From: Gaiellales bacterium | GTDB lineage: Bacteria; Actinomycetota; Thermoleophilia; Gaiellales; SKUG01 | Assembly: GCA_038212015.1 (NCBI GenBank) | Contig: JBBQUY010000006.1 | Location: 3,016-67,015 of the forward strand | Direction: 5' to 3' | Length of the DNA stretch: 64,000 nucleotides | In this document: piece by piece, positions 1 to 64,000 of the stretch | Layout of the letters: the number at the start of each line of letters is the position of its first letter | Numbering within the stretch: position 1 is the stretch's first letter | Position numbers and translations under genes: made by a program | Notes under the pieces: model-generated | Database searches by the model: none | Told to the model about the DNA's origin: nothing | Seen by the model: only the letters and a program-made list of their open reading frames with translations

Positions 1-260
1 CGCTCTTCGCGTGCGACGAGCTCGCGGGCTTCGTGGTGGCCGTCGCCCGCGTGCGCCCGGAGGGCTTCGCCGGGATGTCACCCAGGAGCGTCACCAAGAA
101 GCTCAAGACGCCGAGCTTCGCCGCGGGCGTCAGTCGCGAAGACGTGGATCGCGGCTGCGAGCTGCTCGCCCTGGAGAAATCCGAGCACATCGCCAACGTG
201 ATCGAGGCGATCACGCCGATCGGCGACTCGCTCATCGGGGACGTCACCGGCGCGCGCTGA
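1..260 (+). CDS. HD-superfamily metal-dependent phosphohydrolase, C-terminal fragment (5' end outside the window)
   Basis: The frame of ORF 33..260 stays open back to the window edge and ends at TGA 258-260. The translation ...DELAGFVVAVARVRPEGFAGMSPRSVTKKLKTPSFAAGVSREDVDRGCELLALEKSEHIANVIEAI resembles the C-terminus of COG2316-type HD hydrolases (recognised from memory). Confidence 0.55.
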   Translation, partial: LFACDELAGFVVAVARVRPEGFAGMSPRSVTKKLKTPSFAAGVSREDVDRGCELLALEKSEHIANVIEAITPIGDSLIGDVTGAR

Positions 261-272
261 CGCGACGGTTGC

Positions 273-321
273 GTGACGAAGTCGCGACGGGTTCGGCACG
301 ATGCGCGCATGTCTCGTGACA
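273..321 (+). promoter_or_regulatory. Copy A of a block-conserved 49-nt non-coding element (GTGACGAAGTCG-N13-ACGATGCGCGCA-N5-CGTGACA), 50 nt upstream of tRNA-Ala
   Basis: Three blocks (12, 12 and 7 nt) are identical to those at 2459..2507, with identical spacing. The middle block contains the palindrome TGCGCGCA. The element lies in an intergenic region. Confidence 0.5.
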
Positions 322-371
322 ACTCAGCCGCGATCATTTTCCATGGGCGCTGGATGGCAACCAGCGCCTCC

Positions 372-444
372 GGGCCCGTGGTGTAGTGACAGCACGGCAG
401 CGCTCGCCACGTTGCAGGCGCGGGTTTGATTCCCGCCGGGTCCA
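372..444 (+). tRNA. tRNA-Ala (anticodon CGC)
   Basis: Manual cloverleaf. The acceptor GGGCCCG/CGGGTCC carries the Ala identity pair G3:U70 and discriminator A73. Anticodon stem is CAGCG/CGTTG with loop CTCGCCA (anticodon CGC). T-stem is GCGGG/CCCGC. No CCA is encoded. The D-loop (AGTGACA) and T-loop (TTTGATT) are atypical. Confidence 0.7.
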
Positions 445-493
445 CGCACATTCCGCGCGCTATGCTGAGTGGCACGTGGCGAGCGTTGCACGT

Positions 494-524
494 GCGGCGG
501 TCCAGCTTTCGAGCGGGCCGCCGC
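494..524. terminator. Stem-loop between tRNA-Ala and the convergent ABC-2 permease gene (possible bidirectional terminator)
   Basis: GCGGCGGTCC / GGGCCGCCGC forms a 10-bp stem (one G:U) with an 11-nt loop. No clear U-tract. Confidence 0.4.
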
Positions 525-572
525 GCCGTCTTCAGGCGATGGCGACGGGCTCGAGGTCGTGATCGACGTCCA

Positions 573-1430
573 CTACCGCACCAGCCGCCGGCGCATCATG
601 GCGATCGACGACCACGTGCCGACGATCGCGATGCCCACGAGCACGCCGAGGTGGTTGAGCGACGCGAGCGAGAGCACGGCGCCCTCGGTGCCGGATGCGT
701 GGCGTGCGAGCGAGACGCCGTGGTAGGCGGGTGACAGCAGCTGCAGGGTGTCGAGCGGCTGGCCGAAGTCGTCGGGTCGGTAGAACGTGCCGCTGAGCCA
801 GTACATCGGGAAGATGCCGAAGCTGACCCAGTACCCGAGCGTCTCGAGCATCGGACTGACGCTGGCGGCGGTCACCGCGAGCGCCGACATCATGAACGCG
901 CTGGCGAAGCAGATGGCCGGCAGCAGCAGCGCCCACCACGAATCGAAGAGCCCGAACGCGCCGAAGATGCCGGCGATCACGCTCGCGCTGACGGTGCCGC
1001 GGAACGCGCCGTAGAACAGCTCGCCGAGCACGACGTCGTCGATCTGCACGGGTGTGGCGACCATCGCGTCGAACGTGCGCTGCTTGTCCATGCGGTAGTA
1101 GGTGCCGTAGCTGCACTCGAAGCCGGCGCTGAACAGCGCGCTGCACACGACCAGGCCCGGTGCGATCCATGCGGCGTAGCCCGCGCCGCCGAATCCGGTG
1201 ACGACGGCGCCCAGACCGAGGCCGAGCGCGATCATCGACAGGCACACGTCGACGACGTTGGGAATGAGCAGCCACGTCCACAGGCGCAGGAACACGTCGC
1301 GGTTGCGATGCCACACCGCGCGAGTGAGGCGGAGGCTGATGCGCGCATCCGGCGGCGTCGACGCATCGACCGTCGCACTCGCCAGGGGCGCATCGGGCAT
1401 CGTCGCGAGCGTCGTCTCGAACGTCGTCAT
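573..1430 (-). CDS. ABC-2 type transporter permease (NodJ/DrrB-like)
   Basis: This is the C-terminal 285 codons of the 938-aa track ORF. It starts at ATG 1428-1430 (MTTFETT...) and is a multi-TM hydrophobic protein (LLIPNVVDVCLSMIALGLGLG, FPMYWLSGTFY). The start overlaps the upstream ATPase stop by 4 nt (ATGA). Confidence 0.8.
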   Translation of the reverse strand: MTTFETTLATMPDAPLASATVDASTPPDARISLRLTRAVWHRNRDVFLRLWTWLLIPNVVDVCLSMIALGLGLGAVVTGFGGAGYAAWIAPGLVVCSALFSAGFECSYGTYYRMDKQRTFDAMVATPVQIDDVVLGELFYGAFRGTVSASVIAGIFGAFGLFDSWWALLLPAICFASAFMMSALAVTAASVSPMLETLGYWVSFGIFPMYWLSGTFYRPDDFGQPLDTLQLLSPAYHGVSLARHASGTEGAVLSLASLNHLGVLVGIAIVGTWSSIAMMRRRLVR

Positions 1431-2425
1431 GCCTCGGCCCCCTCCACGAGCGCGTGGCCGGTGGTGCGCAGGAACACGTCCTCGAGCGTGCCACGCCGCA
1501 CGGTGCGGATCGCAGCGTCGGGCACGGGAATGCGTTCGAACAGCTGCTCGAGCTTCCAGCGCTGCAGCCCGGCGCCGTAGACCGTGAGCGTGCCGTCGAC
1601 CCATGCATGGTCGAGCTCCGACGTGGCGATCGCCGCGGCGGTGACGGGCGGCAGCGGGTCGGTGAACGCGCGGCCGGGAATGTCGGACAGGTCGGCTTCG
1701 AGCACGAGCTCGCCTGCGTGACGATCGATGAGTTCGGCCGGGCGACCGGCGAGCACGATCCGGCCGTGGTCGAGCAGCACGACGCGGTCGCAGAGACGCT
1801 CGGCTTCCTCGAGGTAGTGCGTGGTGAGCACGAGTGTTCGCCCTTGCCGGCGCAGCTCGCGCAGCGTGCGCCACACGACGCGGCGCGCCTGCGGATCGAG
1901 CCCCGTGGTGGGCTCGTCGAGCAGCACGAGCTCGGGATCGCCGATGAGCGCGCGGGCCATCACGAGACGGCGCTTCATGCCACCGGACAGCTCGTGGATC
2001 TCCGAATCGCGGCGGTCGGTGAGCGCGAACAGTTCCAGTGCTTCTCCCGCGCGGGTGCGCGCCTGCGCGCGTGAGAGCCCGAAGTAGCGGGCGTAGATGA
2101 GCAGGTTCTGCCAGACGGTGTTGTCGGGGTCGAGGTTGTTCTCCTGCGGCACGACGCCCAGGCGCGCCTTGATGCGGCGCGGGTGGCGCGCGACGTCCAT
2201 GCCGAGCACCGCGAGCTCGCCGCTCGTGCGCGGGGTGAAGCCGTAGAGCATGCGCATGGCGGTGCTCTTGCCGGCGCCGTTGGGGCCGAGGAAGCCGAAG
2301 CATTCGCCGCGCAGCACGTCGAAGTCGATGCCGTCGACGGCATGGCGACCGCCGTAGTGCTTGGCGAGCCCGCGCGCGCGGATCACGGCGTCGGCGATCG
2401 GCGGTGGTGTCTGGCTCGGCGGCAT
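1427..2425 (-). CDS. ABC transporter ATP-binding protein (DrrA/NodI-like)
   Basis: Walker A GPNGAGKST, signature LSGGMKRR, Walker B LVLLDEPTTGLD. I chose the internal ATG at 2423-2425 (MPPSQTPPP...) because the upstream part of ORF 1427..2782 is Arg/Pro-rich shadow sequence. Confidence 0.85.
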   Translation of the reverse strand: MPPSQTPPPIADAVIRARGLAKHYGGRHAVDGIDFDVLRGECFGFLGPNGAGKSTAMRMLYGFTPRTSGELAVLGMDVARHPRRIKARLGVVPQENNLDPDNTVWQNLLIYARYFGLSRAQARTRAGEALELFALTDRRDSEIHELSGGMKRRLVMARALIGDPELVLLDEPTTGLDPQARRVVWRTLRELRRQGRTLVLTTHYLEEAERLCDRVVLLDHGRIVLAGRPAELIDRHAGELVLEADLSDIPGRAFTDPLPPVTAAAIATSELDHAWVDGTLTVYGAGLQRWKLEQLFERIPVPDAAIRTVRRGTLEDVFLRTTGHALVEGAEA

Positions 2426-2447
2426 GCGCGCGAGTGTATCGGTGATC

Positions 2448-2463
2448 GTCACGGTGCCGTGAC
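2448..2463. promoter_or_regulatory. Perfect 7-2-7 inverted repeat GTCACGG-TG-CCGTGAC in the divergent ABC / Flp-like intergenic region (operator-like)
   Basis: Read directly from the sequence. It overlaps the first block of the 49-nt element copy B. Confidence 0.45.
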
Positions 2464-2507
2464 GAAGTCGAGTCGCATCCGTGACGATGCGCGCACAATG
2501 CGTGACA
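2459..2507 (+). promoter_or_regulatory. Copy B of the block-conserved 49-nt non-coding element, 22 nt upstream of the 2530 start codon
   Basis: Blocks GTGACGAAGTCG (2459-2470), ACGATGCGCGCA (2484-2495) and CGTGACA (2501-2507) have the same order and spacing as 273..321. Confidence 0.5.
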
Positions 2508-2529
2508 CGCGGTCCTGTGGCATTGCGCC

Positions 2530-3489
2530 ATGGACGTTTTCGGGCGACGAGGCAGGCAGCAGGAACGGGCGACGGCGACGCTGGAGTACGTCGGCGTGGC
2601 GGTCGCGACAGCAGTGCTGCTGACGGGGATCGCGGCGGGCATGCGCCCGGGCGGCACGTCGATCGGCGAATCGGTCGCGGGGCGGATCGGGGCGCTCGTG
2701 TCAGGCGAGGCAGCGACGTGGCGGTGGCGAACGGCGCGCGAGGCACGAACCGGTGGCGGCAGCGACCCGGTGCGCGTGTCACGCGACGAGCTGCGGATGG
2801 AACCGATGCTGCCGCCGGTGGCGCTGTGGGCGCGCGGCTGGGAGACGGAGCGCGAGGTTGCCGGCGCGACGATCGATGCTTCGGCGTCGGCGTGCGCGCT
2901 GTGCGCGTCGGTGGAGTGGTCGCACGAGCTCGGCCCGAAAGCGGAGGCCGGCAGCAGCGGCCGATACGCCGGCTTGGCGGCGGGGCTGGAGCTGGGCGGG
3001 CGGATGGCGCTCATCTCGGCGGAGCTCAACGCGAAGGCCGCGCGGCGATGGGGCGCCGGAACGAGCGCGTTCGCGCAGGGTCGACTGCGCGGCACGGTCG
3101 GCGCCGAGGCTGACGCGAAGGCGACGCTCGTGGCCAACCGCGAGGGAGTCGCGGTTGATGCGACCGCGGGCGCGATGGCCGGCGCGGTGGCGCGGGCGGA
3201 GGTGAAGACGGGCGTCGACCTGCTCGGCATCGCGATTCGCCAGTCGGGACGCGTCGAAGGCTGGGCGGGCGCTGGCGCTCGCGGCGCCGCGGGCGTCGAC
3301 GTACGCCGCGACTCGGTGAGCTGGCGATTGGGGTGGGGCGCCGCGCTCGGACTCGGTGGTGCGAGCGAGTGGTCCGGTTCGGTCGACACGAGCGCCGTGT
3401 CGCCTCGTCACAAACGACTCGCCCGCGATGCGCTGCTGGCTTCGCTGTCGGTCACGCGATTTCCCGTCACCAGCATTCTCAGGCACTGA
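2530..3489 (+). CDS. Hypothetical protein with a Flp/TadE-like (class III prepilin-like) N-terminus and an Ala/Gly-rich C-terminal region
   Basis: The N-terminus ...GRQQERATATLEYVGVAVATAVLLTGIAAG resembles the G/xxxxEY + hydrophobic segment of Flp/TadE/DUF4244 proteins. The remaining ~280 aa has no motif I recognise. Its amino-acid composition looks coding compared with the overlapping frames. Confidence 0.55.
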   Translation: MDVFGRRGRQQERATATLEYVGVAVATAVLLTGIAAGMRPGGTSIGESVAGRIGALVSGEAATWRWRTAREARTGGGSDPVRVSRDELRMEPMLPPVALWARGWETEREVAGATIDASASACALCASVEWSHELGPKAEAGSSGRYAGLAAGLELGGRMALISAELNAKAARRWGAGTSAFAQGRLRGTVGAEADAKATLVANREGVAVDATAGAMAGAVARAEVKTGVDLLGIAIRQSGRVEGWAGAGARGAAGVDVRRDSVSWRLGWGAALGLGGASEWSGSVDTSAVSPRHKRLARDALLASLSVTRFPVTSILRH

Positions 3490-3500
3490 AGGAGCACGAC

Positions 3501-4106
3501 ATGAAGACCACCCACACCCGCACTCCGGCGCATCGCCCCCGATTCGACCCACCCACGGTGGCGTGGCCGATCGGGCTGGTGCTGCTGCTCGTGGCGCTCG
3601 GCACGTGGCGCGTCGCCGATCCCTCACATGGACGTTCCACGCCAGCAGCCGACACGGCGACGAAGACCGCGTCGCGCAGCTTCGGCGACGCGAAGCTCGA
3701 GGTGCCACGCACGTGGCGCACCCTCGGGCGATCCGCCGAGCGCATCACGTGGGGCGCCCCGGACCGCTCGCACACGGTGACGCTCGCGAGCACCGAGGCG
3801 AGCTCGGTGGCGCTGCCGACGATCGTGCGCGAGGTCGTCGCGCAGTCGGCGGACTCACTACCCGGCGCGAGCATCGCGTCGGATCCCGTCGACATCGACC
3901 TGGGCGATCGTGCACCGCGCGGGGACTCGGCGGCGCTCGTGACGTTCGAGGTGGGCGACGGCACGCATCCGCCGATCCACGTCGTGCAGGTCTGGCGCCG
4001 GGATGCGCGCGCAGGCGTCGACCTGGTCGCGACGTGGACGAGCGCCGACGGAACGTGGCCGGCCTCGCCGCGCGAGCTCCTCCCGCAGGCCACCTCGAAT
4101 GGGTAA
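3501..4106 (+). CDS. Membrane-anchored hypothetical protein
   Basis: ATG 3501 follows GGAG at 3491-3494. One N-terminal TM (VAWPIGLVLLLVALGTW) precedes a soluble domain. It lies 11 nt downstream of the previous gene, so it is probably co-transcribed. Confidence 0.55.
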   Translation: MKTTHTRTPAHRPRFDPPTVAWPIGLVLLLVALGTWRVADPSHGRSTPAADTATKTASRSFGDAKLEVPRTWRTLGRSAERITWGAPDRSHTVTLASTEASSVALPTIVREVVAQSADSLPGASIASDPVDIDLGDRAPRGDSAALVTFEVGDGTHPPIHVVQVWRRDARAGVDLVATWTSADGTWPASPRELLPQATSNG

Positions 4107-4160
4107 CATCGACGCGAATGCGCGTCCGGAGGTGGACGCGCGCTTCAAAGGAGGATCGGC

Positions 4161-4934
4161 GTGGCGTACGAGGACATCCAGGTGGAGCGCGACGGCGGCG
4201 TCGGCATCATCACGCTCGACCGACCCAAGGTGCTCAACGCGCTCAGCCCACAGCTACTCACCGAGCTCGTCGACGCGCTCGAGGAATTCGACCGCGATCC
4301 CGAGGTGCGCTGCATCGCGCTGCTCGGCTCCGACCGCGCATTCGCGGCAGGCGCCGACATCTCCGCGATGGCCGATGCCTCCCCGATCGAGATGCTGCGC
4401 GACAACACCTTCGCGCGCATCGAGCGCATCCGCGACCTGACCACGCCCGTCGTGGCGGGCGTGTCGGGCTTCGCGCTCGGCGGTGGCTGCGAGCTCGCGA
4501 TGGCATGCGACCTGATCGTCGCCAGCGAGAACGCCCAGTTCGGACAGCCCGAAATCAACCTCGGCATCATCCCCGGAGCAGGCGGCACGCAGCGCCTGCC
4601 GCGAGCGGTCGGCAAGGCCGTCGCGATGGACATGGTCCTCACCGGCCGCACGCTGTCGGCGGCCGAAGCGCGTGACGCCGGCCTCGTCGCGCGTGTCGTC
4701 GCACCCGAGGCGTGGCGCGACGAGACGCTCGCCGTGTGCCGCACGATCGCGACGAAGAGCCCGATCGCGCTGCAGATCGCCCGCGAGGCCGTCAACGCCG
4801 CCTACGACACGACCCTGCGCACCGGCATCGAGTTCGAGCGCCGCGCCTTCCACGTGCTGTTCGCCTCCGACGACCAGTCCGAGGGCATGCGCGCATTCCT
4901 GGACAAGCGACAGCCCGCGTTCTCGGGCAGCTGA
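4161..4934 (+). CDS. Enoyl-CoA hydratase (crotonase family)
   Basis: GTG start preceded by AAAGGAGGA. Crotonase motifs are present: RAFAAGADI and GFALGGGCELAMACD. Confidence 0.9.
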   Translation: MAYEDIQVERDGGVGIITLDRPKVLNALSPQLLTELVDALEEFDRDPEVRCIALLGSDRAFAAGADISAMADASPIEMLRDNTFARIERIRDLTTPVVAGVSGFALGGGCELAMACDLIVASENAQFGQPEINLGIIPGAGGTQRLPRAVGKAVAMDMVLTGRTLSAAEARDAGLVARVVAPEAWRDETLAVCRTIATKSPIALQIAREAVNAAYDTTLRTGIEFERRAFHVLFASDDQSEGMRAFLDKRQPAFSGS

Positions 4935-4959
4935 CACGAACCGATCGATGGGATCCACG

Positions 4960-5766
4960 ATGACCACCGAAGCACCCACCCTGGAAACGATCGAGTACGC
5001 GGTCGCCGACGGCGTCGCGACGATCGCGCTCAACCGCCCCGACAAGCGCAACGCGATCAACATGCAGCTGCACAAGGACCTCGCAGCAGCGCTCAAGCTC
5101 GTCGCCCGTGACCGCTCGGTGCGCGCGCTCGTGATCACTGGCCGCGGCAAGGGCTTCTGCGCCGGACAGGACCTGTCCGAGTTCATGATGGCGAAGGCCG
5201 ACGAGAACTTCCGCGTCGACGAGCACGTGCGCAACACCTTCAACCGCACGATCATGACGCTGCGCGGACTGGAGATTCCCGTGATCGCCGCGGTCAACGG
5301 CTTCGCTGCCGGTGCCGGCTGGAGCCTCGCGCTCGCCGCCGACATCCGCTTCTGCAGCGAGGACGCACAGTTCACGCAGGCGTTCTCCAAGATCGGACTC
5401 GTGCCCGATACCGGCAGCACCTGGTTCCTGCCGGAGCTGATCGGCACCTCGCGCACGCTCGAGCTGGCGTTCACCGGCGACGTGATCGATGCGCAGAAGG
5501 CGCTCACCTGGGGTCTCGTGAACTTCGTGACGGGCGCCGACGAACTCGAGGCTCGCGCGCACGAGTACGCGGTGCGGCTGGCGGCGATGCCGACGCTCGC
5601 GCTCGGGATCACCAAGCGCGCGGTGTACCGCGCGACGACGGCGACGCTCGCCGATGCACTCGAGTACGAGGCGCAGGTGCAGCAGCGCGCCGCGCAGAGC
5701 GACGATCACGTCGAGGGCGTCACCGCGTTCCTCGAGAAGCGGGCGCCCGTGTTCACAGGGCGATGA
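4960..5766 (+). CDS. Enoyl-CoA hydratase/isomerase family protein (PaaG-like)
   Basis: MTTEAPTLETIEYAVADGVATIALNRPDKRNA..., GFCAGQDL, GFAAGAGWSLALAAD. An alternative ATG lies at 4948. The upstream part of the track ORF is shadow sequence. Confidence 0.85.
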   Translation: MTTEAPTLETIEYAVADGVATIALNRPDKRNAINMQLHKDLAAALKLVARDRSVRALVITGRGKGFCAGQDLSEFMMAKADENFRVDEHVRNTFNRTIMTLRGLEIPVIAAVNGFAAGAGWSLALAADIRFCSEDAQFTQAFSKIGLVPDTGSTWFLPELIGTSRTLELAFTGDVIDAQKALTWGLVNFVTGADELEARAHEYAVRLAAMPTLALGITKRAVYRATTATLADALEYEAQVQQRAAQSDDHVEGVTAFLEKRAPVFTGR

Positions 5767-5785
5767 GGCGGGGCAGGAGCACGAC

Positions 5786-6430
5786 ATGAGCGCGACGGCT
5801 GAGAACCCAACCACCAGCGGCACCTTCCTGGGTGTCGACGTGCGCACCGGACCCGGCGGCGGCCTCGCCTCCGGCGCACCGGTCCCGAGCGGCGCAGCGA
5901 TGCACTACCACGCCGCACGACTGCCCGACCTGGGCGATGTCGTACTCGCGGTGGCCCGCGTATTCGATGCCGACACCGGCGCTGCGCTGCGCATCGAGCT
6001 GCGTGCGTTCACCGCGGCAGCGCCCGGGCGTGGTGCGCTCGCGACGATGGCGGGCGACGAGCTCGTCGACGCACCCGGCGCGATCGCCTACGCCGAGCTG
6101 GAGCTCTCCGCCCAGGGCGACGAGGCCGATGAGCGACGGGCGGCGACGCTCACGCGCTGCGTCGTGACCGATGCCGCCCCCACCGCTGCCGCCGCGCGCG
6201 GCATCGCGGACTGGCTGCGCACCACGTGGGAAACCGAGCTGGCGTTCGGTTCCTGGCCCGCAGTGCGCGGCACGCTCGATGCCTTCTCGACCAATGGTGG
6301 CGCGAGCGCCGACTGGGCGCGGGAGTGGCTCGTCGACGGTGAACACCACGTCGACGACGCCGACCCGGCCGCCTTCCTGAAGGTGCTGTCGCCAGCGTGG
6401 CTCGAATCTGCGACCGGGGAAGACTCCTAG
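5786..6430 (+). CDS. Hypothetical protein
   Basis: ATG 5786 follows GGGGCAGGAG. The composition looks coding (acidic, Trp-containing). I recognise no motif. Confidence 0.5.
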   Translation: MSATAENPTTSGTFLGVDVRTGPGGGLASGAPVPSGAAMHYHAARLPDLGDVVLAVARVFDADTGAALRIELRAFTAAAPGRGALATMAGDELVDAPGAIAYAELELSAQGDEADERRAATLTRCVVTDAAPTAAAARGIADWLRTTWETELAFGSWPAVRGTLDAFSTNGGASADWAREWLVDGEHHVDDADPAAFLKVLSPAWLESATGEDS

Positions 6431-6509
6431 GCCACTGCGTCGAGCCGCAAGCGGCCAGTGCCACAGGGCGACGCCCGGGCCCACGTTACTGCCCGGTAAT
6501 GTTCGAGGA

Positions 6510-7532
6510 ATGACGAAGACCAGCGTGCAGGAATCCACCGACTCCGTGACCGACGAGGAGCCGACGCTCGACGCGACCGACCCCAAGCAGCGCCTGCGTG
6601 GCGCCATGATCGTCAACCCCTACTCCTCAGGGATGACCGGCAGGCGCGAGCGTGAGATCGTCTCGGAACTGCGCGAGCACATGGACCTCGAGGTGCGACG
6701 CACCGAGCGCGGCGGCCACGCCCCCAAGCTCGCGCGTGAGCTCATGGATGCCGGCCCGCTCGACGTGCTCATCTCCTGTGGCGGTGACGGCACCGCCAAC
6801 GAGATCCTCAACGGCATGGCGCTCGGCAACGACACCGCCAAAGACCGCCCCGCATTCGCGATCGTCCCCGCCGGCGGCACCAACGTGCTCGCCCGCTCGA
6901 TCGGCTATCCGAACCATCCCGTGCGCGCCACGTCCAGGCTCGTCGAGGCGATCGTCGAGCGCCGCACGAAGCGCATCAACCTCGCGACGTGTGACGAACG
7001 AATCTTCATGTTCTCCGCGGGCGTCGGGCTCGACGGCGAGGTCGTCAAGCGCATGGAGCAGCGACGGTCCGGGCGGCGCCCGAGCGACCTGGCGCACGTG
7101 ACGTCAGTCGTCGGCTTTTTCGCGACGCAGCGTTTCGCGCTGACCGAGCGGATGACGGTGACCGTCGACGGCACCGGCGAACAGCTGCGCGCCGCGCTGT
7201 TGTTCGTGGGCAATACCGCGCCCTTCACCTACATGGGTCGCGTGGCGGTGAACTTCATGCCCGGCGCCACGCTCGAAGGCGGCCTCGACTTCATGGCACC
7301 AGAACGCGCCAACGCCTTCTTCGCGATTCGCAACGCCACGCAGGCGATGGGCGTGGGCCGCAAGAACCAGCGACTCGTGAGCCCCGAGAAGTCACGCGTT
7401 CGACACGACGTGACCGGCTTCACCGTCGAGTGCGACGAGCCGCAGCCCGTGCAGGTCGACGGCGAGTTCATCGGTGACCGAACGCACATCCGCTTCGGAC
7501 TGCTCGAGCGCTGCATCGACCTCATCGTCTGA
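6510..7532 (+). CDS. Diacylglycerol kinase-family lipid kinase
   Basis: DAGK catalytic-domain signature ISCGGDGTANEILNGM. RBS GAGGAA precedes the ATG. Confidence 0.85.
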   Translation: MTKTSVQESTDSVTDEEPTLDATDPKQRLRGAMIVNPYSSGMTGRREREIVSELREHMDLEVRRTERGGHAPKLARELMDAGPLDVLISCGGDGTANEILNGMALGNDTAKDRPAFAIVPAGGTNVLARSIGYPNHPVRATSRLVEAIVERRTKRINLATCDERIFMFSAGVGLDGEVVKRMEQRRSGRRPSDLAHVTSVVGFFATQRFALTERMTVTVDGTGEQLRAALLFVGNTAPFTYMGRVAVNFMPGATLEGGLDFMAPERANAFFAIRNATQAMGVGRKNQRLVSPEKSRVRHDVTGFTVECDEPQPVQVDGEFIGDRTHIRFGLLERCIDLIV

Positions 7533-7544
7533 CGACGACGCGGG

Positions 7545-9329
7545 TCAGCTGCCTTCGACCGGGCGGCGCGCGACGCACAGCGCCTCGGCCAGGCGGATCG
7601 TGTCGTCGTGCGGCAGGCCGCGTGAGTGGGCGAGCGCGATACCGAGCACCTGGGCTGCGTACTCCCAGAGCGCGAGCGGACCGGAGCGACACAGCTGTTC
7701 CCAGCCAAACGGAATGATCAGCTTCGCGACCGTGGACTCGGCGTCCCCGGAGGCGCGGTCGATGCCGATCGACTGGCGCACGATGCGGCCCCAGAATGCG
7801 TGGGCGGTGGCGCGGTTGGCTTCGCGCACGGCTCCGGAGCCCTGCACGAGCGTGCCACTGCGCGCGACGATGCGTGCGAGTTCGTGGTCGGTGCGCAGCG
7901 AATCGTGCAGCGCCTCGAGCCAGGTGTCCGCCGAATCCTTCTCGTGGCGCTGGCGCAGCGTGCCCTGGCGCAGCTTCGCGGCGGCGGCCATGCGGCGCAG
8001 GCGCAGCGCGCCCGAGATGCTCGTGGTCGTGACGCGCTCCACGCGCAGCGGCTGCAGCAGTGGCGGCACGCTCGCGGCGGGCGAGCCCATCGCGGGCATT
8101 CGCCTGGAGCGAGTCGCGGCGCGGTCGAGCGCGTCGAGCGGAATGTGGTCGACGAGCTCGTATGCGTCTCGGCGCGAGATGCCGTGGGCGTTGCGCAGGT
8201 CCTTGATGCGCCCGGTGCGGCGCTTGCGGTTGGCGATCCATGCGGCGTCGGGCCACACGAGCATCGCCGCGAGCGCGCGGATCGAATCCGGCACCACCGA
8301 CGCATGCGGCTCGACCACGCCGGTGTGCTCGCGCTCGGCAGCTGCGATGTCGGCGACGTGGTCGACGAGGATCGTCGCCCACTCGGCGTCCTGGAACTCG
8401 CACAGCAGGTAGATGGCGTCCTGCAGCACGCTCAGGTGGTCGGGGTGCACGATCTCGGCGGCGCGCTCGATGAGCGCCTCGAATCCGAGCCGTGAGGCGT
8501 GGTCGATGTGAGCGCGGCGCTTGCGCGTGAACTGGTAGGCGGTCTTGACGCGGCGCACGCGGCCACCTTCGCGGCGACCCAGGCGGGTGCCGCGCCGGAA
8601 CGCCTCGGCGTACAGCTTGTCGTCGACGCCGAGCGCGCGAATGCCTGCCACGAAGTCGGCTTCGTCGAGACCGGTGATGCCGGTGCCGCAGATCGCGCCG
8701 AGCAGCAGGCCGGGCTGCGCCGCCGACGGCAGGTGGTACCAGCCGGCGACTTCGTGGCCGTCGAAGGCGTAATAGGCGAGCGCAGACGTTCGGGCGATCG
8801 CATCGATCTCGCGCTCGGTGAGCACGTGCTCGGGGGCGACGTCGCGCTCGACGCTCGTGAACGCGCGGCGGCACGAGGACACGACGGTGGTGACGTCGGA
8901 GTCGACGAAGCCAGCGTCGATCGCACGAACGAGCTCGAGGTGCTCGCCGGCGACCACGAGGTCGACCGCGCCCCAGGGAACGTCGCCCAGTGCGTCTTCG
9001 ATGTCGGCATCGGCGGCGACTTCGACGTACATGCCGTGCGGCATGCGCGAGTTGCCGGCAAGCGGCACGGCCTGCGCGACGATGCCGGCCTCGCGGCAGG
9101 CGAGCAGCAGCCAGTCCACGACGAGCAGCGTTCGATCCTCGGTGAGGCCGCACACGAGCGCGGACCACGGGCGGATCGCGGCGGCACCGCGCACGGGCAG
9201 GGCGGCGACAGCGGCGGGGAGCACCGTCTGATCCGGCGCCGAAGCCGCACGTTCGTGACCGGCGTCTGTCACCAACGTGCTGGGGGCGACGGCGGCATCG
9301 ACGGTGCGTGGGGGCAGGGTTCCGGTCAC
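7545..9329 (-). CDS. Indolepyruvate/2-oxoacid:ferredoxin oxidoreductase beta-subunit-like protein (divergent)
   Basis: The N-terminal segment ALVCGLTEDRTLLVVDWLLLACREAGIVAQAV resembles the POR-gamma/IorB nucleotide-fold start. A long C-terminal extension follows, as in IorB/DUF6537-type proteins. GTG start 9329 overlaps the upstream stop (GTGA). Confidence 0.5.
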   Translation of the reverse strand: MTGTLPPRTVDAAVAPSTLVTDAGHERAASAPDQTVLPAAVAALPVRGAAAIRPWSALVCGLTEDRTLLVVDWLLLACREAGIVAQAVPLAGNSRMPHGMYVEVAADADIEDALGDVPWGAVDLVVAGEHLELVRAIDAGFVDSDVTTVVSSCRRAFTSVERDVAPEHVLTEREIDAIARTSALAYYAFDGHEVAGWYHLPSAAQPGLLLGAICGTGITGLDEADFVAGIRALGVDDKLYAEAFRRGTRLGRREGGRVRRVKTAYQFTRKRRAHIDHASRLGFEALIERAAEIVHPDHLSVLQDAIYLLCEFQDAEWATILVDHVADIAAAEREHTGVVEPHASVVPDSIRALAAMLVWPDAAWIANRKRRTGRIKDLRNAHGISRRDAYELVDHIPLDALDRAATRSRRMPAMGSPAASVPPLLQPLRVERVTTTSISGALRLRRMAAAAKLRQGTLRQRHEKDSADTWLEALHDSLRTDHELARIVARSGTLVQGSGAVREANRATAHAFWGRIVRQSIGIDRASGDAESTVAKLIIPFGWEQLCRSGPLALWEYAAQVLGIALAHSRGLPHDDTIRLAEALCVARRPVEGS

Positions 9330-11140
9330 AGGTCCACTCCCGCGACGGCGCGCACGAGCTTGCGGCGCAGGTTCCAGGACAGGCGCTTGGCCCGGCCCGT
9401 GGTGTCGCGGCGACGCAGGTCCCACGTGGCGGGCGACAGCTCGCGGACGGGGTCGAGCGAGGCGTGCGCGGCGGGCACGTCCAGCGCGAGCACGGTGGGG
9501 CCGGCGACGAGTTCCTCGCCGAGCTGCACGAGCGCTGTTGCAGCCGTCGGCACGGCGGCGGTGGCGATGCGGTCGGTGCCGACCAGGTCGGGGTCCATGC
9601 CGAAGGTGGACCCGCGGCGCGGTGCGGCGACGCGCTGCACGTCGCCCACGACGATCACGTGCGAGGCGACGCGCATGGAGCGGCAGGCGGTGCCGACGGC
9701 GACGCCGATCGCGCGGGGCGAGCTGCCGTCGACGTACTCGATGGACGCGCCGGCGGCTCCTGCGGCTTCGGTGACGCCGCCGCCCTGGCCGGTGACGACG
9801 AACACGCCGTGACCGGTGCCGGGTGCGGCGCTCGCGGCGCCGTGGGCTGCGAAGACTGCAGCAGGCACGACGGTGAGCGGCACGCCGGTGTCGGTCTGGT
9901 ACGTCGGGTACTCGGCGTCGAGGCGACCGGGCACGCCGATCACGCCCTGCGCGAGCGTCAGGCCGGCGGCGACGACGGGCGAGACGGCGCGGTGCAGGAC
10001 CTCGCCGCGGCGCGGCACGCGGCTGCTGGCGACGGTGCGCGGAGCCGCGACTGCCCCGGCGAGCTCATCGAGTGCGGCGAGGCCAGGATCATCTTCGGAA
10101 AGGCGTGTGCGGGCCCACGACGCAACGAGCGACACGAGCGTCTCGCCACGCAGCGAGCCGGCATCGATCGAGTGGGTGGCCGAGACCGGGGCCGACAGGT
10201 CCGAGCGAAGCTGGTCGGCGATGCGGTCGGCGCGTGGCGCGATCACGCAGGCGTCGTCGACGGCGCCGAGCATTCGCCCGATCGCACCGTCGCGAGCCGG
10301 CACGATGCCGACCGCGCGGCTGGACACGATCGCGACATCGTCCAGGCGCGTTGCGCTACCGACGTCAACGAGGCGCGCTGCGACCTGCGCCAGCGCACGT
10401 TCGGCGGCAACACGGATCGGGCCGGCAACGACGAGCGCGCAGACTGCGCCGCCGTGGGCGCTGCCGAGCGTCGCGTCGATGAGCCCGGCCTGCTCGGCCG
10501 CAGCGGCAATCGAGACGTGGCCCGGGGTACGGATCTCGGCATCCGCATCGGCGGTGGCGACGGGCGAGGCGTCATGGCGGCGGCGAATCGTGCCACGCAT
10601 GCCGAGCGCTCGCTCGCGAATCACGATGAGGGCGGGGCGGCCGGCGGCGACGCTCGCGGCGTAGGCGGCGTCGATGGCGCGGACCAGGCCGATCGCGGTG
10701 GGCTCGGGATCGATGACGAGCGCGTCGTCGATGCGCAGCACGTCCTCGTCGAAGCTGAATCCGACCACGCCGCCGGCACACTGCACTCGTGCGAACTGCT
10801 CGAGGGCAGGGCGCAGGCCTCGTCGTCCGCCGAACACGACCGCGCCGCGCGGGGGAGCGCCGGTGATGCCGCCTGTGGGTGAAGTCACGAGCGGCTCCAG
10901 GGCCGAGCGGCTGCGCAGGCGTCGCAGCACGACGCCGCGGGGCGAGAGCACTCGTTCGCGCGCCTCGTCGATGGCGGCGTCGATCGGGGTGGGGCGATCG
11001 TGCCAGGAGCTGACGATGTATCCCACGCCGTTTTCGAGCAGCGCACGCACGACGACCAGTCCCAGGTCGCCGGTCAGCAGTTCACGGGCGCCGCCATGGG
11101 CACCGGTCGTCTGCTCCATATGCTCCTCAGTCGGGAGCAT
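9326..11140 (-). CDS. Indolepyruvate/2-oxoacid:ferredoxin oxidoreductase alpha-subunit-like protein (divergent, no Fe-S Cys motifs)
   Basis: The N-terminus ELLTGDLGLVVVRALLENGVGYIVSS resembles the LLSGNEA..RGALEAGV start of IorA/PorA. ...VFVVTGQGGG... sits where the TPP-domain MTGGQ motif would be. GGAGGA lies 6 nt before ATG 11140. An alternative ATG lies at 11119. Confidence 0.5.
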   Translation of the reverse strand: MLPTEEHMEQTTGAHGGARELLTGDLGLVVVRALLENGVGYIVSSWHDRPTPIDAAIDEARERVLSPRGVVLRRLRSRSALEPLVTSPTGGITGAPPRGAVVFGGRRGLRPALEQFARVQCAGGVVGFSFDEDVLRIDDALVIDPEPTAIGLVRAIDAAYAASVAAGRPALIVIRERALGMRGTIRRRHDASPVATADADAEIRTPGHVSIAAAAEQAGLIDATLGSAHGGAVCALVVAGPIRVAAERALAQVAARLVDVGSATRLDDVAIVSSRAVGIVPARDGAIGRMLGAVDDACVIAPRADRIADQLRSDLSAPVSATHSIDAGSLRGETLVSLVASWARTRLSEDDPGLAALDELAGAVAAPRTVASSRVPRRGEVLHRAVSPVVAAGLTLAQGVIGVPGRLDAEYPTYQTDTGVPLTVVPAAVFAAHGAASAAPGTGHGVFVVTGQGGGVTEAAGAAGASIEYVDGSSPRAIGVAVGTACRSMRVASHVIVVGDVQRVAAPRRGSTFGMDPDLVGTDRIATAAVPTAATALVQLGEELVAGPTVLALDVPAAHASLDPVRELSPATWDLRRRDTTGRAKRLSWNLRRKLVRAVAGVDL

Positions 11141-11189
11141 TCGATTCCTCCGTTCGCCACGCCGCTGTCCCGTCGTCAGTGCTCACCGG

Positions 11190-11322
11190 GTGGCCGTCGC
11201 CTGTGGGGCGTGGCCGTCGGTGCGCACCGCACTGACGTTGGGATCCTCACCGCTCTATCGCGGCTCGGCGGCACTCGCGTTGCAGATGCGGCCACCGAGT
11301 GGCCGTCGTACCGTGGCCGTCG
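11190..11322 (+). repeat. Four direct copies of the decamer GTGGCCGTCG in the iorA / transglutaminase-like intergenic region
   Basis: Copies at 11190-11199, 11210-11219, 11299-11308 and 11313-11322, all in the same orientation and all non-coding. Confidence 0.6.
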
Positions 11323-11417
11323 GCGCCGCAGCGTGGATTCTGGCACGTTGCTTCACGCGGGCGTGCAGGCGCGCTCGCGCGTGGCCCCGCTGTCGGCGCG
11401 CTGACGCAATTCGTGGT

Positions 11418-11445
11418 TTGCAGATCTGCAATTCCGTCGTACGGT
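11418..11445 (+). promoter_or_regulatory. Putative promoter with embedded perfect palindrome TGCAGATCTGCA
   Basis: TTGCAG (11418-11423), a 16-nt spacer, then TACGGT (11440-11445), about 95 nt upstream of ATG 11541. The 12-nt palindrome at 11419-11430 is flanked by GCAATTC direct repeats. This is a locally AT-richer patch. Confidence 0.35.
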
Positions 11446-11540
11446 GGCAGCAGGGAAACGAATGCGTGCCTCTGGGATCACGCTGGCGTGGACGCCAGCC
11501 TCGGGGTTCGTACGGGACATCACGGACGAAGGAATCGACG

Positions 11541-12380
11541 ATGCGAATGCGACGTCTAGGGGTTCTGGTCGTAGCAGCCATGGCGAGCATGACGCTCATT
11601 ACGCCAGCTGGTGCGAGCGCAGCCACCGAGTACGGCTCGACGAACAAGTGGCCCTGGTCGGGCTACTGGTTCCCGATGCTCGACAACGGCTACAACCTGT
11701 ATTCGGCCGGAGGCCCGCTGCAGAAGTACGACCAGCAGTTCGGCACCGGAGCACAGGCCTGGGAGCGGGCGAACCACTACACCAACGACGCCGCCAACAA
11801 GTGGTGGGGTCACTGCCACGCATGGGCAGCGGCGGCGATCCTCGCTCCGGAGCCCAAGGCGACCGGCAACTACACCATCAACGACACCAAGGGTCTGACG
11901 ACGGCGCTGTATTACGAGCCGACGTTCCAGTGGCTCAGCGGCGTCCGAGTGGATGACGTCAACGACAAGTCGTCTGCCGCGTACCAGGACATCGCTCCGG
12001 CGTGGATGGACTACCTGCTTCGCTACTACATCCGCTACCACAAGTATCCGTTCATCATGGACGTGAACGCGGATTCGCAGGTCTGGAACTACCCGGTGTT
12101 CGCCTACCACCGCGAGAGCACGCAGTACGCGGGTGGCATCGAGGACGTCAAGACCACGGTCTGGTTCTCCAGCCCGGACTGGAACGTGACCGGCACCAAG
12201 TACATCTCCAGGACGTACACGTACCGCCTGCAGTCCGGCACGCTCGGACAGTGGTTCGGCTCGAGCGTCCACGATCACCCGGACTTCGCATGGGTGCCGA
12301 CGGGCAAGCGCCCCGGCGCGGGAACCAACCCGCACGTCACCGAGGCGAACGTCGAGAAGATCACCGGACTCGACGTCTAG
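11541..12380 (+). CDS. Secreted transglutaminase-elicitor (GP42/TGase_elicitor)-like cysteine enzyme
   Basis: Signal peptide MRMRRLGVLVVAAMASMTLITPAGASA. Candidate nucleophile motif WWGHCHAWAAAAI (Cys92, nt 11814-11816). VWNYPVFAYHRES (nt 12081-12119) resembles Pep-13, VWNQPVRGFKVYE (from memory). Confidence 0.6.
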   Translation: MRMRRLGVLVVAAMASMTLITPAGASAATEYGSTNKWPWSGYWFPMLDNGYNLYSAGGPLQKYDQQFGTGAQAWERANHYTNDAANKWWGHCHAWAAAAILAPEPKATGNYTINDTKGLTTALYYEPTFQWLSGVRVDDVNDKSSAAYQDIAPAWMDYLLRYYIRYHKYPFIMDVNADSQVWNYPVFAYHRESTQYAGGIEDVKTTVWFSSPDWNVTGTKYISRTYTYRLQSGTLGQWFGSSVHDHPDFAWVPTGKRPGAGTNPHVTEANVEKITGLDV

Positions 12381-12476
12381 CACCGGTACGAAATGAGCGA
12401 TTCAGTTCGGGGCCGTCCTTCGGGGGCGGCCCCGACTGCGTGCTCGGCCTCAAGGCTGGCGCACGAACGTGCCGAT

Positions 12477-13139
12477 ATGCGCCGTATGCGCTCCTCCACG
12501 ATTCGCCTCATCTCGATCTTCGTCATCTTCGTCGCCGCGCTCGGTGGCGGGATCCTCGTGCTGCGCGGCTCCGACGACGGGTCGTCGAACGGCAACGGCT
12601 CCGGCGGAAAGAGCGCAGGAAGCGATTTCTGGCAGGTCGGCGACGAGTGGACCGTCCAGGTGGCACAGGATGGCGGTGCGATCGCGCCGGACGGCGGCAG
12701 CACGAGCGTCGCGAAGATCCCGTTCCGCTTCACGGTGATGGACTCACCCGCCACGTCGAGCGAGCCATGGATCGTGAAGGTCGAGCAGGATGGAGCGGAA
12801 GGCCCGTTCGCTGCGGGGTGGCGCCTGTACTACGTCGAGCGCGACGGTGGGATGGAGCTGTCGAAGGTCGCCATGGGCGGTGCCACGGACAAGCCGCTCG
12901 AGGCCGAGCTCGCGACGATCGTGCTCGGATCGCAGTTCCCGTACGAGGTGCGCTACGAAACCGCCCCCAAGGACAAGACGGTCACGGCGGCCGACCTGAT
13001 CGAGCGCTCGTCGCTGCCGCCGTCGTCGGCGGTTCCGGGATCCAACGGCACGGGTGGCCCGGCTGGTGCGCCGACGGCGCCGCCGATCGACGAGGCCGTC
13101 GCCCCGGGCAACACCGCGCCCGCCACGCCGAAGCGCTGA
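12477..13139 (+). CDS. Membrane-anchored hypothetical protein (Pro/Ala-rich C-terminal tail)
   Basis: I chose the internal ATG 12477 (MRRMRSSTIRLISIFVIFVAALGGGILVL = N-terminal TM). The extracytoplasmic domain has no motif I recognise. Confidence 0.5.
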   Translation: MRRMRSSTIRLISIFVIFVAALGGGILVLRGSDDGSSNGNGSGGKSAGSDFWQVGDEWTVQVAQDGGAIAPDGGSTSVAKIPFRFTVMDSPATSSEPWIVKVEQDGAEGPFAAGWRLYYVERDGGMELSKVAMGGATDKPLEAELATIVLGSQFPYEVRYETAPKDKTVTAADLIERSSLPPSSAVPGSNGTGGPAGAPTAPPIDEAVAPGNTAPATPKR

Positions 13140-13228
13140 CCCACTCACAGATCGTTCGTTTATCAAGCATGCGGTGTTGGCGAACCGACGTGCGGTGAAC
13201 TACGGTCGATCCCGAGGGCGGGCTCGGC

Positions 13229-14452
13229 ATGACTGTGACCATGCCCGCACTGCAGCCGCATGTTCGCGAGAAATGCCTGCTCGAGGTCGAATCGCTGCTC
13301 GGCAGCGACCGTCCCTTGCAGGACCGCCTGGAGGCCGTCGCCACCGAGCTCGGCACGCGTATGGGCGTGCAGCGCGTGGTCGTGTACGGACACGGCGATT
13401 CCCGAGACTCCGCCGTTCGCGTTCGAGTGCAGTGGACGGCACCCGAACGCCGGCCGCTCGGCGACTGGATCGGCGCGATACCACTCATCAGCGATCGGCC
13501 GGAAGACCGAGCCATCGTCACGTCGACACCCCAGGGCACCTACTGCCCCGATGACTGCCCTTCGTCGCTCGCCACCTGCGACCTGCAACACGCATGCTCG
13601 AGCATCATCCAACCCCTGCGACTGGGAAGTGTGCGCTACGGGACGCTGGCGGTCCATGCCGTCACCGGGACTGCGTGGAACGACCAGCAGGCATCGCTCG
13701 TCGAGAACGTGGCACGTCGGATCACGCTCGAGATCGCCGTGGCTCGCCAGAGGCGCGTGGAGGCGCACCTCGACGCGCAGCGGTCGGGCATCGCGGCAAC
13801 GGCGCTGCACCAGATCGCGACCCCGGTGACGATCATCGAGGGAGTCATCGATCAGCTCGGCCAAGCGGGCGAGGCACCGCCGGAACTGCTGCGCATCGCA
13901 AGCGTCGAGGTCGAGCACCTGCGCCGCCTCTGTGACGACATCGCGGTGATCGCTGGCGGATCACTCCCGGGGCTGACCGGGACCCGCGACCGATGCGACG
14001 TTGCGGCGACGGTGCAGGCGGCCGTGCGATCCGCCGAGCTTCGACATGCTGGCACCACGATCCGGCTCGAGGTCGAGGACCAGCTCCCCTGTGCGAACTG
14101 CGATGCCGTGGACCTCGCACGAACCCTGGATCGGGTCGTCGACAACGCGGTGCGCTACGCGGGACGCAGCTCGAAGGTCGATGTCGCGTGCTGGGCGGAC
14201 GACGGTCGTGTGTTCGTGCGCGTGCGCGATGACGGCGACGGCGTCACCGCCGCGCAGGCCGCCGTGCTCGGAGAGCCGTTCGCGCGGCTCGATCCGAACA
14301 TGCGGTCACAGCCCGGCGGATTCGGGCTGAGCCTGGCCGTGGGGATGCAGGCGATGCGTCGACACGGTGGCGACCTCCACATCGAGCCTCGGAGCGATTC
14401 GCCGGGCACGCAGGTCACGATCGTGCTGCCTGCGTCGACTCCGGCGTGGTGA
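13229..14452 (+). CDS. GAF-like sensor histidine kinase (orphan, cytoplasmic)
   Basis: DHp His in LHQIATPVTIIEG. HATPase_c boxes DRVVDNAVRYA (N), VRDDGDGV (G1) and GGFGLSLA (G2). The N-terminal ~170 aa is GAF-like. Confidence 0.8.
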   Translation: MTVTMPALQPHVREKCLLEVESLLGSDRPLQDRLEAVATELGTRMGVQRVVVYGHGDSRDSAVRVRVQWTAPERRPLGDWIGAIPLISDRPEDRAIVTSTPQGTYCPDDCPSSLATCDLQHACSSIIQPLRLGSVRYGTLAVHAVTGTAWNDQQASLVENVARRITLEIAVARQRRVEAHLDAQRSGIAATALHQIATPVTIIEGVIDQLGQAGEAPPELLRIASVEVEHLRRLCDDIAVIAGGSLPGLTGTRDRCDVAATVQAAVRSAELRHAGTTIRLEVEDQLPCANCDAVDLARTLDRVVDNAVRYAGRSSKVDVACWADDGRVFVRVRDDGDGVTAAQAAVLGEPFARLDPNMRSQPGGFGLSLAVGMQAMRRHGGDLHIEPRSDSPGTQVTIVLPASTPAW

Positions 14453-14541
14453 CGAACGTGTGCCAGCTGCGCTGACGCAGCCGCCTCGGGCCGCGCAATT
14501 ACGCGGTCCGCATATCGGGATTCATGACGCACCGAACGTAC

Positions 14542-14567
14542 AAACCCGCGAACGATTCGCGGGTTTT
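14542..14567. terminator. Intrinsic terminator-like hairpin (A-tract / 10-11 bp stem / T-tract)
   Basis: AAACCCGCGAA-CGA-TTCGCGGGTTTT sits 90 nt after the kinase stop and before the oxidase operon. Confidence 0.7.
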
Positions 14568-14608
14568 CACGATACGCGACGGGCGGATCGCTGCGAGCCT
14601 GCGCAGCC

Positions 14609-14803
14609 ATGAGCACAGATCCCTTTGCGCCACCAGACGATGCCACCCCGGAAGAGCTCGACGCTGGCGTCACCGAGCGTGTCTTCGACAACCTCGCCGC
14701 CTGGGGATTCATCGCAGTCGCCATAGCGGCCCTCTACCTGGTGTGGGCGACCATCGAGATCCTGACCCAGATTGCCGGCGACATGCCTGGAATTGGAGCC
14801 TGA
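14609..14803 (+). CDS. Small single-TM protein, candidate oxidase subunit IIa-like component
   Basis: 64 aa with one TM (WGFIAVAIAALYLVWATIEIL). Its stop TGA 14801-14803 lies 1 nt before the subunit II ATG. This is the position cbaD occupies in Thermus ba3 operons (from memory). Confidence 0.45.
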   Translation: MSTDPFAPPDDATPEELDAGVTERVFDNLAAWGFIAVAIAALYLVWATIEILTQIAGDMPGIGA

Positions 14804-14804
14804 G

Positions 14805-15377
14805 ATGTCCGAGACGACTCCGACAGCCACACCCCCCGTCCCGGATCCGTCCGAATCGGCGCTCGCACCGCTGCCGGGGCGATGGGCTCGACGAATGCCT
14901 CGCGACGAGTACGTGTTCATGTGGATCGCGATCCTGCTGACCGTCGTGATGTCGGCGTTCCTGGTCGGTTGGATCTTCGTGAGCGACCACAACGTACCGA
15001 CCCGCTCGAAGGCAACGACGCCGACCGAGTTCGGAGAGCAGGTCTCCTCGTTCATGGCCGCAAACGACGCCGAGAACGGCGTGGTCAAGGTCCCGCCCGG
15101 CAAGGACGCCTACGTGATGGCGGAGCGCTACCGCTTCTACCCGGCGCTCGTGCTCAAGGTGAACGAGCCGTACACCATTTGGGTTTCATCGCGCGACGTG
15201 CTGCACGGCTTCTCGCTCGTCGGTTTCAACCGGAGCCTGAACTTCACGGTCGCACCGGGACACGCCTACGGCCTGCGGTTCACGCCGGACAAGACCGGCA
15301 CCTACAAGATCGTCTGCAACGAGTACTGCGGACAAGCGCACCACGCCATGACCGGCACGATCACCGTCGAGGAGTAG
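14805..15377 (+). CDS. Heme-copper oxidase subunit II, B-family (ba3-like), CuA domain
   Basis: Single N-terminal TM (VFMWIAILLTVVMSAFLVGWIF). CuA ligand motif HGF...CNEYCGQAHHAM. GGAG lies upstream of ATG 14805. Confidence 0.85.
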   Translation: MSETTPTATPPVPDPSESALAPLPGRWARRMPRDEYVFMWIAILLTVVMSAFLVGWIFVSDHNVPTRSKATTPTEFGEQVSSFMAANDAENGVVKVPPGKDAYVMAERYRFYPALVLKVNEPYTIWVSSRDVLHGFSLVGFNRSLNFTVAPGHAYGLRFTPDKTGTYKIVCNEYCGQAHHAMTGTITVEE

Positions 15378-15384
15378 TAGGACC

Positions 15385-17139
15385 ATGGCAACCGCCGAGA
15401 TCACCGCCAGCGCGCTTCCGCTCACCCGCAGCGAGCGCTCCGTCATCTGTCCCGTCACGGGCCTGCGCATCTACGCAGGTGCGCGCGCCCTCACGCTCGC
15501 CAACGCCGTCGCCGCGGTACTTGCACTCGCGGCAGGCGGCACGTTCGCGCTGCTCGTGGGACTGACGCGCACGCCATCGGTGAGCATGCTCAAGCCCGAG
15601 GCGTACTACCAGTCGCTCACGGGGCACGGCGTCGCGGCGCTGATTCTCTGGCCCATCTTCTTCGAGGTCGCCGCGATGGTGTTCGCCTCGTCGATTCTGC
15701 TCAACACGCGTGTGTGGAGCATGAAGCTGGGCTGGACGTCATTCGCCGCAATGATCGCGGGCACGGCGATGCTGCTCGTGTCGGTGATCAGCGGAAAGGC
15801 GAACGTGACGTTCACCGCATATCCCCCGCTCATCGCCAACCCGATGTTCTACCTCGGCTACATCGTGTTCGCCGTGGGCGTGCTGCTGGCGGTCGTCAAC
15901 TTCTGCATGACGATCCTGCTCGCGCGCCAGGAGCGCATGAAGAACAAGTCCCTGCCGCTGCTCACCTATGGCGTGGCGGTGGCCGCGCTGCTCGCGCTCA
16001 TGGGCATCGTCGCCGGACTCGTCGCGCTCGTGCCCGCCTGGCTCTACTCGATGGGCCTGATCGGCTCGGTCGAGCCGATCGTCTACCGCGCGTGGTTCTG
16101 GGGTCTCGGCCATACGCTGCAGTACGTCAACGTGGTGGCGATGGTGGTGGCGTGGTACGGCATCATCGCGCTCACCCTGCGCGCCGGACCGGTCAACCAG
16201 AAGTTCAGCCGGCTGGCGTTCATCCTGTACCTCGTGTTCGCGGTGCCGGTGCTCGGCCATCACTTCATCGTCGATCCGGGCCTGTCGACGAGCGTCAAGG
16301 TGTTCGGGGCCTCGTTCATGGGCTTCGCGCTCGGCATCCCGAGCCTCATGCACGGCCTCGCCGTGATGGGCGCCGTCGAATCTCGCATGCGACGCGGTGG
16401 CGGCGTGACGGGCCTGTTCGGCTGGATCCGCGCGCTCGACTGGAAGCATCCCGGCATCGCCGCACTCGGCGTGTCGCTCGTGCTGTTCGCGATCGGTGGC
16501 TGGTCCGGATCGGCACAGACCACGCTGCAGCTCAACATGCTGACCCACAACACGATGTGGGTGCCGGCGCACCTGCACGCAGTTGTCGTCGGCGGCATGA
16601 CGCTCGGCTTCATGGGCTTCGCGTACTACCTGGTGCCGATCCTCGCCGGTCGTCGCCTGTTCTCGCGGCGCCTCGCGACGATCCAGGTGTACCTGTACGG
16701 CGGTGGCCTGCTCTTCATGATCGCGATGCAGTCCTGGGCCGGCATCATCGGCGTGCCGCGACGTACCGCGTCGATCGAGTACGGCGGACAGGCCCCGACG
16801 AGCTGGGAGCTCCCGATGAACCTGATGGGCGTCGGCGTGACGCTCGCCGCGCTCGGCGGCCTGATCTTCATCCTCCAGATGGTGCTGACCCTGATCGTCG
16901 GCAAGCCGACGTCGGATCCCGCCGAACTCGTTCCGAGCGCGAGCAAGATCCCGCTGGCGGACCCGCCCACGCTCGCAGCCGCGACGGCGAACGTCGGTGG
17001 CCCGAACGACGGCGGCACGCCCGACCGGCGCCTCGAGACGCCCGGCGCGTTCAGCGTGATGACCATCTACGTGGCCCTGTTCCTGGTGACCTGGCTCGCG
17101 TACTTCGCATACCTGACCCTGCACTGGGCCGTGAACTGA
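15385..17139 (+). CDS. Heme-copper oxidase subunit I, B-family (ba3-like)
   Basis: Polytopic, 584 aa. Contains GHTLQY (CuB His plus cross-link Tyr spacing), GHHF (CuB His pair) and PAHLHAVV (heme ligands). Confidence 0.85.
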   Translation: MATAEITASALPLTRSERSVICPVTGLRIYAGARALTLANAVAAVLALAAGGTFALLVGLTRTPSVSMLKPEAYYQSLTGHGVAALILWPIFFEVAAMVFASSILLNTRVWSMKLGWTSFAAMIAGTAMLLVSVISGKANVTFTAYPPLIANPMFYLGYIVFAVGVLLAVVNFCMTILLARQERMKNKSLPLLTYGVAVAALLALMGIVAGLVALVPAWLYSMGLIGSVEPIVYRAWFWGLGHTLQYVNVVAMVVAWYGIIALTLRAGPVNQKFSRLAFILYLVFAVPVLGHHFIVDPGLSTSVKVFGASFMGFALGIPSLMHGLAVMGAVESRMRRGGGVTGLFGWIRALDWKHPGIAALGVSLVLFAIGGWSGSAQTTLQLNMLTHNTMWVPAHLHAVVVGGMTLGFMGFAYYLVPILAGRRLFSRRLATIQVYLYGGGLLFMIAMQSWAGIIGVPRRTASIEYGGQAPTSWELPMNLMGVGVTLAALGGLIFILQMVLTLIVGKPTSDPAELVPSASKIPLADPPTLAAATANVGGPNDGGTPDRRLETPGAFSVMTIYVALFLVTWLAYFAYLTLHWAVN

Positions 17140-17142
17140 CAC

Positions 17143-18045
17143 ATGCACGCGACCGGCATCCTCGTCGCTCATGTCGATGGCTCCGGCACGGAGACGCTCG
17201 ACGAGCTGCTGACCTCATGGGAGCGCGCTCCGTCCCTGCTGCTGCTGCTCGGGCTGCTCACCGTCGCCTACGTGCGCGCACTGCGCTCCACCGGACTGGG
17301 TCGTCGCCAGCGCGGCGTTCGACTCGCCGCCTGGCTGGGCTCGATGGTCGCGTTCCTGCTCGCGCTCGGATCACCCGTAGATGCCCTGGGCGCCCATCTG
17401 GTGTCGGGTCACATGCTCCAGCACATGCTGCTCGGTGATGCCGGACCCGCATTGGCGGCGGCAGCATTGACCGGCGGCGTCGGCGCGTCGATGGCGCGAA
17501 CCTTCGCGATCGGTCCATTCCGGACCGTGGCGCGAATCGCGCGGAAGACGCCGGTCGTCGTCGTGGTCTGTGCGTGGGGCGTGACGTGGGGCATGTGGCA
17601 CACGACGTGGGCCTACGAGGCGGCGCTGCGGTCAGCCCCGATTCACATGTTCGAGCACGTGTCGCTGCTGATCGTCGGCATCTGGTTGTGGACCGTGATC
17701 GTCGATCCGATGGGGTCACGCTCGGAGCAGTCGGCAACGCGCATCGGGGTGTCGGTCGCGGCGCTCTTCTTCGGTGCGATCCTCACCAACTCCCTGACAT
17801 ACGTGGACGAGCCGACCTATCCGGCGCTTGTCGGGAACGCGGAGCGGCTGGTGGGATGGACGAGCACGGCGGACCAGCAGCTGGCGGGACTCGTCATGCT
17901 CGGGATGCAGGCGTTCACGATCGGCGTCGCGCTCTGGTACCTGATCCGCCGGCACCTCGCGGCCGGCGCCGACGCTGCCCGCTCCGGCGACCTGCTCGCG
18001 GAGCCGGGGCGCGCTCCGGCTGCGTCGCACCCGCTCACCTGGTAG
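17143..18045 (+). CDS. ctaG: Cytochrome c oxidase assembly protein (Caa3_CtaG family)
   Basis: Multi-TM protein with SGHMLQHMLLGD and MFEHVSLLIVG motifs. It lies immediately after subunit I. Confidence 0.7.
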   Translation: MHATGILVAHVDGSGTETLDELLTSWERAPSLLLLLGLLTVAYVRALRSTGLGRRQRGVRLAAWLGSMVAFLLALGSPVDALGAHLVSGHMLQHMLLGDAGPALAAAALTGGVGASMARTFAIGPFRTVARIARKTPVVVVVCAWGVTWGMWHTTWAYEAALRSAPIHMFEHVSLLIVGIWLWTVIVDPMGSRSEQSATRIGVSVAALFFGAILTNSLTYVDEPTYPALVGNAERLVGWTSTADQQLAGLVMLGMQAFTIGVALWYLIRRHLAAGADAARSGDLLAEPGRAPAASHPLTW

Positions 18046-18158
18046 CAGCTCCGTAGTTCACCGCAATGACGTGCGGCATTCCACGTAGTTGGGCGTGCCC
18101 TCCTATGCCGATGCCACATCAGACGAGTCAGGGTGGACATGCGTCGGGGGAGGTCACC

Positions 18159-19427
18159 ATGGCACGGTCGAGCGTTCGAACGGTTCGTTGCAGGCGGGGT
18201 CCGCAGGTGGCGTGCATCCTCGCCGGCCTGGTCGGCGTGATCATTCCCGTGGCGATGTCGTCCGGTGAAGCGAGCGCAGCTCCCCGACCCGTTCCCGCCG
18301 TGGAGACGACCGTCTTCGGGCTGGAGATGTTCGCCCAGGCCCCGTTCAAGCGCTCGCCGTTCAAGCGCGCACCTTTCAAGCGGGCCCCGTTCAAGCGAGC
18401 ACCCTTCAAGCGAGGACCGTTCAAGCGAGCGGAAGCACGGTCTCCGTTCATCGAGCAGCTGATTCCCACCAACGTCCAGCGTGCAGGCGCCCTGCGCAGC
18501 TCGACCGCGGCGATCGACGGAATCGACGAGCTGCTGGATGTCGACATCGCGGTACTCGATGGCGGCGTCGATGCCGCGCACCCCGACCTGCGCGTCGCAG
18601 GTTCGATCAACTGCACGGCCGGCGGTACCCTCGACCGCGACCTCGATGGCCACGGCACGATGGTGGCGGGTCTCGCGGCTGCACGTGACAACGGGTTCGG
18701 CGTGGTCGGCGTGGCGCCGGGCGCACGCATCTGGTCGGTGCGCGTCGCACGTCCCGACGGGACGATCACCGAGCAGGCGGCTCGGTGCGGCCTGCAATGG
18801 CTCGTGGACCATGCAGACACGATCGAGGTTGCGAACCTGAGCTGGAGCGGCGCGGGGGATCCCTCCGACGCGTGCGGCACGTCCGCGGCTGCCGAGGCAA
18901 CCCGCCCGCGCGGTGGTGGCGGCGCGAACGTCGACCCCGGTGCGGAGCCCGAGCTGCATGCGCTCGCCTGCGCGGCGCACGACGAGGGCGTCGTGCTCGT
19001 CGCAGCGGCCGGCAATGATGCCGCGGACGCGGCGGGTGTGCTGCCTGCTGCCTGGGGCGAGGTGCTGGCGGTGTCGGCGATCGCCGACAGCGACGGCGAT
19101 CGCGGCGGACTCGGCGGCTCGCCCTGCGACACCGGGGAGCTGGATGATCATCTCGCGAGCTTCTCCAACACGGGCGCGCCCGTCGCGATCGCCGCCGGGG
19201 GCGTCTGCGTGGCGTCGACCGACGCACGGGGCGGCTATGCCACCGGCAGCGGTACGAGCTTTGCATCGCCGATCGTCGCCGGTGCTGCTGCGCTGCTGCT
19301 CGTGCGTGAGCCGACGCTCACGCCAGACCAGGTTCGCGAGCGGCTGCTCGCGGCGGCCGAGCCGGGGCCGATTCCCGGCGACCGAGACCAGACCGTCGAG
19401 GGTGTCGTCGACGTCGGCACCGACTGA
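18159..19427 (+). CDS. Secreted S8 (subtilisin-like) serine peptidase with a PFKR-repeat pro-region
   Basis: ATG 18159 follows GGGGGAGG, and a signal peptide is present. The catalytic triad context is LDGGVDAAHPDL (Asp), HGTMVAGLAAA (His) and GTSFASPIVAGAAALL (Ser). Confidence 0.85.
   Translation: MARSSVRTVRCRRGPQVACILAGLVGVIIPVAMSSGEASAAPRPVPAVETTVFGLEMFAQAPFKRSPFKRAPFKRAPFKRAPFKRGPFKRAEARSPFIEQLIPTNVQRAGALRSSTAAIDGIDELLDVDIAVLDGGVDAAHPDLRVAGSINCTAGGTLDRDLDGHGTMVAGLAAARDNGFGVVGVAPGARIWSVRVARPDGTITEQAARCGLQWLVDHADTIEVANLSWSGAGDPSDACGTSAAAEATRPRGGGGANVDPGAEPELHALACAAHDEGVVLVAAAGNDAADAAGVLPAAWGEVLAVSAIADSDGDRGGLGGSPCDTGELDDHLASFSNTGAPVAIAAGGVCVASTDARGGYATGSGTSFASPIVAGAAALLLVREPTLTPDQVRERLLAAAEPGPIPGDRDQTVEGVVDVGTD
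18339..18428 (+). repeat. Six tandem 15-nt coding repeats (APFKR SPFKR APFKR APFKR APFKR GPFKR)
   Basis: Read directly from the sequence. They are in frame within the S8 peptidase, between the signal peptide and the catalytic domain. Confidence 0.95.
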
Positions 19428-20884
19428 TGTCAACGCCATGCCCCGGACTTCCCCGACCGAGATGGCGTCGGCGAACCCTCCGGCTGGTCGCGGGTACCTG
19501 GGTGGCCACGGGTCTGCTCGCGCCCCTGCTCGTGGGTGTGCTGCAGCCGGAGCTGCTGATCGGACCAGGGCTGTTGCTGTCGCTGGTGCTGATCGCATTC
19601 GCCGTGGCCGGCAGCAACGTGGAGCTGCGCTTCTCGCTCGATGATTCGGGTCCGGTGTGGTCGCCGGTGGGTGTGCCGATCGTGCTCGCGGTGGTGGCGT
19701 GCAGCGTCCCGCAGGCGATGCTCGTCACCGCGCTCGGCTACCTGCTCGATCGAGCTACCTGGGGTCGAGGTCGCCTGCTGGCGATCGAGACGGCCGGGCT
19801 GGGAGCGATGAGCGCGGGCGGTGCCGCGCTGCTCGCACACTCGATCGGGCTGCGCTTCGACTCGCCCGGCATCGCGCTCGTGTCGGCGATCGCCGCGAGC
19901 GTGCTGTTCCTGGTCCTCGACGCGGTCACGTATGCCGTCTGGTATCAGTTCGAGTCCGGGACCGGCGGGTATGTGCTCCGCTGCTTCGTCGGAGCCGCAC
20001 CCATCGACGTGACGTTCACCACGGTCGCGGTGCTCGTCACCGGGCCGTTCATCGGCGCACCGTTCGTCGTCGCGCTGGTGCTCGCCGGTTGTCAGGGTGC
20101 GATCTACGCCCTGTATCGTCTCGTGACGAGCGAGTCGCGTCATCGGCAGCAGTCCGATCACCTGCGCGAGGTCTTCTCGCGGTACGTTCCGGAGCAGGTG
20201 GCGCAGCGCCTCGCGACGAGCCCCGACAAGGTCCGCCTCGGCGGGGAGCTGCGCGACGTGACGGTGCTGTTCTGTGACATCCGCGGCTTCACTGGCTGGG
20301 CGGAGCGACGGGATGCGGAATCGGTCGTCGGTGAACTCAACTCGCTGCTCGGGGGCCTGGCGGAGATCGTCATGGAGTCGTTCGGCACGCTCGACAAGTT
20401 CACTGGCGACGGCCTGATGGCGTTCTGGGGCGCACCGCTCGATCAACCTGACCATGCCGAGCGCGCCTGTCGCGCCGCGATCGGCATGCAGCAGCTGCTC
20501 GACCGTCGCCATCGCGAGCTCCTGATCGGCGACGACTTCGAGTTTCGGATCGGGGTCGGGATCGCGTCAGGCCCGGTGGTCGTCGGCAACGTCGGCCACG
20601 AGAAGCGCCTCGACTACACCGCGATCGGCGACACCGTGAACCTCGCCGCTCGCCTGGAGCAGTCGACCAAGGAGCTCGGGGTTCCGACCGTCGTGTCCCA
20701 CGACACGTGGCTGCGGCTTCCGCCGGCCTTCCGCGAACGGTGCGCCAATCCCACGACCGTGACCGTGAAGGGTCGCGTCGCGCCCGTGCAGGTGCATGCG
20801 CTCGTTCACGACGTGACGGTCATGGAGGCGGGCACGAACGCACAGCCCGGATCCTCGGCAAGCGGATTCCCGCTCGCGGCGTAG
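19427..20884 (+). CDS. Membrane-bound class III adenylate/guanylate cyclase
   Basis: About 6-7 N-terminal TM helices. Cyclase motifs VTVLFCDIRGFTGW, FTGDGLMAFWGAP, RIGVGIASGPVVVGNVG and YTAIGDTVNLAARLE. The ATG overlaps the peptidase stop (TGATG). Confidence 0.85.
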   Translation: MSTPCPGLPRPRWRRRTLRLVAGTWVATGLLAPLLVGVLQPELLIGPGLLLSLVLIAFAVAGSNVELRFSLDDSGPVWSPVGVPIVLAVVACSVPQAMLVTALGYLLDRATWGRGRLLAIETAGLGAMSAGGAALLAHSIGLRFDSPGIALVSAIAASVLFLVLDAVTYAVWYQFESGTGGYVLRCFVGAAPIDVTFTTVAVLVTGPFIGAPFVVALVLAGCQGAIYALYRLVTSESRHRQQSDHLREVFSRYVPEQVAQRLATSPDKVRLGGELRDVTVLFCDIRGFTGWAERRDAESVVGELNSLLGGLAEIVMESFGTLDKFTGDGLMAFWGAPLDQPDHAERACRAAIGMQQLLDRRHRELLIGDDFEFRIGVGIASGPVVVGNVGHEKRLDYTAIGDTVNLAARLEQSTKELGVPTVVSHDTWLRLPPAFRERCANPTTVTVKGRVAPVQVHALVHDVTVMEAGTNAQPGSSASGFPLAA

Positions 20885-21909
20885 GCCCGTGCGCGGCTGC
20901 CGCCGCAGCGGGTCTTGAACTCGCAGGCGCCGCACTTGCCCTCGAGTGCGTCGGGATCACGCAGGGACACGAACAACGGGTGCTCGCGGTACACCTGGAT
21001 GAGGTCGTCGCTGCGGACGTTGCCTGCGGTGAGGGGCAGGAACCCGCTCGGGCAGATGCCGCCGAGGTGATCGATGAAAACGAACCCGTTGCCGTCGGTG
21101 ACGGCGCGGCCCGCGCGACCGATGCCACGCACGGGAGCCTGGCTGCCCGACGCCGCGCGGCGCTCAGCGAGCACGCGGTGGTAGTGCGGCGCCTCGGTCG
21201 TCTTGATGCCGAACGAAACGCGCTCCTGCAGGTCAGCAGCCCACTGGAGCACGTCCTCGATCTCTGAAGGGGCGAGCGCGTCGTCGGCGCTTGCGCGGCC
21301 GACCGGAATCAGGAAGAACAACGCCCACAGCACGACCCCGGCTTCCTCGACGAACTCGGCGATGCGGGGCAGGTCGGCGAGCGTCTGCCGCGACACCGTC
21401 GTATTGATCTGCAGGGGCAGTCCGAGCTCGCGCGCGTCGTCGATGATCCGGCGCGTGTAGCGGTGGGATCCTCGGACGCGACGAAACGCGTCGTGTGCCT
21501 CCTCCGTGGCTCCGTCCAGGCTCACCGCGAGCCTGGAGAGTCCCGCATCGCGTACTTCCTCGAGCCGAGCGTGCGTGACCGCGGCGGTGCCGCTCGGCGT
21601 GAGGGCCATCGAGATCCCGCGCTCGATGCCATGGCGTACCAGCTCCGGAACATCACGCCGGCGGAGCGGGTCGCCCCCGGTCAGGACGAACAGTGGCGGT
21701 CGTTCGCCGAACTCGGCGACCCGGTCGAGCAGCTGCTTGCCCTCCTCCGTGCTCAGCTCGAGCGGATTGCGATGCGGCATCGCTTCCGCGCGACAGTGCA
21801 CGCATGCGAGCGCGCAGGCGCGGGTGATCTCCCAGATCACGATGAACGGCGCACGCTGGAAGTCGAGGTCGGCGAATGACGGCCGCAGCGCGACGCTCGG
21901 AACGCTCAT
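20806..21909 (-). CDS. NirJ/AhbC/AhbD-family radical SAM/SPASM protein (second of two)
   Basis: CX3CX2C in ITRACALACVHC. C-terminal SPASM-like Cys cluster CPSG...KCGACEFKTRCGG. ATG 21909 overlaps the upstream stop (ATGA). Confidence 0.8.
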   Translation of the reverse strand: MSVPSVALRPSFADLDFQRAPFIVIWEITRACALACVHCRAEAMPHRNPLELSTEEGKQLLDRVAEFGERPPLFVLTGGDPLRRRDVPELVRHGIERGISMALTPSGTAAVTHARLEEVRDAGLSRLAVSLDGATEEAHDAFRRVRGSHRYTRRIIDDARELGLPLQINTTVSRQTLADLPRIAEFVEEAGVVLWALFFLIPVGRASADDALAPSEIEDVLQWAADLQERVSFGIKTTEAPHYHRVLAERRAASGSQAPVRGIGRAGRAVTDGNGFVFIDHLGGICPSGFLPLTAGNVRSDDLIQVYREHPLFVSLRDPDALEGKCGACEFKTRCGGSRARAYAASGNPLAEDPGCAFVPASMTVTS

Positions 21910-23135
21910 CGCGCGACACCCTCCAGTTCGTGCTCGACGGCAGCAGGTGGCAGCTCGATCGCACGCTCCTCCGCCGTGAGCGGGCACGACGGATCCTCGG
22001 CCCAGATGTCGCCGTGGAAGCTGTTCGCACGAGCGCGGAACCCGCCGCACACGTCCTTGAACGCACAGCTGCCACAGGCTCCTTGGAGCGGCCAGTCCTC
22101 GCGACGCAGCTCACGCAGCACCTCGTCCTGCGGCTCGTCCTCGGTTGGGCTCCACAGTTCCCGAAAGGGCGTCTCGCGCACGTTGCCGATCGAATGCGTG
22201 AGCCAGAACTGGTTGGGGTGCAGGACGCCGTCGTGGTCGATCTCGACGATCCTGCGCCCGGTGCCGTCACCGCTCTGGCGTCGCAGCGCGGCAAGCACCT
22301 CGGCGGCGCGCTCGGGTCGATTGCGCAGCGTCCACAGGTAGATGAGCGGGCCGTCATGGGGCGCGTCCACGGTCAGGATCTCGGGACCGAAGTCCTCGGC
22401 CTGTTCGCAGAGTGCCTCCACGATCTGGCGACGATGGTCGTTCTCCACGTCGCCGTTGCGCTTGCCGCGACCCGACGGAACGAGGTGGTACATGCAGAAT
22501 CGCGCGACGCCGAGCTCGTCCGCGAGCTCGAGCACCTCATGCAGGTCATGCACGTTGTCGGCCGTGATCGTGAAGCGCATGCTCACGCGCAGGCCGACTG
22601 CCTGGCAGTAGCGCACTGCGGCGATCGTCTTGCGGAACGCTCCTGCCTTGCGGCGGAACGTGTCGTGGGTCTGCTCGGACCCGTCGACGGAGATGCCGAC
22701 GTACACGGCCCCGTGGTCCTTGAGGCGCTGCGCCTCCTCGACGCTGCGGATGAGCGTGCCGTTGGTGGAGATCACGGGCGTGATGCCGCGGTCGGCCGTG
22801 TGCCGGATGATCTGGGGCAGGTCCTTGCGGATGAGCGGTTCGCCGCCCGAGAACAGCAACACGGGCACGCCCGCATCGGCGAGCTCGTCGATGACGCGGA
22901 TCACGTCCTCGTACGGCGTCGCGATCGGGTTGCGTCCCAGCACGGCGGAGTAGTAGCAGTGCTGGCAGGCGAGGTTGCAGCTCTGGGTGATGTTCCAGAC
23001 GACGACCGGTCGATGCGACGTGCGGTCACCGTAGTCGTGCGCGACGACGGGCGCGGTGTCGCGTGCGGAGCTGCCGTAGCGGTATCGATCGGACGGACTG
23101 CGCCGCCCCGTCACCAGGCGCGTGAGGCCGATCAT
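21906..23135 (-). CDS. NirJ/AhbC/AhbD-family radical SAM/SPASM protein (first of two)
   Basis: NITQSCNLACQHCY radical SAM motif. C-terminal GACGSCAFKDVCGG. ATG 23135 overlaps the ahbAB stop (ATGA). The upstream 400 codons of the 811-aa track ORF are shadow sequence. Confidence 0.8.
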   Translation of the reverse strand: MIGLTRLVTGRRSPSDRYRYGSSARDTAPVVAHDYGDRTSHRPVVVWNITQSCNLACQHCYYSAVLGRNPIATPYEDVIRVIDELADAGVPVLLFSGGEPLIRKDLPQIIRHTADRGITPVISTNGTLIRSVEEAQRLKDHGAVYVGISVDGSEQTHDTFRRKAGAFRKTIAAVRYCQAVGLRVSMRFTITADNVHDLHEVLELADELGVARFCMYHLVPSGRGKRNGDVENDHRRQIVEALCEQAEDFGPEILTVDAPHDGPLIYLWTLRNRPERAAEVLAALRRQSGDGTGRRIVEIDHDGVLHPNQFWLTHSIGNVRETPFRELWSPTEDEPQDEVLRELRREDWPLQGACGSCAFKDVCGGFRARANSFHGDIWAEDPSCPLTAEERAIELPPAAVEHELEGVAR

Positions 23136-24205
23136 GCTCGCACCCCGATGCGCGCCTGCTCCCAGGCTTCCTGTTCCGGTGTGAAGTACCGCACGCGCAC
23201 CTTCTTGAACTCGCGGGTCGAATACAGCACGTCGTAGTCGTCGAGACCGGTCGCTTCGGAGATCGCGGCGAGCACTGCCTCGCACTCCTCCCGACTGCGA
23301 CCGTGCGTCATCGTGAAGAGCCCGTACGGCCAGTCGTCGTAGGTCGGTCGCGCGTAGCAATGCGAGACCCCTTCGAAGCTCGCCATCGTCCGGCCGTACT
23401 CCTCGATGCGGTTCGGCGGGACGATCCACACGCCCATGCCGTTCGCACGGAATCCTGCGCGGCGATGGTGCAGGACCGCAGCGAAGCGGCGCATGAGCCG
23501 CGACTCGCGAAGCTGGAGGGCGCGGTCGAGCAGGTCCTGCACGTCGAATCCATGCTCCTCGGCGAGCAGCGCGAACGGCTCCTCGATCGCGGGCAGGTCG
23601 CGCTGCAGCGCGAGGATCGCCTCGACCGTGCGTGCGTCCTCGTGGACCGTCGGCGGGTGCACGTCGCTCGCCGCGGGCGGGGCGGCGATCGCAGCCGGCG
23701 GCTCGGTGCGTCGCGCATCGGCGGCGCGACCGCCCTGGATGTCGAAGTTGACGCCGATCCGGAACACGCGCAGTGCGGGCAGCAGCAGCGCCGCCTCGGC
23801 GCCGGCCTCCTCGGTGATCAGGTCGACGGTCGCCTCGAGCCCGAGCGAGCTCTCGGGGGATACCGCGATCGTGAACCAGAGGTTGTAGTCGTGATCGCGC
23901 TGGTAGTTGTGACTGACACCGGGATGCGCGGAGACGATTGCTGCGGCGTCCTCGAGGTTCGCCGGATCCACCCGCGCGGCGACGAGACTGCTCGCATACC
24001 CGAGCCGGCGCGTGTCGAAGATCGCGCTCACCTGGCGAATGACACCGTCGGAGCGGAGGCGGATGACGGCGTCGATCACGTCCCGTTCGGTCGATCCGAT
24101 GTCGGCCGCGAGAACCGCGAACGGGCGGGGCACCAGCGGCACGTCCTGCTGCATGCGTTCGAGGAGGGCACGGTCGAGTTCGTTCATGTCGCTCGTCTGC
24201 TGCAT
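23132..24205 (-). CDS. Siroheme decarboxylase, fused AhbA/AhbB (NirD/L-G/H-like) two-module protein
   Basis: Two tandem Lrp/AsnC-like plus NirD-type modules: LDRALLERMQQDVPLVPRPF...VSHNYQRDHDYNLWFT and ILALQRDLPAIEEPF...VSHCYARPTYDDWPYGLFTM. GGAGG lies 7 nt before ATG 24205. Alternative starts lie at 24259 and 24187. Confidence 0.8.
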   Translation of the reverse strand: MQQTSDMNELDRALLERMQQDVPLVPRPFAVLAADIGSTERDVIDAVIRLRSDGVIRQVSAIFDTRRLGYASSLVAARVDPANLEDAAAIVSAHPGVSHNYQRDHDYNLWFTIAVSPESSLGLEATVDLITEEAGAEAALLLPALRVFRIGVNFDIQGGRAADARRTEPPAAIAAPPAASDVHPPTVHEDARTVEAILALQRDLPAIEEPFALLAEEHGFDVQDLLDRALQLRESRLMRRFAAVLHHRRAGFRANGMGVWIVPPNRIEEYGRTMASFEGVSHCYARPTYDDWPYGLFTMTHGRSREECEAVLAAISEATGLDDYDVLYSTREFKKVRVRYFTPEQEAWEQARIGVRA

Positions 24206-24408
24206 CGCCTGGCCTCCGATCGGGCGGGACCAGACCCCACCACGGTAGGACGACATCAACGCATGTCGAGCAGGTTCGAGGCATCCGGGAAAGACCGCAG
24301 CCGCATGCGCGGAACACCGAAGCCGATCCGCGGGCCAGCACGGACGGTCAGGTGCTCGGCGCCACCTAGCATCGCCTCGTTTTCACCCACCATCACGAAG
24401 GCGATCCA

Positions 24409-24885
24409 ATGACACCGCGACACCTCTCCCTCCTCCTGCTCATGCTGTGTGCCGCGCTGTTCGCGGTCGGATGCGGCGGCGACTCCGACTCGGACTCCGG
24501 CGATTCCGGAGGTTCGTCGGGCGATGATGCAGCCGAATCCGCGGACCTGCCAGAGGGCACCATCGGGGTCGAGCTCGGCGAGTTCTTCGTCAAGCCGAGC
24601 GCCGACTCGGTCGCGGCAGGCGAGGTCACCTTCCAGGTGGCGAATGCCGGAGACGCATCCCACGAGCTGGTGATCTACAGGACCGACGAGGAAGCCGACG
24701 CCCTCGAGCAGGATGGCGGCGTGGCGAAGCTGGACGAGGCAAACGTGATCGACGAGACCGACGAGCTGTCATCGGGCGACGAGGCCGAACTGACGGTCAC
24801 GCTCGAGGCGGGCTCATACCTGCTGCTGTGCAACCTGCCCGGCCACTACTCGTCCGGCCAGGTCGTCGCATTCACCGTGACCTGA
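24409..24885 (+). CDS. Lipoprotein cupredoxin (type-1 copper-like) with Gln at the axial position
   Basis: Lipobox LFAVGCGG followed by an acidic Ser/Asp linker. Cupredoxin ligand pattern SHELV ... CNLPGHYSSGQ (Cys141, His146, Gln151, where Met is usual). Confidence 0.75.
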   Translation: MTPRHLSLLLLMLCAALFAVGCGGDSDSDSGDSGGSSGDDAAESADLPEGTIGVELGEFFVKPSADSVAAGEVTFQVANAGDASHELVIYRTDEEADALEQDGGVAKLDEANVIDETDELSSGDEAELTVTLEAGSYLLLCNLPGHYSSGQVVAFTVT

Positions 24886-24903
24886 GCAGAACCGCCGTTC
24901 TGC
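24886..24903. terminator. Bidirectional hairpin between convergent genes
   Basis: GCAGAAC-CGCC-GTTCTGC fills the 21-nt gap between stops at 24885 (+) and 24907 (-). Confidence 0.5.
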
Positions 24904-24906
24904 CGG

Positions 24907-26544
24907 TCAGTCGACGAGCCGTCCGATCTGCGCTTCCCATGCGCGCAGGTCGGGCGGCGTCGTCGTGTGGCGATAGGCATCGAGCTGGTCACCGTAGGCG
25001 GCGACCTGCGCAGCCCCGCTCGTGTTCGACGCCCCGAACGCGCGCGCTGCTGCGCCGAGGTTGGCGCCGAATTCCGCCTCGATGAGCGCGATCGTGGGCA
25101 GCACGCGGCCTCCGTCGATCGCGACGAGCCCACCGATGTCGCCGCGCCCTTCGTCGCCGCCGCCTCGTTCGAGTACGTCGTGGTTGTTGGCGGAGTAGAT
25201 GAACCAGCCGCCGGCTCCGTCGAGCGCGGCCGTCGCGGTGGAGATCGCGGCGCTGCCCGGCGTGCCGGCGTCGAAGAACGCGTTGCCGGGGTACTCGAGC
25301 AGCTCCAGGCTGCGCCCGTAGGACGACGACGCGGCGCGGATGTCGCGGATCGCGGTGTCGCGGTCGCGGCCGGCGGCTGACTGGGTCGTTGCCCAGCCGT
25401 CGATGACACTGGCGTACACGAGGTTGTGAGGACGTGCCTGCGCTGCGACGAACAGCTTCGCGCGCGAGCCGCCTGCCTGCAGGTGGCTGCGCAGCTCAGC
25501 GATCCAGGCGGTGGTGCCCTGCGCCTGATCGGCACTCTTGTCCTGTTCGTCGCTCACCTGCACCCAGAAGGTGGCGTTGGGATTTGCGCTGCCGGCTCGT
25601 CGCTCGGCTTCGATGATGCGCCGCGCGGTGTCGGCCGGCGAGGCGCGGGTCGCGGCTTCGTAGGCTGCGCTGAAGTACTGGACCGGCGAGCGGTTCGATG
25701 CGCTCGTGGTGGTGATGCCGGAGTTGCCGCTCGCCGCGACGCCGAAGTGCGCGAGCACCGAACCGAGGGCGGCCGGATCGGCCCCCCGCTGCTTCGCATT
25801 GGACTCGTTGATCCAGGCCATCATGGGCAGCGCGTCGATCGAGCGAGTGCCGACATGGACCTGCAGTCGCGCGCCGGCGATGTCGACCACGTGGTCGCCG
25901 GGCGTCGTTGCCGTGACTCGTGCGACGACGCGCGCCGTGTCGCCGGCGGCGATCGTGACCGGACCCCGCACCGGTTCGAGCACCTGCGTGCGATGCGCGC
26001 CGCGCTGGAAGTCGCGCAGCACGAACAGCTCGGTGGTGACGCCACCCGCTGCCTGTGGTGGCTGGATCGTCGTGCCGCTCGTGCCGCCGTCGACGACGAC
26101 CTGTCGGTAGGTGACCTGGTTGCGCGCCATGCGGAGCTGGTCGACCTGCCCCGGTCGAAGCTCCGGCAGTACACTGCTGCGACTCGTTGCCTGCGTCGAG
26201 ATCGGCCCGCCACCCTGGATCGGGGATTGCTGCGGCGCCTGCTGTGGCGCCACGCCGCCGCCAGCGCCGCCAGCAACGCCTCCGCCACCTGCGACACGGC
26301 GCGCGAACGACTCGACCGCCATCCGCAGCTGCTCGACGGCGACGGCAAGCCGATCGATGGTGGCACGCAGGTCGGTGCCGGCGGAAGCGAGCGCGCCCCC
26401 TCCCGCGGCTCCGGCAACGGCGCCGGATGACGCGTGCGGGCATGTGGACGGCATGCGCGCGTCGGCCGCACCCGACGCACGTGACGCGTCCCCCGACTCG
26501 ACGGGGCGCTGCCTCGGTTCGCGGCTGCCACTGATCGCATCCAT
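24907..26544 (-). CDS. Large hypothetical protein (coiled-coil and Gly-rich N-terminus; C-terminal part possibly glycoside-hydrolase-like)
   Basis: This is the only frame here with balanced composition (Trp/Tyr/Asn/Ile/Phe present). I found no signal peptide. The start is uncertain (ATG at 26544, or internal Met codons). A faint resemblance to DUF4091-type proteins is from memory only. Confidence 0.5.
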   Translation of the reverse strand: MDAISGSREPRQRPVESGDASRASGAADARMPSTCPHASSGAVAGAAGGGALASAGTDLRATIDRLAVAVEQLRMAVESFARRVAGGGGVAGGAGGGVAPQQAPQQSPIQGGGPISTQATSRSSVLPELRPGQVDQLRMARNQVTYRQVVVDGGTSGTTIQPPQAAGGVTTELFVLRDFQRGAHRTQVLEPVRGPVTIAAGDTARVVARVTATTPGDHVVDIAGARLQVHVGTRSIDALPMMAWINESNAKQRGADPAALGSVLAHFGVAASGNSGITTTSASNRSPVQYFSAAYEAATRASPADTARRIIEAERRAGSANPNATFWVQVSDEQDKSADQAQGTTAWIAELRSHLQAGGSRAKLFVAAQARPHNLVYASVIDGWATTQSAAGRDRDTAIRDIRAASSSYGRSLELLEYPGNAFFDAGTPGSAAISTATAALDGAGGWFIYSANNHDVLERGGGDEGRGDIGGLVAIDGGRVLPTIALIEAEFGANLGAAARAFGASNTSGAAQVAAYGDQLDAYRHTTTPPDLRAWEAQIGRLVD

Positions 26545-26702
26545 CGTCGTTCCTCGTCCCGTACCGCGCTGGTTCGTCCGTCCTCATCCATCGTCGGTCG
26601 CGAACGAAGATCGGTCGATCCCCGCATGCGTGAAGCTGTGGGGACGCCGCAGCGAGCTGCGGGAAATCCGCAGCGACTCCGCGATGCATAGCTGCTGACC
26701 AC

Positions 26703-27317
26703 GTGCGTCGTCGAGTCGATGCTGTACGTAACAGGACCGACACGCCTTCGACACGATTCGAGCCAGCCGTGCCCATTCAGCTCAACGCCCAGCCTCTCGC
26801 CGACTTTGACCGACCCATCGACATGCTCGAGGATTGCCACCGACGCATCGAACGATTCCTGCGCATGCTGCAGGCGGTCGTCCTGGCAGCAACGAACGAC
26901 GGCACGATGACCGAGGATGCTGCAGAAGCACTGCAGACTGCGCTGCGCTACTTCCGCAACGCCGCGCCGCAGCACACTGCCGACGAAGAGAAGTCACTGT
27001 TCCCCCGGATGCGCGACACCGGCGATCCGCGCGTCGCCAAGGTGCTCGGGCAGCTCGACCGTCTGGAACAGGACCATGCGCGAGCGCACCAGCTGCACGA
27101 GGTCGTCGATCAGCTGGGGATGCGATGGCTGCACAAGGGCGTGCTGCGACGTGACGAGCTCGCGGAAATGGACACGACGCTCTCCCAGCTGCGCGACATC
27201 TACGCGGAGCACATCGATCTTGAGGACTCGGTCGTCTTCCACCTCGCCCGCGAGGTGCTCGGATCCGACGCGCTCGACGGCATGGGCGTCGAGATGCGTG
27301 CCCGCCGCGGTCATTGA
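26703..27317 (+). CDS. Hemerythrin HHE cation-binding domain protein
   Basis: Repeated His/Glu ligands: DCHRRIERF, QHTADEEKSLFP, DHARAHQLHE, AEHIDLEDS. The start is uncertain (GTG 26703 or in-frame GTG 26769). Confidence 0.7.
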   Translation: MRRRVDAVRNRTDTPSTRFEPAVPIQLNAQPLADFDRPIDMLEDCHRRIERFLRMLQAVVLAATNDGTMTEDAAEALQTALRYFRNAAPQHTADEEKSLFPRMRDTGDPRVAKVLGQLDRLEQDHARAHQLHEVVDQLGMRWLHKGVLRRDELAEMDTTLSQLRDIYAEHIDLEDSVVFHLAREVLGSDALDGMGVEMRARRGH

Positions 27318-27356
27318 CCGCCGCCGGAGTGCCCGCACGAAGGTAGGATCACGGGC

Positions 27357-28391
27357 ATGAGTGACTTCCCGGATCGCAACCTCGCCATGGAACTCGTCCG
27401 CGTCACGGAGGCTGCAGCGCTCGCAGCCGCACGCTGGGTCGGTCGCGGCGACAAGAAGGCAGCCGACAAGGGCGCCGTCGACGCAATGCGTTCGATGCTT
27501 GGTCGCATCGCGATGGACGGACTCGTCGTGATCGGCGAGGGCGAGAAGGACGAAGCGCCGATGCTCTTCAACGGTGAGCGCCTCGGCACGGGTGCGCCGC
27601 CGGAAGTCGACATCGCGGTCGACCCCCTGGAAGGCACGACGCTCTGTGCGAAGGGCATGCCCAACGCGATCGCCGTAATCGCGATCGCCGAGCGCGGCGC
27701 GATGTTCGATCCCGGTCCGTGCTTCTACATGGAGAAGCTCGTCACCGACAACGAGGCGGCGATGGCGATCGACATCGAACGCCCGATCGAGGACAACATT
27801 CGCGCGGTTGCGGCAGCCAAGGGCAAGCCGATCAACGAGACGACCGTGATCATGCTCGATCGCGCGCGACACGCGGATGCCAAGGCCCGCATCCGCGAGA
27901 CCGGCGCACGCATCCGCATGATCAGCGACGGTGACGTTGCCGGCGCGATGATCGCCGCCCGTGAAGGCAGCGCGATCGACCTCATGTACGGCGTCGGCGG
28001 CACCCCCGAAGGCGTGCTCGCGGCAGCCGCGATCCGCTGTCTCGGCGGCGAGATCCAGGCCCGTCTGGCTCCGCAGGACGAAGCCGAGCTGGCCGCGGTG
28101 AAGGAGTACGGCTGCGACCTCGGGCGCGTCATGATGCGACGCGACCTGGTCTCCGGCCGTGACGTGTTCTTCGCCGCGACGGGCGTCACCGACGGCGACA
28201 TGCTCGAAGGCGTGCGCTACAGCCGCCGCGGCGCGTCGACCCAGTCGATCGTGATGCGCTCGCGCTCGGGAACGGTGCGCATCGTCAACGGCGAGCACAA
28301 CCGCGAGAAGCTCGAGTCGTATCTCAAGAGCACCGGCCTCGGTCTCTCCGAAGGCGCCCCGATCCCCACGGGTACGGGCGTCACGATCTAG
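27357..28391 (+). CDS. glpX: Class II fructose-1,6-bisphosphatase
   Basis: Full-length GlpX-like sequence: NLAMELVRVTEAAALAAARWVGRGDKKAADKGAVDAMR..., VVIGEGEKDEAPML, DPLEGTT. Confidence 0.9.
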   Translation: MSDFPDRNLAMELVRVTEAAALAAARWVGRGDKKAADKGAVDAMRSMLGRIAMDGLVVIGEGEKDEAPMLFNGERLGTGAPPEVDIAVDPLEGTTLCAKGMPNAIAVIAIAERGAMFDPGPCFYMEKLVTDNEAAMAIDIERPIEDNIRAVAAAKGKPINETTVIMLDRARHADAKARIRETGARIRMISDGDVAGAMIAAREGSAIDLMYGVGGTPEGVLAAAAIRCLGGEIQARLAPQDEAELAAVKEYGCDLGRVMMRRDLVSGRDVFFAATGVTDGDMLEGVRYSRRGASTQSIVMRSRSGTVRIVNGEHNREKLESYLKSTGLGLSEGAPIPTGTGVTI

Positions 28392-28549
28392 AGGCACCGA
28401 TCTCAGTGAACGAGCGCGATCGTGTCGCGTCGCATTGCTCCGAACGCAATCGGCATATGTGACGGGTTTCGTTCGGAGCGACGTGCGCGGGGGTTCGATC
28501 AACCTACGAGCGACTGCGGCCACGGGCGTGGCCACCGCCGCCCGTTCGC

Positions 28550-29191
28550 ATGTCCCAGCCGACCCGGGACCCGACCAGCCGGGGAGAACAGGACGACATG
28601 GATGTCACTCGCACGCCCCTTCCCGGCATGACGCCGCACCTTGCGTACCGCACGTTGCTGCGCGCCGCCGATGTTGCCGCATCGGCACCGCGCGCAGCAA
28701 CGGCGGGCGCGACGGCTGCAGGTGGGGGCGCGCACATGAACGCCTCCGGTGGCGGCGTCGACGCGCCCGAGATCAACGGGCCTGCGGACGGGCCCGACGT
28801 GGTGCTCGCCACCGGCGTGCGCATTCGCAGGAAGCGGATCGGCTCCGCCCGCGTGGGTGATGCCGAACTGCAGCAGGCGATCCGTGGCGTGCAGGCGCTG
28901 CCGGTTGCGCACCAGATGCTCATCGCGCGACTCGGTCTGCCGATCGAACTCATTCCGGTCGTGCAGCTCGAACGGCTCGCCGGCACCACCGACCCGGTGG
29001 TCGGCGCAACGCTCATCCTCGGCGCTGACGGCAGTGCCAAGCCGGCGAAGATCCGCATCGCGGCGTATCAGGCGCACCTGAAGTCATCCGTCACCGAGGC
29101 GACGCAGCACGAGATCGGTCATGCGATCGCGGTCGTCGCCAACCAGGACATGAGCGAGGCCACCGCGATCAGGTACGCGCGCTCGTACTAG
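28550..29191 (+). CDS. Hypothetical HExxH (HEIGH) zinc-metallopeptidase-like protein
   Basis: C-terminal ...VTEATQHEIGHAIAVVANQ... No signal peptide or TM. Ala/Gly-rich N-terminal third. Confidence 0.5.
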   Translation: MSQPTRDPTSRGEQDDMDVTRTPLPGMTPHLAYRTLLRAADVAASAPRAATAGATAAGGGAHMNASGGGVDAPEINGPADGPDVVLATGVRIRRKRIGSARVGDAELQQAIRGVQALPVAHQMLIARLGLPIELIPVVQLERLAGTTDPVVGATLILGADGSAKPAKIRIAAYQAHLKSSVTEATQHEIGHAIAVVANQDMSEATAIRYARSY

Positions 29192-30048
29192 CGCGTGCCG
29201 GCGCGCAGGGCGCGGGATCGCGCCTCGAGCGCGTCGATGATGCGCGCGGGAACGGTCCGGCAGCCCAGACGCGAGCCGTCGGGGCCGTGACCGTGGTCAT
29301 CGCTGCCGGCCGTCTGCACCAGCCCGAGCTCCGTTGCCAGGGCCGCGCAGCGCTCGACGACGTCTCCGTCGTGGCCTGGATGGTCGACCTCCACGCCGTC
29401 GAGCCCGAGCGTCGCCGCATGCCGCACCGCGTCCTCACGCAGCCCGCTGCGCGAGCGTGCGCCCGGATGCGCGAACACCGCCACGCCACCGGACTCATGG
29501 ATCGCGTTGATGCCCCGCTCGATCGACATGCCGTCGCGCGGCACGAATGCACGCCCGCCGGTCCCGAACCACTCCTCGCCGAACGCGTGATCGACGTCCT
29601 CGATGATGCCGAGCCGAACCATCGCGCGCGCGATGTGCGGGCGCCCGGGCGGGGCACCGCCGCTCTCGCCGAGTACGTCGTCCATCGTCAGCTGCCCGGC
29701 GATCCGCGCCACGCGCTCGACGATCGCCGACGCCCGATCCACGCGCTGCGCGCGCATTTCCGCGAACAGCTCCGCGAGACCGGCGTCGTCAGGATCGATG
29801 AAATAGCCGAGCAGGTGCGCCTCGCGCGCCGTCGGGCTGAAGCACGACAGCTCCACGCCCGGGATGCAGCGGATACCGAGCGCCTCGGCCATGCCCATTG
29901 CCTCGGCGAGCCCATCCGTCGTGTCGTGGTCGGTGAGCGCCAGGCCGCCAAGGCCGCGCTCGGCAGCGAGGCTCACGACTTCCCGCGGCGGCAAGGTGCC
30001 GTCGGAAGCCGTGGAGTGCGTATGCAGGTCGAATCGATCGCGAGACAT
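29188..30048 (-). CDS. PHP-domain metal-dependent phosphoesterase
   Basis: MSRDRFDLHTHSTASDG... plus downstream His/Asp PHP motifs (LTDHDT, AHPG, GSDDHG). I chose ATG 30048. Confidence 0.8.
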   Translation of the reverse strand: MSRDRFDLHTHSTASDGTLPPREVVSLAAERGLGGLALTDHDTTDGLAEAMGMAEALGIRCIPGVELSCFSPTAREAHLLGYFIDPDDAGLAELFAEMRAQRVDRASAIVERVARIAGQLTMDDVLGESGGAPPGRPHIARAMVRLGIIEDVDHAFGEEWFGTGGRAFVPRDGMSIERGINAIHESGGVAVFAHPGARSRSGLREDAVRHAATLGLDGVEVDHPGHDGDVVERCAALATELGLVQTAGSDDHGHGPDGSRLGCRTVPARIIDALEARSRALRAGTR

Positions 30049-30163
30049 CTGTGCACCCATTGTACCGTCGCACGCGTCCATGTGGACTTACCGCAGCGAT
30101 ACGCGGTCTGGTCCGAATGCCGACGCCCCCGCCTGCACCGATGCTGGAACGGAGTCTCCAACC

Positions 30164-31351
30164 ATGCGCATCCGCTTCCTGTCGTCTGCACGCCGCTCCG
30201 TCGGCGCCCATTCCCTCCTGCTCCCGGCGGGAGTCGTCGCGCTGCTGCTCGGTCTCGTCGGCGGGCTCGCCCGGATCGGCGTGCTCGCGCAGTTCGCGCC
30301 CTCGTCCACGGTCGCGTGGCACGGCCCGCTCATCGTGTTCGGCTTCCTCGGCGTGCTCATTGCCGTCGAACGCGCCGTTGCGCTGCGCCGCCCCTGGGCC
30401 TTCAGCGCGCCACTGCTGGGCTGCAGCGGCACGATCCTGCTCGTCGCGGGCGCGCCTGTCGAGGTCGTTGCGACCGTCTGGACAGCCGCGGCGCTCGTTG
30501 CCACGCTTGCGGTGCTCGCCCTCGATCGTCGTCAGCCGTCGCTGGCCAATCGCTGCATGCTCGCGAGCTGCGTGGCCTGGACGATCGGCGTGGCGCTCTG
30601 GGGTACCGGTGCGAGCCTCGCCTCGCTGCTGCCGTGGTGGGCATCGTTTCTGGTGCTCATGATCGTCGGGGAGCGAATCCAGTTCGGCAAGCTGTTCTAC
30701 GTTCGCCATGCACGAATGCTGGTGACGGTCCTGCCTGCGCTGCTGCTCGCGGGTGCGCTGGTTGCGACTGCCGATGCGGTGGTGGGCACGGCGATCACGG
30801 GTGCCGGCATGCTCGGCCTGGGCGCATGGCTGATCGTCGTGGACGTCACCCGACGCGTGCGTCGTCCCGGACTGCTCTGGTACGTGAGCGTCGGCCTGGC
30901 AGCCGCCTACGCGTGGCTCGTCGTGGCGGGGACGATATGGCTGGTGCTGGCTCCGACCACCGGCGGGGCGGGCCTGGACGCTGCGATTCATGCGCTCTTC
31001 CAGGGCTTCGTGATGGGCATGGTGCTCACGCACGCGCCCATGATCTTCCCGGCCGTGACCGGTCATCGGATGCCCTTCCACCGAGTCTTCCATGTGCCGC
31101 TCGCGCTGCTGCACGTCGGCATGGTCATGCGTGTGGGCGGCGACCTGCTCGCGCGCACGGAGCTTGCCAGGACGGGATCGACGATGACCGCCGCATCACT
31201 TGCCCTGTTCCTGCTCGTGGCGGGCAGCAGCGTCGTGGTCGGGCGGCTCGGTGCCCAACCGGTTCGCCAACCACGGCGAGCTGCAGCCTCGCCGCAGCCA
31301 CGTCCGCAGCGATCGAGCGCCGCCGCGAGCTCGATCAGTGACCCGGCTTGA
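30164..31351 (+). CDS. Polytopic integral membrane protein (about 10-12 TM, conserved His residues; family not assignable)
   Basis: ATG 30164 follows GGAG. Hydrophobic throughout. AWHGPLIVFGFLG and HALFQGFVMGMVLTHAPMIFP are faintly NnrS-like (weak, from memory). The C-terminal tail is disordered. Confidence 0.6.
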   Translation: MRIRFLSSARRSVGAHSLLLPAGVVALLLGLVGGLARIGVLAQFAPSSTVAWHGPLIVFGFLGVLIAVERAVALRRPWAFSAPLLGCSGTILLVAGAPVEVVATVWTAAALVATLAVLALDRRQPSLANRCMLASCVAWTIGVALWGTGASLASLLPWWASFLVLMIVGERIQFGKLFYVRHARMLVTVLPALLLAGALVATADAVVGTAITGAGMLGLGAWLIVVDVTRRVRRPGLLWYVSVGLAAAYAWLVVAGTIWLVLAPTTGGAGLDAAIHALFQGFVMGMVLTHAPMIFPAVTGHRMPFHRVFHVPLALLHVGMVMRVGGDLLARTELARTGSTMTAASLALFLLVAGSSVVVGRLGAQPVRQPRRAAASPQPRPQRSSAAASSISDPA

Positions 31352-31814
31352 AGACCATGAGTGCGACCATGCCGACGAGCAGGGCCGTGTCGAGCAGCGA
31401 TGCAGGACGGCCTTCGCGGATGAGCGCGCGCAGCCGACCCGTGACCGGCTCGCCCCGCTCGTCGAGCGCGACGGCCAGTTCGCGAGCTGCGCGCGATCGA
31501 GGCGCGTGCATGCGAACGCCCACGAATCCGGACGCGATCCAGAGCGCGATTGCACCGAGGATCCAGGGTTCATGCAGCTCGTAGACGCCATTGGAGTCGA
31601 GCACCAGTCCGACGCCCGCGGCGAGCAGCACGACCGATCCCGGCATTGCGAGCCGCTTCACGGCACTGCGTGCCGTCTCGAGCAGCGCGAGCACCGCAGC
31701 GGGTGATCCGACGCGCATCGCCATCGACTTGCACGCGAGCGATGCCCCCACCCCGGCGGTCAGTGCGAGCACGCCGCCGAGGTGGATGAACAGCAACAGC
31801 TCGTACACGCTCAC
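31335..31814 (-). CDS. DUF2269-like membrane protein
   Basis: Four TM segments. MSVYELLLFIHLGGVLAL... GTG start overlaps the TlpA stop (GTGA). Confidence 0.6.
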   Translation of the reverse strand: MSVYELLLFIHLGGVLALTAGVGASLACKSMAMRVGSPAAVLALLETARSAVKRLAMPGSVVLLAAGVGLVLDSNGVYELHEPWILGAIALWIASGFVGVRMHAPRSRAARELAVALDERGEPVTGRLRALIREGRPASLLDTALLVGMVALMVFKPGH

Positions 31815-32539
31815 GCCGCCTTGGGAGCGGCGGCTGCTGGCTTGGCCAGCGCGCGAACTTCCTTGTCGAATTCGTCGATCGGCATCTCGCCGCTGTAGCG
31901 ATGCGTCACCTTGCCGGTGGTGTCGGTGAACACCAGGAACGGGAAGCCGTCCGTGCCGAGCGCCTCGGCTGCGGTGCCGAGCTCGTCGTCGATGAGCACG
32001 TCATACGGCCACTGCTCCTCGGCAAGCCATGCTGCCGGAGGGTAGTTCGGCCGACCGTCGTCGACCGAGGTCGAGACCGCGATGACCTCGACGTTGGCGG
32101 GCAGCTCGTGCACTTTGGCCCAGTCGACGATGCGGGGCACCTCGGCCTGGCAGTACGGGCACCAGTGTGCGATCACGACATAGACGCGCGCGGTGCCGTC
32201 GCCGGGCGTGAGCGTCGTGCGGAAGCCATCGAACTTCTCGCCCTGCAGCTCGGGGACGATCGAACCTTCGGCTCGATCCGTTCCGCTGCCGGACCACTTG
32301 GACAGCTCCTTGCCCTCGACGTTCACGGTCGCAAAGGCGGGAACCTTGTCGGCCGCGGCGTCCTGGGCCTTCTTCGCGTCGTCGGGCGCAGTCAGCACCA
32401 GCGTGGCGATTCCGATCGCGACCATCGCCGCGATCACCATCCAGAAGACGGGCAGCTGCCGCCGCACGTCCTCGGGTGGCGCGACCCTGCTCATCGATTC
32501 CGTTCGTCGTTCACGCTTCTCGCGCGATGCCTTGCCCAT
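31811..32539 (-). CDS. Membrane-anchored TlpA/ResA-like thiol-disulfide oxidoreductase
   Basis: N-terminal TM. Thioredoxin-fold active site HWCPYC. GGGAG lies 6 nt before ATG 32539. Confidence 0.8.
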   Translation of the reverse strand: MGKASREKRERRTESMSRVAPPEDVRRQLPVFWMVIAAMVAIGIATLVLTAPDDAKKAQDAAADKVPAFATVNVEGKELSKWSGSGTDRAEGSIVPELQGEKFDGFRTTLTPGDGTARVYVVIAHWCPYCQAEVPRIVDWAKVHELPANVEVIAVSTSVDDGRPNYPPAAWLAEEQWPYDVLIDDELGTAAEALGTDGFPFLVFTDTTGKVTHRYSGEMPIDEFDKEVRALAKPAAAAPKAA

Positions 32540-33059
32540 GTCGTGCTCCCAGTGTGGTGATGACGGCGATGAGCAGGAAGGCGCTCAGTGCCATCATCGG
32601 GATGGTGATGTAACCAAATTGCTCGAACCAGATCGTCGTGCAGGGAATGTCGGTCGAGCAGGCGATCTTTTCCTGGTCCGGGAACCGCTCGAGCTGGTAG
32701 TGGTAGACGCTGATCGCGGCACCGATGAGCGCCTGTGGCAGCACGTACCAGCGAACGTCGCGGTCGCCGCGCAGCACGGCGACGCCCAGGAGCACGACGA
32801 GCGGATACATCGCGATTCGCTGGTACCAGCACAGCGGGCAGGGCTGGAAGTTCCGCATCTCGCTCATGTAGAGGCTGCCGAGCGTCGCGATCGCGGCGAC
32901 GAGCCACGCGAGCTTGAGCGCGTCGGGTGCGATCACGCGTGCGATCGCGTCGAGCGGGCGTCGAGCGCCGGCTGACGCCTTCTGCACGCCCCAGCTGATC
33001 ACGACGACGAGCACCGCAAGCTGCGCAACCACCGTCAGGAACGCGAGGAACTCGATCAT
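32511..33059 (-). CDS. DsbB/BdbC-family disulfide bond formation protein
   Basis: Four TM segments. First periplasmic-loop motif CPLCWYQR and a second Cys pair in ...IACSTDIPCTT... Confidence 0.8.
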   Translation of the reverse strand: MIEFLAFLTVVAQLAVLVVVISWGVQKASAGARRPLDAIARVIAPDALKLAWLVAAIATLGSLYMSEMRNFQPCPLCWYQRIAMYPLVVLLGVAVLRGDRDVRWYVLPQALIGAAISVYHYQLERFPDQEKIACSTDIPCTTIWFEQFGYITIPMMALSAFLLIAVITTLGARHGQGIAREA

Positions 33060-33062
33060 GGC

Positions 33063-34253
33063 TCAGGCGACCTCGCGTGCGCGGAGCGCGTCGCGGAATG
33101 CCAGGGGTGCGTCATGCGTGCCGGCGTGCCAGCGAAGCACGCGATCGTGCAGGAGCAGTCCGGCGAGCTTGTCCGGGCGCGTTCCTGGTGACACGGTGAT
33201 TTCGGCGTCGTGGCCGAGGAACGGGTGCGAGAGCGAATCCGCGCGCTCCAGGCGAGCGTGCAGCACGCCGTCGGCGAGGTCCATCTGGTACTCGACGGAG
33301 CTGCTCGGGATGCCGTCGACCATCAGGCCGAGCTTCGAGGGGTCGCCCTCGAGCGCCGTCAACACGCGACGCGCCTGCCACGCGGTGGCGAATCCCGCTC
33401 GGTACGGCAGGTTGATCGCGTCACCGATCACGAACGCATCGCGGGCGACCTCGAAGCTCGAGTTTGGTTCGTACCATCCGCTTCGGCCTCGTCCGGGAAG
33501 CCCGTCGATGAGGCGTGGCTGCAGGGCGCCGAACTCGAGGATCAGGTCGCCGCCGATCGAGTCGAAGCGGCCGACCGGCACGCCGGTCGCGACCTTCACG
33601 CGCGATCGGCGCATCGCGGCATCCACCGCGACCTCGCCGATCGGGCCGAACCATTCGAAGACCTCGTGGTCGGACGTGGCGATGAGCGTCTCGATGCGGT
33701 CGTCGAGACGCATGGACCGGATCCATGCACCGATCAGCAGCGCGATCTCGCACGCAGGCGCAGTCCAGGAATCCTCGGACTTCGCGCGGATCGTGATCGT
33801 GCGGCGCTCACCGGCACGTGCATCGGCGACGATCTGTCGAAGCTGCTCGCGCATGCGGATCGCGTCGTCGAGCGTGCGAAGGCTGTGGTGTTCGTGCTCG
33901 CGCGGCTCGGCGCCGGGTGCGGCGACGAGCACGTCGTACTCGATGTCGCCCTGGCTCGTCACCACACGCCTGGCGACATGGTCGATCCGCTCGACTTCCG
34001 CGACGACGCTGCGGACGCCGTGCGGCAGCAGGTCCTCCACCGGCACGTCGATGCGGCGTGAGGAGATGTCGAACGGAACGTAGACCAGGTCGGGGAGCAG
34101 ACGGATCGACGGCCAACGGCCGACGAGCGTGACCTGGGAGTCGGGTAGACCGATCGCGAGCGTCAGCGCGGCTTCCGCACCAGCGATCCCACCGCCGATG
34201 ACGACGATGCGACGTGGCGAGGACTCCTGAATTGCCGTGCTCGAATCGGGCAT
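33063..34253 (-). CDS. FAD-dependent pyridine nucleotide-disulfide oxidoreductase (SQR/NDH-2-like)
   Basis: N-terminal Rossmann motif RIVVIGGGIAGAEAA. GGAGGG precedes ATG 34253. It is the first gene of the DsbB/TlpA operon. Confidence 0.75.
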   Translation of the reverse strand: MPDSSTAIQESSPRRIVVIGGGIAGAEAALTLAIGLPDSQVTLVGRWPSIRLLPDLVYVPFDISSRRIDVPVEDLLPHGVRSVVAEVERIDHVARRVVTSQGDIEYDVLVAAPGAEPREHEHHSLRTLDDAIRMREQLRQIVADARAGERRTITIRAKSEDSWTAPACEIALLIGAWIRSMRLDDRIETLIATSDHEVFEWFGPIGEVAVDAAMRRSRVKVATGVPVGRFDSIGGDLILEFGALQPRLIDGLPGRGRSGWYEPNSSFEVARDAFVIGDAINLPYRAGFATAWQARRVLTALEGDPSKLGLMVDGIPSSSVEYQMDLADGVLHARLERADSLSHPFLGHDAEITVSPGTRPDKLAGLLLHDRVLRWHAGTHDAPLAFRDALRAREVA

Positions 34254-34352
34254 TGATCATTCCCTCCGGTCTGATCAAGATTCTCGCCCGTCTCGGGGTC
34301 CTTCTCACCCGCCTTTTCGCGCACAGTGGTGCGGGAAATCCGCAACGATTGC

Positions 34353-35006
34353 TCAGATCGGCTTGTCGAGCAGCCCGCGGTCGAGTGCCCACCGAACGAG
34401 CTCCGCACGGCTGGACAATCGCAGTTTCGCCATCGCGTGCGCGCGATGCGTCTCCACCGTGCGGATGCTGAGGTGCACCGTCGACGCGATCTCGGAGTTG
34501 GTGTGGCCGAGCGCCAGCAGGCGCACGATTTCACGTTCCCGATCGGTGAGCGGATCCACCGGAGGCGCCGAAGCCGCCTTGATCATCGCCGCACCGAGCG
34601 GCGGATACAGGTATCGCTCGCCGCGGTGCATCGCTTCGAGCGCTGCGACGAGTTCGCTCTCGGCAGCTTCCTTGACCAGGTAGCCGTCTGCCCCGGAGGA
34701 GAACGACCGCTCGACGCGCTCGGGCTCGTCGTGCATGCTCAATACGAGGACGCGGCTGCCACGTCCCTTGACACGCAACGTCTCGATGATGTCGAGGCCG
34801 TCCGCGTCCGGCAGGCCGATGTCGAGTACCACCACGTCGGGGCGACGGATCTCGACGAGCTCGATCGCATCCTTCGCCGTCCCGGCCTCGCCACAGACGT
34901 CGAATCCTTCCGTGTCCTCGAGTAGTCGGCGCAGGCCTGCGCGCACGACCGCGTGGTCGTCGACCAGAAGGATTCGCATTGGAGTGGTGGTGGTCTCGTC
35001 AGCCAT
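34353..35006 (-). CDS. NarL/LuxR-family response regulator
   Basis: REC domain (RILLVDDHAVV, DVVVLDIGLPDADG) plus LuxR HTH (LTDREREIVRLLALGHTNSEIASTVHLSIRTVETHRAHAMAKL). I chose ATG 35006. Confidence 0.9.
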   Translation of the reverse strand: MADETTTTPMRILLVDDHAVVRAGLRRLLEDTEGFDVCGEAGTAKDAIELVEIRRPDVVVLDIGLPDADGLDIIETLRVKGRGSRVLVLSMHDEPERVERSFSSGADGYLVKEAAESELVAALEAMHRGERYLYPPLGAAMIKAASAPPVDPLTDREREIVRLLALGHTNSEIASTVHLSIRTVETHRAHAMAKLRLSSRAELVRWALDRGLLDKPI

Positions 35007-35049
35007 GCAGATAGTCTGCCAAATTGGGTCCGCGGGAAGGAGGCCAAGC

Positions 35050-36717
35050 ATGGAATCAGATGCACGCGACGAGAGCCTCGCCGAGGCTGGAATCGCCCTT
35101 GCCCTCGCCCGGGATGCGACCGACTGCTGCTCGATGCTGCAGAAATGGGCGCTGCGCCTGACCGAGGCTGCTGCCGTCGGGGTGACCTATCGGGGTGAAC
35201 TCGGGTCGTTCGTCGTCGGTTCGATGCCGTTCGACGAAGACGCCGATGTCGACCCACACGACATTGAACTGGATGATTACCCGGGCTGGCACCTGGTGGA
35301 TATCGGGCATCCGGAGCCCGACGATGCGTGGTGGTCCGCCAGGCTGTGGTTCGCCGATCCGGTCTCCCAGGATTGGCGGGCGATCACGAGCATGCTCTCG
35401 CGGCAGGCGGGCGTCGGCCTCGCTCGCGTGCTCAAGCGGTCGGAGCTGGCTCACCATGAGCGAGCCCAGCATGCCCTGGTCGAGGCGGGCAAGGCGCTCA
35501 GCAGCGAACGCACGCTGGACGGCGTGCTCCGTCGGATCGTCGAGCATGCGATGGAGCTCACCGGCGCCCGGTATGGCGCACTCGGCGTGCTCGACGAGGA
35601 GCGCCAGGGCCTCGCGGCGTTCATCACCGTGGGGATCGATGCCCATACACACGCGAAGATCGGTGAGCTGCCCAAGGGTCGCGGCATCCTCGGCGTGCTG
35701 ATCGACGATCCTCGCCCGCTGCGCCTGCGCCGCCTGCAGGACCACCCGCGGTCGGTGGGGTTCCCGGAGCATCACCCGAGCATGGAATCGTTCCTGGGCG
35801 TGCCGATCGTCACGTCGCGGGCCGTGGCAGGCCGCATCTATCTCTGCGAGAAGGCGGGCGCGCCCGAATTCACGCCGGAGGACGAGCAGCTCGTCGAGAC
35901 GCTCGCGTCACAGGCGGCGATCGCGATCGACAATGCCACGCTCAACGAACAGCTGCAGCGAACGGCAGCCGAGCTTGCGGAAGCGAGCCGGCACAAATCA
36001 TCGTTCCTCGCCAACATGAGTCACGAGCTGCGCAGCCCGCTGAACACGATCATCGGATACACGCGGCTGCTGCTCGAGGAGCCGCGCGAGCTCGACACCG
36101 AACAGATCGAAGACCTGGAGATCGTTCGAGGCTCGAGCGAGCACCTGCTCGCCCTCATCACCGAGCTGCTGGACCTGCAGCGCATCGAGGCCGGGCGCGT
36201 CACGCTCGTGCTGGGGAAGGAGCGTCTGGGTGCGATCGTCGAAGACGTCGTGGCCAGCATCCGGCCGAGCGTTCCCGAGGGCGTCGAACTGCTGGCAGAC
36301 GCGTCCGGCCTGCGCGACGACCACATCACGTGTGACCGCACGCGGCTGCGCCAGGTCCTGCTCAACGTGCTCGGCAATGCCGTGAAGTTCACGTCGGAAG
36401 GGTTCGTGAAGATCAGCGTGCGGGACGACCAGGACAGGTTCCTGATCGACGTCACGGATTCGGGTCCGGGTATCCCGGCGGCAGACCGAGAGCAGATCTT
36501 CGATACGTTCTTCCAGTCACAGGCGGCGTTGGGGCGCACGCCCGGACCACGCGAAGGCGCAGGGCTCGGCCTGGCGATCACGCGACTGCTGACCGAGCTG
36601 CACGGCGGAGAGGTGTCGCTCGAATCCGAAGAGGGCGTCGGCACCACGGTCACCATTTCACTGCCACGCGAAGCAAGTACGATCCATGCGATGCCGACGA
36701 CGGGAGGTCCCACGTGA
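35050..36717 (+). CDS. GAF-domain sensor histidine kinase (HisKA + HATPase_c)
   Basis: GGAAGGAGG precedes ATG 35050. Actinobacterial GAF signature GALGVLDE...GRGILGVLI...HPRSVGFPEHHPSMESFLGVPI. H-box SHELRSPLN. N-box LLNVLGNAVKF. G-boxes DSGPGI and GAGLGLAI. Confidence 0.9.
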   Translation: MESDARDESLAEAGIALALARDATDCCSMLQKWALRLTEAAAVGVTYRGELGSFVVGSMPFDEDADVDPHDIELDDYPGWHLVDIGHPEPDDAWWSARLWFADPVSQDWRAITSMLSRQAGVGLARVLKRSELAHHERAQHALVEAGKALSSERTLDGVLRRIVEHAMELTGARYGALGVLDEERQGLAAFITVGIDAHTHAKIGELPKGRGILGVLIDDPRPLRLRRLQDHPRSVGFPEHHPSMESFLGVPIVTSRAVAGRIYLCEKAGAPEFTPEDEQLVETLASQAAIAIDNATLNEQLQRTAAELAEASRHKSSFLANMSHELRSPLNTIIGYTRLLLEEPRELDTEQIEDLEIVRGSSEHLLALITELLDLQRIEAGRVTLVLGKERLGAIVEDVVASIRPSVPEGVELLADASGLRDDHITCDRTRLRQVLLNVLGNAVKFTSEGFVKISVRDDQDRFLIDVTDSGPGIPAADREQIFDTFFQSQAALGRTPGPREGAGLGLAITRLLTELHGGEVSLESEEGVGTTVTISLPREASTIHAMPTTGGPT

Positions 36718-37085
36718 ACGTGCGACTGCTGCTGATCGATGACGACAATGCAGCGCGACGCATGATGCGGCGCGTACTCGAACGTCGCGGCTACGAGGTG
36801 GAGGACGTCGACAATGGCCGCGCCGGACTCGACCGCGTCCGCGAGGCGCCTCCGGCGGGCGTTCTGCTCGATCTGCGCATGCCGGGGGAGCTGTCCGGAT
36901 TCGACGTCGCGCGGGAACTCAAGGGACATCCGGACACGAAAGACGTTCCGGTCATCGTCGTGAGCGCGAGCACGCACCTGGATGCCAAGTCGATGGTCGA
37001 ACAGGTGGGGTGCGATGCATTCGTCGAGAAGCCCGTGGATTTCGACGAACTCGATCGCGTGCTCGATGAATTCATTCCGGGCTGA
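36714..37085 (+). CDS. Single-domain (CheY-like) response regulator
   Basis: LLLIDDDNAARRMM..., VLLDLRMPGELSG, PVIVVSAS. GTG start overlaps the kinase stop (GTGA). Confidence 0.85.
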   Translation: MNVRLLLIDDDNAARRMMRRVLERRGYEVEDVDNGRAGLDRVREAPPAGVLLDLRMPGELSGFDVARELKGHPDTKDVPVIVVSASTHLDAKSMVEQVGCDAFVEKPVDFDELDRVLDEFIPG

Positions 37086-37647
37086 CGTCTGACGCGACCG
37101 GCAGCGTGATCAGTGCCTCGTCCTCGACCAGGTGCATGCGACCACCGCAGGCATTGGAGAGCACGAGCAGCACCGCAGCCAGGCCGCCGGGCACGCCGCC
37201 CCCGTGCAGCGCCACGGCAATGTCGACTTCGTCCCCCTGGATGGTCGACGCGATCGAGGGGGTCGGGCCCGCGTAGTGCAGCAGGTCCGTCAGGAGGCGC
37301 TCCGTGACCGTACCGGAGGCAACGACCGCGACGCCGTCGAACGCGTGGTCCACGTGCTCCAGCGCTGCACCCTCGCGCCGCGCGCGCCGCATCGCGAGTG
37401 CGACGAGCGCCGCGAGGTCGATGGGCCCCGGTGCGCCGCTCGTTCCCAGCTCGACCCGGGCGAGGACCACCGCTCGTTCGATCGTCACCTGGACCGCGCG
37501 AGTCGCGGCTCCGAGCGCAGCCGCGATCTCGGGATCGTCCTGCAGCTGCGCGACCGATCGCAGCGTCGCGACGTGGTTGCGCAGGTCATGCGCGCTGCCC
37601 GAAAGCAGCTGTGCGAGCACGGAGTGGTCGGTCGTCGGAGATTCCAT
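37072..37647 (-). CDS. Small cytoplasmic histidine-kinase-like protein with a degenerate ATP-binding domain
   Basis: DHp-like H-box SAHDLRNHVATL. Canonical N/G1/G2 boxes are not recognisable in the C-terminal half. The 3' end overlaps the convergent CheY gene by 14 nt. Confidence 0.55.
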   Translation of the reverse strand: MESPTTDHSVLAQLLSGSAHDLRNHVATLRSVAQLQDDPEIAAALGAATRAVQVTIERAVVLARVELGTSGAPGPIDLAALVALAMRRARREGAALEHVDHAFDGVAVVASGTVTERLLTDLLHYAGPTPSIASTIQGDEVDIAVALHGGGVPGGLAAVLLVLSNACGGRMHLVEDEALITLPVASDVSPE

Positions 37648-37771
37648 GCTCGATCCCTACCCGACTGCGGGGGTAGGGGATCCGCGAAACGCGTTGCGGA
37701 AAACTACTGATGCCGACGCGCTGCGCCGTGACGACGATGGTGGCAGGAGACATCGACCGACTGGAACCACC

Positions 37772-37975
37772 ATGAGCGAGTTCATGCGCGAGGCCCTTCC
37801 GATCATCTTCATGTATGCATGCGTGCTCGCGCTCGGCCCGTTCATCGCGTTCGCGATGTGGATGGCATTCGACGGTGATCGCCTGCGGGACGATGCCGCA
37901 CTGCAGGTCGCGGCAGCGCCGGAGCGTGACACCGCGCCGCGCCAGATCACGGCCGAGGCGACAAGCGCTGCGTGA
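37772..37975 (+). CDS. Small membrane protein (hypothetical)
   Basis: 67 aa with one TM (LPIIFMYACVLALGPFIAFAMWMAF). Weak support only. Confidence 0.3.
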   Translation: MSEFMREALPIIFMYACVLALGPFIAFAMWMAFDGDRLRDDAALQVAAAPERDTAPRQITAEATSAA

Positions 37976-38067
37976 GCTGCAGCAGGCCGCGCACCTGGTG
38001 CGCGATGAGATAGGAGACATTCCCTCGGCGCCCGCGCGCATCGTACGGCGAGCGCCACGAGGAACCA

Positions 38068-38099
38068 CGAGCACGACCCCCGCATGGAGGTCGTGCTCG
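38068..38099. terminator. Hairpin between convergent genes
   Basis: CGAGCACGACC / GGTCGTGCTCG forms a perfect 11-bp stem with a 10-nt loop. Confidence 0.5.
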
Positions 38100-38130
38100 A
38101 CGTCTTCGACGCGCATTCACACACGCCGTC

Positions 38131-38562
38131 TCACGCATCGACGAGTTCGGTGAGCTGGGCGCCCAGCTCGCGCTGCAGCAGCTCGAACAGCTCTCGCTCC
38201 TCGAATCGGATGTGCGCGGTGAGCTGTTCGCCCAGCGTGTACAGGGCGTTGCCGTTGGGCGCGTCGGCATCACGCTCCATCCGCGCAAACTCTGCGCGGA
38301 AGGCCGCGTGTTCGACGTCCATCCGATCGCGAGCGGCCTGTAGCTCCGCCGAGGACGGCGCGAGGTGCATGGCGCGCTCCAGGAGCTGTTCCTCCTGCTC
38401 GAAGTGCGGCACCAGGCGCGTCGTCGCGAACTCGATGAACGAGGTTCGTTCGTCGCGCCGCGCGTCCTCGCCCGAGTCACGAACTCGCCGGAGTCGCAGT
38501 GCGCGTGCGAGTGCGTTCTGGTGGTCATGTGAGAGCGGGTGCAGTGCTTCGTGTCGCTTCAT
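38131..38562 (-). CDS. Hemerythrin HHE cation-binding domain protein
   Basis: MKRHEALHPLSHDHQNAL..., VPHFEQEEQLLE, DVEHAAFRAEF, LTAHIRFEERELF. I chose ATG 38562. It is divergent from nirK. Confidence 0.7.
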   Translation of the reverse strand: MKRHEALHPLSHDHQNALARALRLRRVRDSGEDARRDERTSFIEFATTRLVPHFEQEEQLLERAMHLAPSSAELQAARDRMDVEHAAFRAEFARMERDADAPNGNALYTLGEQLTAHIRFEERELFELLQRELGAQLTELVDA

Positions 38563-38695
38563 GTCCTTACCGTACTGCGCGCGCACGACCGAGGAATGTG
38601 GCTTTCCCGCACTGCGGCACGGTACGTCCCCCATGTGGTCGTCGCAGCGGTCGACGATGCTCAGGGCAGACCACAACCAGAAAGAGGAGAGGGAC

Positions 38696-39793
38696 ATGAG
38701 CCCGCATCCAGACAACACACCAGGCGAACGCCAGCGGCGGGTCGATTTCGACACGCTCGCACCACTCTCGATCGGCGCGCTCGTCGTGGCCGTCGTCGCC
38801 ATCGCCATCGCGATCGCCTCGCACCAGGACGCAGGAACCGTGTCCTCAGCCGCAGCTGCCGGAGATTCGGCAGCTACTGCATCGTCCGAGACCACGAAGG
38901 TTGCCGACGCCAAGGAGCTCAAGCCGGACTTCTCGGCGAAGCAGATCAACCCGGCGACCGCGCCGGTCAAGCCAGGACCGAAGGTCTTCGAGCTGACCGC
39001 CACCGAGCGGAAGATCAAGGTCGGCAACAAGGTCTACGACCAGTGGACGTTCAATGACCAGGTTCCCGGCCCCGTGATGCGCGTGGTCGTGGGCGACAAG
39101 GTCACGATCAAGATCAAGAACGCGGGCGACAGCAAGCTGCCGCACTCGGTCGACTACCACTCGTCACGGCTCACGCTCGGCGGCGGACACGTCCAGGTGA
39201 ATCCGGGCGAGACCGGTACGTTCGAGTTCACGGCGGAATACCCGGGCGTGTTCATGTACCACTGCGCGACCGCTCCCGTGCTCCATCACATCGGGATGGG
39301 CATGTACGGCATGATGATCGTGCAGCCGAAGGAGGGCTTCGGTCCGGAGATGCCCGAGTACGCGATCGTTCAGCACGAGCTGTACGCAAGCAGCAAGGGC
39401 ATCGACGACGGGGTCATGGACGCCATGGCGTTCAACGGCATCCCCGCGCACTACACGAAGATGCCGATCAAGGTGAAGAAGGACGCAACGCTCCGCATGT
39501 TCGTCCTCAACGCCGGCCCGAGCCAGGTCAGCAGCTTCCACGTGGTCGGCACGGTGTTCGACAAGGTGCTCGATGACGGCAACCCGCGCAACGCAACCTA
39601 CGGTCGCCAGGCACTGATGATGCCGGCCTCTGGCGGCGGCGTGTTCGAGTTCAAGACCGTCGGCGAAGGCCTGTTCCCCTTCGTCACGCACCAGTTCAAC
39701 CACGCGGCCAAGGGTGCGATCGGCATGATCATCGCGGGCGACGGCAAGCCGGGGCCCGGCGCGATCGACGAGGCCAAGGACGGTCACCACTGA
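38696..39793 (+). CDS. nirK: Copper-containing nitrite reductase (NirK-type two-domain multicopper protein), N-terminally membrane-anchored
   Basis: AAAGAGGAGAGGG precedes ATG 38696. One TM (LSIGALVVAVVAIAIAIA). Motifs LPHSVDYH (T1 His / Asp / T2 His), YHCATAPVLHHIGMGMYG (T2 His, T1 Cys, His, Met), SSFHVVG, and HQFNHAAKGA. Confidence 0.75.
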   Translation: MSPHPDNTPGERQRRVDFDTLAPLSIGALVVAVVAIAIAIASHQDAGTVSSAAAAGDSAATASSETTKVADAKELKPDFSAKQINPATAPVKPGPKVFELTATERKIKVGNKVYDQWTFNDQVPGPVMRVVVGDKVTIKIKNAGDSKLPHSVDYHSSRLTLGGGHVQVNPGETGTFEFTAEYPGVFMYHCATAPVLHHIGMGMYGMMIVQPKEGFGPEMPEYAIVQHELYASSKGIDDGVMDAMAFNGIPAHYTKMPIKVKKDATLRMFVLNAGPSQVSSFHVVGTVFDKVLDDGNPRNATYGRQALMMPASGGGVFEFKTVGEGLFPFVTHQFNHAAKGAIGMIIAGDGKPGPGAIDEAKDGHH

Positions 39794-39829
39794 GCCGTAC
39801 CACCACGAAGCACTGAGTACCCCCACACC

Positions 39830-39859
39830 GAGCGGCCTCCGGATCTCCGGGGGCCGCTC
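39830..39859. terminator. Strong GC hairpin between convergent nirK and mgtE
   Basis: GAGCGGCCTCCGG-ATCT-CCGGGGGCCGCTC, a stem of about 13 bp. Confidence 0.6.
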
Positions 39860-39868
39860 GCGTGTTCG

Positions 39869-40879
39869 CTATGACACGAGCGCGGACACGATCGAGAAGT
39901 AGATGAACAGCGAGATGATGTCTTGTCCGACGGTGGCGAGCGGGCCGCTGCCGAACGCTGGATCCTTGCCGAGCGCGTGCAGGCCCCACGGCACGCCGAT
40001 CGCGATGATGTTGGACACGGTGCACGCCGCGGCGATCGACAGGCTCACCGCCAGTGCCAGCTCGCTGCTGCTCCAGAGCGTGAGGGCCGCCGGGTAGAAC
40101 ACGACTCCCAGCGACAGGCCGATCACCAGGCCCGTCGTCAGCTCGCGCACCACGATGCTGCGGATCGGGATGCCGAGCGAGAGCCCGCGCACGAGCACCG
40201 TCACGGTCTGCGCGCCGACCGCACCCGCGAGGTAGATGAGTCCCGGTACGAAGTACGCGAGCACGACGTCACGTTCCAGCACGGCCTCGTACTGCCCCAT
40301 CACCTCTGCGGCGGCAGCGGCGCCCACGAGGCCGAGCACGAGCCACGGCAGGCGGTGCCAGAGACGTCGCAGCACGCGCTCCTCCGTCGCGGCGCGTGCA
40401 CTGTCGCCCTGATGCAGGTAGCCCGAGATGCGTGCGATGTCGTCGGCATGCTCGCGGGCGAGCACGGCAAGCAGGCTCGATGCAGGCACGACCCCGACGT
40501 AGGCGCCGTCGTCCTGGACGACGACGGCCTCGCTCTCCCCGCGCGAGAGCACTGCCCAGACCACCTCGTCGCGGGACATGGATGTCGCGACGAGTGGCGG
40601 GTCTGCGATCGCGAGCTGCTGCATCTGCATCTCGTCGGGTGCGGCCATCAGGTCGACGTCGCGCACGAGCCCGACGAAGCGGCCATCCGCGACGAGCGCG
40701 ACGTGGCTGACGCTTCCGTGTCGCTGCCCGACGATCGCGCGACGAACATCCCCCACGAGCGCGTCAGGCGTGGCACGGGGCGCCGCCACCGCGAGCCGCG
40801 CGACGTCGGCACCGGCCAGTGCGTCCTGCACCGGCGGGCGACCGACGATGAGGGGTTCCGGATGCGTCAGGTGGGCCAC
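39869..40879 (-). CDS. mgtE: MgtE-family magnesium transporter (CBS pair + TM domain, no MgtE_N domain)
   Basis: The CBS-like region is followed by the MgtE TM domain (...VGAQTVTVLVRGLSLG..., GPLATVGQDIISLFIYF). GTG start. Confidence 0.75.
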   Translation of the reverse strand: MAHLTHPEPLIVGRPPVQDALAGADVARLAVAAPRATPDALVGDVRRAIVGQRHGSVSHVALVADGRFVGLVRDVDLMAAPDEMQMQQLAIADPPLVATSMSRDEVVWAVLSRGESEAVVVQDDGAYVGVVPASSLLAVLAREHADDIARISGYLHQGDSARAATEERVLRRLWHRLPWLVLGLVGAAAAAEVMGQYEAVLERDVVLAYFVPGLIYLAGAVGAQTVTVLVRGLSLGIPIRSIVVRELTTGLVIGLSLGVVFYPAALTLWSSSELALAVSLSIAAACTVSNIIAIGVPWGLHALGKDPAFGSGPLATVGQDIISLFIYFSIVSALVS

Positions 40880-40977
40880 GGGCGTGATCCTCGCATGCCG
40901 AAGACCCGAGGGGCGCGACGCCCGATCCGCAGATCGGCGCGTCCCGCCCCTCGGGATGCCTCAGGTGTGGTGCCGGG

Positions 40978-41535
40978 TCAGGCCGTGGTGGCCGTTCGGT
41001 CGGTGGCGGCAGGTGCCACGAGCACGGTCGGCGCGGCGCGCAGCTGGCCCAGGCACAGAACGAAGAAGCCGATGCCGGTCAGCAGCAGCGCGACGCCCAT
41101 CATGATGCTGAACAGTGCGACGCGCTCCGCGAAGAAGCTCATGTTGAGCGCAGTGCTCAGCGCAGTCGACGTGACCCAGACGTTGCGAAGTCCGTTCTCG
41201 ACGGGCTGTCCGGTCTCCGGGTCGGTCGCGGCCTTGGATTCGTCGCTCGTGTCGTTGCCGTCCTCGTCGAGGAACCGCCCCATCTCCGCGTACGTCTTGC
41301 CGTCGGTCATCGCAAGCGTGTGCTTGCGGATCGTCTTGGCGAAGGCTTCTGCTTCGTCGCCGGTGTCGACCTTCTGGCCCGGGATCGATGAATCCGGCGT
41401 GCCGACGATGCCTTCCTCGGCGAGTGCGTCACGCACGTCGCCGCGACCAGCGACGCCCATCGAGATGGATGCGATCGCGAACACGATCAGGATGGCGCTG
41501 GCGAACAGGCCCGCCAGGAGTGAGAACTTGCGCAT
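40978..41535 (-). CDS. Two-TM membrane protein with an acidic extracytoplasmic loop (hypothetical)
   Basis: ATG 41535 (MRKFSLLAGLFASAILIVFAIASI...). A second TM lies near the C-terminus (FSIMMGVALLLTGIGFFVLCL). Confidence 0.6.
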   Translation of the reverse strand: MRKFSLLAGLFASAILIVFAIASISMGVAGRGDVRDALAEEGIVGTPDSSIPGQKVDTGDEAEAFAKTIRKHTLAMTDGKTYAEMGRFLDEDGNDTSDESKAATDPETGQPVENGLRNVWVTSTALSTALNMSFFAERVALFSIMMGVALLLTGIGFFVLCLGQLRAAPTVLVAPAATDRTATTA

Positions 41536-41806
41536 GTCGTGTGTATCCCTTCGTGGATGTGTTGGTCGCTCCACGGCACAACGCTCGGGGCGATCTGTAA
41601 CCACATGTTCGCGGACCGAGACTGTCAATTCGTCCGTAGCGAGCAGCAGGCTGCTGCGGCAACTCCGCACGCCGACGGCGGCTGTCCGGACGGAACGCGA
41701 GGTCGTCGGGTTTCCCGAAGGCGACGTGCGGGACAGGGCGGCTGACGACGCTCGCGCGCGAGGCGAAGATGAGGGTGCACGGCTCACCACGACACGGAGG
41801 TATGCC

Positions 41807-42013
41807 ATGCGACGCAGGATGCACCGCCCGCACATCGAGTTCGACACGATCGATGCCATCACCCGTGAACGCCCGGATGGCGACACGCCCGTTCGCGCTC
41901 ATGCCAACCCGGTGCGCCGGGGCTTTCACCTGGTGACCGCACGCGACGAGCGGCACGCGGTCCGCAGGGAGCTGCACGAGCTGCAGCGGGTCCGCGTGAT
42001 CGACGTCGACTGA
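41807..42013 (+). CDS. Small basic hypothetical protein (68 aa)
   Basis: GGAGG lies 6 nt before ATG 41807. This is the last 68 codons of an otherwise shadow 696-aa track ORF. Confidence 0.4.
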   Translation: MRRRMHRPHIEFDTIDAITRERPDGDTPVRAHANPVRRGFHLVTARDERHAVRRELHELQRVRVIDVD

Positions 42014-42018
42014 CGCGC

Positions 42019-42684
42019 CTAGAACAGGCGCATCAGCTCTTCGCCGTCGGGGCAGCGGCTCAGCACTTCGTCGAGCGCGATGAAGTCGTAGCCCCACTTC
42101 TCGAGCAGCACGCGCGCCTGGGGCGCGAGCTCCGGAGCGACAAGGATGCCGCGCGCCGGCGCATGGGCGGGGTTCTTCTGGACCTCGTCCATGTATCGGT
42201 TGAGCTGTTCGACCGCGGCGGCCACGGCGCGCACGCGCTTGACCTCCACCACGCAGGTGCGGCCGTCGGCATCTCGGCAGAACAGGTCGACGGGGCCGAC
42301 CTCGGTGAACAGCTCACGCTGCAGGCCGACCATCCCGAATTCGATTGCTTCGGGCGTCTGGAAGATCGTCGCCTGGATGTCCTTCTCGCGACCTTCGCGC
42401 ACGAGCTTCGCCGCGTCCGAGAGCTCCCAGTTCGTGTCGGCGTGCACGTCCTCCACGTCGATCACGAGCGTCTCGCCGGTCGCCGGTCGAGTGACGAGGA
42501 GCGTTCGACCGTCCTCGGTCACCGCCGTGGGGCCCGGCATGTAGTTGATCGGCTTGGCGCCCTGCACCGCATGCACGACGACGGAGCCGTCGTCCTTGAA
42601 GAGCACGACGCGGTCGCCCGACTCGAGCGTGGTGACCAGTCGGCCTTCGTACCGGATGCTGCAGCGTGTGACGAGGATGCGCAT
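42019..42684 (-). CDS. nucS: Endonuclease NucS (EndoMS)
   Basis: MRILVTRCSIRYEGRLVTTLESGDRVVLFKDDGSVVVH... and the C-terminal RecB-like nuclease region (DLFCRD...VVEVKR). I chose ATG 42684. Confidence 0.9.
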   Translation of the reverse strand: MRILVTRCSIRYEGRLVTTLESGDRVVLFKDDGSVVVHAVQGAKPINYMPGPTAVTEDGRTLLVTRPATGETLVIDVEDVHADTNWELSDAAKLVREGREKDIQATIFQTPEAIEFGMVGLQRELFTEVGPVDLFCRDADGRTCVVEVKRVRAVAAAVEQLNRYMDEVQKNPAHAPARGILVAPELAPQARVLLEKWGYDFIALDEVLSRCPDGEELMRLF

Positions 42685-42751
42685 AAGATGCAATGGTAGT
42701 GATCGCGCCGGACGACGCCGGTAGCGAATCGCTACTTTGGGCGGTATCGAA

Positions 42752-44338
42752 TCAGGACCCGGCGGGTCCGCCGAACACCGTGACCTCGCCGATGCGCGCA
42801 CGGGCGCGGTTCGGATCGTCGGTATCGATGACCAGCTTGGTGATCCACAGGAGCAGGTATCGCGTCTCGGTTCCGTCCAGGTCGACCGGCACCTTCATGC
42901 CATCGCTGACGGCCACCGCGTCGGAAACCGGGGTCCAGCCGTCGAGCGTGCTCGCCGGCGAGTCAGCGACGCGCACCTCCATCGTCCAGCCCGGCAGGTT
43001 CGTCCGGATCTGCACGTCACGCACGTCCGCGGCCTGCTCCAGCTGCAGCATCAGTCCGACGCCGGGCTTGATGCGGTTGAAGTCGCGCGTGTCGTAGCCG
43101 TCCGTACCCCACGTGGTGGCGACGTCGCCGTCGAGGATGTTGTCCTTGGTGTCGGAGTGCTCGTCACCGTCACCCGGCTCGGGGTCGAAGGCCGCGACGC
43201 TCGCCACCGCGATCGGGCGATCAGGTCCGGTCGCGGCGCGATCCTGCGTTCCGACCTGGTCGTTGCCGCGTTCGCCGGCGATCATGATGCCGAAGATCAC
43301 GAGCGCCACGAGCGGCGCGACCACCATCGACCAGGCCAGGATTCGTGCGCGCACCTCCCGACCGGTCCGCGGACGTCGCGACTCGCGGCGAGCTCGCGTG
43401 CCGCGCGGCGCGCGAGGTGCGACCGATGGCGCGAGCACCGCCGTGCCGTGCTCGTCGGAGGTCGCCTCGTCGATGTCGTCCAGCGCGTACGGTCGGGTGT
43501 CCTGTCCGTGCTCGAACGGCTGGACGGCGGTCATCGCGAGTTCGCGTACGCCGGACAGCTCCGCTGCGAACTCGCGCATCGACAGGAACCGATCGGCGGG
43601 ATCGGTCGCGACGGCGCGCGCGACGATTGCGGCAAGGCGCGGCGACACGTCGGGGCGCAGCAGCTGCAGCTCGCCCTGATCGAGCCCTGCCTGCGGGGCC
43701 TGCTCGGTGAGTGCGACGAACACGAGCGCGCCGAGCGCGTAGATGTCGTCGGACGGCTCGGGCGGCGCGGTGGCATCCACCTCGCGCAGCTCCGGCGCGG
43801 CGAACGGATCCCCGACGAGCTGGGCGACGTAGCTGCCGCCGCCGAAGTCCACGAGCTTGACGTCGTGCTCTTCGGTCAGCAGCACATTGCCCGGGCGCAG
43901 GTTGCCGTGGATGACGCCGTGCCCGTGCGCGTAGGCCAGCGCACGTGCGATCTGCAGTGCGTACGTCACGACCTCGCCGCTCGCCAGGGGCGCGAATCGT
44001 TCGATGCGCTCCTGCAGGTTCTCGCCCCGCACGTGCTCGAGCACGACGAGCGGACGGCCGTCGTGCTCGCCGCGATCGATCACCATCGCCACGTGCTCGT
44101 GTGACAGACGCGCCACGGCGCGCGCGGCGGCAAGCTGCGCCTCCACCACGTGGACGTCGTCGCGATGTCGTGGATGGAACAGCTTGACCGTCACGCGACG
44201 ATGCAGGCGATCGTCGTAGGCACGAAACGCGGTCGACAGCTCGCCGGTGCCGATGAGCCGTTCGACCACGAAGCGGCCGGCGATGCGCTCGCCGATGAGC
44301 CGTTCGGGCTCCACGTTGCCGGTGATGCCCTCAGCCAT
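42752..44338 (-). CDS. Receptor Ser/Thr protein kinase-like protein (predicted pseudokinase) with an extracellular discoidin/galactose-binding-like domain
   Basis: Kinase subdomains are present: GTGELSTAF, VTVKLF, DFG, APE, DIYALGA. The catalytic loop reads HGNLRPGN instead of HRDLKPxN. One TM (ILAWSMVVAPLVALVIFGIMIA). The C-terminal domain contains ...NILDGDVATTWGTDGY... Confidence 0.8.
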   Translation of the reverse strand: MAEGITGNVEPERLIGERIAGRFVVERLIGTGELSTAFRAYDDRLHRRVTVKLFHPRHRDDVHVVEAQLAAARAVARLSHEHVAMVIDRGEHDGRPLVVLEHVRGENLQERIERFAPLASGEVVTYALQIARALAYAHGHGVIHGNLRPGNVLLTEEHDVKLVDFGGGSYVAQLVGDPFAAPELREVDATAPPEPSDDIYALGALVFVALTEQAPQAGLDQGELQLLRPDVSPRLAAIVARAVATDPADRFLSMREFAAELSGVRELAMTAVQPFEHGQDTRPYALDDIDEATSDEHGTAVLAPSVAPRAPRGTRARRESRRPRTGREVRARILAWSMVVAPLVALVIFGIMIAGERGNDQVGTQDRAATGPDRPIAVASVAAFDPEPGDGDEHSDTKDNILDGDVATTWGTDGYDTRDFNRIKPGVGLMLQLEQAADVRDVQIRTNLPGWTMEVRVADSPASTLDGWTPVSDAVAVSDGMKVPVDLDGTETRYLLLWITKLVIDTDDPNRARARIGEVTVFGGPAGS

Positions 44339-45113
44339 TCGTATCGAGCGTCTGGCCCTCGGGGACGGCACCCTCAAGGCACTTCGGATCGGCCTTCGTG
44401 GCGTCGGCGCCACCTGGATCCTTGTCGGGCAGACCGCCGAATCGCTTGGGCGGCCAGTAGACCATGAACGCCTTGCCCACGATGAACTCCTCCGGCACGA
44501 AGCCGAACACGCGACCGTCGGCGGAATTGTCGCGATGGTCGCCGAGCATCAGGTACGTGCCCTTGGGGATCTTCCTGGGTCCCCAGCTGGAACGGCCGTC
44601 GTCGATGCCGGCCACGTCGCCGATCGGGCGCAGGTACGGCTCGTCGAGCTGCTTGCCGTCGACGTAGGCGCGGTGCCCCTTGACCTCCACCTCGTCGCCC
44701 GGCAGGCCGATGATGCGCTTGATGTAGTTCGTGTCGGCCTCGGTGACGGTCTTGGTCCCGTCGGCAGCGACGCGAGCAGCGTCGGACTCGTCAGCGACCA
44801 CCGACGGATCCGGGGCGCCGCCTTCGCCAATGCCGGCAGGCGGGTTGAACACGACCACGTCGCCACGCTCGGGGTCACCGAATCGGAAGCTGACCCGGTC
44901 CACGAGCACGCGGTCACCGCAGCGCAGCGTGTTCTCCATCGATCCGGACGGGATCTTGAACGGCTTCACCAGGAACTGCTGGACCAGGAACGCGAGCAGC
45001 AGCGCCGCACCGATCGTGACCACGACCTCGAGCACGGTGCCGCGCTCGTCGTCCTCGGGTTCATCGTGCCACGGCTCGATGCCGTCGTACTGCTGCGTGG
45101 AAGGGCGGCTCAT
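44331..45113 (-). CDS. lepB: Signal peptidase I
   Basis: SGSMENTL (Ser), YIKRIIGLPGD (Lys), GDHRDNSADGR. Confidence 0.9.
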   Translation of the reverse strand: MSRPSTQQYDGIEPWHDEPEDDERGTVLEVVVTIGAALLLAFLVQQFLVKPFKIPSGSMENTLRCGDRVLVDRVSFRFGDPERGDVVVFNPPAGIGEGGAPDPSVVADESDAARVAADGTKTVTEADTNYIKRIIGLPGDEVEVKGHRAYVDGKQLDEPYLRPIGDVAGIDDGRSSWGPRKIPKGTYLMLGDHRDNSADGRVFGFVPEEFIVGKAFMVYWPPKRFGGLPDKDPGGADATKADPKCLEGAVPEGQTLDTNG

Positions 45114-45202
45114 CTCGGTGCAGCTTATCCGGTCGGCGCCCCGGGTTCGCCGGTTCGTGTCGGCTTCGGGGCGCCCGGCGAAGGGGGGCTGGGCGAAGAC
45201 GA

Positions 45203-45230
45203 GCGGGCCGCCCCCGAAGGAGCGGCCCGC
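45203..45230 (-). terminator. Hairpin downstream of the zinc-ribbon gene
   Basis: GCGGGCCGC / GCGGCCCGC forms a 9-bp stem and is followed by a T-containing stretch on the minus strand. Confidence 0.45.
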
Positions 45231-45257
45231 GTCGTTGCAATTCGGTACTGCCGTCGA

Positions 45258-45659
45258 CTAGAAATCGAAGGGCGTGATGAGGTCGCCTTCGAGTGCCTGC
45301 ACGAAGCGGTCGATGTCCGCTTCCATGTTGGCGCGCGTCAGCTGCTCGAGGTCGTCGATGAGCCGGTCGGTGCCGCGATTGAGCACGTCGTCGAAGCGCT
45401 CGACGTCCTGATGGCGGTAGATCCCGCGCTCGGCCCACTCGCAGTTCGGGCATCGCAGCTCGATCTCCCAGCAGTCGTCCTCCGTCTCGCGCCACGAGAC
45501 CGGGTAGACCATGCCCGAGTCGCACTCGGGACAGCACTCCAGGTCGACGACCCCGCCGTCCTCCTCGAGTGGCGTCACGGCATCGTCGGCGTGGAAGTAC
45601 ACGATCTCGACGCTCTTGCCGCTCGGCAGGATGATCTTCTTGATGTGGAAGTCGCCCAT
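45258..45659 (-). CDS. Zinc-ribbon hypothetical protein
   Basis: Two Cys pairs, CCPECD ... CPNCEW. Acidic, 133 aa. Confidence 0.6.
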   Translation of the reverse strand: MGDFHIKKIILPSGKSVEIVYFHADDAVTPLEEDGGVVDLECCPECDSGMVYPVSWRETEDDCWEIELRCPNCEWAERGIYRHQDVERFDDVLNRGTDRLIDDLEQLTRANMEADIDRFVQALEGDLITPFDF

Positions 45660-45846
45660 GAAATCCCGGTGGTTCGCTGACTACGAACGTCCACAGTGGC
45701 GTGGACTGAGATTCGTATCGGAGCGCCCCGGCAGGGCCTTGAGCAGTTTGTCGGCGCATGTGCCAGCCGGTGGCTGCGAACGTGCCAGCGTGCGATACGC
45801 TGCATGCACCCGCCGCGTCATCGAACCATCTCCATGGAAGCAAAGA

Positions 45847-46110
45847 ATGCACTCATTTGCAGGCGATTCAGACGTCATCGAGCTGATCGGCACCGCGCGC
45901 TTCGAGGAGATCGAAGGCGGATTCTGGTCGCTCGAGCTTGATGAGGCCATTGATGGCCTTGGCGACCACGTCGTGCTCGCGGACTACACACCCGACCCCG
46001 GGATCGTCGATGGCATGCGCATTCGCGTGCGCGCCACGCCGATGCCGGACGCAATCGGCTTTCGCATGGCGGGCCCCGAAGTCGACGTGATCGACGCCCA
46101 GCCGGCCTGA
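45847..46110 (+). CDS. Small hypothetical protein (87 aa)
   Basis: ATG 45847. Acidic, coding-like composition. No motif recognised. Confidence 0.4.
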   Translation: MHSFAGDSDVIELIGTARFEEIEGGFWSLELDEAIDGLGDHVVLADYTPDPGIVDGMRIRVRATPMPDAIGFRMAGPEVDVIDAQPA

Positions 46111-46227
46111 TCGATCGCACCGACTCCGTGGCTTCGTACGACAGCGTCGAGTACCGCACGTCACGTACGAACCCGAACCGAGATCGGCGGGCGCAGCACG
46201 CACCCAAGCCTATTTCTGCAACGACCT

Positions 46228-46635
46228 TTAGCTGACGAGGCGCATCGTGAGCGGGAACCGGTACTGCTCGCCGCGGGATGCAGCGAGCGCAGCCTTGATC
46301 ATCACCACGATCACGACGATCGCGAGCGCGAGCCCGATGGGAATGATCACGAGCAAGCCAAGGCCGAGCGTCAGCACCGTCAGCACGATGGCCGCGACCA
46401 TGTATATGGTGAGCGAGATCTGGAAGTTGAGCTGCTCGCGTGCGTGATCGGCGATGAACGAGGACGCGTCGCGCTTCCACAGCAGGCCGACGAGCGGCAC
46501 GATCAGGTTGAGCAGCCAGCCACCCGTCAGCACCACGACGAGCGTCACGAGGTGCATCGCCATCGCCCAGTTGCGGTCGTTCGAGTCGGGCGTGCCGGTC
46601 GTCGTGTCGGGGGGTGTACCGGGGATCTGTTCCAT
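46228..46635 (-). CDS. DUF4870-like membrane protein
   Basis: NWAMAMHL..., LLWKRDASSFIADHAREQLNFQISLTIY. Three to four TM segments. Confidence 0.65.
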   Translation of the reverse strand: MEQIPGTPPDTTTGTPDSNDRNWAMAMHLVTLVVVLTGGWLLNLIVPLVGLLWKRDASSFIADHAREQLNFQISLTIYMVAAIVLTVLTLGLGLLVIIPIGLALAIVVIVVMIKAALAASRGEQYRFPLTMRLVS

Positions 46636-46653
46636 GTCGTGTCGCTTCCTTCG

Positions 46654-47997
46654 TCAGCGGGTCGCCGCGATGGCGTTGCGCAGGATGCCGACGGACTCGT
46701 CGAGCTGCGCGTCGGTGAGCACGAGCGGCACGAGCACGCGCAGGATGTTGCCGCCCACGCCCGCCTTGTGCATGAGCAGGCCGTGCTGCTGCGCGTGTGC
46801 CTGCACCGCGTCGAGGCGCTTGGGATCGGGATCCTTGGTGCCGGGCCTGGAGAACTCGAGCGCACGCATCGGGCCGAGGCCTCGCGAGTCGGAGATGCCG
46901 TCGTCTTCGGCCATGAGCTCGGCGAATGCCGACTCCAGCTTTCGTCCGAGCTCCTTCGCCTGATCGAGCAGCCCACCCTCGAACGCGTCGAGCACCGCGT
47001 GCGCGGCCTGGCAGGCGACCGGGTTGCCCGGGTAGGTCCCGCCGATGCCGCTGTCGGGCACCTTGTCCATGATCGACGCCTTGCCGATGATCGCGCCGAG
47101 CGGGATTCCCGCCGCGATCGACTTGGCGCTCAGCAGCAGGTCGGGCTTCACGCCGAGCTGCTCGCTCGCCCAGATCGTGCCCGTGCGGCCCATGCCGCTC
47201 TGCACCTCGTCGACCACGAACACGATGCCGTGCTCGTCGCAGAACGCGCGCAGGCCGTCGAGGAATGCCGTGGGCGGCACGATGAAGCCGCCCTCGCCCT
47301 GGATCGGCTCGACGATCAGGGCGGCGATGCTCTCCGCCGCGAAATGCGTCTTGGTCATCTTCTTCAGCTGGCCGAGCGCGTAGTCGGCCGCGGCCTGCTC
47401 GTCGCCATCGAAATCGTACGGGTTGGCGTACGGGGCGCGGTACACCTCGGGGGCGAACGGGCCGAATCCCGCGCGATACGGGTGGACCTTGCTGGTGAGG
47501 GTCATCGCCATGAGCGATCGACCATGGAATGCGCCTGAGAAGCAGATGACGCCCTGTCGGCCGGTCGCCACGCGCGCGATCTTGACCGCGTTCTCGACCG
47601 TCTCCGCGCCCGTGTTGAAGAGCGCGGACTTCTTCGGTCCCTCGATCGGCGTGGCGGACTCGTTGAGTCGCTCGCACAGGCGCACGTACGGCTCGTACGG
47701 AACGATCGTGTAGTCGGTGTGCGTGAACTTCTGCGCCTGCTCGACGATCGCGGCAGTCACCGCCGGATGCGCGTGGCCGACGTTGAGCACGCCCACGCCG
47801 CCGATCCAGTCGATGAACGTGTTGCCGTCGACGTCGGTGACGGTCGCGCCCTGCGCGGATTCCACGAACACCGGATGCACCAGCGAGAGCGCGTCGGCGA
47901 GCGCGGCGGCGGATCGTTCCGCGAGCGCGCGCGACTTCGGGCCGGGCACCTCGGTGACGATGTTCACCGATGCCTGCTGCGCGGTTGCCTGCTCCAT
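46654..47997 (-). CDS. gabT: 4-aminobutyrate aminotransferase (class III PLP aminotransferase)
   Basis: GGAGGA precedes ATG 47997. Full-length GabT-like sequence (VTEVPGPKS..., [35 protein letters not shown]). Confidence 0.85.
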
Positions 47998-48089
47998 GCC
48001 GTTCCTCCGTTTCGTGCCTTCCCGCGATGCTAGCAGGGGCGACGAGTATGCTTTCGATCGTTCAGCCGGCAGAAGCAGGGAGAGCACCC

Positions 48090-48659
48090 ATGGTCCTGAG
48101 CGATCGATCCATCCGCGAAGCCATCGAGCAGGGTCGCATCGGGCTCACGCCGTTCGACGATGCACTCGTGCAGCCGTCGAGCATCGACCTTCGCGTGGGG
48201 CCGCACTTTCGCGTGTTCCGCAACAACCGCCGTCCCTACATCGACGTGCGCGAACCGGCGGAGGGCCTGACCGAGCTGATGACCGCGACCGAGGACGATC
48301 CGTTCATCCTTCATCCCGGCGAGTTCGTGCTCGGCGCGACGGCCGAGGTGGTGCGGATCGGCGACGACCTCGTCGCGCGCCTGGAAGGCAAGAGCTCGCT
48401 CGGGCGGCTCGGACTGCTCATCCACTCGACTGCCGGATTCATCGATCCCGGATTCGAGGGCACGATCACGCTGGAGCTGTCGAACGTCGCCACGCTTCCG
48501 ATCACCATCTATCCAGGCATGAAGATCGGGCAGATCAGCTTCCTGCAGATGACCACGCCGGCGGACAATCCCTACGGCTCGGGGACCAACGCGAGCACGT
48601 CCAAGTACAAGGGCCAGCTCGAGCCGACCGAGTCGAAGTACCACCTCAACTTCGTGTGA
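48090..48659 (+). CDS. dcd: dCTP deaminase
   Basis: [22 protein letters not shown]...[10 protein letters not shown]..., [22 protein letters not shown]. Confidence 0.9.
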
Positions 48660-49611
48660 GCCGAGCCTCGACGGCGTCGAGTCGTCGCTCGATGCGATCG
48701 AGCACCGCGAGCACCTGTGCGCTGGCCGCGTCGACCTGCTCGTCGACGCCCTCCACGTCGCGCTCGACCTGCTCCACGTCGCGTTCGAGCGCGGCACCCA
48801 CGCGACTGGCGACGAGCGCTTCGACGATGAGTGCGGTGAACAGGGACACGAACACGATGCCGACGAGCACCGTGCTCGCGGCGAGCAGCCGCCCCGCGTT
48901 CGTGACGGGATAGATGTCGCCGTAGCCGACGGTCGTCGACGTGATCCACGCCCACCACAGCCCGTCGTCTGCGCCCGCCTCCTTCGCTGCCGGCTCGACG
49001 ATGGGGTAGGCGAGACCGCACGCGATGATCACGAGCAGGCAGAAGATGCAGCCGTACACGACGCCGGACAGCGTGACGAGCTTGCGCAGTCGCAGGATCG
49101 GCAGCACCACGCGCGCGAGGAGCGCAAGCCGCAGCAACGCTCCCACGTAGGGCGTCGACAGCAGCACCTCGCCCAGGAACGGTGGGGTGAGGACGACGAC
49201 GAGCACTTCGATCGGGTGCGTGGCCAGCCACCGCACCGGACGCACCGCGGTGCGCAGCCCGAACACGAGCTCGAGCACGAAGACCGACCACACCACCCAC
49301 CCGACGAAGTTGGCGACGTCGAGCATCCAGCCACTCGACACGCTCAGCTGCACGGCGATCGCCGGGATCGCGACGAGTGCCGCCACCACGATCGGCAGGT
49401 GAAACCACAGCTCGACCTGGCGCGCTGATTCCTCGTCGCGGCGAAGCGCGCGGACCTGTACGAGCGTCGGGATCGGAATGGAGAAGTTCACGTTGCGGGG
49501 TTCGTCGGAAGGACTCAGGTTCCTGTTCGCGAATCCGTCCCGGGTGTCCATCGGCGTGATCATCGGAGTGGTTGTCCTGGTCGTGGTCGTCGGCTTCGCC
49601 ATTCGCGCCAC
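48646..49611 (-). CDS. Voltage-gated-type (6TM) potassium channel with a C-terminal coiled coil
   Basis: Selectivity filter [10 protein letters not shown]4-like segment [20 protein letters not shown]. The start is uncertain: GTG 49611, ATG 49563/49551 or GTG 49491. The longer options overlap the divergent 49478 gene. Confidence 0.75.
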
Positions 49612-50167
49612 GCGCGGCGGTGGCGGCGGTTACGACCCGCTCGCGCCGACGGGCACTGCCGCGTCGAGCGGCGCGTCGCTGGCGATGCCGTCCGCCCTCG
49701 ACGTGAAGCCCTCCAGGGCGCAGGCTCAGCAGTCGACCGCCGCACGCGGAGCGCGACAGCCAGGCTCGAGCATCACCGCCAGCGGCCGCACGTGGCGCAT
49801 CCTCGCGGTGTACACGTACGAGGAAGACGGCGAACGCTGGGAGGAGCGCCGCGTCCGGGACGGCGCCGACGAGGGGTGGCTCGCTGCCGACCAGCACGGC
49901 TCGACGGTGCTGTTCGATCGCAACTGGCCGAACGCGAGCTTCCCGACGCAGGAGCGCGCGACGATGCCCGACGGGACCGACGCTCGTCGCATCGAGGCAG
50001 GCACCGCCACGTTCGACGCGGTGGGCGAGCACGATGGCTGGGCCAACGGCCACGTGTCGTATGCCTCCTATCGCGCCGACAACGGCACGCACTGGGCCTT
50101 CGAGCTCGACGACGACGGTGAAGTCGACGCATGGAGTGGAACGACGACGCCGGTGGTGGACGCATGA
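49478..50167 (+). CDS. DUF4178-like protein with an N-terminal TM
   Basis: [20 protein letters not shown], then GRTWRILAVYTYEEDGERWEERRV...GWLAADQHG... (DUF4178-like, from memory). An alternative GTG start lies at 49544. Confidence 0.6.
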   Translation: MEKFTLRGSSEGLRFLFANPSRVSIGVIIGVVVLVVVVGFAIRATRGGGGGYDPLAPTGTAASSGASLAMPSALDVKPSRAQAQQSTAARGARQPGSSITASGRTWRILAVYTYEEDGERWEERRVRDGADEGWLAADQHGSTVLFDRNWPNASFPTQERATMPDGTDARRIEAGTATFDAVGEHDGWANGHVSYASYRADNGTHWAFELDDDGEVDAWSGTTTPVVDA

Positions 50168-51153
50168 ATCGAACCTGGGTCGAACTGCAGATGCCGTTCG
50201 TCGACAGCTCCGTCGCCGGGCTTCGCTACCTGGCCGACGGATCGGCGGCGTCGACGTCGCTGCCGGTGGTCGCGGCGCGACGCGCACGGGACGAGCACTG
50301 GCAACTCGACGCCGAAGTGCTCGGCTGCTCGCATCGCATCGAGCTGCGCGACACGCGCGACGGGTCGCTCGTGCTCGAGGAAGTCGTGGCGTGCGATCCG
50401 GGGCTGCCGGCCCCGATGCCCGCGCGCGACTCGCACGCGGCGGGACACGCCTTCGAAAGCCGGTGCGAGGTCGTGGATGCGGATGCGGTCTGGAACGACG
50501 CCGTCGAGGCTGCGCTCGCTGCGCTGGAAGGCGACGGCGACGGATCGCTCGTCGCGCGCTTTCCCGATCCGCGCGGCATGGCGCTCACCGCGATCGCGTG
50601 GCGACTGTCGGCGATCGACGGACGAGCCACGTGGTCGACCATCCACGCGTATCCGGGCGAGCGCTCGATCGTGCACACGTCGACGATCGTCGACGATCGA
50701 GTGCCGACGAGCGCCGACCGCGCATCCGGCGCCGGGCGAGCTCTCACGCGGATGGCGAGCATCGCGATCGCGTCGCTCGTGCTCGCCGGGTGCGGGCTGA
50801 GCGCCGACCCCAAGGGCTACGTCGCTGACAAGTACGCGCCGGCGTCGACGAAGACGTCCTTCGAGCAGGGCAGCTCGGTCTACACCTCGCCGAAGCCGCC
50901 AGCGGCCGTCGCGCGCGACCTCATCAAACATCGCAAGCCCGCCGAAAAGCGCCTCACGCCCAGCGGGTGGTACCTGCGCTACTCCAAGTGGATCATCGCG
51001 ATCCACGGAGCCGAAGGTGGCGGATCACGAATCCTGGTGGATCGTCAGTCGCGCGGCTATCGGCGCCACTACGGCGGCGTCGGCGGCTGGTGGGGAACGT
51101 CGAGCGGACGCGCGGAGAGCTTCCGCGGCGGTGGACCGGGAGTGGGCAAGTGA
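50164..51153 (+). CDS. DUF2617-like module continuous in frame with a DUF4247-like lipoprotein module
   Basis: ATG 50164 overlaps the upstream stop (ATGA). The first half is DUF2617-like (...VLGCSHRIE..., EVVACDPG, WSTIHAYPGERSIVHTSTI). An internal ATG at 50752 begins MASIAIASLVLAGCG (lipobox). The protein ends ...SFRGGGPGVGK, which is DUF4247-like. No stop codon separates the two modules. Confidence 0.6.
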   Translation: MNRTWVELQMPFVDSSVAGLRYLADGSAASTSLPVVAARRARDEHWQLDAEVLGCSHRIELRDTRDGSLVLEEVVACDPGLPAPMPARDSHAAGHAFESRCEVVDADAVWNDAVEAALAALEGDGDGSLVARFPDPRGMALTAIAWRLSAIDGRATWSTIHAYPGERSIVHTSTIVDDRVPTSADRASGAGRALTRMASIAIASLVLAGCGLSADPKGYVADKYAPASTKTSFEQGSSVYTSPKPPAAVARDLIKHRKPAEKRLTPSGWYLRYSKWIIAIHGAEGGGSRILVDRQSRGYRRHYGGVGGWWGTSSGRAESFRGGGPGVGK

Positions 51154-51173
51154 GCAGGCTGACCAGCATCTCG

Positions 51174-51836
51174 ATGCGACGCACGGTCGTCGCCCTCACG
51201 ATTGCCTTGGCCGCACCGCTCACGGCGACGGCGCCGGCGGCCGCATCGCAGATGATCGACGTGGCGGATGCATCCGAACTGCGCGAGGTCATGCGCGAGG
51301 CGACGGCCGAGCAGGGCGTCTGCTACCAGTGGTCGCTCAATCTCGACGACCAGTACACGCTTCAGGGCGGGCTGCAGGATTCCGGCAGCACCGTCACGAC
51401 CGGCGGCTGCCCGAAAGGCACCGTCATCCTCACCGGCAGCGTGTCATACAGCTGCTCGACGTGTGAGACGGGCGACTCTGCGTCGGTGTCGCTGCAGGGC
51501 AGCGGGGTGTCGGTCGTCGCGTCGAGCGACGACTACCTCGACATGCTCGGTCTCGACGACGGCGACCTGCTCGCCGACGAGGGCGACGACGTGGCGTGGC
51601 TCAACATGGTCGGCGGGCTGCCGCTCATGGTGAGCGAGAACAACCCGTCGATCCCGGCGCCGGAGTTCGACGAGACGATCTACCCCGCCGACGACGCGAC
51701 TCCGATGAACACGCCGAGCGCGCTCGGTGACTGGTTCCGCGTCTACGGCTGGACGGTCGCGTTCATCCTGCTCGGGATCGGCATGGCCGTCGTGCTCGGG
51801 CTCTGGATTCGCAAGCAGCGGCAGCTCGCCGCGTGA
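51174..51836 (+). CDS. Secreted, C-terminally TM-anchored acidic Cys-containing protein (hypothetical)
   Basis: Signal peptide MRRTVVALTIALAAPLTATAPAAAS. C-terminal TM WTVAFILLGIGMAVVLGLWI. An alternative GTG at 51150 overlaps the upstream stop. Confidence 0.55.
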   Translation: MRRTVVALTIALAAPLTATAPAAASQMIDVADASELREVMREATAEQGVCYQWSLNLDDQYTLQGGLQDSGSTVTTGGCPKGTVILTGSVSYSCSTCETGDSASVSLQGSGVSVVASSDDYLDMLGLDDGDLLADEGDDVAWLNMVGGLPLMVSENNPSIPAPEFDETIYPADDATPMNTPSALGDWFRVYGWTVAFILLGIGMAVVLGLWIRKQRQLAA

Positions 51837-51873
51837 CACGGGCCGGGTGACCGGCTCTTTCGGGAGGAACGAC

Positions 51874-52299
51874 ATGCAGGACTTCGGCTACGACATCGCG
51901 GCGAGCGCCGCCTACGGTGGTATCGCGCTCGCGCTGCTCGTGTTCGCGTGGATCGCGATCGACCTGCTCATCCCGGCGAAGGTCGGGGTCGAGCTGCTGG
52001 AACACCGCAATGCGAACGTCGCGACCGTGCTTGCCGCGGGCGTGCTCGCGATGTCGATCATCATCGCGTCTGCGATCCATGCGTCCGACGGCAAGCTCGC
52101 GGACGGCATCATCGACACGCTCGGATTCGGCATCGGCGGCATCATCATGCAGGCGCTCGGTGTATGGGTCTTCGATCGCATCACGCCCGGCAAGCTCGGT
52201 GACGTGCTGCACGGCGCGCGCGAGCTGCATCCGGCGTCGATCACGCAGGCGGCATGGCAGATCGGTCTGGGCATCACGCTCGCGGCGGCCATCTCGTGA
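51874..52299 (+). CDS. DUF350-family membrane protein
   Basis: GGGAGGA precedes ATG 51874. Four TM segments with DUF350-like spacing. Confidence 0.65.
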   Translation: MQDFGYDIAASAAYGGIALALLVFAWIAIDLLIPAKVGVELLEHRNANVATVLAAGVLAMSIIIASAIHASDGKLADGIIDTLGFGIGGIIMQALGVWVFDRITPGKLGDVLHGARELHPASITQAAWQIGLGITLAAAIS

Positions 52300-53882
52300 C
52301 GAGCGACGCGCGGGGCGAGGCTGCCTCGCTCGATGGAGATCGCGTCGTCGTGCATCGCGGCGCGAGTGCGCTGCTGCTGGCGGTGACCGCCGCGGTCGCG
52401 GTGTGCGGCCTGCTGTACGAACTCGAGCTGATCGCGCTCGGGTCGTACCTGATGGGTGACGGGCTGCTGCAGACGTCGCTCGTGCTCGGCTCGTTCGTGA
52501 GCGCGATGGGGCTCGGCAGCGTCGCGTCCAAGCGCTGGCTGGACAAGCCGCTGCGTACGTTCGTGACGGTCGAGGCGGTGCTTGCGGTCGCGGGCGGGCT
52601 GAGCGCGTTCGCGCTGTATTGGGCGTTCGCGTGGATGGACGTGTACACGCCGGTGCTGATCGCGGCATCGGTGGTGTGCGGCACGCTCGTGGGCATCGAA
52701 CTGCCGCTGCTGCTCGAGCTGATCCGGCGTGCGCGGGGCACGTCGGGCGGGGGCGATGCAGCCGACCTGCTGGCGGCCGACTACCTCGGCGCGATGGTCG
52801 CCGGCATTGCGTTCCCCTTCCTGGTGCTGCCCGAGCTCGGCCACCTGCGCGCCTCCATCGCGACGGGTGCCCTCAACCTCGGCGCGGGCGCACTCGTGCT
52901 GCTGGTGCCGGGGCTGCGCGCGGGCGGGCTCCGGACGTGGCTGCGCCTCGGCGTGCCGATCGGTGCGGCCGCGCTCGTGCTCGGCGGTGCGTGGCTGCTG
53001 ACCGGACGCTTCGAGGTGTCCCTCCAACAGGAGCTCTACGACGATCCGATCGTGCATGACGAGCAGACTCGCTACCAGCGCATCGTCGTGACGAGCTCCG
53101 ACCAGGGTGCGGACGTTCGCCTGTTCCTGGATGGCGACCTGCAGTTCGCGACAGCCGACGAGCATCGCTACCACGAGTCGCTCGTGCATCCGCTGCTCGC
53201 GCAGGGTCGTCGCGAGCACGTGCTCGTGCTCGGCGGTGGCGACGGTCTCGCGCTTCGCGAGATCCTTCGTTACTCGGATGTGCGGCGCGTGACGCTCGTC
53301 GAGCTCGACCCGGCGATGACGAAGCTGGCGCGCACGCTGCCGGCGCTGCGCGACGCGAATCGCAGCGCGTTCGAGGATCCGCGCGTGGAGGTCGTGCATG
53401 CGGACGCGATGGCGTGGCTGCGCAGTGACGCGCGCCTGGACCATGACGCGGTCGTCGTGGATTTCCCGGATCCGGATCGGCCGGTGCTCGCCAAGCTCTA
53501 CTCGACCGAGATGTACGCACTCATTCGAACGCGGGCGCTGCGGCCGGGCGGTCGGATGGTCGTGCAGGCGGGGTCGCCCTGGTTCGCGCGTGATGCGTAC
53601 TGGTCGATCGAGCGCACGATCGACGAGGCCGGCTTCGCGACGACGCCGTACCACGTGGACGTGCCGTCATTCGGCGACTGGGGCTACGTGCTTGCGTCCG
53701 CGGGTGAACGCGCGCCCCAGCTCCGGCTGGATGCGCCGACGAAGCTGCGCTTCCTGACGTCCGAGGCGCTCACCGCGGCAGGCGTGTTCGGCGCAGACGT
53801 CGCCCGGCGCCCGGTCGAGGTCAACTCGATCGACCGCCCCGTGCTCGTGGAGTACGAGCGCGCCGGCTGGCACGGCTACTGA
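52296..53882 (+). CDS. Membrane-fused polyamine aminopropyltransferase (spermidine synthase-like)
   Basis: GTG 52296 overlaps the upstream stop (GTGA). N-terminal multi-TM domain plus a C-terminal SpeE fold (VLVLGGGDGLALREIL, VVDFPDPD, MVVQAGSP). Confidence 0.8.
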   Translation: MTSDARGEAASLDGDRVVVHRGASALLLAVTAAVAVCGLLYELELIALGSYLMGDGLLQTSLVLGSFVSAMGLGSVASKRWLDKPLRTFVTVEAVLAVAGGLSAFALYWAFAWMDVYTPVLIAASVVCGTLVGIELPLLLELIRRARGTSGGGDAADLLAADYLGAMVAGIAFPFLVLPELGHLRASIATGALNLGAGALVLLVPGLRAGGLRTWLRLGVPIGAAALVLGGAWLLTGRFEVSLQQELYDDPIVHDEQTRYQRIVVTSSDQGADVRLFLDGDLQFATADEHRYHESLVHPLLAQGRREHVLVLGGGDGLALREILRYSDVRRVTLVELDPAMTKLARTLPALRDANRSAFEDPRVEVVHADAMAWLRSDARLDHDAVVVDFPDPDRPVLAKLYSTEMYALIRTRALRPGGRMVVQAGSPWFARDAYWSIERTIDEAGFATTPYHVDVPSFGDWGYVLASAGERAPQLRLDAPTKLRFLTSEALTAAGVFGADVARRPVEVNSIDRPVLVEYERAGWHGY

Positions 53883-53898
53883 GACCGAGCAGGAACGT

Positions 53899-53930
53899 CG
53901 AATGCCCGGCGCGTGAGCACCGGGCATTCG
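53899..53930. terminator. Perfect 11-bp hairpin after the speE-like gene
   Basis: CGAATGCCCGG-N10-CCGGGCATTCG, 17 nt after the stop. Confidence 0.55.
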
Positions 53931-54051
53931 AACTGCGAGGGAGGGGGGTACTGCGATGTTCGATCGCTGCTGCAGCGAGGACCGTCAGGGCGCTGCGTGC
54001 AATGAGGGCGCGTGCTCGCGGTGAGGACCAGTCACCTGCGGGAATCCCGCT

Positions 54052-54072
54052 GAGCGAGCGCGCCGCTCGTTC
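54052..54072 (-). terminator. Hairpin immediately downstream of the 54082..54555 gene
   Basis: GAGCGAGCG-CGC-CGCTCGTTC, a 9-bp stem with one G:U pair. Confidence 0.35.
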
Positions 54073-54081
54073 GATCGAATC

Positions 54082-54555
54082 TCAGTACCCCCGGAACAGG
54101 CCCTTGAGCCAGCCCATGAATCCCTTCTGCTCCTGGACGTAGAGCACGCCAGTCTTGGGATCGACGAACGAGTTGCCCGGGGTGTTCCAGCTGCCGAACA
54201 GGCCGCTGACACCGCCGAACGCACCACCGATACCGCCGAGCAGTCCACCCTGGTGGGGGACGACGATGTTGTAGTACTTGTTCGTGTAGGTGTTCGAGTT
54301 CGTCACCGACTGGTTGACGTTCCCGTTGGGGGCGAGCGCCGTCTGGTTGGTGGCGTTCACCTGGGGGCGGCCGCTCGACAGCCCGGTGAGCTGTGGGACC
54401 GCGCCGCCGGTCGGCATGCCCATGATCGGCATGCCGGCACCGAACTGGCTGCCTGCGGGGTTGGTGCCGTCGTACGGGCTCGCAAGCGCCGTCGTCGGTA
54501 GGGACTGCATCGTGGGCTGCGCTGCAGCCGCCGATACGGGGTTGATGCTCGCCAT
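54082..54555 (-). CDS. Met/Gly/Asn-rich low-complexity protein, paralog 1 (157 aa, unknown family)
   Basis: GGAGGAG lies 7 nt before ATG 54555. Contains GAGMPIMGMPTGG, VNATNQTALAPNGNVNQSVTNSNT and HQGGLLGGIGGAFGGVSGLFG. No signal peptide or TM. Confidence 0.6.
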   Translation of the reverse strand: MASINPVSAAAAQPTMQSLPTTALASPYDGTNPAGSQFGAGMPIMGMPTGGAVPQLTGLSSGRPQVNATNQTALAPNGNVNQSVTNSNTYTNKYYNIVVPHQGGLLGGIGGAFGGVSGLFGSWNTPGNSFVDPKTGVLYVQEQKGFMGWLKGLFRGY

Positions 54556-54830
54556 GATGGCGTCTCCTCCAGTCAGCTTCGGCTGGTGGGCCGAAGTACC
54601 TCCACTCCGTGCCTGCCGGGCGGTGACGCCGAGCAGACAACCGTGTATCAGGAAGTGGGCATGCCGACGTTGCGGCGTGAGGGGGGAGGATGCGGCCACG
54701 CCGGGGGCGGGGGCATGGCCGGGGGTGGCCGCAGGGGGATACACTGCGGCAATAACCTGCCTGTGAGCAGGTGTTTCATACGGGAGAGGCGTGACCGTCG
54801 ATGGCCTCGTCATGTGGGGTCCTGGCGCGT

Positions 54831-54856
54831 AAAAGCGGCCTCGGCCGGGCCGTTTC
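54831..54856 (-). terminator. Hairpin followed by TTTT (minus-strand orientation) inside the 500-bp spacer between the two paralogs
   Basis: On the plus strand: AAAAGCGGCC-TCGGCCG-GGCCGTTT. On the minus strand the stem is followed by TTTT. It lies about 200 nt after the paralog-2 stop. Confidence 0.45.
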
Positions 54857-55055
54857 CGCATCTGCGGCAGCTGCTGGCCCGGTACGCGACGGACGGTCGT
54901 CACGTACCGGGTGAAGCGTGCTGCCCGCATCCACGGCCCGGCCGGAAGCCTTCACCAGGTGGCGTTGGAAAAGCCTGCGAGGCGGGTGCGCGCGTGCGTT
55001 CGCCCAGAGGGCGGTGCGTGCGCAGCCGTGCTCGCGTGGTGTGGCGTCGCCGGGG

Positions 55056-55622
55056 CTAGATCAGCCGGCCGAGCAGGCCCGAGAGGAGTCCACCGCTGCC
55101 GTAGCCGGGGAACCCGCCGCCACCCCAGCCCCAACCGCTCTGGAACGGGGGCTGCTGGAGCGAGTGCGAGACGTTGTTCACGTTGGAATTCGTGACCGTC
55201 TGGTTCGCACCGCCGGTGGAGACCTGGTTGGTCGTGTTGGACTGGCCGTGGCCGGCGAAGCCCTGCGGGATGCCGCCCATCGGCAGGCCACCCATCGGGA
55301 GACCGCCCATCGGAACGCCCATGGGCAGTCCGAGTGGCATGCCACCGAGGGGCATGCCCATGCCGAGCGGAATGCCGCCCATGGCACCGGCAACGCCGCC
55401 CATCAGGTAGGGATTCTTGGAGCGCTCCTCGAGCCGGGCGCGTTCGATGCGCTCGTTGGCGAGGGCTCGCTCGTACCCCAGCTGCAGGCTCGAGACCTGC
55501 TTCTGGGTCGTGAGCTTGCTGTTGTAGTAGGTCGACGCGCTGACGACGCCGCCGTTCATGCCGTTCATGCCGTTCATCCCGAGCATGCCGTTCTGCGGGT
55601 AGACGCGAATGCGTACTGCCAT
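55056..55622 (-). CDS. Met/Gly/Asn-rich low-complexity protein, paralog 2 (188 aa, unknown family)
   Basis: GGAGG lies 7 nt before ATG 55622. Contains NGMLGMNGMNGMNGG, a predicted helical segment (QLGYERALANERIERARLEERS), MGGIPLGMGMPLGGMPLGLPMGVPMGGLPMGGLPMGGIPQG, SNTTNQVSTGGANQTVTNSNV and GWGWGGGGFPGYGSGGLLSGLLGRLI. Confidence 0.6.
   Translation of the reverse strand: MAVRIRVYPQNGMLGMNGMNGMNGGVVSASTYYNSKLTTQKQVSSLQLGYERALANERIERARLEERSKNPYLMGGVAGAMGGIPLGMGMPLGGMPLGLPMGVPMGGLPMGGLPMGGIPQGFAGHGQSNTTNQVSTGGANQTVTNSNVNNVSHSLQQPPFQSGWGWGGGGFPGYGSGGLLSGLLGRLI
55263..55403 (-). repeat. Imperfect tandem coding repeats (M-G-G-[LI]-P / G-M-P-L-G units). A second short 9-nt x3 repeat (GMN) lies at 55551-55577
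   Basis: Read directly from the sequence (plus strand ...CCCATCGGCAGGCCACCCATCGGGAGACCGCCCATCGG...). Confidence 0.85.
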
Positions 55623-55876
55623 GGTAGTGCCTCCTGGTGTGCGCCGACCGCGAGGGGTGTGATGCGGGACCGGCGTCTGGTGCGAGGGTGGACCGCCGCG
55701 CATCTGGTTCCCGTGGCGTCCGTTGCGACCCGAAGGTCGCGCTGGCCGTCATCGCCACGAGGATGTGCGACGTGTCTCATCCGTCCATCGCTTCTGGTGT
55801 TGCGCGGTGTCGCATGTCAGTCGACGCGTTGGCACCAGTCGGCCGCGCGGTGGCCATGAGCGGCCGCCCGGGGATG

Positions 55877-57640
55877 TCAGTCGCCGGCGGGCGATTCGTC
55901 GTCGCGGCGGCGCTCGACGCGCTCGCGGCGGCGGTCGATGCGACCCGACAGCGCGAGGTGTCGCAGCGCGACTTCCGCCATCTCGCGGCCGGTGACGTTC
56001 TCCTCGTCGACGACCTCGTCGGCGCCGGCAGCGGCGATCTCGTCGACGAACCTGTTGTAGCGGCCGCGGGCGACGATCGGCAGGTCGGGTGCGAGCTGAC
56101 GTGCCTGCGCCACGATCGTGCGGATCGCGACCGGGTCGGGGATCGACACCACGAGGATGCGTGCGGTCGAGAGGTTGGCGCGCTGCAGGATCTCCGGTCG
56201 CGCCGCGTCGCCGAACACCACGCGCGTGCCGGGCGGGAGGTCGTCGTCGGTGCCGCCGGTCTCGGCGCGCGGGTTGAGTTCGATGACCGTGACGGGCACG
56301 TTCGATGCGGCGAGCGCTGCCGTCACCGCGCGACCGGACGGCCCGACGCCGACGACGAGCGCATGGTCGCCGTATGCGTGCTCGACGATGTCGCCGTCCG
56401 GGTCGACGCCCTGCCCGGCGGCGAGTGCGCGTCGATGCAGCACTCCGCTCGTTGTGGAGATCAGGCCCGGCGTCATGAGCAGGGTGAGCACCGAGACGGA
56501 CACGAGCAGGCGGAAGGTGTCATCTCCGACGAGCCCTACCGACGAGCCCATCGTCAGGACCGCGAACGAGAACTCGCCGAGCTGCGCGAGTGAGGCCGCC
56601 GCCATGATCGCTGCGGGAGCCGGAACGCGAGCGACGGTCGCGGCGGTCCACGTCAGGAGCGCCTTGCCGAAGACGAGTGGCACCACCACGAGCAGCACCA
56701 GCCAGAAGTTCTCGAGCATCCACTGTGCGTCGGCGAGCATCCCGACGTAGGCGAAGAAGATGGCGGTCAGCGCCATGCGGATCGGGGCTATCTCGCTGCG
56801 CACCTGCGGCGCGAAGGCGGCATCGGCCATGACGATGCCGGCCACGAATCCGCCCAGTGCGGGCGACAGGTCGAGCTTCCAGCACAGGCCGATGGCGCCG
56901 AGCGAGACGGTGAGCGACATCACTGCGAGCAGCTCGCGCGCATTGCCGTGCATCGCCTTCTCATACATCGTTCGCATGAGGACGCGCTCGACGAAGATCA
57001 CGAGCAGGACGAGCCCTGCGAGCTTGGCGAACGCGATGCCGAACTCGGTCAGGAACCCCGCCTGTTCCCCGCTCACCTCGGCGCCGGGCAGCAGCGGGAT
57101 CATGAGCAGCACGAGCACGACGAGCACGTCCTGGGCGATGAGCACGCCCGTCGAGACGAGGCCGTGCACGCTGTCGCTCTCGGCGCGGTCGGCGAGCACG
57201 CGGATGACGACGGCCGTGCTCGAGAGGCTCACCGCCACGCCGACGACGAACGCCGCCGACAGCGAAAGTCCCGCAGCGACGGCAACGGCGCCCGCAGCGA
57301 CGGTGGTCAGCACGACCTGCAGCGAACCGGCGACGAGCGCCGTGCCGCCGAATTTCCGGACCTTGTTGAGGGGCAGGTCCAGCCCGACGGTGAACAGCAG
57401 CAGCGCGACGCCGACTTCACCCATGAACGAGAACGACTGGATGTCTTCGATGAGTCCGAGCGACGAGGGGCCGCCCACGACGACGCCCGCGAGCAGATAG
57501 CCGACGAGCACGCTCTGGCCGAATCGTTCGGCGATGAGCCCGAACACGACGCACACGCCGAGCACGATCACGACGTCGGTGAGCACGTTGATGCTGCTGG
57601 ACGGCGCGGTCGCGGCCGCGACGAGCGTGTCCAGGATCAC
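55877..57640 (-). CDS. CPA2-family cation:proton antiporter with a C-terminal TrkA-N/RCK domain (KefB/C-like)
   Basis: 12-13 TM Na+/H+ exchanger-type domain plus a Rossmann GxGxxG (ALVVGVGPSGRAV). GTG 57640 overlaps the sufU stop (GTGA). Confidence 0.85.
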   Translation of the reverse strand: MILDTLVAAATAPSSSINVLTDVVIVLGVCVVFGLIAERFGQSVLVGYLLAGVVVGGPSSLGLIEDIQSFSFMGEVGVALLLFTVGLDLPLNKVRKFGGTALVAGSLQVVLTTVAAGAVAVAAGLSLSAAFVVGVAVSLSSTAVVIRVLADRAESDSVHGLVSTGVLIAQDVLVVLVLLMIPLLPGAEVSGEQAGFLTEFGIAFAKLAGLVLLVIFVERVLMRTMYEKAMHGNARELLAVMSLTVSLGAIGLCWKLDLSPALGGFVAGIVMADAAFAPQVRSEIAPIRMALTAIFFAYVGMLADAQWMLENFWLVLLVVVPLVFGKALLTWTAATVARVPAPAAIMAAASLAQLGEFSFAVLTMGSSVGLVGDDTFRLLVSVSVLTLLMTPGLISTTSGVLHRRALAAGQGVDPDGDIVEHAYGDHALVVGVGPSGRAVTAALAASNVPVTVIELNPRAETGGTDDDLPPGTRVVFGDAARPEILQRANLSTARILVVSIPDPVAIRTIVAQARQLAPDLPIVARGRYNRFVDEIAAAGADEVVDEENVTGREMAEVALRHLALSGRIDRRRERVERRRDDESPAGD

Positions 57641-58065
57641 GTGCGGCCCCAGCTGATTTCGTCGACGCCTTCCCAGCCGGCGGGGGCGGCGGTGCCGGCG
57701 TGGTCATGCATGCCCATCTTCACCACGACGAGTCCGAGCAGTGCGCACTTGAGCCGCACGGGGGTCAGCTCGATGCCGAGCAGCTCGACGATGTCCTCGC
57801 GACTCAGCTTCGCGACGTCGTCGAGCGACTTGCCGATGATCTCGTCGCTGAGGATCGACATGGAGGCCTGGCTGATGGCGCAGCCCTGCCCGGTGAAGCG
57901 AACGGCGGCGATGACGTTGTCGTCGTCGATCTCGACCTGGACGTGCAGCTCGTCGCCGCACATGGGGTTCTGCCCCTCGGCTTCGAAGGTCGGATGCTCG
58001 AGCGTCCCGTAGTTCTGCGGGTTCCGGTAGTGCTCGAGGATGTATTCGCGGTACAGGTCGTCCAT
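57637..58065 (-). CDS. sufU: SufU/IscU-type Fe-S cluster assembly scaffold / sulfurtransferase
   Basis: LYREYILEHYRNPQNYG, NPMCGDEL, GQGCAISQAS, LKCALL. I chose ATG 58065. Confidence 0.85.
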   Translation of the reverse strand: MDDLYREYILEHYRNPQNYGTLEHPTFEAEGQNPMCGDELHVQVEIDDDNVIAAVRFTGQGCAISQASMSILSDEIIGKSLDDVAKLSREDIVELLGIELTPVRLKCALLGLVVVKMGMHDHAGTAAPAGWEGVDEISWGRT

Positions 58066-58103
58066 GTCGCTCCCTCGGGCACCCACCCTATCGCGGCGGT
58101 CCG

Positions 58104-59381
58104 TCAGGTGAGGCCGAAGACCGTGCGAACTTCGGCGAGGCCGTCGATGAGCCGGTCGATGTCCTCACGCGTCGTGTATGCGTAGACGCTCGCTCGGGCC
58201 GTGGCGTTCACGCCGAGGCGCTTCATGAGCGGCTGGGTGCAGTGATGGCCGGCGCGCACGTTGACGTCGTGCGTATCGAGCATCGTCGCGATGTCGTGCG
58301 GGTGGGTTCCCTCGATGAGGAACGACAGCACGCCGCCTCGTTCGACGCCGAGCGCGGGGCCGAGCACGCGCAGGCCGGGCACGTCGAGCAGTCGCTCGTG
58401 CGCGTAGTGCGTCATCTCGATCTCGTGCTGGTGCACGGCGTCGATGCCGAGCTCCTGCAGGTAGCGGATCGCGGCGCCCATCGCGGTGACTTCGGCGATC
58501 GCGGGTGTGCCGGCCTCGAATTTCCAGGGCAGGTCGTTGAAGGTGGTGACGTCGTATCCGACGCGGCGGATCATCTCGCCGCCGAACTGCCACGGCGGCA
58601 TCTCGGCGAGCAGCTCCTCGCGACCCCACAGTGCGCCAGCGCCGGTCGGGCCCATGAGCTTATGTCCGCTGAATGCGAGGAAGTCGATGCCGAGCGCCTG
58701 CACGTCCACGGTGCGATGTGGCACGCTCTGCGCGCCGTCGACGAGCACGAGCGCGTCGTGAGACCGCGCCCACGGCACGATCACGTCCAGCGAGACGTGG
58801 GTGCCGAGCGAGTTGGAGACGTGCACGACGGCGACCATGCGCAGTCGTCCGCCCTCGGCGAGTGCGTCGAGCGCCGACACGTCGAGCACGCCGTCGTCGT
58901 CGACCGGAATGAAGCGCAGGTCGGCGCCGGTCGCCAGGCAGGTCTGCTGCCATGGGACGAGGTTGGAGTGGTGCTCGAGCTCGGTGGTGACGACGATGTC
59001 GCCCGGTCCGAGGTTGGAGCGGCCCCAGGAGTAGGCGACGAGGTTGATCGCCTCGGTGGTGCCGCGCGTGAAGATCACTTCGCGCGGGCTGCGCGCGTTG
59101 ACGAGGTCTCGCACGGCTTCTCGGGCGGCCTCGAAGTGTTCGGTGGCGGCAGCGGCGTGGGCGTAGACGCCGCGATGCACGTTGGCGTATGCGCTCTCGT
59201 AGGTGGTGCGCAGCGAATCGATCACCTGGCGCGGTTTCATCGCCGTCGCGGCGCTGTCCAGATACGCGAGCCGGCGGCCCGTGTTGGGCCCGGAGGCGAG
59301 AATCGGGAAGTCGGCGCTCACGCGCTCGGGATCGAGCGGTGACGCGACGGGCGCACCTGCACGTGTGGGGGCATCGGTCAT
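58104..59381 (-). CDS. sufS: Cysteine desulfurase (SufS, class V aminotransferase)
   Basis: YLDSAATAMKP, FSGHKLMGPTG (PLP Lys), RAGHHCTQP (active-site Cys loop). Confidence 0.9.
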   Translation of the reverse strand: MTDAPTRAGAPVASPLDPERVSADFPILASGPNTGRRLAYLDSAATAMKPRQVIDSLRTTYESAYANVHRGVYAHAAAATEHFEAAREAVRDLVNARSPREVIFTRGTTEAINLVAYSWGRSNLGPGDIVVTTELEHHSNLVPWQQTCLATGADLRFIPVDDDGVLDVSALDALAEGGRLRMVAVVHVSNSLGTHVSLDVIVPWARSHDALVLVDGAQSVPHRTVDVQALGIDFLAFSGHKLMGPTGAGALWGREELLAEMPPWQFGGEMIRRVGYDVTTFNDLPWKFEAGTPAIAEVTAMGAAIRYLQELGIDAVHQHEIEMTHYAHERLLDVPGLRVLGPALGVERGGVLSFLIEGTHPHDIATMLDTHDVNVRAGHHCTQPLMKRLGVNATARASVYAYTTREDIDRLIDGLAEVRTVFGLT

Positions 59382-59400
59382 CAGGGGAATCCTACGTCCG

Positions 59401-59895
59401 ATGGGCTGGCACTGCGTCGCCGTCGACGGCTATCGTCGCTGCATGCTCGACCCGACAGACGACCCGCTCGACCGGCACCTCGACGCCGACCACGCCGGCG
59501 TGGCGTGCCTTCGCGCCGCTGCCGACCTGCTCGAGTCCGGCGATGCACGTGGCGCGCTGGCGGCGTGCCGCGATGCTCGGCGCCACGGCGTGCCATCGGA
59601 GCTCGTGCCCTATCTCGCGGTCGTGCACGCGGTGGCGGCACTGCTGATGGGAGACGTACAGGTCTCGATCACGCTGGCCGAAGACGGCTGGCGCGACCAC
59701 CCCGACGTCGCGGCGCTGCCGACGGTGCTCGGCGCCGCACAGCTGCTCGCGGGCGACACCGCGGGATCGGCGCGCACGATGTACGCCGCGCTGCTCACCG
59801 ATGACGCGGATCGCTCGCTCGAGGTGCACCGTCGTCGGCTTACCCAGCTGCTCGCCGCCGTGCGCGCGACCACGCCACCGCCGACCGGTTCCTGA
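59401..59895 (+). CDS. Hypothetical protein (Ala/Leu-rich, possibly helical repeat)
   Basis: ATG 59401 (alternative 59443). The opposite-strand ORF is Arg-rich shadow sequence. No motif recognised. Confidence 0.4.
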   Translation: MGWHCVAVDGYRRCMLDPTDDPLDRHLDADHAGVACLRAAADLLESGDARGALAACRDARRHGVPSELVPYLAVVHAVAALLMGDVQVSITLAEDGWRDHPDVAALPTVLGAAQLLAGDTAGSARTMYAALLTDDADRSLEVHRRRLTQLLAAVRATTPPPTGS

Positions 59896-60606
59896 TCAGC
59901 CTTCGTCTTCGGCGTCGCCCTCGGCCTCGTCCTCGGCGTCGGCGTCGGCCGCCGGCTCGGTGGCCGGTGCCGGCTGCGCCTTCGCGGCGCGCAGCGCCTT
60001 GATCGACTGGCGCACCTGCGCGATGCGCGGATCCTTCGGCGGTGACAGCTCGATGAAGGTCTCCCACGCCTCGATCGCCGAGTCGTAGTCCTGTGCGTTG
60101 GACGCAGCCAGCCCCCAGGCGTAGAACGCGTTCGGGCGTTCCTGACCCCGAGCCGAGCGGGCGAGCTGCTCGAGGAGCGGCGACGCCTTGTCGTACTTGT
60201 TGGTCGCCATGTACGTCGACGCGAGCATCTGCTTGACGTCTCGGTCCTTGGGGTCTTCCTTCGAGCAGCCTTCGAGGGTCTTGACCGCCTTGTCGAGGCT
60301 CTCGTCGCGATCCTCGGGAAGCTCCACGGGGGTCTTGGGATCCGTCGCCGACGCTGGCGAGGCAAGCGCGATGTAGCTCATCGCGAGGTTACGGCACGCA
60401 CCGACGTCGTCCTTGTTCTTTTCGAAGTCCTTCTCGGCGCGCTCGACCGCAGCTTCCTTGTTGTCGCGGTCCTTCGCGGCGGCTTTCTCGGTCTTGGTCT
60501 GCGGCTTGGCTTCCTTCTTTTCGGAATCCTTGGAATCTCCGCTGCCGCAGCCCGTGGCGATCAGGGCGATGCTGGCGAGGAACAGGACGGCGTATCGGAA
60601 TTTCAC
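59896..60606 (-). CDS. TPR-like lipoprotein with Lys/Glu-rich linker and acidic tail
   Basis: GTG 60606 follows GGGAGA. Lipobox LIATGCGS. TPR-like segments (NLAMSYIAL, ASTYMATNKYDKA, DYDSAIEAWETFIEL). Confidence 0.7.
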   Translation of the reverse strand: MKFRYAVLFLASIALIATGCGSGDSKDSEKKEAKPQTKTEKAAAKDRDNKEAAVERAEKDFEKNKDDVGACRNLAMSYIALASPASATDPKTPVELPEDRDESLDKAVKTLEGCSKEDPKDRDVKQMLASTYMATNKYDKASPLLEQLARSARGQERPNAFYAWGLAASNAQDYDSAIEAWETFIELSPPKDPRIAQVRQSIKALRAAKAQPAPATEPAADADAEDEAEGDAEDEG

Positions 60607-60730
60607 GTGGGTCTCCCGGGGTGTGGCATGGCAGGCGCGCATCGTCGCGCGTGCAATCGGCGAATGCCTACCCGGATTGTCCATAGCCCTCACCCGGGTT
60701 CATGCCGCGACGGCCGGGTAACCGTCTGGT

Positions 60731-61405
60731 ATGGAAACGATCACTCGCAGCCATGCCCTTCGTCAGGCCGCATTTCGCGGCGGAATCCGTGATGGTCGCG
60801 TGCTTTCGGCACTCGTTCAGGTCGACCGCACCGCGTTCGTTCCCGCTCACGCGCGTGCGCGCGCGCGAGTGGAACATGACGCGCCGATCGAGATCGGCCA
60901 TGGCCAGACCACGTCGCAGCCGTCGCTCATCGCGCGCATCCTCGAGGATCTGCACGTGCGGCCCGGCAGCCGGGTGCTCGAGGTCGGCACCGGACTCGGC
61001 TACGAGGCGATGCTCGCGGGTACCCTGGCGGCTCCCCGCGGCTCGGTGGTGACCATCGAACGTGATCCGAAGCTCGCGCTCGATGCGCGTCGGCGCATCG
61101 ACGACATGTGCTCGCAGCCGGGATTCGAGGATGTGGAGATCGAGGTGCGGATCGGCGATGGCGCGCTCGGCGCGCCCGATCGCGCCCCGTTCGACGCGAT
61201 CGTCGTCGCGGCGACCGCCGCGGCCGTACCCCCCGCCCTGCTCGAGCAGCTCGCCGACCTGGGACGCCTCATCATTCCTGTCGGGCTGGGTCGTGGCACC
61301 GAGCTGCTGCGCTTCGACCGCCACGGCAATCGCATCGTCGAGGCGGGCACGCTCGGGCTCGTGCGCTATGTCCCGCTGCTTCCCGGGGTCGTCGAACCCG
61401 GCTAG
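60731..61405 (+). CDS. pcm: Protein-L-isoaspartate O-methyltransferase
   Basis: GHGQTTSQPSLIA, SAM motif RVLEVGTGLGYEA, PFDAIVVAA. Confidence 0.85.
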   Translation: METITRSHALRQAAFRGGIRDGRVLSALVQVDRTAFVPAHARARARVEHDAPIEIGHGQTTSQPSLIARILEDLHVRPGSRVLEVGTGLGYEAMLAGTLAAPRGSVVTIERDPKLALDARRRIDDMCSQPGFEDVEIEVRIGDGALGAPDRAPFDAIVVAATAAAVPPALLEQLADLGRLIIPVGLGRGTELLRFDRHGNRIVEAGTLGLVRYVPLLPGVVEPG

Positions 61406-63240
61406 ACGAAGGGCGCGACGACCTCGATGCGCACCGGCGCCACGTAGCCTCCCGGCGGCTGGTCGGTGCGCGTGCGTACACCGAATCTCAGATTGACGGC
61501 CACATTCGTGGTCGTCGCGGTCGTGGAGTTGGCGACGCGTGCCTCGGTCGACGCTCCCGTGGCAGGCAGGGCGTTCCAGTGCGCACCGTCGGCCTGGGGG
61601 CATGTCGCGTTCATCGACCACAGCGCGCTTGCCCCGATCCCCGCGATCGATCGCAGGCACACGCCGAACACGTCGTCGCCCGGCGTGTCCCAGTCGTCGA
61701 CGCCCAGTGCGTAATCGCGCAAGCGGGCACTGTCCACGCGCGAAAGCGCGGCCACGGTCCCCGCGCCGGAATCCATGACGCCAGCGATCACGATCCGGCC
61801 GTCCGACGACCAGGTTGCGGCATGCGCCTCGTCTGCGAGGGCGCCATAGACGAACGACTGGCTGCCATCCCCGCCGAAGTTCGTGGCTGCACCGTCGGCG
61901 GACCAGCGTGCGACGAGCGGGTCTCGATTCGTGCCGACGGCATCACCGACGCCCACGATCCCTCCTCCGGGATGGGCAAGCAGGTCGCGGGCGACGGCGT
62001 TGGTGCCGGCCGGTATCAGGGTCGAGATGCCGTCGCCACCACCGAACGTCGTGTCCAGGACGCCGGTCGGGGCAACCTTGACGACGTACATGCTGCCCTC
62101 GTCAGTGCCCCCGACGAGGATCGAATCATCATCGAGTACGGCAAGCCCACCGATCGTCTCGTTCCATGTGACGACGTCAAAGACCATCATCCCGTCACCG
62201 CCGCCGAATGTCGGGTCGGGGGTTCCATCACCGAGTAGCCGCAGCACGCCGCCGCCACTCGACGACGGACGGGTGCTACCGGACACCACGATCCGGCCGG
62301 CAGAGTCGAGGCGCATGTCCCGCGCATAGTCATTGCCGGCAGTGAGTGGGATGCGTAGCTTGCCGTCACCCGAGAATGTCGTGTCCCAGGCACCCGTGGA
62401 AGTGAGCCTTCCGACGAAGAAGTCGTGGTCGGTCGAGCAGCACGGACTCTGTTGTGACGCCCCCGAGAACAGGATCCGACCGTCAGGAAGCGCCACCACA
62501 TCCACTGCGGAGTCGTCGGTGTTGGTGTCGAGCGGCAGCTGCAGCCAGCCGGCACCGCCCCCGAAGCTGCTGTCCAGCGTGCCGTCCGCGAGGTACCTGG
62601 CAACCGTGATGTCCTGACGATCGCCCAGCGCGGTGCCAACGGCAAGGTACTTGCCGTCTGCGGTTACGGTGACAGCAGAATACGAGTCACACCCGCCACC
62701 GATCGGGATGTTATGAAATCCGTTCGGCGGGTTGAAGGTCGTGTCCAGCACGCCTGACGCACTGAACCGCGCAATCAGGCTGTTGCACGTATTGTCGTAG
62801 CCGACGGCGAGCAGGCGACCGTCATCAAGTCGATGGATGTCATACAGCCCCGTGCTGGCGCTCCAGGTGGTCAGACCTGCAGTCCCGAATGACGTGTCCA
62901 GGACCGGCAGCGACGGCCCCCACATCCCGCGCCCTTCGCTGTCGGTCTGCGACATCCGCAGCTGCGCCGTGTCGTTGCTGGACCCGAACGCCAGGGCGCA
63001 GTCGATCGTGGTGACCGCGGACGTTCCGGGCAGCACGTTGCCGAACCGCGTCACGCCCGCGACGTCCGGGCTGCATCCCGTCGTGGTGAGGTTCGTGGAG
63101 CTGGCGACCGACAGCGTTACCGTCACCGAACTGGACGCTGCGGGCGCGGCTGCCTCGCCCACCATCAGGCCGGTGAGCACGATTGCCGCAATCTTGGCCA
63201 CGACGCCGGGCCGATGGAAGTACCTCAACCACGTTCCCAT
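61402..63240 (-). CDS. Secreted delta-60-repeat (beta-propeller-like) protein flanked by Cys-containing N- and C-terminal modules
   Basis: N-terminal hydrophobic signal/anchor. About nine repeats of ...G.LD(T/S)(T/S)FGGGDG... with RL..DG/ADG motifs (delta-60 repeat, TIGR02608-type, from memory). Confidence 0.75.
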   Translation of the reverse strand: MGTWLRYFHRPGVVAKIAAIVLTGLMVGEAAAPAASSSVTVTLSVASSTNLTTTGCSPDVAGVTRFGNVLPGTSAVTTIDCALAFGSSNDTAQLRMSQTDSEGRGMWGPSLPVLDTSFGTAGLTTWSASTGLYDIHRLDDGRLLAVGYDNTCNSLIARFSASGVLDTTFNPPNGFHNIPIGGGCDSYSAVTVTADGKYLAVGTALGDRQDITVARYLADGTLDSSFGGGAGWLQLPLDTNTDDSAVDVVALPDGRILFSGASQQSPCCSTDHDFFVGRLTSTGAWDTTFSGDGKLRIPLTAGNDYARDMRLDSAGRIVVSGSTRPSSSGGGVLRLLGDGTPDPTFGGGDGMMVFDVVTWNETIGGLAVLDDDSILVGGTDEGSMYVVKVAPTGVLDTTFGGGDGISTLIPAGTNAVARDLLAHPGGGIVGVGDAVGTNRDPLVARWSADGAATNFGGDGSQSFVYGALADEAHAATWSSDGRIVIAGVMDSGAGTVAALSRVDSARLRDYALGVDDWDTPGDDVFGVCLRSIAGIGASALWSMNATCPQADGAHWNALPATGASTEARVANSTTATTTNVAVNLRFGVRTRTDQPPGGYVAPVRIEVVAPFV

Positions 63241-63397
63241 TGCGTGTCCTATCGGTCAGCGATGCCCCTTCCACGAGCGGTGCGGGCGTTTCGCTGGGAC
63301 CGATTGAACGCATCTGCGAGAAGCCAGACGTGAATCGGCGGCCACGACATGGCCCGATTTCGAGGAACATCCTGCTCGCCGCGCCCGACATGAGGGC

Positions 63398-63694
63398 ATG
63401 CCTTCCATCGCACCCACCGCAGCGACTCCCCCGCCCCGTCCCGTGACGACGGGCCCGCTTCCGCCTCCGTTGCCGGAGCCGGCAACCGGCAGTGGCACGG
63501 GCTCGACGAGCGTGCGCATCAAGATCGCCAACTGGATGGAAGATCGGTTCGGCAAGGCAGCGATGCCGATCGCCGCGCTCGCCGGTGGCGTCGCGGGCGG
63601 CACGCTCGGCATGCTCATGCTCGGCCCCGTCGGCGCAGCCGTCGGCGGCGTTGGTGGCGCATTCTTCGGCGCCGCGCTCTTCATGGCGGGCTGA
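63398..63694 (+). CDS. Small Pro-rich / glycine-zipper membrane protein
   Basis: C-terminal GGVAGGTLGMLMLGPVGAAVGGVGGAFFGAALFMAG (glycine-zipper-like). Confidence 0.4.
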   Translation: MPSIAPTAATPPPRPVTTGPLPPPLPEPATGSGTGSTSVRIKIANWMEDRFGKAAMPIAALAGGVAGGTLGMLMLGPVGAAVGGVGGAFFGAALFMAG

Positions 63695-63992
63695 TCGCCC
63701 TGCCGCGCTCGAGCGCGACCAGCGCGTAGCCGATTCCCAGCGACGTGGCGACGAAGACGAACGCGACGATCAGCAGGTGCCCGATGCCGACCGGCATCTC
63801 CGCGCCCCAGACCAGGAATGCCACGCCGAGAACCAGGCCGAACAGCCATCCCACGCCGAGGCTCATCGCGATCGTCGACAGCCACGTGTCGCGAAACATG
63901 CGAGCGACGGCGCGTGCGCCGATTCGCCAGCTGCCGCTCGCCCATGCCGCGACCGGGATCGCCGTATACGGCACGAGCAGCAGCGAGAGCAC
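63681..63992 (-). CDS. Small polytopic membrane protein (hypothetical; the start may lie at or beyond the window edge)
   Basis: Three hydrophobic segments. The ORF reaches within 8 nt of the window end. Confidence 0.35.
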   Translation of the reverse strand: MLSLLLVPYTAIPVAAWASGSWRIGARAVARMFRDTWLSTIAMSLGVGWLFGLVLGVAFLVWGAEMPVGIGHLLIVAFVFVATSLGIGYALVALERGRAISPP

Positions 63993-64000
63993 GACACCGA

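Follow-up and report, generated by a model that had tools for sequence, protein, structure and literature searches.

We analyzed a 64,000-nucleotide stretch of contig JBBQUY010000006.1 from a Gaiellales bacterium (here called the window), the sequence of which was found only in DNA metagenomes, from soil and groundwater. Two neighbouring genes on the same strand encode a GP42-family enzyme and a putative membrane-anchored protein, here called the partner; they are followed by a kinase gene (Table 1). The partner gene begins 97-106 nt 3' of the enzyme gene, and the later of its two possible starts, at 12486 (217 aa), is the likelier one because homologues mostly begin at M4. RNA folding of the spacer between enzyme and partner genes gave z = -3.65. 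Hairpins of similar strength to the one found in this spacer occupy the same position in four related loci (L001, L002, L003 and L006), and such a GC-rich hairpin could uncouple transcription of the two genes. Scanning positions 11100-14800 for promoter and terminator consensus sequences returned none, a result that is uninformative at 69% G+C. The GAF kinase gene, which the original prediction had listed as following the pair, is not a conserved neighbour: we rejected it as part of the unit since it is missing next to the pair in L001, the closest relative, and it had no match beside the pair in any of L001-L007. No response-regulator domain was found among the genes annotated within ~10 kb of the pair.

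Table 1. Features of the enzyme-partner locus (positions in the window)
Feature	Position	Strand	Description	Basis
Enzyme gene	11541..12380	+	GP42-family (PF16683) cysteine enzyme, predicted secreted, 279 aa	Pfam, 3TW5 sequence/profile matches, AlphaFold, Foldseek
Predicted signal peptide	11541..11621	+	MRMRRLGVLVVAAMASMTLITPAGASA then ATE	Read from sequence: charged start, hydrophobic core, A-x-A cleavage motif
Active-site helix motif	11802..11840	+	WWGHCHAWAAAAI, candidate nucleophile C92 (nt 11814-11816) and H93	Alignment to 3TW5, conservation in alignment A1
YQDIAPAW motif	11982..12005	+	D150, candidate third catalytic residue	Invariance in A1, GP42 alignment
Pep-13-homologous segment	12081..12119	+	VWNYPVFAYHRES, invariant N183	Aligns onto VWNQPVRGFKVYE of 3TW5
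HDHPDFAW motif	12270..12293	+	GP42 counterpart DDHPDFLW	P247, D248 and W251 invariant in A1
GC-rich hairpin	12407..12435	+	Enzyme-partner spacer; 12-bp stem, 5-nt loop, no U-tract	
Partner gene	12477..13139	+	Predicted membrane-anchored protein, 220 aa	46 homologues, adjacency, profile links, fusions
Partner transmembrane signal-anchor	12501..12563	+	IRLISIFVIFVAALGGGILVL, N-terminal	Read from sequence; model helix residues 7-30
Partner globular domain	12627..13010	+	Motifs FWQVGDEWTVQV, QDGAEGPFAAGW, PLEAELATIVLGSQFPYEV	Invariant columns in alignment A2
Partner C-terminal tail	13014..13136	+	Pro/Ala-rich, predicted disordered	Read from sequence
Kinase gene	13229-14452		GAF-HisKA-HATPase domains	

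The enzyme and its active-site motifs

Translation of the enzyme gene gives the 279-aa protein quoted in the original prediction, and the nucleophile motif and the Pep-13-like segment lie where it had placed them. The enzyme is a true member of PF16683 (GP42/TGase_elicitor). A Pfam search returned 60.9 bits against a gathering threshold of 25 (E 1.2e-16), phmmer matched the protein to the Phytophthora sojae GP42 structure 3TW5 with E 1.3e-11, and a profile of the enzyme family matched 3TW5 with E 9.8e-38. E-values this low rule out, at the level of sequence, a chance resemblance to GP42. When the AlphaFold model of the enzyme (pLDDT 88.8) was compared with the PDB using Foldseek, 3tw5_A was the sole significant match (E 1.4e-12, probability 1.00, TM 0.67/0.56), the runner-up having an E-value of 0.21. 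The Pfam search and the Foldseek comparison, both proposed in the original prediction, thus bear out its description of the protein as a GP42/TGase_elicitor homologue; secretion, the remaining part of that description, is predicted from the signal peptide. We judged this signal peptide by eye: a positive start (MRMRR) and a hydrophobic core lead to AGASA, with the presumed cleavage before ATE, and residues 2-19 are helical in the model. GP42 is likewise a secreted protein of the same fold, but its structure-based identity with the window enzyme is ~19%, and the predicted mature window enzyme is compact, at ~250 aa, without the insertions seen in GP42 (3TW5 is 344-367 aa).

The active-site helix motif spans enzyme residues 88-100. 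Here, the counterpart of the segment WWGHCHAW in the deposited 3TW5 chain is WFGISHAW, in which a Ser occupies the Cys position. This Ser marks the C290S mutant, reportedly from Reiss et al. in 2011. C92 is invariant in alignment A1 and is the single cysteine of the 279-aa enzyme. The nucleophile put forward in the original prediction is therefore well placed, as C92 sits at the GP42 catalytic Cys position and has a His as its immediate successor. This corresponds to the 'CH' motif that has been described for GP42 together with Asn/Asp partners, in a source that places GP42 in the superfamily of papain-like cysteine peptidases (PMC10318531). Some members of the wider family have Asn instead of this His (GHCN, GLCN), and the chemistry may thus differ between family branches. 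D150 and N183 are candidates for the third catalytic residue, expected to be an Asp on a non-core helix and/or an Asn on strand beta2; both are invariant, and their GP42 counterparts are the Asp within YRDLNPAY and the Asn within VWNQPV. The corresponding YQDIAPAW of the window enzyme, in which P153 is also invariant in A1, places D150 just ahead of helix 153-166 in the model, a location that would fit the 'aspartate on a non-core helix' (PMC10318531) and make a catalytic role for D150 plausible. Beyond the consecutive Cys and His, the enzyme and GP42 have in common PWSGxWWP, the Asp in Y-x-D-x-x-P-A, VWNxPV at the Pep-13 position and DHPDF-x-W.

N183 lies in the segment that the original prediction had likened to Pep-13 (residues 181-193). 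The Pep-13 sequence quoted there was correct (PMC9879208), and in the alignment to 3TW5 the match indeed sits at the Pep-13 position, with VWNYPV aligned to the first six residues of Pep-13. The data do not, however, support a likeness special to this protein. Only 5/13 residues are identical in an ungapped comparison (V, W, N, P, V), none of them beyond the sixth; the last seven differ, and conservation does not extend to the C-terminal half of Pep-13. In A1, N183 never varies and V181, W182 and P185 reach 90% conservation or more, and [VIL]WNxP was found in 110/120, 118/143 and 76/94 PF16683 family members in three samples. Since VWNxP is a core motif family-wide, the match is inherited by common descent, and the segment, which opens strand 184-196 in the enzyme model, is best understood as a conserved active-site strand of the family. 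It would be no sign of a role in plant immunity or of exchange with oomycetes. W2 and P5 of Pep-13, which were reportedly found by Brunner et al. in 2002 to be critical for elicitor activity, are both kept in the window enzyme.

The partner and its coupling to the enzyme

From its N-terminus onward, the partner consists of a hydrophobic helix (residues 9-29), a Gly/Ser linker, the globular domain and the Pro/Ala-rich tail. The positive residues that come before the anchor helix predict an outward orientation for the remainder of the protein. A structural model of the whole partner has moderate confidence (pLDDT 72). Its globular domain has a beta-rich core, with block-mean pLDDT values mostly of 85-94 at residues 81-170 and of 64-72 at residues 61-80, and the values drop to 41-63 in the tail (<50 at residues 185-202), the LPP and AP repeats of which are conserved in the homologue alignment. 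The partner evolves faster than the enzyme, with 65% identity in L001 versus 94% for the enzyme. None of 46 partner homologues contains a Pfam domain; the window partner itself matched no Pfam or NCBIfam entry, and its model found no fold match in the PDB (Foldseek, best E 0.25).

We found the partner next to the enzyme gene in all 6/6 Thermoleophilia/Gaiellales loci with enough flanking sequence (L001, L002, L003, L005, L006 and L007). Across phyla, a partner-family open reading frame neighbours the enzyme gene on its own strand, or is fused to it, in 65/76 loci drawn from the 80 closest bacterial loci, and the gaps between the two genes in these 76 loci are often 0 or -3 nt. Profile comparisons with hhalign linked the Thermoleophilia partner to those of Planctomycetota (94.6%), Riflebacteria (91.8%) and Bacillota (90.2%), with 84.2% in the tool's own run; these probabilities of 84-95% over ~55-80 aligned residues are suggestive, but not conclusive, of homology between the Thermoleophilia partner and the partners of other phyla. 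Enzyme and partner also occur in single polypeptides, with the partner ahead of the enzyme in nine proteins and five locus open reading frames, and the enzyme ahead of the partner in three proteins. The fusion protein P0222 combines an enzyme part near the window type with a C-terminal domain that matches the Thermoleophilia partner profile. The original prediction had regarded the downstream membrane-anchored protein as a companion of the enzyme, and its retention beside the enzyme gene and the fusion of related enzyme genes to a partner domain support this view. Because the partner adjoins the enzyme in most of these loci and is fused to it in both orders, the arrangement indicates a putative two-component module located outside the cytoplasmic membrane.

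We compared the pair with PF16683 loci in metagenome-assembled genomes of Planctomycetota, Riflebacteria and Bacillota, which have the same enzyme core and a member of the partner superfamily adjacent or fused. The partners of these phyla begin with a W-x-V-G-D-x-W motif, which the window partner has in common with those of Planctomycetota and Riflebacteria. Unlike in the window, the gene order is reversed, with the partner first and with stop and start codons usually overlapping, and the partners are longer, at ~270 aa, and have a Q-x-W-x-x-G-x-P-W motif at the C-terminus as well as a cleavable signal peptide. The Planctomycetota enzyme additionally contains DUF4384, and its gene precedes one of the caspase family, whereas a prepilin-like gene comes after the enzyme gene in Riflebacteria. 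The partners of these other phyla had no Pfam or NCBIfam hit at the curated cutoff; their sub-threshold matches are mutually consistent (LolA_like, E 0.0026; DUF3108, E 4e-4; MucB_RseB, E 0.046, all in Pfam), with further sub-threshold PDB matches to 3bk5 (E 0.07) and 3buu (E 0.6). LolA-like, MucB/RseB and DUF3108 proteins are, like the partner, beta-rich envelope proteins, but the window's own partner gave none of these matches.

Distribution of the family and the place of GP42

The PF16683 family comprises ~3,800 clusters at 50% identity, no fewer than 502 copies were counted among GTDB species representatives, and the family extends over Planctomycetota, Riflebacteria, Thermoleophilia, Bacillota, Chloroflexia and others; every family match already carried a precomputed PF16683 label. 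The original prediction had considered a copy in this genome unusual, given a family described in oomycetes and some marine Vibrio, and the literature also restricts the family to oomycetes and Vibrio (PMC4915311). This view does not survive the numbers above. Among the best 80 loci, the only Actinomycetota copies are seven loci from Thermoleophilia/Gaiellales, and the enzyme is, within these loci, neither common throughout Actinomycetota nor an isolated oddity.

The phylogeny that the original prediction had suggested as a test of horizontal transfer was built from the enzyme core by neighbour-joining (240 columns, 41 sequences). The window enzyme falls within a Thermoleophilia clade (100% bootstrap) and outside the GP42-type clade (89% bootstrap), and therefore nothing points to an exchange with oomycetes. 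The GP42-type subclade unites oomycetes, chytrids, Myxococcota and Bacteriovoracaceae. Whereas the window enzyme is coupled to a partner, no partner was found beside the GP42-type genes of two organisms, Pendulispora (L081) and a Bacteriovoracaceae genome (L082/L083). All partner profiles were also searched against 94 GP42-type proteins for a segment homologous to the partner, and within this sample gave nothing below E 0.1.

Possible reactions and roles of the pair

We favour, with a probability of roughly 0.55, a two-gene module outside the cytoplasmic membrane that consists of a secreted GP42-family enzyme and its dedicated partner. The GP42/TGase_elicitor enzyme with its papain-like fold would be exported by a Sec-type route and is predicted to be catalytically competent, given the invariant C92 followed by His93 and the conserved D150 and N183. 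Catalysis would proceed via a thioester acyl-enzyme intermediate, and by analogy with GP42 the likeliest reaction would be transamidation, i.e. the Gln-Lys cross-linking of envelope or wall proteins. In this lineage, the partner would be held in the membrane by its N-terminal signal-anchor, with the globular domain and the Pro/Ala-rich tail directed outward, where it may bind the secreted enzyme and thus localise or regulate it at the cell surface. The activity of the Streptomyces mobaraensis transglutaminase is controlled by an additional polypeptide segment, its pro-peptide. Like the window enzyme, it is a secreted actinobacterial Cys-dependent enzyme with a papain-like fold (PMC10318531 and general knowledge). 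Its family is unrelated, however, and its catalytic triad is arranged differently; it had no sequence or fold match to the window enzyme in our Pfam and Foldseek PDB searches, and it is regulated by an N-terminal pro-peptide within its own chain rather than by a separate, putatively membrane-anchored protein.

For the partner-coupled branch, sequence alone cannot separate a transglutaminase from a hydrolase. It is conceivable, although we consider it unlikely, that the enzyme is a hydrolase, either a protease or an amidase with peptidoglycan or protein as its target, and that the partner serves as a separate-chain inhibitor resembling a pro-domain, or as a chaperone. The papain-like superfamily assignment of GP42 would agree with this, as would the placement of the partner N-terminal to the enzyme in most fusions, like pro-regions, its faster evolution and the caspase-family peptidase that is also encoded in the Planctomycetota operon. 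In some fusions, however, the partner follows the enzyme at its C-terminal side, and the weak fold hints of the partner are LolA-like and not those of known protease pro-domains. Moreover, the sole characterised relative is a Ca2+-dependent transglutaminase (PMC9879208).

The partner could also be the substrate or acceptor of the enzyme, with its Pro/Ala-rich tail or its conserved Gln residues cross-linked to the wall. We deem this quite improbable. The partner does have invariant Gln104 and Gln153, its disordered tail ends in Lys-Arg in close relatives, and both proteins are predicted to reside in the same compartment. But tail and anchor are specific to this lineage, the partners of Planctomycetota and Riflebacteria being tail-less and equipped with cleavable signal peptides, and covalent enzyme-partner fusions favour a subunit over a substrate that turns over.

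Amidase effector-immunity pairs have a similar gene layout, and a secreted papain-like enzyme followed by a small, fast-evolving envelope protein might recall an antibacterial toxin with its immunity protein. This seems very unlikely to us: the genes flanking the pair are syntenic in L001-L004, no secretion-system or mobility genes were found among the annotated genes around the pair, and an immunity role is difficult to square with the fusion of enzyme and partner in one polypeptide. Least credible of all is the overall picture in the original prediction of an unusual, possibly horizontally transferred elicitor transglutaminase of oomycete type whose Pep-13-like epitope is meaningful for plant immunity, as the retained W2 and P5, the soil-dwelling organism and the published restriction of the family to oomycetes and Vibrio are set against a large family of many phyla, a position outside the GP42-type clade and identities that fall within a motif of most members.

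For the window alone this is a modest result, as its enzyme gene can be correctly recognised as belonging to an established Pfam family. GP42 owes its renown almost entirely to Pep-13, the peptide within it that is one of the classic triggers of plant immunity; the GP42 fold with the unusual Cys-His active site belongs to a large bacterial family, most copies of which, among the 76 loci inspected, come with a dedicated partner that no database describes. We suggest tentatively, and with the balance tilting against it, that enzyme and partner constitute a two-component enzyme system of bacteria, ancient, widespread and unstudied, which acts outside the cytoplasmic membrane and is found in thousands of clusters from Planctomycetota, Riflebacteria, Thermoleophilia, Bacillota and others. 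The partner would then be a new and possibly LolA-like domain family and an obligatory subunit, and oomycete GP42 would be a partner-less offshoot with its nearest bacterial relatives in Myxococcota and Bdellovibrionota, not Vibrio, and with chytrid fungi as further carriers. If this is true, what has been published on the acquisition of the GP42 gene by oomycetes would need revising. VWNxPV-type sequences in soil bacteria provide a baseline for the specificity of Pep-13 recognition by plants, and the enzyme-partner pair offers a concrete, testable handle on the work of this family in bacterial envelopes.

Enzyme fold and candidate catalytic residues

The 279-amino acid protein of the original prediction is the translation of the plus-strand ORF, and its N-terminus (MRMRRLGVLVVAAMASMTLITPAGASA followed by ATE) reads, as had been claimed, like a Sec signal peptide in layout. 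We compared the protein with the Pfam family TGase_elicitor (PF16683), where it scores 60.9 bits against a cutoff of 25, and with the GP42 chain from Phytophthora sojae (PDB 3TW5), which is matched by the single sequence with an E-value of 1.3e-11 and by a 26-sequence profile with an E-value of 9.8e-38. An AlphaFold model built on the same 26-sequence alignment (mean pLDDT 88.8) recovered the GP42 crystal structure as the sole significant Foldseek match in the PDB (E = 1.4e-12, query-normalised TM-score 0.67), with a non-significant runner-up at E = 0.21. The enzyme is a GP42 family member, and its gene, though genuine, is nothing out of the ordinary within a Pfam family already known.

The sole cysteine of the enzyme is Cys-92. 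The surrounding WWGHCHAW aligns onto WFGISHAW in the crystallised chain, where a serine replaces the family's cysteine; we take that chain to be the C290S mutant. The suspected nucleophile thus occupies the GP42 position. Cys-92, Asp-150 (in YQDIAPAW) and Asn-183 (in VWN) are invariant across our alignment of homologues and His-93 is present, so that the window enzyme looks catalytically competent. In a 2023 classification of papain-like enzymes, the GP42 'CH' motif is described as unusual, with the histidine directly after the cysteine contacting either an asparagine on strand beta2 or an aspartate on a non-core helix (PMC10318531). Asp-150 and Asn-183 are candidate third catalytic residues. 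In part of the family Asn, Gln or Asp stands in place of the histidine following the cysteine (GHCN, GLCN, HCQ, HCD), and some of these variants also lack the histidine preceding the cysteine; given such replacements, the catalytic arrangement may differ between family branches.

The resemblance to Pep-13 has been placed correctly, as VWNYPV of the enzyme aligns onto VWNQPV, the first six residues of the epitope, whose sequence had also been given accurately (PMC9879208). It does not, however, appear to mark a special epitope. The motif [VIL]WNxP is present in 110 of the 120 family matches examined, near and remote, as well as in 118 of 143 representatives of clusters and 76 of 94 GP42-type proteins. 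Of the 13 positions of Pep-13 only 5 are identical, each of them within the first six; the C-terminal halves differ (RGFKVYE in Pep-13, FAYHRES in the enzyme). With a family-wide motif and identity limited to this stretch, the match is best explained by common descent and appears to reflect an inherited active-site strand.

Features of the window and of relatives' loci (L numbers)
Feature	Location	Strand	Detail
Enzyme ORF	11541-12380	+	279-aa protein
Candidate nucleophile motif	enzyme residues 88-100		WWGHCHAWAAAAI
Pep-13-like segment	12081-12119 (enzyme residues 181-193)		VWNYPVFAYHRES
Spacer hairpin	12407-12435		GC-rich, no U-tract; between enzyme and partner genes
Comparable spacer hairpins	L001 4823-4955; L002 2318-2402; L003 4850-4947; L006 4868-5010		
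Partner ORF	12477-13139	+	directly after enzyme gene
Kinase	13229-14452		GAF-HisKA-HATPase (domain annotation)
Two long ORFs	7545-11140	-	626 and 604 aa, overlap about 100 nt; one DUF6537, other without Pfam match
coxII, coxI, ctaG	14772-18045		COX2-like, COX1, Caa3_CtaG; downstream of kinase
Tandem enzyme copies	L007 55-3240		Thermoleophilia MAG
Three-gene order	L012 2930-7158		partner, enzyme, caspase-family protein
Prepilin-like ORFs	L029 1757-2230; L038 5184-5762; L063 5103-5591		

Distribution of the family and relation to oomycete GP42

GP42 homologues are regarded in the literature as limited to oomycetes and some marine Vibrio (PMC4915311), a view that the original prediction had rendered correctly but that is outdated. 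When we searched 1.84 billion cluster representatives exhaustively with a family profile, 3,843 PF16683-type enzyme clusters passed E <= 0.001, of which 2,949 also passed E <= 1e-10, and scanning a single genome for each prokaryotic species revealed at least 502 encoded relatives. Every enzyme match already bears a precomputed PF16683 label. Among the best 80 of these loci, seven are from Thermoleophilia/Gaiellales, the only Actinomycetota present, including an enzyme 94% identical to the window protein (L001). Most others belong to Planctomycetota and Riflebacteria/Ozemobacteraceae, and the remainder to Chloroflexia, Spirochaetia, Armatimonadia, Bacillota, Acidobacteriota and a few archaeal MAGs. 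The window sequence itself occurs in soil and groundwater metagenomes. The archaea-binned contigs (L035, L051 and L075; Methanospirareceae, Micrarchaeia and Thermoplasmata), for which a binning error is possible, have no detected partner ORF beside the enzyme.

Searching with the GP42 core yielded, besides oomycetes, the chytrid fungi Catenaria, Quaeritorhiza and Paraphysoderma, the myxococcotal genus Pendulispora (43-46% identity), Bacteriovoracaceae and one deltaproteobacterial MAG (database proteins P0310-P0403); these are the nearest relatives of oomycete GP42 that we found. Vibrio is absent from this match list, and the published acquisition of oomycete GP42 from Vibrio may need to be re-examined. 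We built a neighbour-joining tree on the enzyme core from 41 sequences and 240 columns, with 100 bootstraps; the groups found with the GP42 core, oomycetes included, form a GP42-type clade there with 89% support. The window protein lies outside it, in a Thermoleophilia clade with 100% support amid other bacterial lineages. Nothing speaks for an exchange between oomycetes and this actinobacterial lineage, and the initial reading of the gene as a transferred elicitor is not supported.

A conserved partner protein

The neighbouring membrane-anchored protein, suspected earlier to be a partner, proved to be conserved beside the enzyme across Thermoleophilia loci. It begins with a hydrophobic helix at the N-terminus, followed by a Gly/Ser linker, a globular part and a tail rich in Pro and Ala, and since its homologues (n = 46) mostly begin at the fourth codon, 12486 is the more likely start. 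The partner matches no Pfam or NCBIfam family, and its model (pLDDT 72), a transmembrane helix with a beta-rich core, found no match in a PDB fold search. In L001, L002, L003, L005 and L006 the partner gene comes directly after that of the enzyme, and in L007 it is also adjacent; L004 stops 71 nt past the enzyme gene. L007 contains three tandem enzyme copies, of which the first is truncated at the edge of the contig, with the partner gene between copies 1 and 2.

In other phyla, a same-strand ORF likewise without known family adjoins the enzyme gene, preceding it in Planctomycetota and Riflebacteria and following it in three Bacillota-like loci. Partners from the first two phyla are clear homologues of each other (hhalign 99.7%), and the Thermoleophilia profile matches the Planctomycetota, Riflebacteria and Bacillota types with probabilities of 94.6%, 91.8% and 90.2%, respectively; a separate profile-profile comparison with other phyla gave 84.2% (E = 7e-6). 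The cross-phylum alignment begins after the membrane helix and opens with a common W-x-V-G-D-x-W-t-V motif. Using partner profiles, we found a partner ORF adjacent or fused in 65 of 76 enzyme-bearing loci, 3 of the 11 exceptions being truncated by contig ends, and the stop and start codons of the two genes frequently overlap. Weak sub-threshold matches of the other-phyla partners to LolA-like, RseB and DUF3108 proteins are only a lead to a possible kinship. No partner-like neighbour was found at two bacterial GP42-type genes examined and no partner-like domain within the GP42-type proteins sampled; from this small negative sample, partner coupling appears to mark the branch holding the window protein.

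Natural fusions support a functional link between the two proteins. The order is partner then enzyme in nine database proteins and five locus ORFs, and enzyme then partner in three proteins. In the fusions P0222 and P0254 the enzyme part is close to the window type, with VWNYPVYA in both and WWGHCHAW and WWGHCQAW, respectively. The linker is Pro/Ala-rich in P0222 and Ser/Ala-rich in P0254, and the partner domain begins with GWRLGTEWTVKV and GWRLGTRWTVRA, respectively, and ends with GAPWWVSY, therefore combining the Thermoleophilia partner motif with the Planctomycetota C-terminal motif.

Gene surroundings and proposed joint action

The kinase does follow the pair as an orphan, as first described, since none of the genes annotated up to about 10 kb away has a response-regulator domain, but it is not a conserved neighbour: no counterpart adjoins the pair in L001-L007, which rules it out as part of the unit. 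Synteny of the two long ORFs upstream of the pair is kept in L001-L004. The strong spacer hairpin keeps its position across Thermoleophilia loci, although its sequence varies (z-scores -3.6 to -5.2). It could act as a terminator or attenuator such as high-GC bacteria have, or it could stabilise the RNA and so set the ratio of the two products. Most Planctomycetota loci (L010-L070) have the order partner, enzyme with a C-terminal DUF4384, and caspase-family protein (Peptidase_C14) with DUF4384. In Riflebacteria/Ozemobacteraceae, the enzyme gene precedes a small ORF whose N-terminus resembles that of prepilins (GFTMVE, MTFVEI), and some family members carry T2SSK and/or HHH_3 domains as fusions (P0116, P0118, P0119), which hints at a link to pseudopilin machinery.

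The enzyme would be exported, and the partner would span the membrane with its N-terminus in the cell and its globular domain on the outer side, which would bring the two proteins into one compartment. The conserved adjacency of the genes, their fusion in either order and their translational coupling in other phyla argue that the proteins probably act together as a complex, in which the partner would tether, and possibly regulate, a Cys-92-dependent acyl-transfer enzyme at the cell surface of this lineage. Protein cross-linking is the most likely reaction because of the analogy to GP42. Alternatively, the enzyme could be a protease or amidase and the partner a detached, pro-domain-like inhibitor, or the partner could itself be the target that is cross-linked. 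A toxin-immunity pair is unlikely in view of the fusions and of the synteny of the locus. The PF16683 enzyme family is far larger than the literature states, and the most informative result, which adds to this known family, is the conserved, uncharacterised partner and the two-gene module that it forms with the enzyme.

Follow-up and report, generated by a model that had tools for sequence, protein, structure and literature searches.

Gene order and family assignments at the locus

The window analysed here, a 64,000-nt stretch of a contig from a soil bacterium of the Gaiellales, contains three minus-strand open reading frames at 23132-24205, 21906-23135 and 20806-21909, and both junctions between them read ATGA, with start and stop codons overlapping by 4 nt, just as the original prediction had described them. 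The first gene, ahbAB (P0001, 357 aa), carries a GGAGG motif 9 nt upstream of its ATG and is separated from a divergent cupredoxin gene by an intergenic region (24206-24408), the presumed promoter region, in which a scan gave no match to the sigma-70 consensus, a negative that carries little weight in an actinobacterium of 69% G+C. A regulator site was not identified either. Overlaps of 4 nt also occur in relatives (L169 4295/4298 and 5488/5491; L170 1913/1916; L070 9191/9194), and the junction of genes 2 and 3 (21401-22035) showed 0 differences to independently assembled Logan contigs from one soil run; among the public runs listed for the locus, none was an RNA run. Judged from the sequence, the trio constitutes a single translationally coupled unit and a real Ahb operon. 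Its placement between a heme-copper oxidase locus and a cupredoxin/NirK neighbourhood was borne out in part: plus-strand cox2-cox1-ctaG genes for a divergent heme-copper oxidase (14766-18045; Pfam COX2, COX1, Caa3_CtaG) and a plus-strand gene for a cupredoxin-like protein (24409-24885; Cupredoxin_1, weak at 25.5 bits) are close by, whereas the NirK-like gene (38009-39793) lies 14 kb off.

Gene 1 had been proposed to encode a fused AhbA/AhbB siroheme decarboxylase, and its score of 251 bits exceeded the cut-offs of both NF040708 (AhbA, 140) and NF040707 (AhbB, 125). The protein consists of two modules of AsnC/Lrp type that pair a NirDL-like HTH with an AsnC-like ligand domain (NirdL-like_HTH and AsnC_trans_reg2 occur twice each, as do matches to PF22451 and PF17805). 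Its alignments with the NirDL structure from Hydrogenobacter (4CH7/4CZC, 277 bits) and with chains A and B of the AhbA/AhbB structure 4CZD run end to end. Both halves contain the His motif GVSH(N/C)Y (PGVSHNY and EGVSHCY), aligned to the same motifs of 4CH7, and from NirDL structure work we take its histidines to be essential residues. On these scores, P0001 is assigned to the AhbA/AhbB family of siroheme decarboxylases.

The two remaining genes encode radical SAM/SPASM proteins, each with the predicted CX3CX2C motif and C-terminal Cys cluster (CX2CX5C...C): C53/57/60 and C354/357/363/384 in gene 2 (P0002, 409 aa), all of them invariant in 19 clade members, and C32/36/39 and C326/329/335/356 in gene 3 (P0003, 367 aa). 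Their assignment to the NirJ family was upheld insofar as tetrapyrrole families scored highest, but neither protein reached the AhbC or AhbD equivalog cut-off. The best match of gene 2 was TIGR04546 AhbC with 353.4 bits (cut-off 650), followed by NirJ1 with 340.7 and NirJ with 314.7 bits, while gene 3 passed the cut-off of TIGR04053 (452.7 bits versus 395) and stayed below that of AhbD TIGR04545 (317.7 bits versus 500). A peptide-maturase identity was rejected for both, as the best such family scored approximately 126 bits versus 353 and 453 bits for the tetrapyrrole families, and phylogenetic trees placed the proteins in the AhbC/NirJ and AhbD groups and not among non-heme SPASM maturases.

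The clade of gene 2 is small, with a single 50%-identity representative and the next match at 310 bits, and the protein is approximately 44% identical to Desulfobacterota AhbC. A maximum-likelihood tree gave this clade (97 SH-aLRT) a deep branch of its own, outside both the NirJ-like clade and that of the named Desulfobacterota AhbC; FastTree placed it beside the NirJ-like clade with a support of 91. We regard gene 2 as AhbC-like, AhbC being its best match yet far below the cut-off and NirJ only 39 bits behind. Linkage of an AhbC-type gene with ahbA/B, AhbD-like and heme genes was found in the window operon and at loci L169, L071 and L137. Clade member P0022 belongs to the hem cluster of L071 (sirC-hemA-hemC-cobA/hemD-TIGR04053-P0022-hemB), which adjoins a ChdC-Rieske-AhbAB fusion, and L137 has the order AhbAB-AhbD-like-sirC / hemA-cobA/hemD-AhbC. 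Low-oxygen company was observed in L070 and L172, where nrdD-nrdG-hemerythrin genes lie upstream of the AhbC/TIGR04053 pair and the surroundings include NirK-like, ScdA and Rrf2 genes.

Gene 3 shares 70-80% identity with more than 120 clusters, the taxon-named ones being Gaiellales or Gaiellaceae. Its family, TIGR04053, is a separate equivalog without a function name, on which literature searches returned nothing. A TIGR04053-type gene directly follows AhbC in L070, L071, L074, L095, L152, L169 and L170, and such pairs occur in Acidimicrobiia, Thermoleophilia and Thermoplasmata, in some cases with AhbA/B adjoining. Close homologues often stand alone, some of them immediately following a COX1-family gene or carrying a fused FeS_assembly_P domain, and stand-alone genes adjoin narG, hemerythrin and Usp genes. 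These patterns suggest that TIGR04053 is an AhbD-like family trailing AhbC genes in many lineages, with AhbD as its nearest characterised family.

Heme and siroheme genes in the genome and its relatives

The source genome is a MAG of 86.7% completeness and 4.15% contamination, and missing genes are therefore not proven absent. It contains the genes for siroheme supply, namely hemA, hemC, cobA-hemD and a cysG-N module, together with a second, core copy of ahbAB. Within this MAG, neither hemE (PF01208) nor hemH (PF00762) gave a match, and the hemY model TIGR00562 gave only a 19.7-bit fragment; chdC, encoding the last enzyme of the coproporphyrin-dependent (CPD) pathway, is present. This ChdC is unfused, scored 152 bits against HemQ_actino, below the cut-off, and does not adjoin hemE or hemY. 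As far as these family searches reveal, the MAG seems to lack the CPD set of hemE, hemY/cgoX and hemH/cpfC and to retain ChdC only. Likewise, no match was obtained in the MAG for CbiX, for the NIR_SIR domain, or for the Cytochrom_D1 domain (PF02239) by which nirS, nirF and nirN were sought.

Actinomycetota are generally assigned the CPD route, and the siroheme route is attributed to archaea and sulfate reducers. The original prediction likewise set the Ahb pathway against the CPD route of this phylum; in this order, AhbAB together with ChdC was the rule and not the exception across 40 relatives. HemE and ferrochelatase were confined to one family of these relatives. The CPD entry enzymes were not found in this MAG, and of the five families of the order that were sampled, four likewise gave none. 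The lineage appears to have dropped the usual 'Gram-positive' heme route altogether. Literature searches on a siroheme route in Thermoleophilia or Gaiella returned nothing.

AhbC-type enzymes are almost absent among the 40 relatives, which leaves the conversion of didecarboxysiroheme to coproheme without a known enzyme in most of them. Sulfolobus acidocaldarius, included as a control, gave no AhbC-type match in the same search, though AhbA and ChdC matched. Three candidates for this step in the relatives were rejected: a 320-aa protein without Pfam domain, whose gene follows the core ahbAB downstream, occurs in family f1 only, this MAG has no homologue of a protein that is a conserved neighbour of ChdC in family f5, and an aldo-keto reductase on contig C83, present in 17 of 32 genomes of the AhbAB families versus none of eight in f3, is missing from several near-complete genomes.

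A proposed siroheme-dependent route to heme b

The reading that we favour, with a probability of roughly three in four, is that the operon provides an oxygen-independent, siroheme-dependent (Ahb) route to heme b as an accessory source of heme under shortage of O2 or H2O2. The alternative heme pathway that had been predicted for the locus came through every refutation test named with it, while the existence of a second ahbAB copy and the accessory standing of the operon qualify the claim. For siroheme, the genome would rely on its hemA-hemC-cobA/hemD genes together with a CysG-N type dehydrogenase/chelatase. The fused AhbAB would strip the C12 and C18 acetate carboxyls from siroheme, the AhbC-like enzyme would take two acetate side chains off didecarboxysiroheme to give Fe-coproporphyrin III (coproheme), and the TIGR04053 enzyme, as an AhbD-type radical SAM coproheme decarboxylase, would convert coproheme to heme b. 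Substrates, products and the low-oxygen role are in each case predicted from sequence. To the core equipment of a second ahbAB and the H2O2-dependent ChdC, the operon would probably add a route for conditions in which O2 or H2O2 is scarce, a role modelled on Haloferax, which uses AhbD for anaerobic and ChdC for aerobic growth and for which this division of labour has a published precedent (PMC5746218). Against this explanation stand the scores of genes 2 and 3 below the AhbC and AhbD cut-offs, the position of gene 2 outside the named Desulfobacterota AhbC, and ChdC, which would be able to carry out the last step and would then make an AhbD redundant.

The operon shares its three enzyme types with the Ahb pathway of Desulfovibrio and Methanosarcina barkeri and encodes them in the order of the pathway: a decarboxylase above the equivalog cut-offs, then one radical SAM/SPASM enzyme of the AhbC group and one of the AhbD group, in a genome with siroheme genes in which hemE and hemH were not found. 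Unlike in those systems, a single NirDL-like fusion protein combines AhbA with AhbB, the AhbC-like protein is divergent (its approximately 44% identity to the Desulfobacterota enzymes and its deep branch were noted above), the AhbD-type enzyme is a TIGR04053 protein, and the operon is accessory in an aerobic-type actinobacterial host. Haloferax volcanii, which possesses AhbA/B, AhbC and AhbD along with the ChdC-type PitA (PMC5746218, PMC8305020), resembles the present case in that two last enzymes, one of ChdC type and one of AhbD type, join an Ahb front end, and in the same proposed oxic/anoxic split; here, by contrast, the host is a bacterium, ChdC is unfused and of actinobacterial type, two ahbAB copies are present, and the radical SAM genes reside on a strain-variable segment and not in the core. 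With its three genes, the operon offers a compact set that can be cloned to test a complete bacterial Ahb route of aerobic-type origin, and a first functional handle on TIGR04053.

The alternative that fares best concerns gene 3: genes 1 and 2 might make coproheme and ChdC alone might finish heme, with gene 3 being no heme synthase but a modifier of another substrate, or a chaperone or maturase of the oxidase. The separate, functionally unnamed equivalog status of TIGR04053, the score of gene 3 below the AhbD cut-off, the presence of ChdC and the frequent stand-alone homologues, including those following COX1-family genes or fused to FeS_assembly_P, all speak for it. We nevertheless consider it unlikely, as AhbD is the nearest characterised family at 318 bits and as, in Ahb clusters of archaea and bacteria and also in the hem cluster, TIGR04053 genes occupy the AhbD slot behind AhbC; in L169, this slot is kept by a TIGR04053 protein only 43% identical to gene 3 beside an AhbC that is 88% identical to gene 2. 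Moreover, AhbD has been reported in Gram-positives without other Ahb genes (PMC13564367), and it is accepted that CPD organisms may carry AhbD as a stand-alone gene (PMC13564367, PMC10548856). Gaiellales-type genomes similarly often have stand-alone genes of the gene 3 family, next to anaerobic-respiration genes, and by analogy this fits an oxygen-independent alternative to ChdC, whereas the copy in the operon differs from those AhbD homologues in being coupled to AhbC and AhbAB in a genome where hemE, hemY and hemH were not found.

Much less probable is the synthesis of heme d1 or a d1-like dioxo-isobacteriochlorin for a cd1 nitrite reductase, with gene 1 as NirDL and gene 2 as a NirJ removing propionates. 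NirJ and AhbC are close homologues sharing a substrate, and the similar scores of gene 2 (315 versus 353 bits), its position in the FastTree and the denitrification gene in the window (NirK-like) are compatible with such a function. The operon has in common with NirDL-NirJ the fused decarboxylase, for which 4CH7/4CZC is the best structural homologue, and a homologous radical SAM enzyme predicted to act on didecarboxysiroheme. The reading was rejected on the missing cd1-type domain, no nirS, nirF or nirN having been found in the MAG, whose nitrite reductase is a copper-type enzyme, and on the maximum-likelihood position of gene 2 outside the NirJ-like clade. Furthermore, the d1 route needs one radical SAM enzyme and no AhbD-type partner such as the second one encoded here, and clade member P0022 adjoins a fusion containing ChdC, which needs coproheme.

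The variable segment and its cargo

The operon is located on an insertion of approximately 14 kb (13199-27317) that has no counterpart in four congeners: in G001, G002, G003 and G005, all of the same genus, the homologue of 12393-13139 is directly followed by glpX, which lies at 27357-28391 in the window. The operon is accessory. Besides the oxidase and cupredoxin genes described above, the segment includes a plus-strand gene for a hemerythrin-domain protein at its right edge (26703-27317; PF01814, 60 bits), and its oxidase genes scored far below the cut-off of A-type models. An assembly or binning artefact joining foreign DNA into contig C6, to which the 4.15% contamination and the four congeners without the segment might point, is the least probable explanation of all, given that the contig retains synteny with congeners on either side of the segment (65-94% amino-acid identity), that G+C is even across the segment, that a Logan contig from a soil run bridges the left edge (12795-14210) with 0 differences (the contigs listed cover the left junction and none the right), that the same-family genomes G006 and G007 carry the AhbC/TIGR04053 pair, and that the nearest relatives of gene 3 are named Gaiellales.

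A mobile-element origin found no support. A scan revealed no flanking repeats around the segment, no integrase domain was found among the segment genes scanned, and there is no credible tRNA target, the sole tRNA call inside the segment (25624-25712) being doubtful and located within an open reading frame; presence or absence among congeners is the only island-like trait. A near-collinear module was found in another MAG, and in L169 the oxidase genes are again linked to the ahb operon, with a cox1 that is 88% identical, a cupredoxin gene in the same position (79%) and a hemerythrin homologue.

Tentatively, and with slightly less than even odds, these observations may be joined with the gene content of the relatives: most Gaiellales searched would make heme via AhbAB and ChdC, without an AhbC, NirJ or AhbD homologue and without hemE or hemH, an undiscovered and probably oxygen-tolerant enzyme would convert didecarboxysiroheme to coproheme, and the segment would be a transferable low-oxygen respiration kit that bypasses this step. 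If true, such a kit would combine its own radical SAM route to heme with the divergent oxidase, the cupredoxin and the hemerythrin. The AhbC gap of the relatives can be approached by phylogenetic profiling inside one order. As a minor observation on the reads, short 'joints' of 20-21 nt look like noise.

The ahb operon and the families of its products

Three coupled minus-strand genes had been proposed at window positions 20806-24205, and their open reading frames, ATGA junctions and Cys motifs all proved to be as claimed. The first gene, ahbAB (23132-24205, product P0001, 357 aa), has a GGAGG 9 nt 5' of its ATG and is followed on the minus strand by two radical SAM genes encoding P0002 (21906-23135, 409 aa) and P0003 (20806-21909, 367 aa). 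Both gene junctions read ATGA, and each radical SAM protein carries CX3CX2C plus a C-terminal CX2CX5C...C cluster. A plus-strand cyclase gene (19427-20884) converges on the third gene, their 3' ends sharing 79 nt (20806-20884).

P0001 comprises two NirDL-like HTH plus AsnC-like modules and, at 251 bits in each case, exceeds the cut-offs of NF040708 (AhbA) and NF040707 (AhbB). It aligned over its full length with the structure of NirDL, a fused decarboxylase (4CH7/4CZC; 277 bits), and end to end with that of AhbA/AhbB (4CZD), and the GVSH(N/C)Y motif is preserved in each half. The top family of P0002 was AhbC (353 bits; cut-off 650), closely followed by NirJ1 (341 bits), NirJ (315 bits) and a haloarchaeal pseudo-SAM family (315 bits). 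P0003 passed the TIGR04053 cut-off of 395 with 452.7 bits and stayed below that of AhbD (318 versus 500 bits), while peptide-maturase families reached about 126 bits at most in this profile scoring.

The AhbD/TIGR04053 group was separated from the AhbC/NirJ group both in a FastTree analysis of 139 sequences and in an IQ-TREE analysis of 62. In the maximum-likelihood tree, the P0002 clade (97 SH-aLRT) fell outside the named Desulfobacterota AhbC clade and also outside the NirJ-like clade, as defined by HMM labelling (P0257, 469 bits on NirJ). This clade is small, with about 19 clusters (90% identity) sharing at least 51% identity with P0002, one of them named Thermoleophilia; a 50%-identity library contains a single representative, beyond which scores drop from 565 to 310 bits. 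At 70-80% identity, P0003 has over 120 close relatives; wherever these bear a taxon name it is Gaiellales or Gaiellaceae, and some of them are fused to an FeS_assembly_P domain. The operon belongs to the known Ahb system, its AhbC-type and AhbD-type enzymes being divergent and scoring below the equivalog cut-offs. AhbD homologues have been noted by reviews in Gram-positive bacteria without other Ahb genes (PMC13564367, PMC10548856), and no description of an Ahb operon in the Gaiellales lineage was found in the searchable literature.

Siroheme supply, gene context and proposed reactions

The window is part of a soil MAG of 3.49 Mb (G000; 86.7% complete, 4.15% contamination), in which it lies on contig C6. 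As hemA, hemC and a cobA-hemD fusion (C21) as well as a CysG-N type module (C16) are present, siroheme can be made by this organism; hemB lies on C8, and a ChdC-family gene on C62 without adjacent hemE or hemY. No match to ferrochelatase, UroD, HemY or CbiX was found in the 86.7% complete assembly, nor was the NIR_SIR domain of siroheme-dependent reductases, and AhbAB is the sole recognised siroheme consumer in it. Heme d1 as the product of the operon was rejected, having no client enzyme: the cd1 domain of nirS, nirF and nirN was not found in the assembly.

An AhbC-like gene followed by a TIGR04053-type gene is a recurrent pair in Acidimicrobiia, Thermoleophilia, Solirubrobacteraceae and Thermoplasmata. 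Some loci of Thermoplasmata and Planctomycetota continue with AhbA/B genes after the radical SAM pair, and in the Planctomycetota locus checked the best family of the second gene is AhbD itself. P0022, a member of the P0002 clade, is encoded in a full hem cluster (sirC-hemA-hemC-ywiC-cobA/hemD-TIGR04053-P0022-hemB-AKR), which is followed by a single 726-aa ChdC-Rieske-AhbAB protein (L071 11323-13503, GCA_054032715.1). An aldo-keto reductase and a small ferredoxin are encoded beside this fusion. Since the substrate of ChdC is coproheme, the P0002 clade should make coproheme, and its reaction should accordingly be of the AhbC rather than the NirJ type.

Other members of this clade lie downstream of nrdD-nrdG-hemerythrin, with NirK-like, ScdA and Rrf2 genes nearby, and close TIGR04053 homologues are solitary, either beside narG, hemerythrin and Usp genes or 3' of a COX1-family gene; these neighbourhoods point to low-oxygen use. 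We infer a route in which P0001 would convert siroheme to didecarboxysiroheme, P0002 didecarboxysiroheme to coproheme and P0003 coproheme to heme b, all without O2. The operon may then act as an accessory low-oxygen route alongside a core AhbAB/ChdC route, a division paralleled in Haloferax volcanii, which uses AhbD in anaerobic and ChdC in aerobic growth (PMC5746218).

Heme genes across the order

Among 40 genomes of the order, eight from each of five families (f1-f5), fused AhbAB was found in every f2, f4 and f5 genome and in 5/8 f1 genomes, whereas f3 had none. That family mirrors the other four, which pair AhbAB with ChdC: full-length HemE and ferrochelatase were each found in 8/8 f3 genomes and nowhere else, with only partial URO-D matches in three f4 genomes and one f5 genome. 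Of the 40 relatives, 32 have ChdC. Radical SAM genes of the AhbC/TIGR04053 type were confined to G000 and two genomes of its family, apart from weaker matches in two f3 genomes. Most of the order, a 100% complete genome included, therefore shows AhbAB plus ChdC and no known enzyme for the step from didecarboxysiroheme to coproheme. This order-wide pattern and its missing AhbC step are more novel leads than the operon itself. Three candidates for the step were examined across the relatives, and none fits all genomes.

An aldo-keto reductase of G000 (C83:2670-3692, L173) shares 40% identity with that of the L071 hem cluster; its orthologues occur in 17 of the 32 genomes of AhbAB families versus none of the eight of the CPD family, a correlated but not universal distribution. 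G000 also holds a second fused ahbAB next to serS (C46:16537-17487; L050 8460-9536, minus strand), 52% identical to the window copy. This core copy is orthologous to those of congeners and is followed by a gene for a 320-aa protein without Pfam match, restricted to f1.

A variable segment carrying the operon

In four same-genus genomes with syntenic flanks, the homologue of glpX (27357-28391) directly follows that of the gene at 12393-13139, identifying window positions 13.2-27.3 kb as a ~14-kb insertion or variable segment; the ahb operon within it is accessory. The segment carries genes for a GAF kinase, cox2-cox1-ctaG, an S8 peptidase and the cyclase, then the ahb operon, a cupredoxin, a 545-aa protein without match in Pfam or NCBIfam, and a hemerythrin. 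A Logan contig assembled from a soil run spans its left junction with zero differences. Scans of the segment ends gave neither flanking repeats nor a credible tRNA, and no integrase domain was present among the segment genes scanned.

The module recurs collinearly in another MAG, on a contig of 9.8 kb (L169), with identities of 88% for cox1, 88% for AhbC, 73% for AhbAB and 79% for the cupredoxin. The third ahb gene of L169 (5488-6624) shares only 43% identity with P0003 (20806-21909), although both are TIGR04053-type, which suggests an in-place replacement of one AhbD-type gene by another. Such a swap within one slot would argue that both genes do the same job. As the cyclase gene and the third ahb gene do in the window, ctaG and the third ahb gene of L169 overlap at their 3' ends, by 53 nt.

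ARAGORN called an 89-nt tRNA-Thr(CGT) at 25624-25712, inside the 545-aa reading frame on the opposite strand, probably a false positive. The S8 peptidase gene contains about seven tandem 15-nt repeats (GCNCCNTTCAAGCGN) at 18323-18427, coding for a short repeated peptide. Elsewhere in the window, a NirK-like protein (38009-39793, 594 aa) bears an N-terminal extension of ~300 aa and scored 167 bits on TIGR02376 against a cut-off of 296.

Follow-up and report, generated by a model that had tools for sequence, protein, structure and literature searches.

Several described systems come close to the locus studied here, and each of them matches a different part of it. Curli (CsgA/CsgB), together with FapC and the chaplins, combines adjacent genes with small Gly/Asn/Gln-rich proteins and a strand-turn-strand motif containing conserved Q/N. 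BASS, HET-s/HRAM and RHIM motifs are Q/N/G-rich stretches of ~25-35 residues shared by two proteins whose genes are collinear neighbours (10.1101/2020.01.06.895854). At the genomic level, bacterial amyloid signalling sequences are defined by a short motif that adjacent collinear genes have in common (10.1101/2020.01.06.895854). In BASS pairs an NLR (NB-ARC/NACHT plus repeats) carries the motif N-terminally and the partner carries it C-terminally. At the RNA level, leaders that sequester the Shine-Dalgarno (SD) sequence, such as translational riboswitches, ROSE/fourU thermometers and the cspA 5' UTR, are long and conserved; they fold into several hairpins that covary, and their invariant pyrimidine box is complementary to the SD. 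Elastin-like, abductin-like and prion-like domains have low-complexity compositions of a kind that drives coacervation or the formation of elastic networks. Finally, Met-rich Cu(I)-binding proteins of the CopC/PcoC, CusF and PcoE/SilE type act outside the cytoplasm.

We analysed two neighbouring minus-strand genes, A and B, within a 64,000-nucleotide stretch of DNA (the window) from a Gaiellales bacterium, and compared them with these systems. As in curli, the two small proteins share a putative strand-turn-strand motif, and one of them, B, has an extra terminal segment that might act as an anchor. However, they have no sequence or Pfam relationship to curli, they carry one hairpin each instead of five repeats, they consist mostly of linker, and neither a signal peptide nor dedicated secretion genes accompany them. 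By analogy with BASS, HET-s and RHIM, a motif shared by neighbouring A and B suggests heterotypic templating, but the pair lacks an NLR partner as well as Bell, HeLo and any other effector domain. Its motif is internal, a long structured gap separates the genes, the locus lies in a syntenic setting of housekeeping genes, and both proteins are shorter than 200 aa. The tandem pentapeptides (L/V/I)P(M/L)GG and the (MNG)n repeats of A, the G/Y-rich runs of distant homologs and the scarcity of charges recall the elastin-like, abductin-like and prion-like domains in composition only; the repeats are unconserved across the family, and there is no sign of a secreted matrix. The leaders of A and B have the covarying hairpins and the pyrimidine box of the SD-sequestering leaders, and possibly a competing purine box. 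They differ in that they match no Rfam family, that the sequestering helix is only predicted, and that a conserved branched terminator domain is added upstream. The coordinates of all features are given in Table 1.

Table 1. Features of the A-B locus, with positions counted from the first nucleotide of the window
Feature	Position	Strand	Details and basis
Gene A 5' leader, conserved, structured	55623-55880	minus	15-locus alignment A7; RNAalifold; model R1
A leader, GGCC boxes	55831-55867	minus	
A leader, long stem-loop	55702-55764	minus	internal loop AUGACGG
A leader, C-rich box	55678-55691	minus	CCACCCUCGCACCA
A leader, SD	55629-55636	minus	CAGGAGGC
ORF A	55056-55622	minus	188 aa; AGGAGG 7 nt before ATG
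A, invariant N-terminus	55593-55622	minus	MAVRIRVYPQ
A, (MNG)n repeat	55551-55593	minus	tandem-repeat analysis
A, predicted helix, residues 29-69	55416-55538	minus	AlphaFold2
A, (L/V/I)P(M/L)GG repeat linker	55254-55405	minus	tandem-repeat analysis
A, putative Q/N/T beta-hairpin, residues 124-150	55173-55253	minus	
A, Gly-Leu tail	55059-55094	minus	GGLLSGLLGRLI
Gene A 3' domain and terminator, conserved	54829-54960	minus	RNAalifold, 13 loci; spacer MFE
A 3' domain, box	54953-54959	minus	CCUGGUG
A 3' domain, long helix	54934-54950 with 54839-54852	minus	GGCUUCCGGCCGGGCCG paired with CGGCCCGGCCGAGG(CC)
A 3' domain, enclosed hairpin	54878-54911	minus	conserved loop ACCGUC
A 3' domain, U-run after helix	54831-54836	minus	GCUUUU
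Gene B 5' leader, conserved, structured	54556-54809	minus	alignment A5 (18 loci); RNAalifold; per-sequence folds
B leader, 5' box	54796-54809	minus	CGAGGCCAUCGACG
B leader, segment	54767-54777	minus	GAAACACCUGC
B leader, segment	54726-54733	minus	UGCGGCCA
B leader, hairpin P2	54693-54721	minus	
B leader, C-rich box	54682-54691	minus	AUCCUCCCCC
B leader, hairpin Px	54662-54680	minus	loop GCAAC
B leader, GUUG(C/U)	54637-54641	minus	complementary to Px loop
B leader, hairpin Py	54611-54638	minus	
B leader, purine box	54599-54610	minus	ACGGAGUGGAGG
B leader, hairpin Pz	54577-54596	minus	
B leader, SD	54564-54571	minus	UGGAGGAG
ORF B	54082-54555	minus	157 aa; GGAGGAG 8 nt before ATG
B, ASPYDGTNPA box, residues 24-34		minus	followed by variable Gly/Met/Pro linker, then VPQLTGL
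B, putative Q/N/T beta-hairpin extended by YTNKYYNIVVP, residues 63-100	54256-54369	minus	followed by Gly-rich linker
B, C-terminal GNSF(V/I)DPKTGVLYVQ hairpin and amphipathic helix	54085-54189	minus	FMGWLKGLFRGY
Inverted repeat, 10-11 bp	53899-53930	.	CGAAUGCCCGG / CCGGGCAUUCG; direct sequence reading

The initial annotation described two ORFs with strong GGAGG-type ribosome-binding sites at optimal spacing and a gap of 500 bp between them, and the sequence bears this out, the gap being exactly 500 nt. Homologs of A (n=101) and B (n=84), all of them unnamed, come only from Thermoleophilia/Gaiellales, in metagenome-derived assemblies of uncultured members; the Thermoleophilia are abundant, mostly uncultured soil Actinomycetota. 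The gene order is kefB-A-spacer-B, with A-spacer-B kept in ~20 distinct loci, A and B collinear in all loci compared, and an intergenic gap of 318-612 nt. The pair is a fixed feature of a syntenic core adjoining suf and kef housekeeping genes, and the KefB-type K+/H+ exchanger is its constant neighbour. The extra genes lying between kefB and A in loci L001, L022 and L020 encode unrelated secreted proteins. For both A and B dN/dS is 0.21-0.58, which indicates purifying selection. Synteny and purifying selection in relatives, a check proposed in the initial annotation, were therefore both found, and because of the homologs, the synteny and these ratios A and B are genuine selected genes and not chance ORFs.

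Scans of A, B and a third paralog, A', against Pfam, NCBIfam, PHROG and PADLOC gave no match; Pfam had no hit for A or B even at E<=10, and PDB profile searches returned noise only (E>0.2). The earlier statement that they belong to no recognisable family holds accordingly. With only 55 matches among 1.84 billion cluster representatives, A and B make up an orphan family confined to Thermoleophilia, deeply conserved yet wholly uncharacterised. No papers were found in a literature search on the N-terminal motif of A, the exact window protein A had no match among public assemblies, and the window holds no further copy of A or B.

From the family alignments (A2 for the B proteins, A3 for the A proteins) it is clear that both proteins consist of short conserved modules (69-93% identity) joined by fast-evolving linkers (36-56% identity, 14-25% gaps) that change length via tandem repeats. 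The invariant N-terminal strand MAVRIRVYPQ and the ~40-residue helix of A are common to A', which is shorter and encoded elsewhere; in A a hydrophobic Pro/Gly linker comes next, ahead of the putative Q/N/T hairpin and the Gly-Leu tail. AlphaFold2 supplied with the family alignments reached a pLDDT of 47 for A and 49 for B and gave only a helix and small hairpins, and the two proteins are predicted to be mostly disordered. Their composition is low in charge (K+R+D+E make up 9/157 residues in B and 16/188 in A) and rich in G/N/Q/S/T/Y, with 17-22% Gly and polar linkers; G/Y-rich runs are seen in distant homologs. Hydropathy and motif inspection of the N-termini found no signal-peptide likeness, hydrophobic segment or twin-arginine motif, and the Kyte-Doolittle maximum over 19-residue windows is 1.15-1.19, with none above 1.2, in agreement with the earlier reading that signal peptides and TM helices are absent. 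Because there is no export signal, the suggestion that these might be surface-layer-like proteins is unlikely.

The last 11-14 residues of B are conserved as G-W-(L/F)-K-(R/G)-L-F-R-G-Y and are predicted to be helical (residues 146-154, AlphaFold2 pLDDT <60) and strongly amphipathic. The hydrophobic moment of 0.60 is the highest in the protein, and the C-terminal domain is 76% conserved. By its hydrophobic moment this segment may resemble the amphipathic membrane-targeting helices of MinD and FtsA; B differs from both in having no ATPase or actin-like domain.

The initial annotation regarded A and B as paralogs sharing three blocks. Homology between them is limited to a ~30-residue hairpin module, Q-x-N-x-T-N-Q...Q-x-V-x-N-x-N, which corresponds to the block described as Asn/Thr-rich (BLASTP E 4e-6; hhalign 96%, E 4e-9, 36 columns) and in which eight positions are invariant across both families. 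Paralogy thus stands for this module but not for the remainder of the proteins: the Met/Pro/Gly repeats and the GGLL(G/S)G tails lie within the fast-evolving linkers and are alike in composition only. AlphaFold2 models the block as a beta-hairpin in A, at low confidence, and assigns no secondary structure to it in B. It is internal in both proteins (residues 124-150 of 188 and 63-100 of 157), and a search of 5.8 billion proteins with its profile returned only two A-family fragments.

The initial annotation also proposed that A and B are Met-rich proteins that bind or buffer Cu(I)/Ag(I). This genome's copies do contain MxxM-like strings, and a cytochrome oxidase operon (cox II/I/CtaG at 14.8-18 kb) and a multicopper oxidase (38-39.8 kb) are present in the window; these enzymes are, however, 15-40 kb from the pair. 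Met-richness is a property of the copies in this genome and not of the families: the 13 internal Met columns of A have Met in 27% of homologs and the five of B in 26%, and Met content among homologs is 1.9-9.0% for A and 0.7-4.6% for B, below 2% in some of them. At the DNA level the Met runs are tandem repeats (9 nt x4.8, 15 nt x2.8 and 15 nt x1.9), that is, recent microsatellite-like expansions inside a linker. The proteins contain no Cys, only one or two His and no His motif. No cop, cus or pco genes were found within 3-10 kb on each side in six syntenic loci, and no copper enzymes within +-10 kb in L001 and L002 or within the fetched 3-6 kb on each side in L017, L019, L021 and L022. Proteins of the CopC/PcoC, CusF and PcoE/SilE type have conserved Met/His ligand motifs, and an export signal and linkage to copper genes would be expected of them; A and B have none of these. 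The poor conservation of the Met positions contradicts a copper-binding identity, to which we give hardly any credence. Met-rich strings in a window with copper enzymes suggest copper biology, wrongly in this case.

The spacer between A and B was originally described as non-coding, with a hairpin and TTTT as terminator. It has no coding sequence, but it is not passive, because it is conserved and structured. A CGGCC/GGCCG hairpin followed by CUUUU is present at 54831-54852, although it proved to be the 3' arm of a larger conserved helix. For this 3' domain of gene A, RNAalifold over 13 loci gave 23 pairs, 15 of them with compensatory changes, and the same domain appears in the MFE fold of the whole spacer, for which the z-score is -5.3. 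A scan for the strict canonical terminator consensus found nothing because only four U follow the hairpin. A hidden small ORF in the spacer was rejected: stop codons occur in every forward frame in several loci, the translated similarity switches frames, and 1-nt indels fall within conserved blocks. An in-frame extension of B to 282 aa (54082-54930) is likewise an artefact of high GC content.

Four hairpins covary in the ~250-nt leader of B, and its C-rich box, which is invariant, could pair with the ribosome-binding site of B. In the alignment 78% of cells are paired, against 30-44% with slid partners, and none of 500 shuffles reached the observed value; per-sequence folds gave mean z-scores of -2.0 to -2.8 for the four hairpins, of which Px has only ~50% of cells paired in a fixed register. 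The G-U pairs are compatible with the sense strand only. In distant pairs the leader is 0.65 identical, against 0.46 at 4-fold sites, indicating slower evolution, and model R2 of this leader also recovers three loci outside its training set (L009, L023 and L011). The SD of B is predicted to be paired (5-6/6 nt) in 16 of 18 loci. Its complementarity to the C-rich box gives 98.9% of cells paired across the alignment, but this box is its partner in the MFE fold of only nine of the 18 sequences.

The leader of A has the same design. RNAalifold gave 30 pairs, 12 with compensatory changes, and 92% of cells are paired against 34-44% with slid partners, at a covariation score of 0.323 against <=0.067. 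Here only eight of the 15 MFE folds pair the SD with the C-rich box, which is conserved. In both leaders the helix between the SD and this box is nearly invariant, and covariation therefore cannot confirm the pairing. Model R1 of the A leader found one match per locus and neither the A' leaders nor any extra copy; the leaders of A and A' look alike in alignment A8, but since R1 misses the latter this likeness remains an impression.

Searching the whole window with Rfam 15 (4227 models) gave no hits at the gathering threshold, the best sub-threshold match scoring 23 bits where the gathering score is 80, and a literature search on structured RNA in Thermoleophilia found nothing relevant. Both leaders and the A terminator domain, ~640 nt together, are thus riboregulator candidates with covariation support and no Rfam family, and upstream of their genes the two leaders show, as riboswitches do, a conserved sense-strand fold with compensatory changes. 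They could instead act in mRNA stability and not in switching. The intergenic region might also be a non-coding RNA in its own right that acts in trans, as ~450 nt of conserved covarying structure (z = -5.3) and the missing Rfam family might indicate, together with a partial look-alike of its 5' hairpin at 11218-11334, upstream of an unrelated gene. We consider this very improbable. The same two genes flank the region in every case, it always lies on the sense strand and it extends as far as the SD of B, its 5' part closes with a terminator-like helix and U-run directly downstream of A, and the unrelated A leader also sets a C-rich box opposite the SD.

The explanation that we infer to be the best, and that we hold to be plausible though somewhat short of an even chance, is that A and B co-assemble and that RNA structure controls their translation. 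The other suggestion of the initial annotation, low-complexity proteins that self-assemble or phase-separate, would fit all findings: predicted disorder, low charge, richness in G/N/Q/S/T/Y, modules between repeat-expanding linkers and one shared putative beta-hairpin module. This is a best guess from composition, the shared motif and low-confidence models. For A-A, B-B and A-B binding the shared hairpin would be the surface, in a contact of the polar-zipper or cross-beta kind. Together with the helix of A, the flexible linkers would then build an intracellular higher-order assembly, fibrillar or condensate-like, and the terminal amphipathic helix would tether B to the membrane. At the RNA level the C-rich box, which is invariant and reads CCUCC in B and CCUC in A, would gate translation by sequestering the SD; the SD could be released by alternative pairings, for example with the decoy GGAGUGGAGG in B. 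Candidate triggers are temperature, a small ligand and feedback from A and B themselves, and the large terminator domain after A may set the amount of transcription reaching B. A more specific version is doubtful. In it the locus would be a new type of two-component intracellular assembly (cross-beta fibre or condensate) of A and membrane-tethered B, joined via the Q/N/T hairpin, with their ratio set by a new large signal-sensing structured RNA composed of a branched terminator domain after A and, before B, a multi-hairpin, pseudoknot-capable leader that sequesters the SD. In either version a lone beta-hairpin offers little on which to build a cross-beta assembly, and no known amyloid family contains its sequence.

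Co-assembly has to be weighed against other readings of the same modules. A and B might be disordered proteins that protect against stress, like hydrophilins or condensate-forming chaperones, and be made on desiccation, osmotic shock or temperature shift. The leaders would then be RNA thermometers or osmosensors, not switches that respond to a ligand, and A and B would not need to assemble specifically with each other. The predicted disorder, the 17-22% Gly with polar linkers, the constant position beside a K+/H+ exchanger and the origin of the family in metagenome-derived assemblies of uncultured Thermoleophilia would all suit such a role, and RNA thermometers usually are SD-sequestering leaders. 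LEA proteins and hydrophilins are highly charged, however, whereas the charge of A and B is very low; the strict conservation of MAVRIRVYPQ, of the Q/N/T hairpin and of the C-terminal domain points to specific contacts and not to bulk solvent effects, and the leaders, with several covarying hairpins, are more complex than known thermometers. We regard this role as unlikely.

The compositions of A and B also resemble those of known functional amyloids, and by analogy with CsgB/CsgA the pair could form an exported surface fibre, in which B, through its terminal amphipathic segment, would be the membrane or wall nucleator and A the major subunit, both leaving the cell by an unrecognised route. 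That adjacent genes have a Q/N/G/T-rich strand-turn-strand motif in common would be consistent with this. Nevertheless, the proteins show neither a signal peptide nor a Tat motif nor any hydrophobic segment, the syntenic neighbourhoods examined contain no genes for secretion or sortase and none like csgEFG, Pfam gave no Curlin_rpt or chaplin match, and a single hairpin takes the place of a repeat run, which makes export quite improbable. Still less credible, and indeed highly improbable, is an amyloid-signalling pair of the BASS/HET-s type, in which a fold templated between the partners would activate an effector, for example membrane damage by the N-terminal domain of A. The short motif common to adjacent collinear genes is just what was found here (hhalign 96%), but neither partner is an NLR or has a recognisable domain or a PADLOC match, the motif is not terminal, the genes do not abut, and they belong to a fixed syntenic core and not to a variable defence island.

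Conserved short modules in disordered, repeat-expanding linkers are what one would expect of scaffold, amyloid or condensate proteins in bacteria, few of which are known to our knowledge. The signal of the candidate riboregulators, once found, would show when A and B are needed.

As for transcription, the consensus scan gave no sigma-70-like promoter, and a shared promoter/operator motif GGCC...CCTGC for A, B and A' was discarded: it matches the window 11 times and shuffles 8.8 times. B could be transcribed by read-through from A or from a separate promoter. Beyond B, the inverted repeat, to which Rfam gave only a weak, non-significant hit, is situated between the 3' ends of B and a convergent spermidine-synthase-like gene and is probably a bidirectional terminator of B.

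The two Met/Gly/Asn-rich minus-strand frames A and B, separated by exactly 500 nt, are genuine genes. In a window of about 69% G+C longer frames also exist: A has an alternative start at an upstream ATG (215 aa), and the frame of B is open for 125 codons 5' of its start, crossing the terminator and the leader, the region ahead of the gene. Stops interrupt this upstream frame in 9 of 18 relatives and therefore the extension was rejected as a high-GC artefact. Every homolog of A or B starts at the shorter position, so the coordinates of the initial annotation are correct. A search of 5.8 billion proteins returned relatives of A (n=101) and B (n=84), all unnamed or "hypothetical", none with a Pfam domain, and where a source is named it is a Thermoleophilia or Gaiellales MAG. 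The family is a very narrow one: a profile of the N-terminal domain of A reached only 55 of 1.84 billion cluster representatives. Of these, 54 are small proteins rich in G, Y and M, and the ones inspected start with M-[ASP]-[VI]-[RVH]-[ILF]-R-[VI]-[YHRN]-P or something very similar. Profile searches of Pfam, NCBIfam, PHROGs, PADLOC and PDB gave zero matches for A or B, in keeping with the earlier view of an unrecognised family. Synteny and purifying selection had been proposed as a check and both were found: the order sufS-sufU-kefB-like exchanger-A-spacer-B is kept wherever DNA suffices, and dN/dS, fast-evolving linkers included, is 0.21-0.58 for A (nine relatives) and 0.22-0.42 for B (ten relatives).

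Coordinates of the features in the window and in loci of related genomes (L numbers)
Feature	Sequence	Position	Strand	Remarks
ORF A	window	55056-55622	-	188 aa; AGGAGG 7 nt ahead of ATG
ORF B	window	54082-54555	-	157 aa; GGAGGAG 8 nt ahead of ATG
Extended B frame	window	54082-54930	-	282 aa; rejected
B leader	window	54556-54809	-	four hairpins P2, Px, Py, Pz
A's 3' domain	window	54829-54960	-	begins after ~95 poorly conserved nt past A stop codon
B-leader look-alike (5' part)	window	11218-11334	-	78 nt 5' of next gene
Indolepyruvate-oxidoreductase-like gene	window	9326-11140		DUF6537 ORF follows
Cytochrome c oxidase subunits II and I, CtaG assembly factor	window	14772-18045	+
Multicopper oxidase	window	38084-39793	+
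Cluster 3' of B	window	51727-53882	+	DUF350, spermidine-synthase-like protein
Cluster 3' of B	L001	10679-15080		adds DUF2617/DUF4247 and DUF4178
GC-rich inverted repeat	window	53899-53930		10-11 bp
A' (third paralog)	L024; L025; L026	8001-8345; 8001-8375; 855-1229		114-124 aa; between methyltransferase and CCA-adding enzyme, near pheST
Extra kefB-A gene	L001; L022; L020	6833-8626; 893-1612; 18-857
GGCC-box region	L001; L017	8649-8753; 4705-4833		17.5; 14.3 bits (B-leader model)

Of the new results the most valuable are previously undescribed structured RNA candidates in the spacer and in the region upstream of A, with covarying, conserved structure ahead of A, behind A and ahead of B. Spacer length is held to 318-612 nt (16 loci) and its sequence is kept even where A proteins are less than 50% identical; for pairs with B proteins less than 65% identical, identity is 46% at 4-fold degenerate sites, a nearly saturated level, and 65% in the leader core. 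No frame is open across all loci and the similarity switches between frames, showing that the spacer is not coding. The spacer was thus rightly described as 500 nt of non-coding DNA, but what had been read as its own hairpin and TTTT terminator is the 3' arm of a larger conserved helix. The folding energy of the complete 521-nt RNA is -247 kcal/mol (z = -5.3 versus dinucleotide shuffles). In the 3' domain of A, GGCUUCCGGCCGGGCCG and CGGCCCGGCCGAGGCC form a long helix around a hairpin whose loop, ACCGUC, is conserved; GCUUUU follows the helix, and RNAalifold (13 loci) gave 23 pairs with compensatory changes in 15. None of the three elements matches an Rfam family, whether the cut-off is the gathering score or E<=10.

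The B leader pairs in 78% of cells, versus 30-44% with partners slid, in an alignment not fitted to structure; its covariation score of 0.193 (versus <=0.10) was reached by 0 of 500 shuffles, and its hairpins recur in single-sequence folds (mean z -2.0 to -2.8). Px pairs in a fixed register in only about 50% of cells. Its invariant loop GCAAC is complementary to an invariant GUUG(C/U) 30 nt downstream (95.6% of cells paired), and because five of these cells are G-U the pairing fits the sense strand only; a pseudoknot is possible. An invariant box AUCCUCCCCC is complementary to the Shine-Dalgarno sequence (SD) of B (98.9% of cells paired), and GGAGUGGAGG, a purine box that is also conserved, is a possible rival partner for this C-rich box. 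Covariation cannot prove the SD-sequestering helix because it scarcely varies; in MFE folds the SD is paired in 16 of 18 leaders, with the C-rich box as its partner in just 9 of the 18. When a covariance model was trained on 17 loci, it recovered the element in three divergent loci that had been left out, each time just 5' of B (L009, 44 bits; L023, 30; L011, 26).

Ahead of A, the 258-nt kefB-A interval is conserved and contains a long stem-loop in which AUGACGG forms an internal loop and compensatory changes are clear (92% of cells paired versus 34-44% slid; covariation score 0.323 versus <=0.067), together with a CCUC box complementary to the SD of A. The A leader is of the same design as that of B, in a different sequence. 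The GGCC-box region at its 5' end weakly matches the B-leader model in two loci; this may reflect a GGCC hairpin inherited by both leaders, or one factor that binds both. Elsewhere in the window a sequence partly resembles the 5' portion of the B leader (UGCGGC..CGGCCAC-loop-GUGGCCGCAUC...UGCAAC...GCGAUAGAGCGGUG) and scores 19 bits with the B-leader model (E ~0.01, 248-kb search); its core pattern occurs twice in the window versus 0.4 expected, and it may be chance or a common 5' hairpin or operator.

The proteins themselves form a conserved orphan pair with one common module and predicted disorder. Although A and B find each other by BLASTP (E 4e-6), a profile-profile comparison aligns only 36 columns (probability 96%, E 4e-9), namely the Asn/Gln/Thr-rich (Q/N/T) block, with eight invariant positions across both families, Q-x-N-x-T-N-Q-x-[SA]-x(1-4)-G-x3-Q-x-V-x-N-x-N. 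The supposed paralogy therefore holds for this block and not for the remainder, and the Met/Pro/Gly runs and GGLL(G/S)G, also taken as common, are compositional likenesses in unconserved linkers. Given this, A and B are better described as two modular proteins with one module in common. A profile of the block recovered nothing beyond fragments of A. A third family, A' (113-144 aa), whose genes lie away from the pair beside housekeeping genes, has the N-terminus and helix of A and ends instead in YNPYAASMLGSS...FFGSLGLGGMF. By eye about 200 nt upstream of A' resemble the A leader (GUGAUGACAG...GACGGAA...GCACCAG), and the A-leader model detects no such leader in the three loci.

Both proteins consist of short, strongly conserved modules between linkers varying in length and sequence (28 A and 20 B proteins aligned; identity to the window residue in brackets). 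In A these are MAVRIRVYPQ (93%), a G/M/N/Y linker (56%), a helix at residues 28-72 (69%), a Pro/Gly/hydrophobic linker (47%), the Q/N/T block at 124-150 (72%), a linker (40%) and the tail GG(F/L)LSGLLGALI (76%); in B, ASPYDGTNPA (85%), a linker (36%), VPQLTGL (82%), the Q/N/T block with YTNKYYNIVVP (84%), a linker (46%) and the C-terminal GNSF(I/V)DPKTGVLYVQ...GW(L/F)KRLFRGY (76%). AlphaFold2, supplied with the family alignments, predicts disorder (mean pLDDT 47 for A, 49 for B), with one long helix (29-69) and a beta-hairpin (128-146) exactly at the Q/N/T block in A, and a small hairpin (129-140) and terminal helix (146-154) in B. In B the helical hydrophobic moment peaks, at 0.60, over the last 11 residues, a segment that resembles the membrane-targeting helices of MinD and FtsA; this is no more than a lead.

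The initial annotation was largely right about the pair itself and wrong in its copper interpretation, in which Met-rich motifs would bind Cu(I). The copper enzymes it saw in the window are present, but they lie 15-40 kb from the pair and are unlinked to it, and six other genomes have no comparable enzymes within 3-10 kb either side of the pair. Only 27% (A) and 26% (B) of homologs keep Met at the internal Met columns, and in several homologs, where L, F, A or Y stands at those positions, Met makes up less than 2% of residues. At the DNA level the Met runs of this genome fall on tandem repeats (9-nt unit x4.8 for MNG; 15-nt units x2.8 and x1.9 for LPMGG-type pentapeptides) and therefore are recent expansions. 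Cys is absent, His occurs only once or twice, and the lack of a signal peptide or TM helix was borne out, with no hydrophobic segment in either protein. Copper binding is thus refuted as far as sequence analysis allows.

Self-assembly, the other early suggestion, is a plausible hypothesis. The Q/N/T hairpin common to A and B would mediate self- and cross-association, the linkers and the helix of A would build a higher-order intracellular assembly, the amphipathic end of B would tether it to the membrane, and the leader structure would gate synthesis of both proteins in response to a signal. The main rival is that A and B are stress-protective disordered proteins whose leaders act in the manner of RNA thermometers. 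Three further readings each fail on defining features: an exported, curli-like fibre, a BASS-type amyloid signalling pair, and copper binding.

Around the pair, kefB and A are separated by an additional gene in some relatives but not in the window, and the kefB-A junction therefore tolerates insertions; the product of this gene is secreted, carries a signal peptide and has no Pfam domain, and an L022-type C-terminal module is common to the three loci. On the opposite strand 3' of B, a conserved cluster encodes DUF350 and a long spermidine-synthase-like protein whose N-terminal part is a membrane domain; the closest relative of the window has this cluster, and loci that are more remote lack it and have dCTP deaminase after B. 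B and the spermidine-synthase-like gene converge, and the inverted repeat that lies between their 3' ends probably terminates transcription in both directions.
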